DNA from: a virus
Taxonomy: Duplodnaviria; Caudoviricetes
Strand: one strand, 5' to 3'
IMG/VR virus record: IMGVR_UViG_3300008448_000596
Coordinates: 1-24,835 of that record
Length of the DNA: 24,835 bases
Position 1 is the first letter of the stretch. Each line of letters starts with the position of its first letter. Position numbers and translations under genes: made by a program. This document shows, piece after piece, positions 1-24,835 of this stretch. The notes under the pieces are model-generated. The model saw only the letters and a program-made list of their open reading frames with translations, searched no databases and had not been told where the DNA came from.

Positions 1-62
1 GCAATATGAATAATTGTATCTACTTTAGCAAGTGATCCAACCCACAATGTTTCTTTACGCAT
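1..62 (-). CDS. 5' end of a probable metallophosphoesterase (SbcD/Mre11/T4 gp47-like nuclease), truncated by the window edge
   Basis: Not in the ORF track. ATG at 62-60 overlaps the end of the primase gene and reads MRKETLWVGSLAKVDTIIHIA to the edge, matching the lead-in to the 'hHhADxH' first motif of calcineurin-like phosphoesterases. Only about 21 codons are visible. Confidence 0.55.
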   Translation of the reverse strand, partial: MRKETLWVGSLAKVDTIIHI

Positions 63-1008
63 ATAATATCCTCTGTTTAATTATGTCATAACTGTCTGTG
101 GGTTTTGTTTCTTGCTTAACACCAACAAAATCTTTGAAACCCATTTCATTTATATCTTTTTGTTCCATCTTAACCATTGATACTTCAATACCTTCACATA
201 GTAGTTTGGATGAAATTTTTATCGCATCATTCATTGCATCGCTATCAAGTGCAACAATTACTTTTGGTGGTTTACGCAACAATATCCTTTCCATAAGTCT
301 TGGTTGAATTATTTTGCCAAATAGTGGAATTGCATTGTATCTGGCAGTAATAGCATCGAATACACCCTCAACAAGTGTAACAGGTTCTTCCCAATTTATG
401 AAACTTTCAAACCCAATAACATCTTTACTCCATTTTGGATTTTTATATTTTAACAGGTCTTCTTCAAAGATAGAACGAGAAACAAAAAAGTTTAGATTGA
501 AATTGTCATCATAGGATGGAACGATAATTCTGCCAGAATAGTTTCCACTCGGACAATAACCAATACCATATCTCAAAATATCTGTTCTACCAATTCCTCT
601 TGATTTCAAATAATTTAATGCTTGTTTCATTTGCATCTTTACTTGAATATCTTTTATCTTTGGAAACTGATATAGACTGATAAATTCTTTCGGTAATGTC
701 AGTTGTTCTTGTTCTACTTTTTTATTCTGAATGTATAGGTTTTTTGTTTTGAGTATTTTGTTAAGGTCTTCTTGATATTGTCTACCAACTTTCAATTTCT
801 TGAAAAGAGAAATGATACTTCTACCCTTAGCATTACTAACCCAACAATGCCATGGATTTTCTGAATTGTTGTTTACTGATAAATCTATTTCAAGTTTTGG
901 TTTGTAATGACTGATGAATGGTGAGAAGAACGAATAATTGTTGCCAGATGTTCGTCTACCTTTACCGAGAACTTTTTCTACAAGAGATAACAAATCGTAG
1001 TTAATCAT
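55..1008 (-). CDS. DNA primase (DnaG-like/TOPRIM) with degenerate N-terminal zinc-binding region
   Basis: TOPRIM motifs LVEGVFDAI and VALDSDA, plus YLKSRGI, GRIIVP, KYKNP and a C-terminal KDINEMG. I prefer the ATG at 1008 (MINYDLL) over the track's TTG at 1065, because 1009-1065 holds a promoter and inverted repeat. Confidence 0.92.
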   Translation of the reverse strand: MINYDLLSLVEKVLGKGRRTSGNNYSFFSPFISHYKPKLEIDLSVNNNSENPWHCWVSNAKGRSIISLFKKLKVGRQYQEDLNKILKTKNLYIQNKKVEQEQLTLPKEFISLYQFPKIKDIQVKMQMKQALNYLKSRGIGRTDILRYGIGYCPSGNYSGRIIVPSYDDNFNLNFFVSRSIFEEDLLKYKNPKWSKDVIGFESFINWEEPVTLVEGVFDAITARYNAIPLFGKIIQPRLMERILLRKPPKVIVALDSDAMNDAIKISSKLLCEGIEVSMVKMEQKDINEMGFKDFVGVKQETKPTDSYDIIKQRILYA

Positions 1009-1034
1009 AAAACGCACTTTATGTAAAATAATAC

Positions 1035-1065
1035 TTGTCACAAATATAGTAAAAATTTGTGACAA
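1035..1065. repeat. Perfect 11-bp inverted repeat (TTGTCACAAAT-N9-ATTTGTGACAA); possible terminator or operator
   Basis: Arms at 1035-1045 and 1055-1065 are exact reverse complements. It lies directly after the endonuclease stop codon and is followed on the minus strand by GTATTATTTT. Confidence 0.85.
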
Positions 1066-1071
1066 TTACAA
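1041..1071 (-). promoter_or_regulatory. Bacteroidota/FCB-type sigma-A promoter (TTG-N20-TAnnTTTG) upstream of primase
   Basis: Minus strand TTG at 1071-1069, 20-nt spacer, TATATTTG at 1048-1041, 32 nt before the primase ATG. Matches the established -33/-7 consensus. Confidence 0.65.
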
Positions 1072-1473
1072 GCATTCTTTTAACCAATCTTCCGGTATTT
1101 CTTTTTTCGCCCATAGCCAACCTTTCTTATCACAGTATTGAGCGTAGGTTGTTTTACTTCCTTTGTATAACTTTGCATTCGGATTTTGGAATACAAAACG
1201 AATATCTATTCCAGGATATTGTTCAAATATAAGGTCAAACTTTAATCGGTCTGTCTTTATCCATCTACCCTTCGTTTCAACATACATTTTATTGCCAGAC
1301 GTTTTTGTTAGAACAAAATCTGGTGTATAATTGTGTTTAGTTTCAGGTTGTATGTAGGATATTTTTTCAGTTTCATACCCAAATGATTTTTTACTTTCTC
1401 TTAACAAATCATTTACATTGTCTTCTAATCCACTACGAAATCCGTGTTTTATTGCAACTTGATTTCTACGCAT
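1066..1473 (-). CDS. Phage endonuclease I (T7 gp3-like Holliday-junction resolvase)
   Basis: FRSGLE, YTPDFVL, YVETKGRW, DIRFVFQN, LYKGSKTTYAQYCDKKG and IPEDWLKE closely follow T7 endonuclease I motifs (PD-(D/E)xK). Confidence 0.95.
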   Translation of the reverse strand: MRRNQVAIKHGFRSGLEDNVNDLLRESKKSFGYETEKISYIQPETKHNYTPDFVLTKTSGNKMYVETKGRWIKTDRLKFDLIFEQYPGIDIRFVFQNPNAKLYKGSKTTYAQYCDKKGWLWAKKEIPEDWLKECL

Positions 1474-3188
1474 TACATATCAAACCTTACAATGACATTC
1501 ATATCAACATCGTCTCTTTTTTCCAAAGGATTTGCCAATTTAGCAACAGCAAGTAAATTATCATCGTCATCGTATAATCCAACACTTGTTATGTATGGGT
1601 TAAAATATGATGATGTTACATAATTTTCTAAATCGTTTGTATATGCGGCTCTATCAATTCGTATTGATGGATTTTGTGTAAAATTAAATTCACCCCTTCT
1701 GATTTTACAAATTATTTCATATTCATAAAAAGTCGCAGTAGATCTGAATTGTCCTCTGAATCCGTTTGTTATACCATTGTAATCAAAACTTCCAGATTCA
1801 CCTAAAAATGCATTTGCATATTTTGGTCTTGGATCCGATATTACAAAAAATCCAGTTCCATAAAATACATTACCAACTCTTGATGTTTGATATGCATATC
1901 CAGTGTTTAATGAGTTCTCATACAGGTATGGTATTTTTTCTTTTGCAATTCCAGTATTGTATATTCGTATTTCATCCAATGTTCCATGAAAGAAACTTGA
2001 AGTATTTGAACTACCACCAATGAACAATACATTTTCATTTCCAACATCATAGCCCATGGAAGAAGTTACTTCTCCGTTAAGACTTCCATTCAACCATATT
2101 TGATATACACTTCCCGATTTTTGACATACAACATGATACCAAGTATCATTTGCCAATATACTTGATGTAACTTCTATGGTTTGAAATGTAGAACTTTGTC
2201 TAAATGAAAGTTTAGAATTAAAGTTATTATATGATATGTCAAATGGATATTGTGACGATTCCTTTTCAATTTCTTCAAAAGTATGATTTAGTGTATTATC
2301 ATCAACTTTGTAAACTTTTTTTACACTATTTTTGTTAAACAAATAGTTTTTACCTTCAAATCCCGGTGGTTGATCAGATTTTTTATTCATCCAAAAACTA
2401 AATGCAAAATCTTGTTTTTTATTAAAATTTAGATTTACATTTGAATCAACTCTCAAATACGAACCACTAAAATAAGCACCAACACCGGTGGGAGTTGATG
2501 ATCCTGTTATTGGTATACCTGGTACATAAGTAATTTTTTTTGTATTGTATACGCTTACTTTATTTCTATGTGGTGACATATCCAAAACATAGTCTAGTTT
2601 ATTATTTTTTGTATTGTATTCACGGTATTTTTCATTAAAACCAACATACAATAAACAGTTACCAAAATTTACAAATTTATCTTCATCAAATGCCGTATCT
2701 CTTAAATTTCCGGCACTATCATCATTTAATGTATATTCATACGGTGAACCGTAGTTTGATAAACTGACTGAACCTTTTTTTATACCTTCACCGAATACAC
2801 CAACAGGAATCATAAATAATGATGCAGATTCTGCTAAATATGTTATTTGATCATCAGTCGTAATGAATGACGGTTGTTTTTCACTTTTATATTCTGTATA
2901 GTAATTATGATCCAAATAATACCACAAAATTTTTGGATCTAAACTTTGTGTTGTAAAAACTCTTTCGTATAAAGACGATGATATGTTTGCAACATTTCCA
3001 AAATACTTGTGATTTTCTGGATAAAAAGCACGATAAACTTTTATTCCATAGTTGTCCAAATACTCAACTTCTGGCATATACGATGAAAACTTCCAAATTT
3101 TATTAACCTCAAATGGACGAATTGTAAAATCACCCGCCTTCAATCGTTTATGTGTAAAACTTAAATTATTTGCTTTTTGAAATGACAT
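1473..3188 (-). CDS. Putative baseplate/tail-fibre-associated protein with inserted LamG/concanavalin-A-like domain (paralogue 5)
   Basis: LamG-like motifs DFAFSFWM, NDTWYHVVCQK, IWLNG, LFIGG and FHGTLDEIRIYN (about 1910-2660). C-terminal EFNFTQNPS...PYITSVGLYDDDDNLLAVAKLANPLEK is shared with four neighbours. Confidence 0.75.
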   Translation of the reverse strand: MSFQKANNLSFTHKRLKAGDFTIRPFEVNKIWKFSSYMPEVEYLDNYGIKVYRAFYPENHKYFGNVANISSSLYERVFTTQSLDPKILWYYLDHNYYTEYKSEKQPSFITTDDQITYLAESASLFMIPVGVFGEGIKKGSVSLSNYGSPYEYTLNDDSAGNLRDTAFDEDKFVNFGNCLLYVGFNEKYREYNTKNNKLDYVLDMSPHRNKVSVYNTKKITYVPGIPITGSSTPTGVGAYFSGSYLRVDSNVNLNFNKKQDFAFSFWMNKKSDQPPGFEGKNYLFNKNSVKKVYKVDDNTLNHTFEEIEKESSQYPFDISYNNFNSKLSFRQSSTFQTIEVTSSILANDTWYHVVCQKSGSVYQIWLNGSLNGEVTSSMGYDVGNENVLFIGGSSNTSSFFHGTLDEIRIYNTGIAKEKIPYLYENSLNTGYAYQTSRVGNVFYGTGFFVISDPRPKYANAFLGESGSFDYNGITNGFRGQFRSTATFYEYEIICKIRRGEFNFTQNPSIRIDRAAYTNDLENYVTSSYFNPYITSVGLYDDDDNLLAVAKLANPLEKRDDVDMNVIVRFDM

Positions 3189-3189
3189 A

Positions 3190-4470
3190 TCAATTTAACC
3201 TTAATCTAACTTGAATTACGTGTTCTTCATTTGGTTTTTTTCGTATTGGTCTTGGTAGTTTACCAACTGCAACTAGTTCAAAATTATCGTTATACAAACC
3301 AACGGTTGTTATGTATGTTATTGGAAAATCTACAAATGATTCATATTTGAAATGACCATAACTACCAGATAAATAGGTATAGTTGTTACTATAATTAAAT
3401 TCATATTCTTTCAATCTACAAAAGTAAGTTTGTGTTTTAACTTCTTCCGATGCCCTCGCAAACCAAGATCCAGTTACAGTTCTATTTATTGTTGTATTAC
3501 ATGAAGCACTTATAGACATAAAAAACTTTTGTATATTATCACCAACCATTGATGCAGTTACAGTATTTAATGAACACGAATGGTCTAAAACAACACCATC
3601 TAAAACAATTATGCCTTTTTTTGGAAAGATTATACCCCAAGCATCATCAGAATCTTCTCCATATTTTCCATCGTTAAGAGATCCAGAAACCAAATAATAA
3701 TACTCTCGTAATTCCTTTCTTAACGTATTTACATCTGCAAGGTCTTCTGAATCATCTATTAACGTGTAGATTTTATCTGAATTAACGTCTGGATAAAAAT
3801 TACTTCCAGTATTATACAGTTGATTTGCACTTGATGAAATTGGAGCAAGTGTTATTTGTATATTTCCAGGATCAATCATTTCTGGAAAAAGATTTCTATT
3901 AAAATTTATTGCATAAAAATAATCGCCATTTTTTCCATTCTTAAAAGGTATTTTTCCAGTTGTAGAGTGAAAATACTCCATCAGATAATTCTTGTAAATA
4001 ATTTTTGATGGATGTATTTGTGTATGTTGATCTAAATTTTGTAATGAACCAGATCCATTTATATGGCCGTATGTAATATCAAACATAAAATTGTCATCTT
4101 GTTCACCTTCTTTATTAGATAAAACTCTTAAAAAATAATTAGAATCACCAAATGTTGATGAAGTGTGAAATGTGTTTAATTTCTCTCCATCACAGGGGAA
4201 CAATCCTTTTTTTCTATATTTTGTTTGGACAATAGAAAAATCTCTAGGAGTCTTAAACTTTTTGAATGACCTTGATTTTAATGAAGATAATGGAATTGGA
4301 GGTGGTGCAGGTGCAGATTCAGGCCTCTGCATTAAAAATGTAACAACTTCATTATTAGTAACTGCTCGGTATCTATCTTTTGAGGGAAATCCATTTGCAA
4401 TCTGAAAATCGATATACCCCTTTATCATTTCAAGTAGGTATTTATTTATTTCAAAACTTAATACTTTCAT
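3190..4470 (-). CDS. Putative virion structural protein, tandem family paralogue 4
   Basis: Shares FDITYGHINGSGS, YAINFNR...IDPGN, TLIDDS, VSGSL, GIIFPKKGIIVLDG, YFCR...FNYSNN and YITTVGLYNDNFELVAVGKL with the other paralogues. Short unique N-terminus and Pro-rich linker. Confidence 0.75.
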   Translation of the reverse strand: MKVLSFEINKYLLEMIKGYIDFQIANGFPSKDRYRAVTNNEVVTFLMQRPESAPAPPPIPLSSLKSRSFKKFKTPRDFSIVQTKYRKKGLFPCDGEKLNTFHTSSTFGDSNYFLRVLSNKEGEQDDNFMFDITYGHINGSGSLQNLDQHTQIHPSKIIYKNYLMEYFHSTTGKIPFKNGKNGDYFYAINFNRNLFPEMIDPGNIQITLAPISSSANQLYNTGSNFYPDVNSDKIYTLIDDSEDLADVNTLRKELREYYYLVSGSLNDGKYGEDSDDAWGIIFPKKGIIVLDGVVLDHSCSLNTVTASMVGDNIQKFFMSISASCNTTINRTVTGSWFARASEEVKTQTYFCRLKEYEFNYSNNYTYLSGSYGHFKYESFVDFPITYITTVGLYNDNFELVAVGKLPRPIRKKPNEEHVIQVRLRLN

Positions 4471-4471
4471 A

Positions 4472-4915
4472 TTACTCTATCAAAGTTGTTGATAAAATAG
4501 TTGGTATATTTGCAGTAAGTTTGAATAACTCTGCTAATCTTGACCTTTCTTGAATTAAAACTGCTCTTATTTCAGGAGTAACAGCAACACCTGTTGGTGT
4601 TGTCTGCAATGTTTCCGCACCTAAAATAAAAGGAAGTTTTTTTACTTGTTCGGGTAATAAAACATCTGTCAAATTATTCAAATTTGCTAATGCTTGATCT
4701 ATCTTTGACCTTTGTGTTAATGCAAGAGCACTTGGATTGGCATTTATCATTTCATAAAACAAAATAGAATTTACCCCACCGTTTATATCAATATCTAAGA
4801 TTTTCTTGAAAAGATTTAATGCAATTTCACGAGCATTTGATTCATCTAAAACTGCTGGGTAATCACCAAGCATAGATCCAGATAAAGCAGTTATTATTTC
4901 TGATTCTGTTATCAT
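4472..4915 (-). CDS. Hypothetical protein (147 aa, probably helical)
   Basis: Fills the gap between two paralogues with 1-nt spacers on both sides (TAA-C-ATG and TAA-T-ATG). No recognisable motif. Confidence 0.75.
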   Translation of the reverse strand: MITESEIITALSGSMLGDYPAVLDESNAREIALNLFKKILDIDINGGVNSILFYEMINANPSALALTQRSKIDQALANLNNLTDVLLPEQVKKLPFILGAETLQTTPTGVAVTPEIRAVLIQERSRLAELFKLTANIPTILSTTLIE

Positions 4916-4916
4916 G

Positions 4917-7900
4917 TTACCAATTCAAACGAATTTTTATTAAAACATCATTTTCTCTTGATTTTTTGATTGGTTTGCTCAATTTTGCAACAGCAATCAA
5001 TTCTTTTTTAGTATTATACAAACCAACAGTTGTTATGTATGTCATTGGATTGTCTACAAAACAAGCATTTTTTATTCTACCTTTTTCAGTTCCGGTGTCA
5101 ATAGTATATGTTGGATTGTTACTGTAATTTGCCTCGCCGGATGGTATTCTAACAAAGTAATGATTTGTTGTCTTAAATTTAACATTACGAGCACGCATTG
5201 GTTTTCCAACAACAGCTGCACCACTAATTGCAGTAAATAGTTTCCAAGAATTGTCACCTGCAACACCACTACCACTAACGGAATTGAATGAAGCGGATGT
5301 GTTTAATTTACTTCCATCCAATACAACTACGCCTAAATTTGGATATACTTTACCGTAAGTTGTTAAAACAGGATTTGTTTGTAAACTTCCGGTTCCACTT
5401 GAATGAATACCAGCTGATAATGAACCACTAACTATTTCGTATGAGTAAAGAGGATCATCGTTTGCACATACATCTTCATCATCGTATATTGCAGAGTTAT
5501 CAATTAAACTCAATATCATTGGATTTGAACCTGAAACTTTTACACTACTTCCGGTATGAAAATTATTTGAAATACCACTTCCACTTAATTCTGCAATGTT
5601 GATTTCAAAATTACCAATATCTAATTTATCACTTAATCCGTTTCTAAAAAAGTTTATTACATATATGTCATCTGGTGTATTTAATGAACCAGAGTCATAG
5701 AATGAAAAATGCTTTTCATGTGGATCAAGTGCCAATAATCTATATTGGGAGTAAATAGCACGACTTGGACTATCATCCGATTCATAACCACTTGCAATTG
5801 ATCCAGAACCCTTCCAATTACCATAAGCAAGTGCAAAATATGATCTTTCAGAACAATTATCACAATCTGTTACTTCGTAATAATAATCTTTTGAAGCAGG
5901 ATTTTGATTTGATGATGTCAATACGCAATCCAAAGATTGTGACAAATTGAATAAACCCTTGATAGATTTTTTACGCATTCCTGGTAAAATATCAGTTCCA
6001 TATAAAAATGGATGGTGTAATCTACCAATTCCTGATCCCTCGAAACAATCTACTTTTTGTCTACGATTATCTGTTAATTGTTGTCCAATGGTTAAACCAT
6101 AAGAACCAGCAGGAGATGTTGGATCTGGAGCTGGAAATGCAGGATCTAAAATTTCTTGTGCAGGAAATTCATATTTTGTACCAGACAGAGGATCAATGTA
6201 TGTTATCGCATCATATACTAAATAGTGAGTTAATACCTCAACTTCATCACAACCACATGGGTTATCTAAATCAACTCTAAAAGTTGAGACAACTCTTTTC
6301 TTTGGAATACAGTTTATACTTTGTTTTCTTTGAACAGATGAATAACTTGAAAAATATACACCCGGTTCACCTGAAAATCTTGGTACAATAGGAACCATTT
6401 CATCAACAGTTGTATAATAATATCCATCTACTGTTGTTAAAAGTTTACCGTTTAGATCAGTTGAAGCATTAGAACCTGGTCTTGCCAAATAACTTGTTAT
6501 CCACTTGTTTACCTCTGTTCCAGGAGTTCTATAATCTATTTCTACTCTACCAACACCTGGTTTATTACAAAATATCTTAAACGGAACTCTTTTTTGTCTT
6601 TTAATTCCCCATTGATAATCGCTTTTAATACCCTCTAAACATGGTTGTCCTGGTATTTCTGTAACCAAATTTGATGTAGAATTTTTCATCGGTGTTAAAC
6701 CATTTTGCAATAGTTTAATAAATTCAGGAGAATTTCTATCACCGCGCAATACATCAATAATGTTTCCAGTAACTTCACCACCACTAGTTTCGGTTATCAA
6801 ACTGCGTATTGCCTCTGGATAAAAAGATTCTTTTGGATTTTGATAATCAGCAACATATTCCCACATAAATCCACGAACTGATGCGGATTCTTCATAATAC
6901 GGTGCAGAACAATCTACTGATTTTGCAATCTTGAACTTCCAAGATATTTTGCCGTAATATGGATTTTTTGTATCAATAGTCTCACCATATTCATCACCGG
7001 CTATTAAAACAGGTGTATCACCTGGTCCATCAGTTATTATATCAGTTGGTGTAATTGGGGGATTTGGATTAGGAACAATTCCTTTATTTTCTACTATATC
7101 AGTTATTCTCGATGAAACTAATGAAGTAATTCCAGAATCAGGTTTATCGGTTTGTGGTAAATCTGCTTGAACTGTTGTGCTAGTTTTTATATCAGTATAT
7201 TGTAATGAACCGTAATCACTTCCACCCATAAAGAAGAAGTTTTCCATTACATTCATTTCTTCTTGTGATGTGGCATCATTATACCATTTTATAGATTGAA
7301 CACCGGTTGCATAATCTCTTATGGCCTGTGATAAGGTTGTGATGAATCCAGTTGGTGGTGGACCTGGCTTATAGAATGATTCTTGTCTTCCCATTCCAGG
7401 AGTTGCACCCATTGTGGGACCGTAATTATCAACAAAACATTTTTCATTTTCATCTATAAGTTGATATTTTATATTTTCATATACAGTTTGTTGAACATTG
7501 TTTAACTGAATAGATACTATTTCATTGTATATCTTATCAATAATACTTTTCATATCATAGTGATATGAGTATGTTATTTTACCAACAGATTTATTTTGTG
7601 AATCTCTTGGTTGTATTACAAGATTTCCTTCGGAATTTGGAGTTATATTGTAATAGATATTTGGAGTTACCGTTGTAGTAAACAATTCGGTTGGGGGTGT
7701 ATTAAAACAAGCAGCAAACATTGTTATTTGCAATGTTGGTGCACTTTTTATTCTAAATCCAAAAAACGATTTAGTAGCAGGTTGTAATGGATCTGATGTT
7801 TGTCTTATTCTAAAACTGTATTTTGGTTTTGTACATCCACCAACATTCACTCTTTTACCAACATTTGTTGGTGCTGCGGTTATTCCACCTGAAGCACTTG

Positions 7901-8420
7901 ATTGTCCTGCACCACCTTGCACCAATCCTCTCGCAGATCTATAAATAACTGCACTTGGTTGCATTGAAGTATTCCAATTTAACGGCTGTCCTGATGGTGT
8001 GTATTCTGGAATAATTTCATCAGCAGTTCCATCATTATCAGTATCTCTACCAACATACCAAATTGGTTGTAAACCATTTAAGTATACGGATGGTGTTTTG
8101 CCATTAAAAGGTTGGTTTTGATTTGGTTCATTAAACCAATTTACATATGGTTTAAGTGCATTTGTTTCTTGTAAATATGATCTATAAAGCTTAAATATGT
8201 AACCAAAATTAGAAATAACATCACGCAATCTGCTATTATTGACCAAAACTTCATCATTCATTGAAAATTGCGGATCTTCAAGAATAGCATTTATATTCTC
8301 AATTTCTTTGTCTATAAAATCTATCGTTGATATTATTTTATTTAGATCCTTTTCTCGTATTCCGTTCATTCCTTGATTTATCATTGAAACCAAAAATGAA
8401 CCCAAGATTTCGATATTCAT
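4917..8420 (-). CDS. Large putative virion protein, tandem family paralogue 3 with ~815-aa unique N-terminal extension
   Basis: C-terminal ~350 aa aligns by eye with the 377-aa and 370-aa proteins (DYYYEV, PSRAIYSQY, GNFEINIAELSGSG, YGKVYP, GDNSWKLFTAISGAA, YITTVGLY...AVAKLSKPIKKS). Upstream TAAGGA. Confidence 0.8.
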   Translation of the reverse strand: MNIEILGSFLVSMINQGMNGIREKDLNKIISTIDFIDKEIENINAILEDPQFSMNDEVLVNNSRLRDVISNFGYIFKLYRSYLQETNALKPYVNWFNEPNQNQPFNGKTPSVYLNGLQPIWYVGRDTDNDGTADEIIPEYTPSGQPLNWNTSMQPSAVIYRSARGLVQGGAGQSSASGGITAAPTNVGKRVNVGGCTKPKYSFRIRQTSDPLQPATKSFFGFRIKSAPTLQITMFAACFNTPPTELFTTTVTPNIYYNITPNSEGNLVIQPRDSQNKSVGKITYSYHYDMKSIIDKIYNEIVSIQLNNVQQTVYENIKYQLIDENEKCFVDNYGPTMGATPGMGRQESFYKPGPPPTGFITTLSQAIRDYATGVQSIKWYNDATSQEEMNVMENFFFMGGSDYGSLQYTDIKTSTTVQADLPQTDKPDSGITSLVSSRITDIVENKGIVPNPNPPITPTDIITDGPGDTPVLIAGDEYGETIDTKNPYYGKISWKFKIAKSVDCSAPYYEESASVRGFMWEYVADYQNPKESFYPEAIRSLITETSGGEVTGNIIDVLRGDRNSPEFIKLLQNGLTPMKNSTSNLVTEIPGQPCLEGIKSDYQWGIKRQKRVPFKIFCNKPGVGRVEIDYRTPGTEVNKWITSYLARPGSNASTDLNGKLLTTVDGYYYTTVDEMVPIVPRFSGEPGVYFSSYSSVQRKQSINCIPKKRVVSTFRVDLDNPCGCDEVEVLTHYLVYDAITYIDPLSGTKYEFPAQEILDPAFPAPDPTSPAGSYGLTIGQQLTDNRRQKVDCFEGSGIGRLHHPFLYGTDILPGMRKKSIKGLFNLSQSLDCVLTSSNQNPASKDYYYEVTDCDNCSERSYFALAYGNWKGSGSIASGYESDDSPSRAIYSQYRLLALDPHEKHFSFYDSGSLNTPDDIYVINFFRNGLSDKLDIGNFEINIAELSGSGISNNFHTGSSVKVSGSNPMILSLIDNSAIYDDEDVCANDDPLYSYEIVSGSLSAGIHSSGTGSLQTNPVLTTYGKVYPNLGVVVLDGSKLNTSASFNSVSGSGVAGDNSWKLFTAISGAAVVGKPMRARNVKFKTTNHYFVRIPSGEANYSNNPTYTIDTGTEKGRIKNACFVDNPMTYITTVGLYNTKKELIAVAKLSKPIKKSRENDVLIKIRLNW

Positions 8421-8431
8421 GTGAATTTTCC

Positions 8432-9535
8432 TTAATAGTCAAGTTTTACTTTAACAACCACTTCTCTGTCAAAAGACTTTTGTATTGGTTTACTCAATTT
8501 CGCAACCGCAACAAGATTGTTTGAATCGTCATACAAACCAATACTTGTGATATAAACTTTTGGATCCATAATCATACTTTCGTATTTTAATACGTTATTT
8601 TGATTGAAGAAACTTGGGTTATTGGTATAGTTGTATTCATCGGAATAAACTCTTACAAAATAATATGTTGATGCAACAACTTCACTCGTTCTTCCTTGAA
8701 ATGAATATGAAGCAGTATTATATTGCATTGCACCACTTATTGATGTGAAAAGTCTGTATGCACTATTATCACCAAAAAGACTTCCAGTATAATTTTCTGT
8801 TGCACTCGTTACTCTACTTCTTGTAGTATAAAATGAAGCAGATGCGTCTAATGCCTTACCATTTAATACTATAATGCCATGGTCTGGATAATAAAGTCCC
8901 CAAGGAGTTGATGCATAAGAACCAGTATACTTTCCGTCTGATAATGTTCCACTAACAACATTGTAAACCCTTCCACCTTGAACCGTCAATTCTGTTGTTG
9001 TTACTCCAGAATCATCAATTAGGGTTATTACATCGGAGGGAGAAGATATACTACTACTTCCAAGCGAGTTTAATTTAGATAAAGAAAGTTGCCATGTACT
9101 TGTGTCCATTCTATCTTTATATCTTGAACGATTGACATTTACAACATAAATATATTCTGATGTTTCAGATACAGTTCCATTTGTAAACTCAAATGCATTT
9201 ATTCCAGTTGATAACAACATTTGTCTATATTGAGAATAAATTGCCTGAGTTGGGTAATCATAGTCTTGTGCACCATAAGATCCAGTAGAAGAACCACTAC
9301 CTTTTGAATCACCGTAAGTTACACTAAACTGAACTTCTGCACTTGGAAAATTTGATTGACTGTTGTAAACTTCATAAAAATATCTCTTTGTTCCATCGGA
9401 TTGATCGGATGAAGTAAACGAGGTAAAAAGAGCAACATTATTTCCAGACCATAGTGGAGCCGTAACTAATTCTCTACGATTTCTTCCTATTGCATCGTTG
9501 GAAAATCTTTTTAATACAAAGGGTGTTGTAGCCAT
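8432..9535 (-). CDS. Putative virion structural protein, tandem family paralogue 2 (core only)
   Basis: QFSVTYG..GSGS, AIYSQYR, TLIDDSG, GLYYPDHGIIVLNG, YYFVR...YNYTNNPSF and YITSIGLYDDSNNLVAVAKLSKPIQKS. Likely start is ATG 9535 (MATTPF); the track gives TTG 9544. Confidence 0.8.
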   Translation of the reverse strand: MATTPFVLKRFSNDAIGRNRRELVTAPLWSGNNVALFTSFTSSDQSDGTKRYFYEVYNSQSNFPSAEVQFSVTYGDSKGSGSSTGSYGAQDYDYPTQAIYSQYRQMLLSTGINAFEFTNGTVSETSEYIYVVNVNRSRYKDRMDTSTWQLSLSKLNSLGSSSISSPSDVITLIDDSGVTTTELTVQGGRVYNVVSGTLSDGKYTGSYASTPWGLYYPDHGIIVLNGKALDASASFYTTRSRVTSATENYTGSLFGDNSAYRLFTSISGAMQYNTASYSFQGRTSEVVASTYYFVRVYSDEYNYTNNPSFFNQNNVLKYESMIMDPKVYITSIGLYDDSNNLVAVAKLSKPIQKSFDREVVVKVKLDY

Positions 9536-9540
9536 AACAA

Positions 9541-10674
9541 TCAATACTCCAATTTTATAGTAACTGATAACTCACTTGTAAATGATTTTTTAATTGGTTT
9601 ACTCAATTTTGCAATAGCAAGTAAACTTTGATTTCCATTTATATCCGGACCATAAAGACCAATGGATGTAATATATGTTGTTGGATTGTCTATGAATCTA
9701 CTATTCTTAATTAACCCTTTATCATTACCATCTGAATATGTCCATGTTGGATTACTGGAGTAATTACATGAAAAATTATTTATTCTACAATAATAATACG
9801 AACAATGTTTAACATCAATAGCTCTAGCAGTAAAACCATACTCACCAACTGATGCTGCACCACTAATTGCAGTAAATAATTTGTAAGAATTATCACCATC
9901 AATGTTACTACCAGTTACAGTATTAAATGATGAAGAATGATTTAGTGCCTTAGCGGATATTAAAATTATACCCTGACTTGGATATACTTTACCATAGTAA
10001 TGTCTGTTTGCATTTGAATAAATTCCATTTTGTAAACTACCACTAACTAAATTTCTTACATAAGAAGTTTGAGAAACATTTTCTATCAAGTCGGAAGAAT
10101 CACCAGAATCATCTATCAATGTTATTAGTCCACCACCAGATTTTACTTGAACATTACTGCCAGTATGGACATTATTTGCCTTACCACTTCCAGAAAGTTC
10201 TGCGAAATTTATTTCAAAATTTCCTGGATCCATTTTATCACCAAATTTATCTCTGTTTATGTTTATTACATAAAAATCTTCAAGAGGATCTGTTGATCCT
10301 GATAGATAAAATCCATGTTCATCACCATCTAAACATATCAATTTATATTGAGAATAAACTGCTCTTGATGGTGTGTCATTTGCCTCACCACCTTCATTCA
10401 TTGATCCAGAACCACTAACATGACCATATGTTACCGAGAACATACGCTCTTCTTCACAAGAAAGAGAAGCAGAGCCCCAAACTTCATAATAGTAATCTTG
10501 TGAAGCAGATGTTTGTGTAGAACTTGTAAAAAATGTAAGCAATTCTCCAGTTCCCGTTGCCCATAAACCTCTTGCTGTTCCAGTTGTTGTTGGTGCAGGT
10601 TGTATAGGTGGAAATTGAATAAAATATGATGGAAAACCTGATCCGTTAAAATATCCTGGTCTTTCTTCTTCCAT
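9541..10674 (-). CDS. Putative virion structural protein, tandem family paralogue 1
   Basis: Same core motifs (FSVTYGHVSGSGS, PSRAVYSQY, MDPGNFEINFAELSGSG, YGKVYP, YITSIGLY...AIAKLSKPIKKS). GAGG ribosome-binding site upstream. Confidence 0.8.
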   Translation of the reverse strand: MEEERPGYFNGSGFPSYFIQFPPIQPAPTTTGTARGLWATGTGELLTFFTSSTQTSASQDYYYEVWGSASLSCEEERMFSVTYGHVSGSGSMNEGGEANDTPSRAVYSQYKLICLDGDEHGFYLSGSTDPLEDFYVININRDKFGDKMDPGNFEINFAELSGSGKANNVHTGSNVQVKSGGGLITLIDDSGDSSDLIENVSQTSYVRNLVSGSLQNGIYSNANRHYYGKVYPSQGIILISAKALNHSSSFNTVTGSNIDGDNSYKLFTAISGAASVGEYGFTARAIDVKHCSYYYCRINNFSCNYSSNPTWTYSDGNDKGLIKNSRFIDNPTTYITSIGLYGPDINGNQSLLAIAKLSKPIKKSFTSELSVTIKLEY

Positions 10675-10711
10675 GTCTAACCTCTATAACTAAATTGTTT
10701 GATAATATGAA

Positions 10712-11404
10712 TTATACGTTATTACTAAATGAAATTGGCACAACAAAACGTGAACCATATCTTGTATTTGTAATAATCATTTTTGTTGATTTTCCATCAA
10801 GAGTTGTTGGCAACCATGAACCATTTATACCAATAACAAAATCAAGTCTTGGAACTACATCACTTGTTGTATTCCATGTTTTTGATTTACCAGACATTGG
10901 AAGTTCTGTAACACCAACGCCACCTGTACTCAATACTGTAAAGTATGTTGTATCTAAAATAGTAAATGTATACCCACCTGGATTTTCTACAATTACATTT
11001 GGACCATTACCGGTACTTGACCACTGTTTCAACTCAAAAGTTAAATTAGGTTTAGACTGTGCAGTAAGATTTCTTCCACCACCTGATTCGGTTAGTGTAA
11101 GAGAACTTGGAGTAGATTCGATATAAGGTATTGATTTTGTTCCTTCGGACAAAGTAATCAATTTATATTTCATTGATTGTGTTTCATCTGGAACTGCTTC
11201 TGTAATTGGTAAATTTTCAATTACAATACCCATCTTGTCATCACCAAGTGGATGACTTTGATTCCACAAATCATAATCAATTTCATCATCAGCAAGAGCA
11301 AATTGTGTAATGTTAAAAGAAGATGCTCCCTTTGCCAAAAGTTCTCTACCTTTTTTTGTAAGAATTGCGTCTACTGTAACTGTTGCGTTATTTAAGTAAC
11401 CCAT
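10712..11404 (-). CDS. Putative baseplate/tail-collar-like structural protein
   Basis: N-terminal VDAILTKKGRELLAKG..FNITQFALADDEIDY resembles the first half of the phage tail-collar fibre domain (DUF3751/PF12571: 'ilT..G...la....it.fa.gDg'). AAGGAG SD at 11412-11417. Follows the gp7-like gene. Confidence 0.6.
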   Translation of the reverse strand: MGYLNNATVTVDAILTKKGRELLAKGASSFNITQFALADDEIDYDLWNQSHPLGDDKMGIVIENLPITEAVPDETQSMKYKLITLSEGTKSIPYIESTPSSLTLTESGGGRNLTAQSKPNLTFELKQWSSTGNGPNVIVENPGGYTFTILDTTYFTVLSTGGVGVTELPMSGKSKTWNTTSDVVPRLDFVIGINGSWLPTTLDGKSTKMIITNTRYGSRFVVPISFSNNV

Positions 11405-11439
11405 GTTAAAACTCCTTGTTAGAAAATTAGTTGTATACT

Positions 11440-11470
11440 ACTATAAATATAATCATTATTCAAAAATACA
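11440..11470 (-). promoter_or_regulatory. Candidate internal (late?) promoter in the largest intergenic gap
   Basis: The 77-bp AT-rich gap 11405-11481 has minus-strand TATATTTATAG (11451-11441) and a TAnnTTTG match (TATTTTTG, 11468-11461) without a well-spaced TTG. Such motifs can arise by chance at this AT content. Confidence 0.3.
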
Positions 11471-11481
11471 AAATTATTTTA

Positions 11482-14400
11482 TTATTGTCTTTTTCTACGA
11501 ACTTGTTGTAACCACTCTGGTAATACATCAAATGGAAGAATCAAAAGTATGACAGCACTTGGATCATTGTTCACATCTAAATATGTATAGTTTGGTGTAT
11601 ACATTGGATATGATATTTTATTAGTAACGTCACCACCTGGTAATTTACACCCTTCAAATCGTATATTTCTGACGGATTTTGTGTAATTGTTCATATTCAT
11701 TTGACTTGATGTTACATATTGATATGAAGCATAGTTAGAACTGTCTGAATTTAACGATGATGAATAGTAAAAATAATACGATTTGTAAAAATTATCGTGT
11801 CTATTTTTATCAATCATTGTATAAACTGCAGTTTTTTTATCATAATGATTGGATGCGGTATACCAAGTTTTAGTAGCACCAACGGAACTACCATGTATGT
11901 AGTTATTACGGTCAAATGAATTTGTAAATCCTAAATCTAAACTTCCATATACATCAAGTATTGTGTTATTTTTACCAATTACTTTTCTTATATTTTTAAT
12001 GTTTAATACAAAATCATAGTTGTTATTGATAATTCCTGAAAAGTCTTTTATTTTTGAATCTAGCAATCCAAACTTATCAACAACATTACCAATTATTTCT
12101 CTCGGTCTAGAATAAATACTTGATGTTGTTGCAGAAGCAACCCCAATAAATGTTGTATTTATATTTATATCATCTTCATAATTTTGTGTATCGGATTCTA
12201 TTGTTGTTTCAACATCAAACTCACCTTGAACATTTGTAAATTCACTTGCAATATCTTCATCAAATCCAATAAAAACTGTTGTTGTTTTTGAAGAATTTAT
12301 ATTTCCAGTAATAACTGCTGATGCAGAAATTTCAGTTGTATCTCTAACAAATTTTTCAGGTGGAAGTCCACCAAAATCTCTTGATGTTTTTACTTTAGAT
12401 CTTTCAAGTATATTTGGTTCAATAACAACACCAAGTATTTCATTTGTTCTTAATGGTAAAGTTTGACGAATTTGATCAAATACACTAAAATCAAAAAGTG
12501 AAACTAATCGAAGATATGCGGTAAAGTCATTTCTTGTTGTATATTTTTTCCAATACTCTCTTGCGAATTTTTTTAATGCAGGGTATTCATCTTTTTTTGT
12601 ATTTGAGTATTCTCCCAAATAATCATCAAGTTGGGTATTTCCTATTGCCTCGTATATGTCTTCATTTATTACGTGTTGTGGTGAAAATGCAACCATTAAC
12701 TTATTTGAATCTATTGAAAATTTATCAAATGCAGTAATAACCGAAGATTCATCTTTTAACAATGCACCTTGTAATGATGCAGAATCTATTCTAATTTTTT
12801 CTGTAAATGGTGTGTTATTTCCAATAGTTGCAACTTCCATATTGTAAACTTCAACCGTAGACTCAAATGAATCTCTTGTAAATTGATTGAAATATGCATT
12901 TTTTGAAGAAGTGGAAAAAGTAGACTTTGTTTGATCTGGATGCATACTTTTTATACTGGATGTATACTCAGCATTAAAAGGTTGCCAAAACTTCCATTGT
13001 GCCTGTAGATCATAGAATGATGATGTTGGTGTATTACCATTGTAAGCACGTGCAGATAAAACATGATTATCAAATGAAGATGTAATTAACTGTTTTGCCC
13101 AATATCTTAATTCAAATATGGAACCGGACAATAAATAATTTGTTTGTGGGTTTGAACCAGAACCTATAAACAAATATCCATCAGAAGACCAACCTCTATT
13201 GTAATCAGATTCAGTTGATCCATTTATACTTATACTTGCACTTCTATCAACTGCTATTTTTCCATACTTTGAAGTTTTTAATATAAAATCATAAGTTTGA
13301 TTTACTGATGTATTATCCGATGATGTGTTTCTACGAATCATTATGTTCAATGGAATATCATCATAAAGATATTCGTCTTTAATTGATGCAGACTTGTAGT
13401 TTGTTCCATCGCCCAAATAAAATGTTAAATCTCCTTTTTCAGCAGAACCAGTTCTGTTAATTGTAACAAACCAATCACGTCTATTTCCCGCGGTTTCTTT
13501 TTGTAATACTGTTTGTATTTTATTATTTGCATAGTCATAGTATTCAGATGCATTCATCTTCCAACGAAATGTAATTGTATCTGGATATTGCCAATTATTA
13601 TTTTCATTATTTATCGTTTCCCACGGAACACGAACATAACTTGATGTAGCAGGTTGTTGTAAACTTCCAACAAAGTTCAAATAATATGTATGTTTTTCCC
13701 ATTCAGCTCTTGGAATAACACCTAAATCTGCATTGTCAGGTCCGCCAAATTCTCTTATAGATAAAAGTGTTTGTGGAATACCGTATGTTGCAAGTAGTGC
13801 CTTTACTCCTCTAGCAGTTCCTTTTGATTTGTAAATATATGGGAGATTGTTTAATACTCTCCTCCATACTTCTTTCGTTCTTTCTTCTTCACTTTTTGAA
13901 TAGTTTTTACCAACCGTTGTTTTACCAGTCCAGAGTGGTTCACCGCTCCCACTCAACCCAAGTGCATATTCCCAAAGATCTTTTGTTTTTGTTCCACTTG
14001 ATAATGTCCATCCTAAATTTCTTGTTGCTTCATATATCAAATCTTGGGATAACCCGTCTTTTGGGTGTTCTTCTCTTAAATTCTTTTTTAATATATGGTC
14101 TGTGTAGAAATACAATATGTCAAAATGCTGACCTATCATATTAACAAATGTTAGTATCTGCTCATTATCAGGATTTTCATAGATGTGAGTTGGTAAGGAT
14201 TTTACAAGTGCAGAATCATTAACCATATCATAGTCGGTTGCCAAATCAAGTATATTATTATACCAAGTTTGAACTTCATCACTTCCGGATGCATATAAAT
14301 TAAATTTACCTTGTTTGGTAATTAAATTGTAAGAACTTCCAGTAACTTCATATTTTGGAAATGGTTGAATTGATGCAGTTAGTTCTGATGTATACCTCAA

Positions 14401-15516
14401 ACTTGCAGAAGTTTCGTAGTATAACCATTTTTCAAAATTATCAAAACCAGAAACAACCTTATCTCTCAACATTTTTACTCTTGTTTTGTTACTTTCAAGA
14501 GAACCGGTGTATACTTCTAAATTACTTAATTCTTCATTGTATGTTTGTATTAAGCGTATTTTATAGTAAAAATTTTCAATTCTTTCTTCAGCAGATGAAT
14601 AGAATACAAAGTTATCGAATGATGTATAATCAAAATTCAATTCTACACTTGATCCAGAAACATTTACATACTTATCCAAAATTTGTTGGGATGTTTGTAA
14701 ATTTGTTGATAACAAATCATTCCAATTTTTATATTCAGTTGTTCCAGTAATAAATCTATCATACTCTACTTCAAAATTTGGACCTTTAATAAATTTTGGT
14801 TGTAGTTTTTCAAATTCTTTTTCCACTTGAACATTGTCCAAGTAAGGTTTCATTATTTGACTTGCAACCCAACATTGATAATATAAATCAACATCAAATG
14901 GTAAAGGTTCTGCCAATCTAACATAAAAATATGAAGGATCACCGTCAGACGTTACATTGACAACATCTACTAAATTATTTTCACCAAAATTTATTACAAT
15001 AGGAAGTTTGTATTTAGAACCCCTCATATATTCAATTACAAAATCATGTAATTCTATTATAGAGTTAGAATCTGTTGGGTTTGTCAATGTTAGTCGAAGT
15101 TCTTTTCTGTCACTTGATATATCTGAAACAAACAATCTATTTTCGGTATTATTTCCACCAATAAGATTTCTTAAAAAATTGTAAACAACCCTATATGGTC
15201 CCGGAACTAAATTTAATTGAGCTATGTGATCATGTATTGGTAAAATTACGTATCGTATTGGTTCACCAAGTTCATTTACTCTTGGATCTATATTATAGTT
15301 AGCAAGATATAATGTATTTACATAAGCAGCATTTGGCAAAAATACATGAAATTCTACATTTGTTCCAGGAGATGAAGGATCTTCAGGGTTATTCAATCTA
15401 GAAAATTTAGGAACAACAATTTTACTGTTCAGATTTGAATAGATAAATCTATTGCCTCTAATTGGATTATTAGTGGCAAGAATATCAGAAAGGTTTTTGT
15501 ATAAAAAATTTGGCAT
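11482..15516 (-). CDS. Large baseplate wedge protein (T4 gp7/P2 gpI-like) with LamG-like insertion
   Basis: RRVLNNLPYIYKSKGTARGVKALLATYGIP is the 'YK.KGT..g' motif of gp7/gpI-type wedge proteins (about 13780-13865). FVNMIGQHFD precedes it. LamG-like segment TITFRWK...LFIGSG...SGSIFELRYW. Downstream of the gp25- and gp6-like genes. Confidence 0.7.
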   Translation of the reverse strand: MPNFLYKNLSDILATNNPIRGNRFIYSNLNSKIVVPKFSRLNNPEDPSSPGTNVEFHVFLPNAAYVNTLYLANYNIDPRVNELGEPIRYVILPIHDHIAQLNLVPGPYRVVYNFLRNLIGGNNTENRLFVSDISSDRKELRLTLTNPTDSNSIIELHDFVIEYMRGSKYKLPIVINFGENNLVDVVNVTSDGDPSYFYVRLAEPLPFDVDLYYQCWVASQIMKPYLDNVQVEKEFEKLQPKFIKGPNFEVEYDRFITGTTEYKNWNDLLSTNLQTSQQILDKYVNVSGSSVELNFDYTSFDNFVFYSSAEERIENFYYKIRLIQTYNEELSNLEVYTGSLESNKTRVKMLRDKVVSGFDNFEKWLYYETSASLRYTSELTASIQPFPKYEVTGSSYNLITKQGKFNLYASGSDEVQTWYNNILDLATDYDMVNDSALVKSLPTHIYENPDNEQILTFVNMIGQHFDILYFYTDHILKKNLREEHPKDGLSQDLIYEATRNLGWTLSSGTKTKDLWEYALGLSGSGEPLWTGKTTVGKNYSKSEEERTKEVWRRVLNNLPYIYKSKGTARGVKALLATYGIPQTLLSIREFGGPDNADLGVIPRAEWEKHTYYLNFVGSLQQPATSSYVRVPWETINNENNNWQYPDTITFRWKMNASEYYDYANNKIQTVLQKETAGNRRDWFVTINRTGSAEKGDLTFYLGDGTNYKSASIKDEYLYDDIPLNIMIRRNTSSDNTSVNQTYDFILKTSKYGKIAVDRSASISINGSTESDYNRGWSSDGYLFIGSGSNPQTNYLLSGSIFELRYWAKQLITSSFDNHVLSARAYNGNTPTSSFYDLQAQWKFWQPFNAEYTSSIKSMHPDQTKSTFSTSSKNAYFNQFTRDSFESTVEVYNMEVATIGNNTPFTEKIRIDSASLQGALLKDESSVITAFDKFSIDSNKLMVAFSPQHVINEDIYEAIGNTQLDDYLGEYSNTKKDEYPALKKFAREYWKKYTTRNDFTAYLRLVSLFDFSVFDQIRQTLPLRTNEILGVVIEPNILERSKVKTSRDFGGLPPEKFVRDTTEISASAVITGNINSSKTTTVFIGFDEDIASEFTNVQGEFDVETTIESDTQNYEDDININTTFIGVASATTSSIYSRPREIIGNVVDKFGLLDSKIKDFSGIINNNYDFVLNIKNIRKVIGKNNTILDVYGSLDLGFTNSFDRNNYIHGSSVGATKTWYTASNHYDKKTAVYTMIDKNRHDNFYKSYYFYYSSSLNSDSSNYASYQYVTSSQMNMNNYTKSVRNIRFEGCKLPGGDVTNKISYPMYTPNYTYLDVNNDPSAVILLILPFDVLPEWLQQVRRKRQ

Positions 15517-15543
15517 ATAAAACTATCACTTATTTAAGGGTTA

Positions 15544-16341
15544 TTAACCTTCACCCGAAACACCGGATGTTCCAGATGTTCCGGCGGTTCCGGCGGTTCC
15601 AAAATAATCATTTTTTATTAAATCAGACATTCTACTTAAACCAAATTGATTTTCTGAAACAAAATCTGATTTGAAATTCTTCAATGAATCAACATCTTTT
15701 GCCAATGAATCAAGTGTTTCACTTGTTCTTTCAGCCATTGCATTAAGTATATTTTCTGTTCTTATCTTATCAGTTTCTATTCTAGTTGTCAAATCTGTAA
15801 GTATTTGTTCTTGTTGTGCTGACAATTCTGTATTCATTCTTTCCATTGCATCTGCACGAATTGATTGGTTTTCATATTGGTCTGCCCAAATATCAATTCT
15901 TTGTTGCCATCTTATTTCATTTGTAGCCCAATCAGCCAATTCATTATTTTGTCTTTCAACTAAATCTTCAAGATCTCTTATTTTTTTGTTAAGACTTTCT
16001 ATTGAATTTGGATTATTTTCTGCAATGTTTTGTAGATTTTGTAACAATTCATTTTTTGCAATACTTTGTATGTTCTCCATATCAGAAGGACTTAAATTTC
16101 CAATAGGAACACCTCGTAACAAACCTGTTTGTATCGTTTCAATTTGATTAAAAACATTTTTTTCTGCATCAGCTGCTTCTTTTAATGAAGAAAATTTTGT
16201 TTTAACTATAAAATCAAAATCATTTGCTAAAAATCTTTCATCAACAACTGGTAGTTCAATTCTTCCTTTGTTTTCCGAAGACCTTTCATCCAAATAACTT
16301 ATTATTCTATTTGAAATACTATCTCTTAAAAGTTCATTCAT
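15544..16341 (-). CDS. Hypothetical coiled-coil protein with short C-terminal Gly-X-Y tail
   Basis: Heptad-like E/Q/N/L-rich segment (IESLNKKIRDLEDLVERQNNEL...), ends GTAGTAGTSGTSGVSGEG. ATGA overlap with the upstream gene. Confidence 0.8.
   Translation of the reverse strand: MNELLRDSISNRIISYLDERSSENKGRIELPVVDERFLANDFDFIVKTKFSSLKEAADAEKNVFNQIETIQTGLLRGVPIGNLSPSDMENIQSIAKNELLQNLQNIAENNPNSIESLNKKIRDLEDLVERQNNELADWATNEIRWQQRIDIWADQYENQSIRADAMERMNTELSAQQEQILTDLTTRIETDKIRTENILNAMAERTSETLDSLAKDVDSLKNFKSDFVSENQFGLSRMSDLIKNDYFGTAGTAGTSGTSGVSGEG
15554..15600. repeat. GC-rich imperfect 9-bp tandem repeat encoding Gly-Thr-Ala/Ser
   Basis: Units cccgaaaca, ccggatgtt, ccagatgtt, ccggcggtt, ccggcggtt on the plus strand. 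Confidence 0.8.
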
Positions 16342-17513
16342 CGAGTAACCTTAAAGTAATGATTATTGTCAAAAATTTGAACGTTATCCCCACCATCTCT
16401 TTCAACTTTAATTACAACTCTATAAAATCTTTCTGGTTGAAATGAATCCATCCAAAGATTAAAGTAACTGCTTGTTCCATCACAACTAATTTTTGTTCCA
16501 TTTTCATCAAATGGAAGTATTACTTCATCACTATGTGCATCACGTATTTCGTAATATGATGATGACGGTAAATAATGATTTACAGTTTGATATGCAGTTG
16601 TTGTATAATTTTTTTCTGGATATCGGGAATATGCATATATTTTAATTTTTGCTCTTTCTTTTTCAGCATAAAATTTTTTAAGTTTAACATTTATATTCAA
16701 ATTATCTTCTGATGCAGGTGATAAACTTCCTGTAATAAATTCGGAATCATCCCATACAATGTTCAATCTTGGAACATATATTGTATTACTATCAGTTCCA
16801 AAAAATTTCAAACTGTTTATGAGATTATCTGGCGAACTTTCTATTTCATTACTAAATTTTAGAATCATTCCATCATTTTCAAACCTTCCAGATCCAGTTA
16901 CCCATCTTCTAGCGATATTAGTAACATCCATATAAATATCTGTTGATTGGAATGAAAATGATTGTGTACATTCTAAATTATCGTAATCCCACCATGTTCC
17001 ACCACCTTCATGTGTAAAATATGAAGATGTAACATTTGCAGAAAGATTCACGCCAAACAATATATTAGCATCAACCCATGTCTGTGATAAACTATCCCAT
17101 TCATAATTTGAAATAGTTGGTGGAATATCCCATTCGGTTGCAACTCTTTTTGATGTTCTATAACGCCAGGAGACACCATCAGTTGTATATGGTAAGTTTG
17201 TAAATTTACCAGTTCCGTTTGTCCAAGAAGAACTCAAAGGATATGCATATACAACATATTCTTGTGGAATTTCTCTTATATCGGCAGTAATAAGAGAAAG
17301 ATAGTATTTTGCATTTTGAGATATTTTACCAGAGTTAATTCTACTTTCAATATCAGACATATCAAATTTCAAAAGTATTCTACTATTGTAAATAGATGAA
17401 CCAGATCCAGGAGTCTCGTGTGATAACTCCAACAAAGGATCTATACCAGTATTCATTGTATACTGTCTTTCGTAAATTGTTGCATCTCTGTTTGCAAAAA
17501 TAGAATATATCAT
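16338..17513 (-). CDS. Virion-associated protein with DNRLRE-like beta-sandwich domain
   Basis: NRDATIYE...NTGIDPLLEL...SRILLKFDMSDI, YPLSSSWTNGTG, MDVTNIARRW, NDGMILK and PRLNIVW resemble the DNRLRE-domain pattern. ATGA-coupled to the gp6-like gene. Confidence 0.55.
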   Translation of the reverse strand: MIYSIFANRDATIYERQYTMNTGIDPLLELSHETPGSGSSIYNSRILLKFDMSDIESRINSGKISQNAKYYLSLITADIREIPQEYVVYAYPLSSSWTNGTGKFTNLPYTTDGVSWRYRTSKRVATEWDIPPTISNYEWDSLSQTWVDANILFGVNLSANVTSSYFTHEGGGTWWDYDNLECTQSFSFQSTDIYMDVTNIARRWVTGSGRFENDGMILKFSNEIESSPDNLINSLKFFGTDSNTIYVPRLNIVWDDSEFITGSLSPASEDNLNINVKLKKFYAEKERAKIKIYAYSRYPEKNYTTTAYQTVNHYLPSSSYYEIRDAHSDEVILPFDENGTKISCDGTSSYFNLWMDSFQPERFYRVVIKVERDGGDNVQIFDNNHYFKVTR

Positions 17514-19399
17514 CCGAATGACCTCGCTCTTCCAACAATATCATTGTTTGGATATTTTATTTCAAAAATAGAAGGATCTAACGATGGGAACAATACACCA
17601 TCTTTTATGGATTGATCGATATTGTAAGCATGAGGCGAATACCCCAAAGTTGGATCGAATAGGTTTTTGAGTTTTATATTAACAACGGTTTGAACACCGG
17701 GAACTCTGTCTAATTCTGTATAGATATTGCTGATAATAATTGGTTGATTTATTTGCCATTTTTTAATATCAAAATACTGTTTAAGTCTATCAATACAACG
17801 AAGAACTACTTGATTTGAATTTTCATCTGGCAATGTAATAATATCAAACTCAATACCAATGTTGATAACATAAGCATCTCTTATGTTTATGGCATCAGTT
17901 AGCATTCTATACCAATTTAGATAAGTTTTAAGATTTTCTTTTGTGGCATCATTAACAGTAGTCAATTTACCGTTTATATCATAACCCAATACATAAAAAT
18001 TCAAAGCAAGGTCATTCTGAACTCTATCACTATTGAATATAGAATCTTTTGTTAATTGTGTATCTTTTGTTATGTATGCCTTTGCTATAGAACCATATCG
18101 TGCGGGTAAACTATATGCACGGATGATATAATCTTCTTTTGTTACTGCTCTATTTTGTGCAGCAAATGAAGCAACTGCATTATATCTTATTTCATTTATA
18201 TCTTCTTCAAGTTTACCACCAGTAGCAGGTTCTGGATTAGTTACTGCCAAACTTGATATTGCTTGAGCATGAAGAACTGGATCCAATCCTTCTTGATCCA
18301 ATATAGCAGTTCGTCTCAATATATTAGTAAGAACTTCACTAGGAACATTATCACTATTACCCTTTCCAACGGTGTAGTAAACCGTTAAAGATGTATTATT
18401 TGGAGCAAGTCCATAAGTTTTAGTGTATAAAAAGTTTGATGGATCAATATCTATTGATAAATTTGGATTTGTCATCGGTAATGATCCACCGACTAAATCT
18501 GGATTTGGTATCAATAGTTCATCATCAACATCAGAAATACCGGCACCAAATTGTAATTCAAATGTTCCGTTTGAAAATTGTCTTGACGTAAATCTTCTTG
18601 GTATCTTTTTTAATTTTAATAGATATGGGGTTTCTAATCTGTATTTGCTTAATTTAGCATCATTTCTTGGAACGTTTAATACCGGTTCAAAAACAGTATC
18701 CTGTGAAAGATATGGAACATGAGTCCATGCATTACCTTCCGAATCTATTGCATATAAAATTTCTATTATATCTGGATCATTTATAGTAACCTTGTCATAC
18801 GGTTTTGGATCGTTAAATGTAAAATCTACTGTTTTTACATCACCGGAAACTGCTTTTGCAGATTTTTTTAACAACCAATATGTAACTTCACCAGTTGTAT
18901 CATCTATTTCATACGGAGTTACTTCTGTTGGATCAAAACTACTACTTGTTTTGAAATCAACATAATCTATTGTTCTAAAACTAATTTCACCATCGGTTGT
19001 TGGTGAAACTGTCATTCCTGGTTCTATAGCAAATGCATAATCAAAATCAGGAACTATATTTCCAGTTACTAATTTTGCAGGAACAACTTGAAAAATATCC
19101 AAAACTACATTTGCAGAAATTCTATTCTTTGGTCTATATCCCAATGATTGTGCAATGTTTAATATATTTTGACGTTCATTGGCAAAAAGTATCATTGATT
19201 CTTGTAATGTAACATCTGTATAGAAAGATAAAACATCACCAACATAAGCAGACATTTCCAAAAACATCATACCAGGAGATGACTCATTAAAATCTTGGTA
19301 TGTATCAGGAAAATAATTTTTACTGAAATCAATCAATGCCTTTTTTAATGAATTAAAATCTCTGTTCACATAACGAACATCTTTGTTTATCAAAGCCAT
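17510..19399 (-). CDS. Baseplate wedge subunit (T4 gp6/baseplate J-like)
   Basis: RDFNSLKKALIDF..YFPDTYQDFNESSPGMMFLEMSAYVGDVLSFYTD, IAQSLGYRP, ELQFGAG, ATGG..E...EIR and QNRAVTKEDY. Likely start is ATG 19399 with AGGTGA SD; the track gives GTG 19411. Confidence 0.9.
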   Translation of the reverse strand: MALINKDVRYVNRDFNSLKKALIDFSKNYFPDTYQDFNESSPGMMFLEMSAYVGDVLSFYTDVTLQESMILFANERQNILNIAQSLGYRPKNRISANVVLDIFQVVPAKLVTGNIVPDFDYAFAIEPGMTVSPTTDGEISFRTIDYVDFKTSSSFDPTEVTPYEIDDTTGEVTYWLLKKSAKAVSGDVKTVDFTFNDPKPYDKVTINDPDIIEILYAIDSEGNAWTHVPYLSQDTVFEPVLNVPRNDAKLSKYRLETPYLLKLKKIPRRFTSRQFSNGTFELQFGAGISDVDDELLIPNPDLVGGSLPMTNPNLSIDIDPSNFLYTKTYGLAPNNTSLTVYYTVGKGNSDNVPSEVLTNILRRTAILDQEGLDPVLHAQAISSLAVTNPEPATGGKLEEDINEIRYNAVASFAAQNRAVTKEDYIIRAYSLPARYGSIAKAYITKDTQLTKDSIFNSDRVQNDLALNFYVLGYDINGKLTTVNDATKENLKTYLNWYRMLTDAINIRDAYVINIGIEFDIITLPDENSNQVVLRCIDRLKQYFDIKKWQINQPIIISNIYTELDRVPGVQTVVNIKLKNLFDPTLGYSPHAYNIDQSIKDGVLFPSLDPSIFEIKYPNNDIVGRARSFG

Positions 19400-19407
19400 G
19401 TTATATC

Positions 19408-19923
19408 TCACCTATAATTGTTTGGTTGTATTGCGGCAATTTCTATTCCACCAGTAACAGATATAAATATCCTAATAGGTAAATATATCGTTGTTTCTCT
19501 AACTTTAACCGTAAAATCTATCTTTATTGCATGATCATTTTCTGCTAATTCCGAAACATTTGGACTTATATCAACTGTTAATTTTTCTAATGTTAGATAT
19601 GGCAGCCATTCCTTAAATGCATCTGCAATGTCATTTTTAATCGTTTCTACAAAAGTTTCTTCACTTGTGATATTTTCAAATAAAATATATCTTAAATTTG
19701 TTCCAAAATCAGGTAGCATATATCGCTCACCCTTTGAAGTCAATAAAAGATTTCTGATGTTTGAATATATCTGTTGTTGATTAGTTAAACTTTGATAAAA
19801 TATACCACGTGGATTATTAAATGGTAAAGTTACACCAACAAATTTATTACCAGTAATAACACTTCCTTCATTTACTGGTCTTGTGTAATACTGCCATCTA
19901 TTTCTGCCAAGTCTTTTTTCCAA
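19408..19923 (-). CDS. Baseplate wedge subunit gp25/GPW-like
   Basis: NIRNLLLTSKGERYMLPDFGTNLRYILFE and WLPYL are hallmark gp25 motifs. Directly upstream of the gp6-like gene. TTG start is uncertain. Confidence 0.92.
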   Translation of the reverse strand: MEKRLGRNRWQYYTRPVNEGSVITGNKFVGVTLPFNNPRGIFYQSLTNQQQIYSNIRNLLLTSKGERYMLPDFGTNLRYILFENITSEETFVETIKNDIADAFKEWLPYLTLEKLTVDISPNVSELAENDHAIKIDFTVKVRETTIYLPIRIFISVTGGIEIAAIQPNNYR

Positions 19924-19926
19924 TTA

Positions 19927-20355
19927 TTATCTCCCTTTCTTTTCGTCAATTTTTTTCATAAGAGCGGAATAATCTCGTGTTAAAGCTGACATAACTTCTG
20001 TTGGAATTTCAGCTTGTGAAAATCCTTGTGGAATTGGTGCACTTCCTCTTTCATATCCGAATCCTTCTGCCATATCAGCCGTAAAACGAAATTCATCTTC
20101 CATCTCATAACTCTCTTGGAGACTACGTTTTGTTTCTGCAAGTAATTCTTGAATAGAACCAAATTCAGTTTTTTGTGTTTTAGGTTTTACAACTTTTTTT
20201 GGTGTCTGTGTTTCATTATACATAGAAAGACCATGTTTAAGAGCAGAAATATCATCCTTTTTTGTTTGAGATTGTGATGTCTTCTTTTTAAGAGCATACT
20301 CTATTTCTTCTCTTATTATTGAACGTATTTCTTGTAAAAATTTCTTTGTGTCCAT
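19927..20355 (-). CDS. Hypothetical protein (142 aa)
   Basis: Strong TAAGGAG SD at 20364-20370. Helical termini (IRSIIREEI; ALTRDYSALMKKID). Fits tightly between its neighbours. Confidence 0.85.
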   Translation of the reverse strand: MDTKKFLQEIRSIIREEIEYALKKKTSQSQTKKDDISALKHGLSMYNETQTPKKVVKPKTQKTEFGSIQELLAETKRSLQESYEMEDEFRFTADMAEGFGYERGSAPIPQGFSQAEIPTEVMSALTRDYSALMKKIDEKKGR

Positions 20356-20367
20356 TAAAATAACTCC

Positions 20368-22980
20368 TTATCCTGGTTCTATAATTTGATCGTATAAATT
20401 TTTCTTCAAAGTCCCTAAAATGTTTTTTTTCTTATTTACAACAGCTTTCATATAATTATCAACTAATTCAGTTCTTCGGAATATGCCGTTCATTGTTGAA
20501 TCAATTTTTTGTGGTGCGGGTGAATTTTGTGAATTTATCAATTTATGAAAAGCAACATGAGAACCTGGAGCATCAGCCGCAAAATCCCAAATTTTACCCT
20601 TTTGACAACAAAATCTATAACCCGCACCAGATACCTTGCCACCAGCAGCATTTTTTGCGATTACAGCACTACCGGTATTACCACCTATTCTCCACATAGT
20701 TCCGTCTGGATTTACATACGGGCACACTTCAACATGAGATCCTCGTGTTATTATTGATGCTTCCCAATCTTTTACACTTAAAAAATGATCCATCAATTTT
20801 TTACCCATTTCTGTCATTCCGTCATCTGTAAAATGAACACCTCGAATGAAATAAGCAGATATTGGATTTGGTAACATCTGTTCGTATACTTGGATTGCTA
20901 TTTCTTCTTCTTTCTTTTTTTCAGTTTCAATAGCAACTAATTTACCATTTACTTTTTTTGTACCAGGAACTTTTTCTATTGTAGTTTTAGTATATTTGGT
21001 TTGTTTGTAAAATTTGTATAAATGACAATGTTCTCTTGCGTCTTCTGATCCTTTTATCGGACTACCCATTTTTTGTAATTCTGGATTAACTTCCATCTTG
21101 CCTGTTTCTGGATTAACAAACATTGGTAAACTCGCATAAGTTCCCTCCGAATCTTGTGTTATTGGATTTGGTATAAATTCCGAATATACAAGTGATGCAT
21201 TATGTGCACCAGCAGGATTGCTAAGTGTATGTTTTGGTGTATAACCACTATGTGTCCAAACGAACCACGATGAATACCCACACCAATGTGAACGTTCTCC
21301 CCAAGATGCATAACCTTCCATGGCTCCAATTCCCCAACCATTTTCATTTGTTATTGCACCAGTAACAACTCTATGTTGTTCTGTTTGATTTTCAGCAACA
21401 TAAGGTATAGCAGAATTACAAATACCAACTTCTGGAAAATTCATTATTATTGGATATTCTGTTATTTTATGATCTTTTTCAGGATCTATTTTTGCTCCCA
21501 AAATGGGAGAGCTCACATAACCACCCCAAGAATATCTACCTGGAAGTTTTCTCCCACTAAATTTAACTGCACCGGTAATAGAACTTTCTACTCTTTTATA
21601 TTCATTAGCAGGAATTCCTTGATTTGCAGTTCCTTTACTATTGGTTCTAAATCCCCAATATCCTTTTGAAGTAGGACCAATATAAACTCCACCTTGAACT
21701 GGAGCTTCACCAGCAGCCCATACGGATTTAATATGAGATTGAATCCTTATTGAACTATCAGGAGCATCAATAGTTGATAAAAGTTCTCGCATTTTCACTT
21801 CGGTTAATGCCTTACTATTTTCAACATTCGGTGGAGCACCTTCTGGAGAAGTATTTGATTTTGGTTTAGCTTCAAATTTTTGTTCTGCATCCTGTGGATT
21901 TGTTACTGGATTTTCGTCTTCTGGTGTATCTGTGTTATTTGAATCTTCCGTAAATCCCCAACCTGCATAAAGTGCAGCCAATTCTGATGATTGGGTGGCA
22001 ATTACTTGTTTATACACCCAAGCAGCAGCATCAATACCATCACCAGTTATTATTTCTTTTGCAGTATATGTAACACCTTTTACTGTTATGTTTCCTTTAT
22101 CATCAAAAAATATACTCTTTTTAGTGTCATCTGGATCTGCTATACTAACAACTGCACCATAAGTTGAATCACGTTTAACAATCCAAAAGATTCCTAATAC
22201 ATTAAGTTGTTTTTTTGTTGGTGGTGTATTGTTTTGCAAACCTAATGCAGTATCAAACAAGGCCTTACGTTCTTCTTCTGATTTTGAAAAGTAATCTTTT
22301 AGATTAAATGTGGTTGATCCAACCGTGAATGTATCGTCAGACCAAGCGGCTTCAATTTTTGCAACATCTGTTTCTGTTTCTGATGATTCAGTTCCCTTTC
22401 TATCAATAGGATATTGCACACCCTTATATTCTATGTATTTTCCTTTACTTCTGTTCCTTCCTTCTCCAAAAAAACTTGGTCCAGAATCACCAGTTCCACT
22501 TCCAAATTGTCCACTTCTATCACTTCCAGTATTTTGTTCGTCTGTATTTGGTGGATTATCTATTGAATCATCATCTTTTGGTTGGTCTTGTTCATTTGTT
22601 CCACCACCGCCACCTCCGGTATTTGTTCCACCACCAGTATCTCCCCCTCCAGTATCTTCATCTTCATCGTCACCGGAAGTATTACCAAAAGTACCAGAAA
22701 GAAGATTTTGTATAAAACTTGATATGGCATTGTCATCATTAGTTTTTTCTTCATCTTTTTGAACTTTTTTATTACCACTTGTAACAACTGCACCGCCTGA
22801 TGTAGTGTTTCTTTTGTGACCACCATCGTCATCAGTTCTTGTATTAACAAAGTCATCTTTTGTTTCGGTATCAGTATTTTCTTTTTTTGTATTTTTTTGA
22901 TTTGTAGTATTTAACGATCCACGTGTTTTATCATCACGTGGTGCTTCGTCTTGTTCTACATCATCTACTGTTCTTGGCAT
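20368..22980 (-). CDS. Putative tail-associated CHAP/NlpC-P60-like cysteine-histidine peptidoglycan hydrolase with disordered N-terminus
   Basis: HWCGYSSWFVWTHSG (Cys codon 21280-21282), GSHVEV (His codon 20734-20736) and IGGNTGS match the CHAP pattern 'WCa.fv.w....aG / gHvg.v / eGN'. The N-terminal ~175 aa is D/T/G/N-rich low complexity. Confidence 0.6.
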   Translation of the reverse strand: MPRTVDDVEQDEAPRDDKTRGSLNTTNQKNTKKENTDTETKDDFVNTRTDDDGGHKRNTTSGGAVVTSGNKKVQKDEEKTNDDNAISSFIQNLLSGTFGNTSGDDEDEDTGGGDTGGGTNTGGGGGGTNEQDQPKDDDSIDNPPNTDEQNTGSDRSGQFGSGTGDSGPSFFGEGRNRSKGKYIEYKGVQYPIDRKGTESSETETDVAKIEAAWSDDTFTVGSTTFNLKDYFSKSEEERKALFDTALGLQNNTPPTKKQLNVLGIFWIVKRDSTYGAVVSIADPDDTKKSIFFDDKGNITVKGVTYTAKEIITGDGIDAAAWVYKQVIATQSSELAALYAGWGFTEDSNNTDTPEDENPVTNPQDAEQKFEAKPKSNTSPEGAPPNVENSKALTEVKMRELLSTIDAPDSSIRIQSHIKSVWAAGEAPVQGGVYIGPTSKGYWGFRTNSKGTANQGIPANEYKRVESSITGAVKFSGRKLPGRYSWGGYVSSPILGAKIDPEKDHKITEYPIIMNFPEVGICNSAIPYVAENQTEQHRVVTGAITNENGWGIGAMEGYASWGERSHWCGYSSWFVWTHSGYTPKHTLSNPAGAHNASLVYSEFIPNPITQDSEGTYASLPMFVNPETGKMEVNPELQKMGSPIKGSEDAREHCHLYKFYKQTKYTKTTIEKVPGTKKVNGKLVAIETEKKKEEEIAIQVYEQMLPNPISAYFIRGVHFTDDGMTEMGKKLMDHFLSVKDWEASIITRGSHVEVCPYVNPDGTMWRIGGNTGSAVIAKNAAGGKVSGAGYRFCCQKGKIWDFAADAPGSHVAFHKLINSQNSPAPQKIDSTMNGIFRRTELVDNYMKAVVNKKKNILGTLKKNLYDQIIEPG

Positions 22981-23010
22981 ATTATTTCTCTCTGTTAAGT
23001 TTTATGTTAA

Positions 23011-24835
23011 TTACCATGCAAGTGCAACTGAAACGGGTCTTCCTGGAGCTGATAGTTTTTCTCCATTTATGAAACATTGTCTTGATGCACTACCATCAGA
23101 AACACCCAAATTTTTAACATTACCTTTGTAATAACTTTGTATAGCAGCTGCTATTTGTCCAGGATCCGGAACTCCGGTTGTTCCAGCAAACCATGTACCG
23201 TTTTTAAGATGTCCTATAAACGATGTTCCACTAGCAAGTCCTAATTTTGCCAACTGTTCCGGTGTCCATGAACTAACTTTTCCATCATCAATAGCTAATG
23301 CAGAACCTGGAGCAGAATAACGAATATGTTTTGAATTATTTATCGATTTAACAGCATCAGTTTTGTAATCACCACCATCTTTGTAAATATCTGATCCACG
23401 ACCTAAATGTGGACCACTCGAATCAATCCAAAACATTGATGCATATTTTCTAAAAGCTTCAACTGTTTTTCCACCATAATTAACACCATTTACAATAAGA
23501 GCACCAGTTGGTTGTGCCCATCCCCAACCTTCACCACCACTTTCAAACATACTCCAATTTATGTAATTTTTTATATTTGGAAATTCCATTTCCCAACTTC
23601 TAAATCCTGTTTGCCCATTAGGCAATGGTCTTTGGAATGGACTTTTTCTTCCTTTAGCATATGCTGCCACCCATGATCGATTATATGAGTCAGGACCAGG
23701 CATACCGATTGGTCTGAAGCATTCAAATTCAAATTGTATTCCACCTCCTGGCTTTTGATATTCACCTGTAATTTTATACAATACTTTAATCGTAGAAGGA
23801 TCTGGAATTTCTGTCCATGTTGCTCCTCCATGTTTAATTAACTTACCGGAGGCTGTTGATTCAAAACCAGTATCAACAGTTGCAAATTCTGGTTTTTTGA
23901 ATGTTGTATTTATATCATAAGTTTTATTATTCCAACTTCCTTCACTTGTAATAAATTCAATATCTATTGCAACAATACGATTACCGGCATCTTCTTCAAA
24001 TCCACCACCTTTTTTGAAACGATCGAAACCGATACTTTGATTTGTAAGTTTTTTAGAACCCTTATTGCCCACACAATTAAAACTTCCATAAACTTTTTTT
24101 GGTGCAAACGAAAGGGATGTTAATGATAACCCACCAGCTTCAAAATTATTAACTTCAAAATCTGCCATACTTGCAGGAAATACAGTTACACTAACATTAT
24201 TTCTTATCCAATAATCACCAGGTTTACCAGTTTTTGCATCTTTTATTGGTTTTGGTATTCCATTTAATGACGTTAATTCGTTATTAGAACAATCAAATTT
24301 TGTTACACCAGTTGTAGAAACTACACCCAATCCAGTTAGACTTGTAATTTTATTACCACCACAATTAAATCCACCAGGACCAAATGTTGTAATTCCATTA
24401 CCGTCTAATGAGGTTAAAGCACAAGCTGAAACATCGTAGATATATTCTGTTTGACTTTTTGAAGTATCAGTAATTCCTGTTATTTTCTTAGGACCACCTG
24501 AAAGTGATGTTAATGATTTGTTATCACTTGCAATAAACATACTAACTTCATCAGGTGAACCAGCAAGAGAAGTTAATTGATTATTACTACAATCAAATTT
24601 TCCTTTAACAACTTTTGGAGATCCAACTAATGTTGTTAGTCCAGCCCTTGAACATCTAAAACTTCCTTCTATTGCTCCAAAAGGAATTGTAAATTTTCCA
24701 TTTTCAACAAGTTTAACTGGATCACTTTTTGTAGGTGCATTTATTGTAACATTACCTTTTATAGAAACTGCTCCATTTGCGTCTATTGTAATTTCAGCAT
24801 TTTTATCAACATCAAGTTGGGGCGTTTTATCAACA
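23011..24835 (-). CDS. 5'-truncated protein with phage LRR-like repeats and C-terminal phosphodiester-glycosidase (DUF2233/NAGPA)-like domain
   Basis: The frame stays open beyond the track's ATG at 24540 to the window edge (...ITIDANGAVSIKGNV...PFGAIEGSFRCSRAGLTTLVGSPKVVKGKFDCSNNQLTSLAGSPDEVSMF...). Repeats follow F.C..N.LTSL.G.P. The C-terminus has YINWSMF, PTGALIVNG, TSFIGHLKNG, SDGSAS and RPV. Confidence 0.7.
   Translation of the reverse strand, partial: VDKTPQLDVDKNAEITIDANGAVSIKGNVTINAPTKSDPVKLVENGKFTIPFGAIEGSFRCSRAGLTTLVGSPKVVKGKFDCSNNQLTSLAGSPDEVSMFIASDNKSLTSLSGGPKKITGITDTSKSQTEYIYDVSACALTSLDGNGITTFGPGGFNCGGNKITSLTGLGVVSTTGVTKFDCSNNELTSLNGIPKPIKDAKTGKPGDYWIRNNVSVTVFPASMADFEVNNFEAGGLSLTSLSFAPKKVYGSFNCVGNKGSKKLTNQSIGFDRFKKGGGFEEDAGNRIVAIDIEFITSEGSWNNKTYDINTTFKKPEFATVDTGFESTASGKLIKHGGATWTEIPDPSTIKVLYKITGEYQKPGGGIQFEFECFRPIGMPGPDSYNRSWVAAYAKGRKSPFQRPLPNGQTGFRSWEMEFPNIKNYINWSMFESGGEGWGWAQPTGALIVNGVNYGGKTVEAFRKYASMFWIDSSGPHLGRGSDIYKDGGDYKTDAVKSINNSKHIRYSAPGSALAIDDGKVSSWTPEQLAKLGLASGTSFIGHLKNGTWFAGTTGVPDPGQIAAAIQSYYKGNVKNLGVSDGSASRQCFINGEKLSAPGRPVSVALAW

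Follow-up and report, generated by a model that had tools for sequence, protein, structure and literature searches.

Introduction

Virion glycosylation in tailed phages has so far been described for some mycobacteriophages, with the glycans placed C-terminally on capsid and tail tube in the available sections of PMC12619734. For the mycobacteriophages Che8 and Rita (Freeman et al. 2023), phage-encoded glycosyltransferases (GTs) are proposed or shown to glycosylate virion proteins as a shield, according to the accessible parts of three reports (PMC11256854, PMC12619734, PMC12582341). Chloroviruses glycosylate their capsids autonomously; the relevant sections of PMC4691112 describe these glycans as N-linked on Asn without a common sequence pattern and the role of B736L as unconfirmed. 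Two bacterial systems are also comparable, as presented in excerpts of the respective papers. The GmaR domain adds GlcNAc to flagellin (PMC9638930), and GtfA/GtfB, encoded by tandem GT genes, form a two-protein complex that O-glycosylates Ser/Thr in serine-rich repeat adhesins (PMC6973325). A literature search outside the subscription journals retrieved no paper on the motif described below or on glycosylated virions of the clade that carries it, and the available portions of PMC13419713 and PMC12014285 held nothing bearing on the question.

The window, the whole 24.8-kb stretch of DNA analyzed here, is a fragment from an uncultured phage and holds the baseplate module of a myophage. Its kin are the cultured phages Mel-JY01, immuto_2-6A (hereafter immuto) and RM378, and gene order, baseplate module and orthologues are common to the window and these Immutovirus, Mel-JY01 and RM378-like myophages. 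Of the 17 window proteins, 11 are 44-70% identical to their Mel-JY01 counterparts. The window and Mel-JY01 each encode five tandem paralogues, immuto two and RM378 one.

A serine-ending tripeptide is enriched in seven adjoining proteins

The original prediction had proposed, from manual counts, that [S/T]-[G/A/S]-S is enriched in a subset of virion proteins, and its counts proved exact. All genes named below lie on the minus strand, and expected values come from shuffles. The 571-aa LamG-domain protein (1473..3188; Pfam Laminin_G_3, E 1e-14), which carries the C-terminus of the paralogue family, has 10 motifs vs 1.7 expected. Proteins assigned to the paralogue core by paralogy are those of 426 aa (3190..4470; 9 vs 1.0) and 377 aa (9541..10674; 11 vs 2.8); the 370-aa paralogue-core protein (8432..9544) has 8 vs 3.3. 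The 1167-aa protein (4917..8420) has 12 vs 3.9, the 1344-aa protein (11482..15516), a presumed baseplate component from its position, 24 vs 3.8, and the 391-aa protein (16338..17513), presumed to belong to the baseplate as it lies directly after the gp6-like gene, 7 vs 1.7. Together these seven proteins, which from gene position are likely tail or other virion parts, hold 81 motifs vs 18 expected (about 4.5 times chance), while the other ten open reading frames hold 7 vs 9.2.

The low-motif proteins also behave as claimed. Primase has none, and neither does the 230-aa conserved module protein (10712..11404), which is S/T/G-rich and serves as a negative control within the module. Two motifs each were found in the 870- and 607-aa proteins and in the 633-aa gp6-like baseplate wedge (17510..19411; PHROG 219, E 1e-23), an internal negative control with 1.0 expected. 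The 171-aa gp25-like wedge (19408..19923), whose Pfam GPW_gp25 match anchors the module as baseplate, has none. Within the 1167-aa protein, residues 1-815 carry 2 motifs vs 1.8 expected and the remainder 10 vs 2.3, all ten within the paralogue core at its C-terminus (residues 835-1049). Of the fold labels first suggested, LamG and gp6-like are supported, DNRLRE-like finds only a sub-threshold CBM96 match in the 391-aa protein (E 0.0075), and nothing was found in favor of gp7-like or CHAP. Profile and structure searches gave no family or structure match for the 1344-aa protein. For the 370-aa protein there was no Foldseek match at E≤0.001 and no PDB sequence match, and the ESM Atlas returned unnamed viral clusters only.

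Composition was rejected as the cause by whole-protein and 30-residue local shuffles, save for the 370-aa protein taken alone. Whole-protein shuffles reached the observed count 39 times in 2000 for the 370-aa protein, three times for the 391-aa protein and never for the other five. With local shuffles the figures were 121 for the 370-aa, four for the 391-aa, three for the 1167-aa and zero for the remaining proteins; because 121 of 2000 reach its count, the 370-aa protein is not significant by itself. When all tripeptides of the 17 reading frames were ranked without bias, SGS, TGS, TSS, GSL and SAS came out on top, and SGS, TGS, TSS and GSL passed Bonferroni correction for 8000. In the window TAS (5 vs 2.7) and SSS (8 vs 6.8) show no enrichment. 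The hydrophobic flank held up, as the residue at -1 or +3 is hydrophobic in 68 of the 81 sites vs 45.6 expected.

A DNA repeat or codon artefact was ruled out because the motifs have 55 distinct 9-nt spellings and the last Ser is encoded by both TCN (53 times) and AGY (28 times). Paralogy inflates the count, since the 38 instances in the four paralogous cores occupy 20 columns of the alignment. As had been argued, paralogy alone is nonetheless insufficient, because the 391-aa, 1344-aa and LamG proteins, as well as capsid and sheath, are unrelated to the core. Two other sequons were dropped: in the seven proteins N-x-[S/T] occurs 57 times vs 62 expected, and D-[S/T]-[A/I/L/V/M/T], the pattern from which the motif was said to differ, 7 times vs 16.1.

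In relatives the motif is specific and changes position

We analyzed orthologues of the 391- and 1344-aa proteins, 44 after dereplication, which are related sequences and not independent samples. In this set [ST]GS occurs 307 times vs 48 expected, whereas the near-variants stay at about chance: [ST]GT (37 vs 37), [ST]GN (31 vs 34), NGS (25 vs 19) and DGS (14 vs 15.5). The +3 position is hydrophobic in 63% vs 34% expected, and Pro (2 vs 27) and Asp/Glu (21 vs 74) are avoided. Sites turn over: 22 sequences of the 391 family spread 181 motifs over 64 columns, and 22 of the 1344 family spread 474 over 189. In rarely used columns alone T-x-S reaches 2.3-2.4 times the whole-protein expectation and the reverse S-x-T 0.8-0.9 times; genome-wide, the relation is reversed in Mel-JY01 (100 T-x-S vs 157 S-x-T), and immuto has a weak T-x-S excess (103 vs 89). 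We lean slightly towards the invariant third Ser as the acceptor. A metagenome search added 59 full-length 391-family proteins, each with at least 4 motifs.

The motif is borne by LamG, capsid insertion, sheath and neck proteins, with up to 60 copies along a single fibre and 0-1 on the tail tube. Among 68 major capsid proteins, an insertion region holds 265 of 292 motifs where 99 are expected, against 27 vs 54 expected in the rest of the protein. This region aligns to T4 gp23 residues 132-232, and the I domain of gp23 makes surface protrusions according to the available text of PMC9546572. In eight relatives, the motif stands at 2.6-3.7 times expectation in six exterior orthologues, compared with 0.2-1.2 times in six interior ones, a split picked after immuto and Mel-JY01 had been seen. 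Specificity, turnover between positions and confinement to the capsid protrusion back the claim of a selected surface motif.

A structural preference could produce part of this pattern. Small hydroxyl residues near Gly or Ala would serve as turns or caps in beta-rich fibre and baseplate proteins and be inherited through paralogy, with the GTs acting elsewhere. In the predicted model of the 370-aa protein, 14 of 16 motif Ser/Thr are coil, mostly in loops, vs 42 of 72 other Ser/Thr. The site at position 198 lies within a predicted strand. Several sites are near-invariant (all 119 sequences have those at 44 and 83, 118 the one at 235 and 111 the one at 198), 18 of the 38 core instances are redundant through paralogy, and a P-SSM2 fibre without this GT set has 20 vs 7.7 expected, due to SGSGS repeats. 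Against this stand the need for the ordered triplet, the shifting positions on dissimilar proteins and the lack of [ST]GS excess in the structural stretches of T4, SP-15, HSE3 and PA5oct and in the P-SSM2 baseplate. We consider a purely structural origin unlikely.

As a second alternative, the motif might be a docking site at which a decoration protein or a chaperone binds short linear motifs on the virion. Hydrophobic flanks and exclusion of Pro at +3 would suit an extended peptide in a groove. This idea is disfavored because the motif occurs on unrelated folds and on fibres, there in very high copy number, at positions that shift, and we regard it as very improbable.

Four glycosyltransferase families belong to the core of the clade

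A profile search found no GT in the window, so that the GT genes of this phage are assumed from its relatives. There, four of the 41 gene families common to seven near-complete genomes are GTs. They are a tandem GT4 pair (GT-A/GT-B; gp181/gp180 in immuto), a GT2 closest to GmaR (GT-C; gp178) and a second GT2 (GT-D; gp169). Among 50,697 phage records, GT-A matches 7, and these are also the 7 matched by the 370-aa family. At 74 of 80 loci GT-B comes directly after GT-A, and the remaining six end at GT-A. GT-B was present in all four near-complete records found via structural genes (G001, G022, G041 and G042) and gave no match in the window or its nearest relatives G002-G005, which are 29-44% complete. 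Outside the clade, no GT pair was found in unrelated phages, either in the 50,697-record set or starting from RM378 GT-A; an IMG/VR scan covered the best 80 of 564 matches, so that such a pair may exist elsewhere.

The best solved match of GT-C is GmaR (E 1e-12, full length), with SunS third (E 6e-6). GT-C has 207 aa, the catalytic domain alone, with an invariant DADE motif. GT-A and GT-B are predicted to form a heterodimer: the complex model scores 0.85 vs 0.00 for the best of three controls, at least 97% of contacts agree between runs and partner pLDDT is at least 90. By our own alignments, the mark for this score is reached by roughly 116 of 157 solved pairs vs 2 of 215 mismatched ones. The predicted interface of GT-A includes residues 472-478. 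GT-B keeps an E-x7-E motif, which we take to be of catalytic type, in G001, G032 and G033, and lacks it in RM378.

The core GTs might instead modify DNA or host surface polysaccharide and be tied to the motif by clade ancestry alone. Beyond the top match, the resemblance of GT-A and GT-B is to generic GT4 enzymes acting on small molecules and LPS, phage GT clusters are proposed to change host polysaccharide in the accessible part of PMC7824862, and GT set and motif are confined to one clade with a single loss lineage. This reading fits poorly with GT-C, whose nearest match is a protein-directed GT, and with chlorovirus B736L, which GT-A and GT-B match best in both sequence and fold (identity about 15%) and which is a putative capsid-glycan enzyme in the sections available (PMC4691112). 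In immuto DNA only dA, dC, dT and fdPreQ1 are reported, with no glycosylated nucleoside, although this is one phage and minor peaks could be missed (bioRxiv 2023.04.13.536721). We give this alternative very little weight.

Loss of three glycosyltransferases coincides with few motifs in one lineage

The jumbo relative LR756508.1 keeps the baseplate module and is without GT-B, GT-C, GT-D and most motifs. Its module has 0.46 motifs per 100 aa vs 1.2-2.3 in immuto, Mel-JY01, G001 and L001-L027, its capsid insertion has none, and the motif is missing from all nine common 391-family columns of the jumbo-lineage orthologue, which a structural preference would not predict. Its GT-A is the only one of 11 to end before the 472-478 interface tail. 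Sites 83 and 198 of the 370-aa protein persist in this GT-poor genome, in line with a structural role for these two.

A true modification site might also be served by something other than a phage GT, either a transferase of the host or a different kind of phage enzyme, such as a kinase, acyl- or methyltransferase. Specificity and surface placement suit any modifying enzyme, many members of the 41-family core are hypothetical proteins, and methyl- and acetyltransferases sit within the GT clusters. The motif is shared, however, although the stated hosts differ (Flavobacterium, Microcystis, Rhodothermus), the D-[ST]-[AILVMT] and N-x-[ST] patterns are not enriched, none of the core families carries a kinase annotation and what LR756508.1 has clearly lost is the three GTs. 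Among other core families, only PhoH, an 841-aa protein and the tape measure have weak or doubtful matches there, which counts against a docking partner. Another enzyme appears improbable, if less so than docking.

Exceptions weaken the co-loss. Exterior orthologues reach 1.46 times expectation in RM378, which has GT-A, GT-B and GT-C (five of six found), and 1.29 times in G032, which has all four GTs (four of six found); despite their GTs, both lie below LR756508.1 (14 vs 7.0 expected, 2.0 times). As both branch outside LR756508.1 in the tree (supports 95 and 79), the strong motif may have arisen after LR756508.1 split off instead of having been lost there. No further GT-B-negative genomes were found: searches of the jumbo lineage yielded three short 94%-identical contigs and the 19%-complete record G052, and those with its GT-A or in metagenomes yielded none.

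Discussion

We favor, as probable, a reading in which [S/T]-[G/A/S]-S, as a rule with a hydrophobic residue after it, is the sequon at which enzymes of the phage O-glycosylate the virion. The evidence for this part of the original prediction is circumstantial: four core GTs, a GmaR-like GT2 and one co-loss speak for it, while the GT-free window and the weak motif in RM378 and G032 speak against it. Phage GTs would attach O-linked sugars at the sequon, giving a particle with a sugar coat. The stand-alone GmaR-like GT-C may add the first sugar, which the GT-A/GT-B pair and GT-D would extend; alternatively, GT-A/GT-B could be the priming enzyme, as in GtfA/GtfB. Nearby lineage-specific sugar genes might vary the outer glycan. 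Such a coat could shield against proteases, adsorption or grazers, or tune host attachment.

The clade comprises thousands of protein clusters. We see roughly even chances for the broader picture of a large, mostly uncultured aquatic clade that runs its own sequon-directed pathway, with a GmaR-like primer, a GT4 heterodimer and thousands of glycans over the whole exterior; their sites would come and go as in a viral glycan shield, and the system would decay upon enzyme loss. If O-glycosylation at the sequon is true, a short transferable sequon with soluble phage enzymes would, for an abundant aquatic clade, allow sequence-based prediction of glycosylated virion surfaces, point out which hypothetical genes encode outward-facing proteins and offer a compact tag for O-glycoengineering.

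GT-C resembles Listeria GmaR, the flagellin O-GlcNAc transferase of family GT2, in matching its catalytic domain over the whole length with a DxD-type motif, and differs in having neither TPR nor antirepressor parts. Relation to the peptide S-glycosyltransferase SunS is distant, at 20 bits vs the 350-bit SunS cut-off. The tandem GT4 pair with its predicted complex recalls GtfA/GtfB, yet the accessory Sec system is not involved, there is no DUF1975 Pfam match and the GtfA match is weak (E 0.005). Unlike GtfB, a chaperone, GT-B would by its E-x7-E motif be of another kind outside RM378. As in chloroviruses the enzymes are virus-encoded, and B736L is the top match for the GT4 pair, at low identity, while the candidate sequon here is on Ser/Thr. 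Clade GTs brought up no mycobacteriophage GTs in phage searches. Like the mycobacteriophages, these phages encode GTs that may shield the virion; unlike them, they carry many internal candidate sequon sites across capsid, sheath, neck, baseplate and fibres.

Gene content of the window

The window spans an entire 24,835-base virus record and carries 17 real open reading frames (ORFs), all on the minus strand, among which a primase, a T7-like endonuclease I and gp25-like and gp6-like baseplate proteins were recognised. Its gene order is that of Mel-JY01 (PP395634.1), the closest cultured relative. A search of 50,697 phage records with the 370-aa protein returned seven, namely Mel-JY01, LR756508.1, RM378 and four immuto records. 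From their position after gp25 and gp6, the seven motif-rich proteins (571, 426, 1167, 370, 377, 1344 and 391 aa) are likely virion proteins. Five window proteins are paralogues from a family of 4,144 clusters (E≤1e-10), with one copy in RM378, two in immuto, five here and six in G001, a complete 177-kb relative. A C-terminal segment of ~80 aa is common to five tandem genes (1473-10674, minus strand), and a core of ~350 aa in four of them has no Pfam, PHROG or PDB match.

Two neighbouring regions of the minus strand were also recorded. A 265-aa protein free of the motif (15544-16341) ends in a short G-T-A/G-T-S repeat similar to the extended SGT repeats in a fibre of Mel-JY01. The 870-aa and 5'-open LRR-like proteins (20368-24834) are highly variable among close relatives (49-68% identity, G002-G004) and display no motif excess.

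Enrichment and specificity of the motif

The original prediction of a [S/T]-[G/A/S]-S excess confined to a subset of proteins is borne out: the seven proteins hold 81 motifs where 18.2 were expected, and the ten others hold 7, below the expected 9.2. TAS and SSS, counted originally with SGS, TGS, TSS and SAS, are not enriched in the window. The shuffle check upholds the excess of the seven proteins together but not of the 370-aa protein alone, which fails the local shuffle (121/2000). When all tripeptides are ranked across the 17 ORFs, the five leading ones are SGS, TGS, TSS, GSL and SAS, and the codons spelling the motif vary. In the paralogous core, 38 motif instances occupy just 20 alignment columns.

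Using 44 orthologues dereplicated at 70%, we found 307 [ST]GS against 48 expected, with [ST]GT, [ST]GN, NGS and DGS at chance level. The residue at +3 is hydrophobic in 63% of cases against a background of 34%, and proline and acidic residues are avoided. Motifs fall in 64 columns of the 391-aa family and 189 of the 1344-aa family, counts inflated by misalignment at 25-35% identity; only 3 and 10 columns, respectively, are occupied in at least half of the sequences. Taking the rarely used columns alone, T-x-S reaches 2.3-2.4 times expectation and S-x-T 0.8-0.9 times. In the model of the 370-aa protein (pLDDT 79), 14 of 16 motif Ser/Thr are in coil versus 42 of 72 other Ser/Thr; several of its motif sites are near-invariant and one is modeled within a strand.

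Distribution in relatives and control phages

In immuto_2-6A, Mel-JY01 and G001, the excess is seen in the sheath, in fibre-like and baseplate proteins, and in neck or capsid proteins; the tube, tape measure, portal, terminase and large enzymes show none. Across eight relatives, six 'exterior' orthologues reach 2.6-3.7 times expectation and six 'interior' ones 0.2-1.2 times, a split chosen after two genomes had been inspected. The capsid set of 68 proteins, which comprises 63 full-length sequences from 80 loci and 5 references and was not dereplicated, carries 265 motifs against 99 expected inside an insertion region and 27 against 54 outside. This region aligns with T4 gp23 132-232, and PMC9546572 describes the T4 I domain as forming surface protrusions.

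As controls, we used structural stretches of 40-50 kb. [ST]GS was not enriched in T4 (46 motifs against 40.7 expected, 16 of them in one antisense ORF; [ST]GS 6 against 12), SP-15 (24 against 26.5), HSE3 (45 against 48.4), PA5oct (47 against 34.1; [ST]GS 11 against 10.2) or the P-SSM2 baseplate region (54 against 61.8). The P-SSM2 fibre region contained 76 against 50.2, with 20 against 7.7 in a single fibre.

Candidate glycosyltransferases

No glycosyltransferase (GT) was found in the window. GTs make up 4 of the 41 families common to seven near-complete relatives, some of which were located via their GTs. GT-A and GT-B are GT4-like, and the best solved match of both is chlorovirus B736L. GT-A is followed by GT-B in 74 of 80 loci (two across a gap), the remaining six stopping at GT-A; no GT-B match was found in G002-G005, records that are 29-44% complete. 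Modeled as a complex, GT-A:GT-B scores 0.85, and the highest of three controls 0.00. Roughly 116 of 157 solved pairs attain the 0.85 mark, as do roughly 2 of 215 mismatched ones. At least 97% of contacts recur between runs, partner pLDDT is no lower than 90, and as a prediction the model supports binding of GT-A to GT-B. GT-C, a GT2 of 207 aa, matches GmaR best (E 1e-12), a domain of which attaches GlcNAc to flagellin (PMC9638930); GT-D is a second GT2 of the relatives. Immuto DNA comprises dA, dC, dT and fdPreQ1 only, as reported in bioRxiv 2023.04.13.536721.

Several further GT genes were noted. Mel-JY01 GT-A is broken into two ORFs, one of 190 aa and the other of 302 aa (L033:33441-34932). 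Multi-domain GT/methyltransferase genes sit among motif-rich fibre genes (G003:C1:3396-8155, L032:4750-8430), and the Mel-JY01 multi-domain gene combines GT4, TibC-like and GT9 parts. Among prokaryote genomes, strong GT-B matches (L310-L337) all lie on bin contigs of scattered taxa, and weak relatives (L338-L344, 22-26%) come from bins of Acidobacteriota and Verrucomicrobia, most of them on contigs of great length. The two GT-B bin contigs read whole, G032:C1 and G033:C1, bear phage structural modules. G032:C1, a 248-kb phage contig in a bacterial bin, has all four GTs and a strong, mucin-like tripeptide excess (PSP 154 against 16, PTP 151 against 18, SPS 140 against 24), possibly another acceptor pattern.

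Reduced glycosyltransferases in LR756508.1

The jumbo phage LR756508.1 retains the baseplate module and GT-A, and a search of its whole 484 kb found no GT-B, GT-C or GT-D. Its GT-A, alone among 11, ends ~15 residues early and is missing the strand by which the complex model attaches it to GT-B. Motif density in the module is 0.46 per 100 aa, and there is one motif in the capsid and 0 and 1 in the two sheaths; of the common motif columns, a jumbo-lineage orthologue keeps 0 of 9 (391 family) and 2 of 22 (1344 family). A tree built from capsid and sheath places LR756508.1 as sister (support 95) to the eight genomes with a strong motif, which hold together at support 63. Because RM378 and G032 branch outside this group, the GT loss in LR756508.1 is secondary. 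We sought a second GT-loss lineage and found none.

Genome-wide, [ST]GS reaches 2.72 times expectation in RM378 (T-x-S 61 against S-x-T 30), 1.64 in G032, where the motif is weak (152 against 144), and 1.41 in LR756508.1, which has the least (123 against 129). Counting against the glycosylation mechanism proposed below, as does the single loss lineage, the exterior-orthologue ratio of LR756508.1 (2.0; 14 against 7.0) exceeds those of GT-bearing RM378 (1.46) and G032 (1.29); LR756508.1 could therefore have diverged before the strong motif arose.

Region 145763-208426 of LR756508.1 also contains two tandem sheath genes (824 aa each), a portal ORF that at 1386 aa is about double the usual size, and a scaffold carrying 9 motifs, of which several are inside Ser runs. 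Stated hosts are cyanobacterial for Mel-JY01 and Flavobacterium and Rhodothermus for the others; either the clade's host range looks unusually wide or one host label may be wrong.

Proposed mechanism and comparison with known systems

The most likely reading, which we consider fairly probable, is that phage enzymes read [S/T]-[G/A/S]-S-hydrophobic as an extended peptide and attach an O-linked sugar, which is lengthened afterwards; the chemistry, acceptor and function are those we infer. GT-C would be the best candidate for adding the first sugar, with the GT4 pair (GT-A/GT-B) as the alternative priming enzyme. Literature searches outside subscription journals returned no paper on such a system. 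The proposed system would work like GtfA/GtfB, although it falls outside GtfA/GtfB membership, and like mycobacteriophage virion glycosylation as secondary sources describe it. It would likewise work like GmaR, but with a GT-C that lacks the other domains of GmaR.
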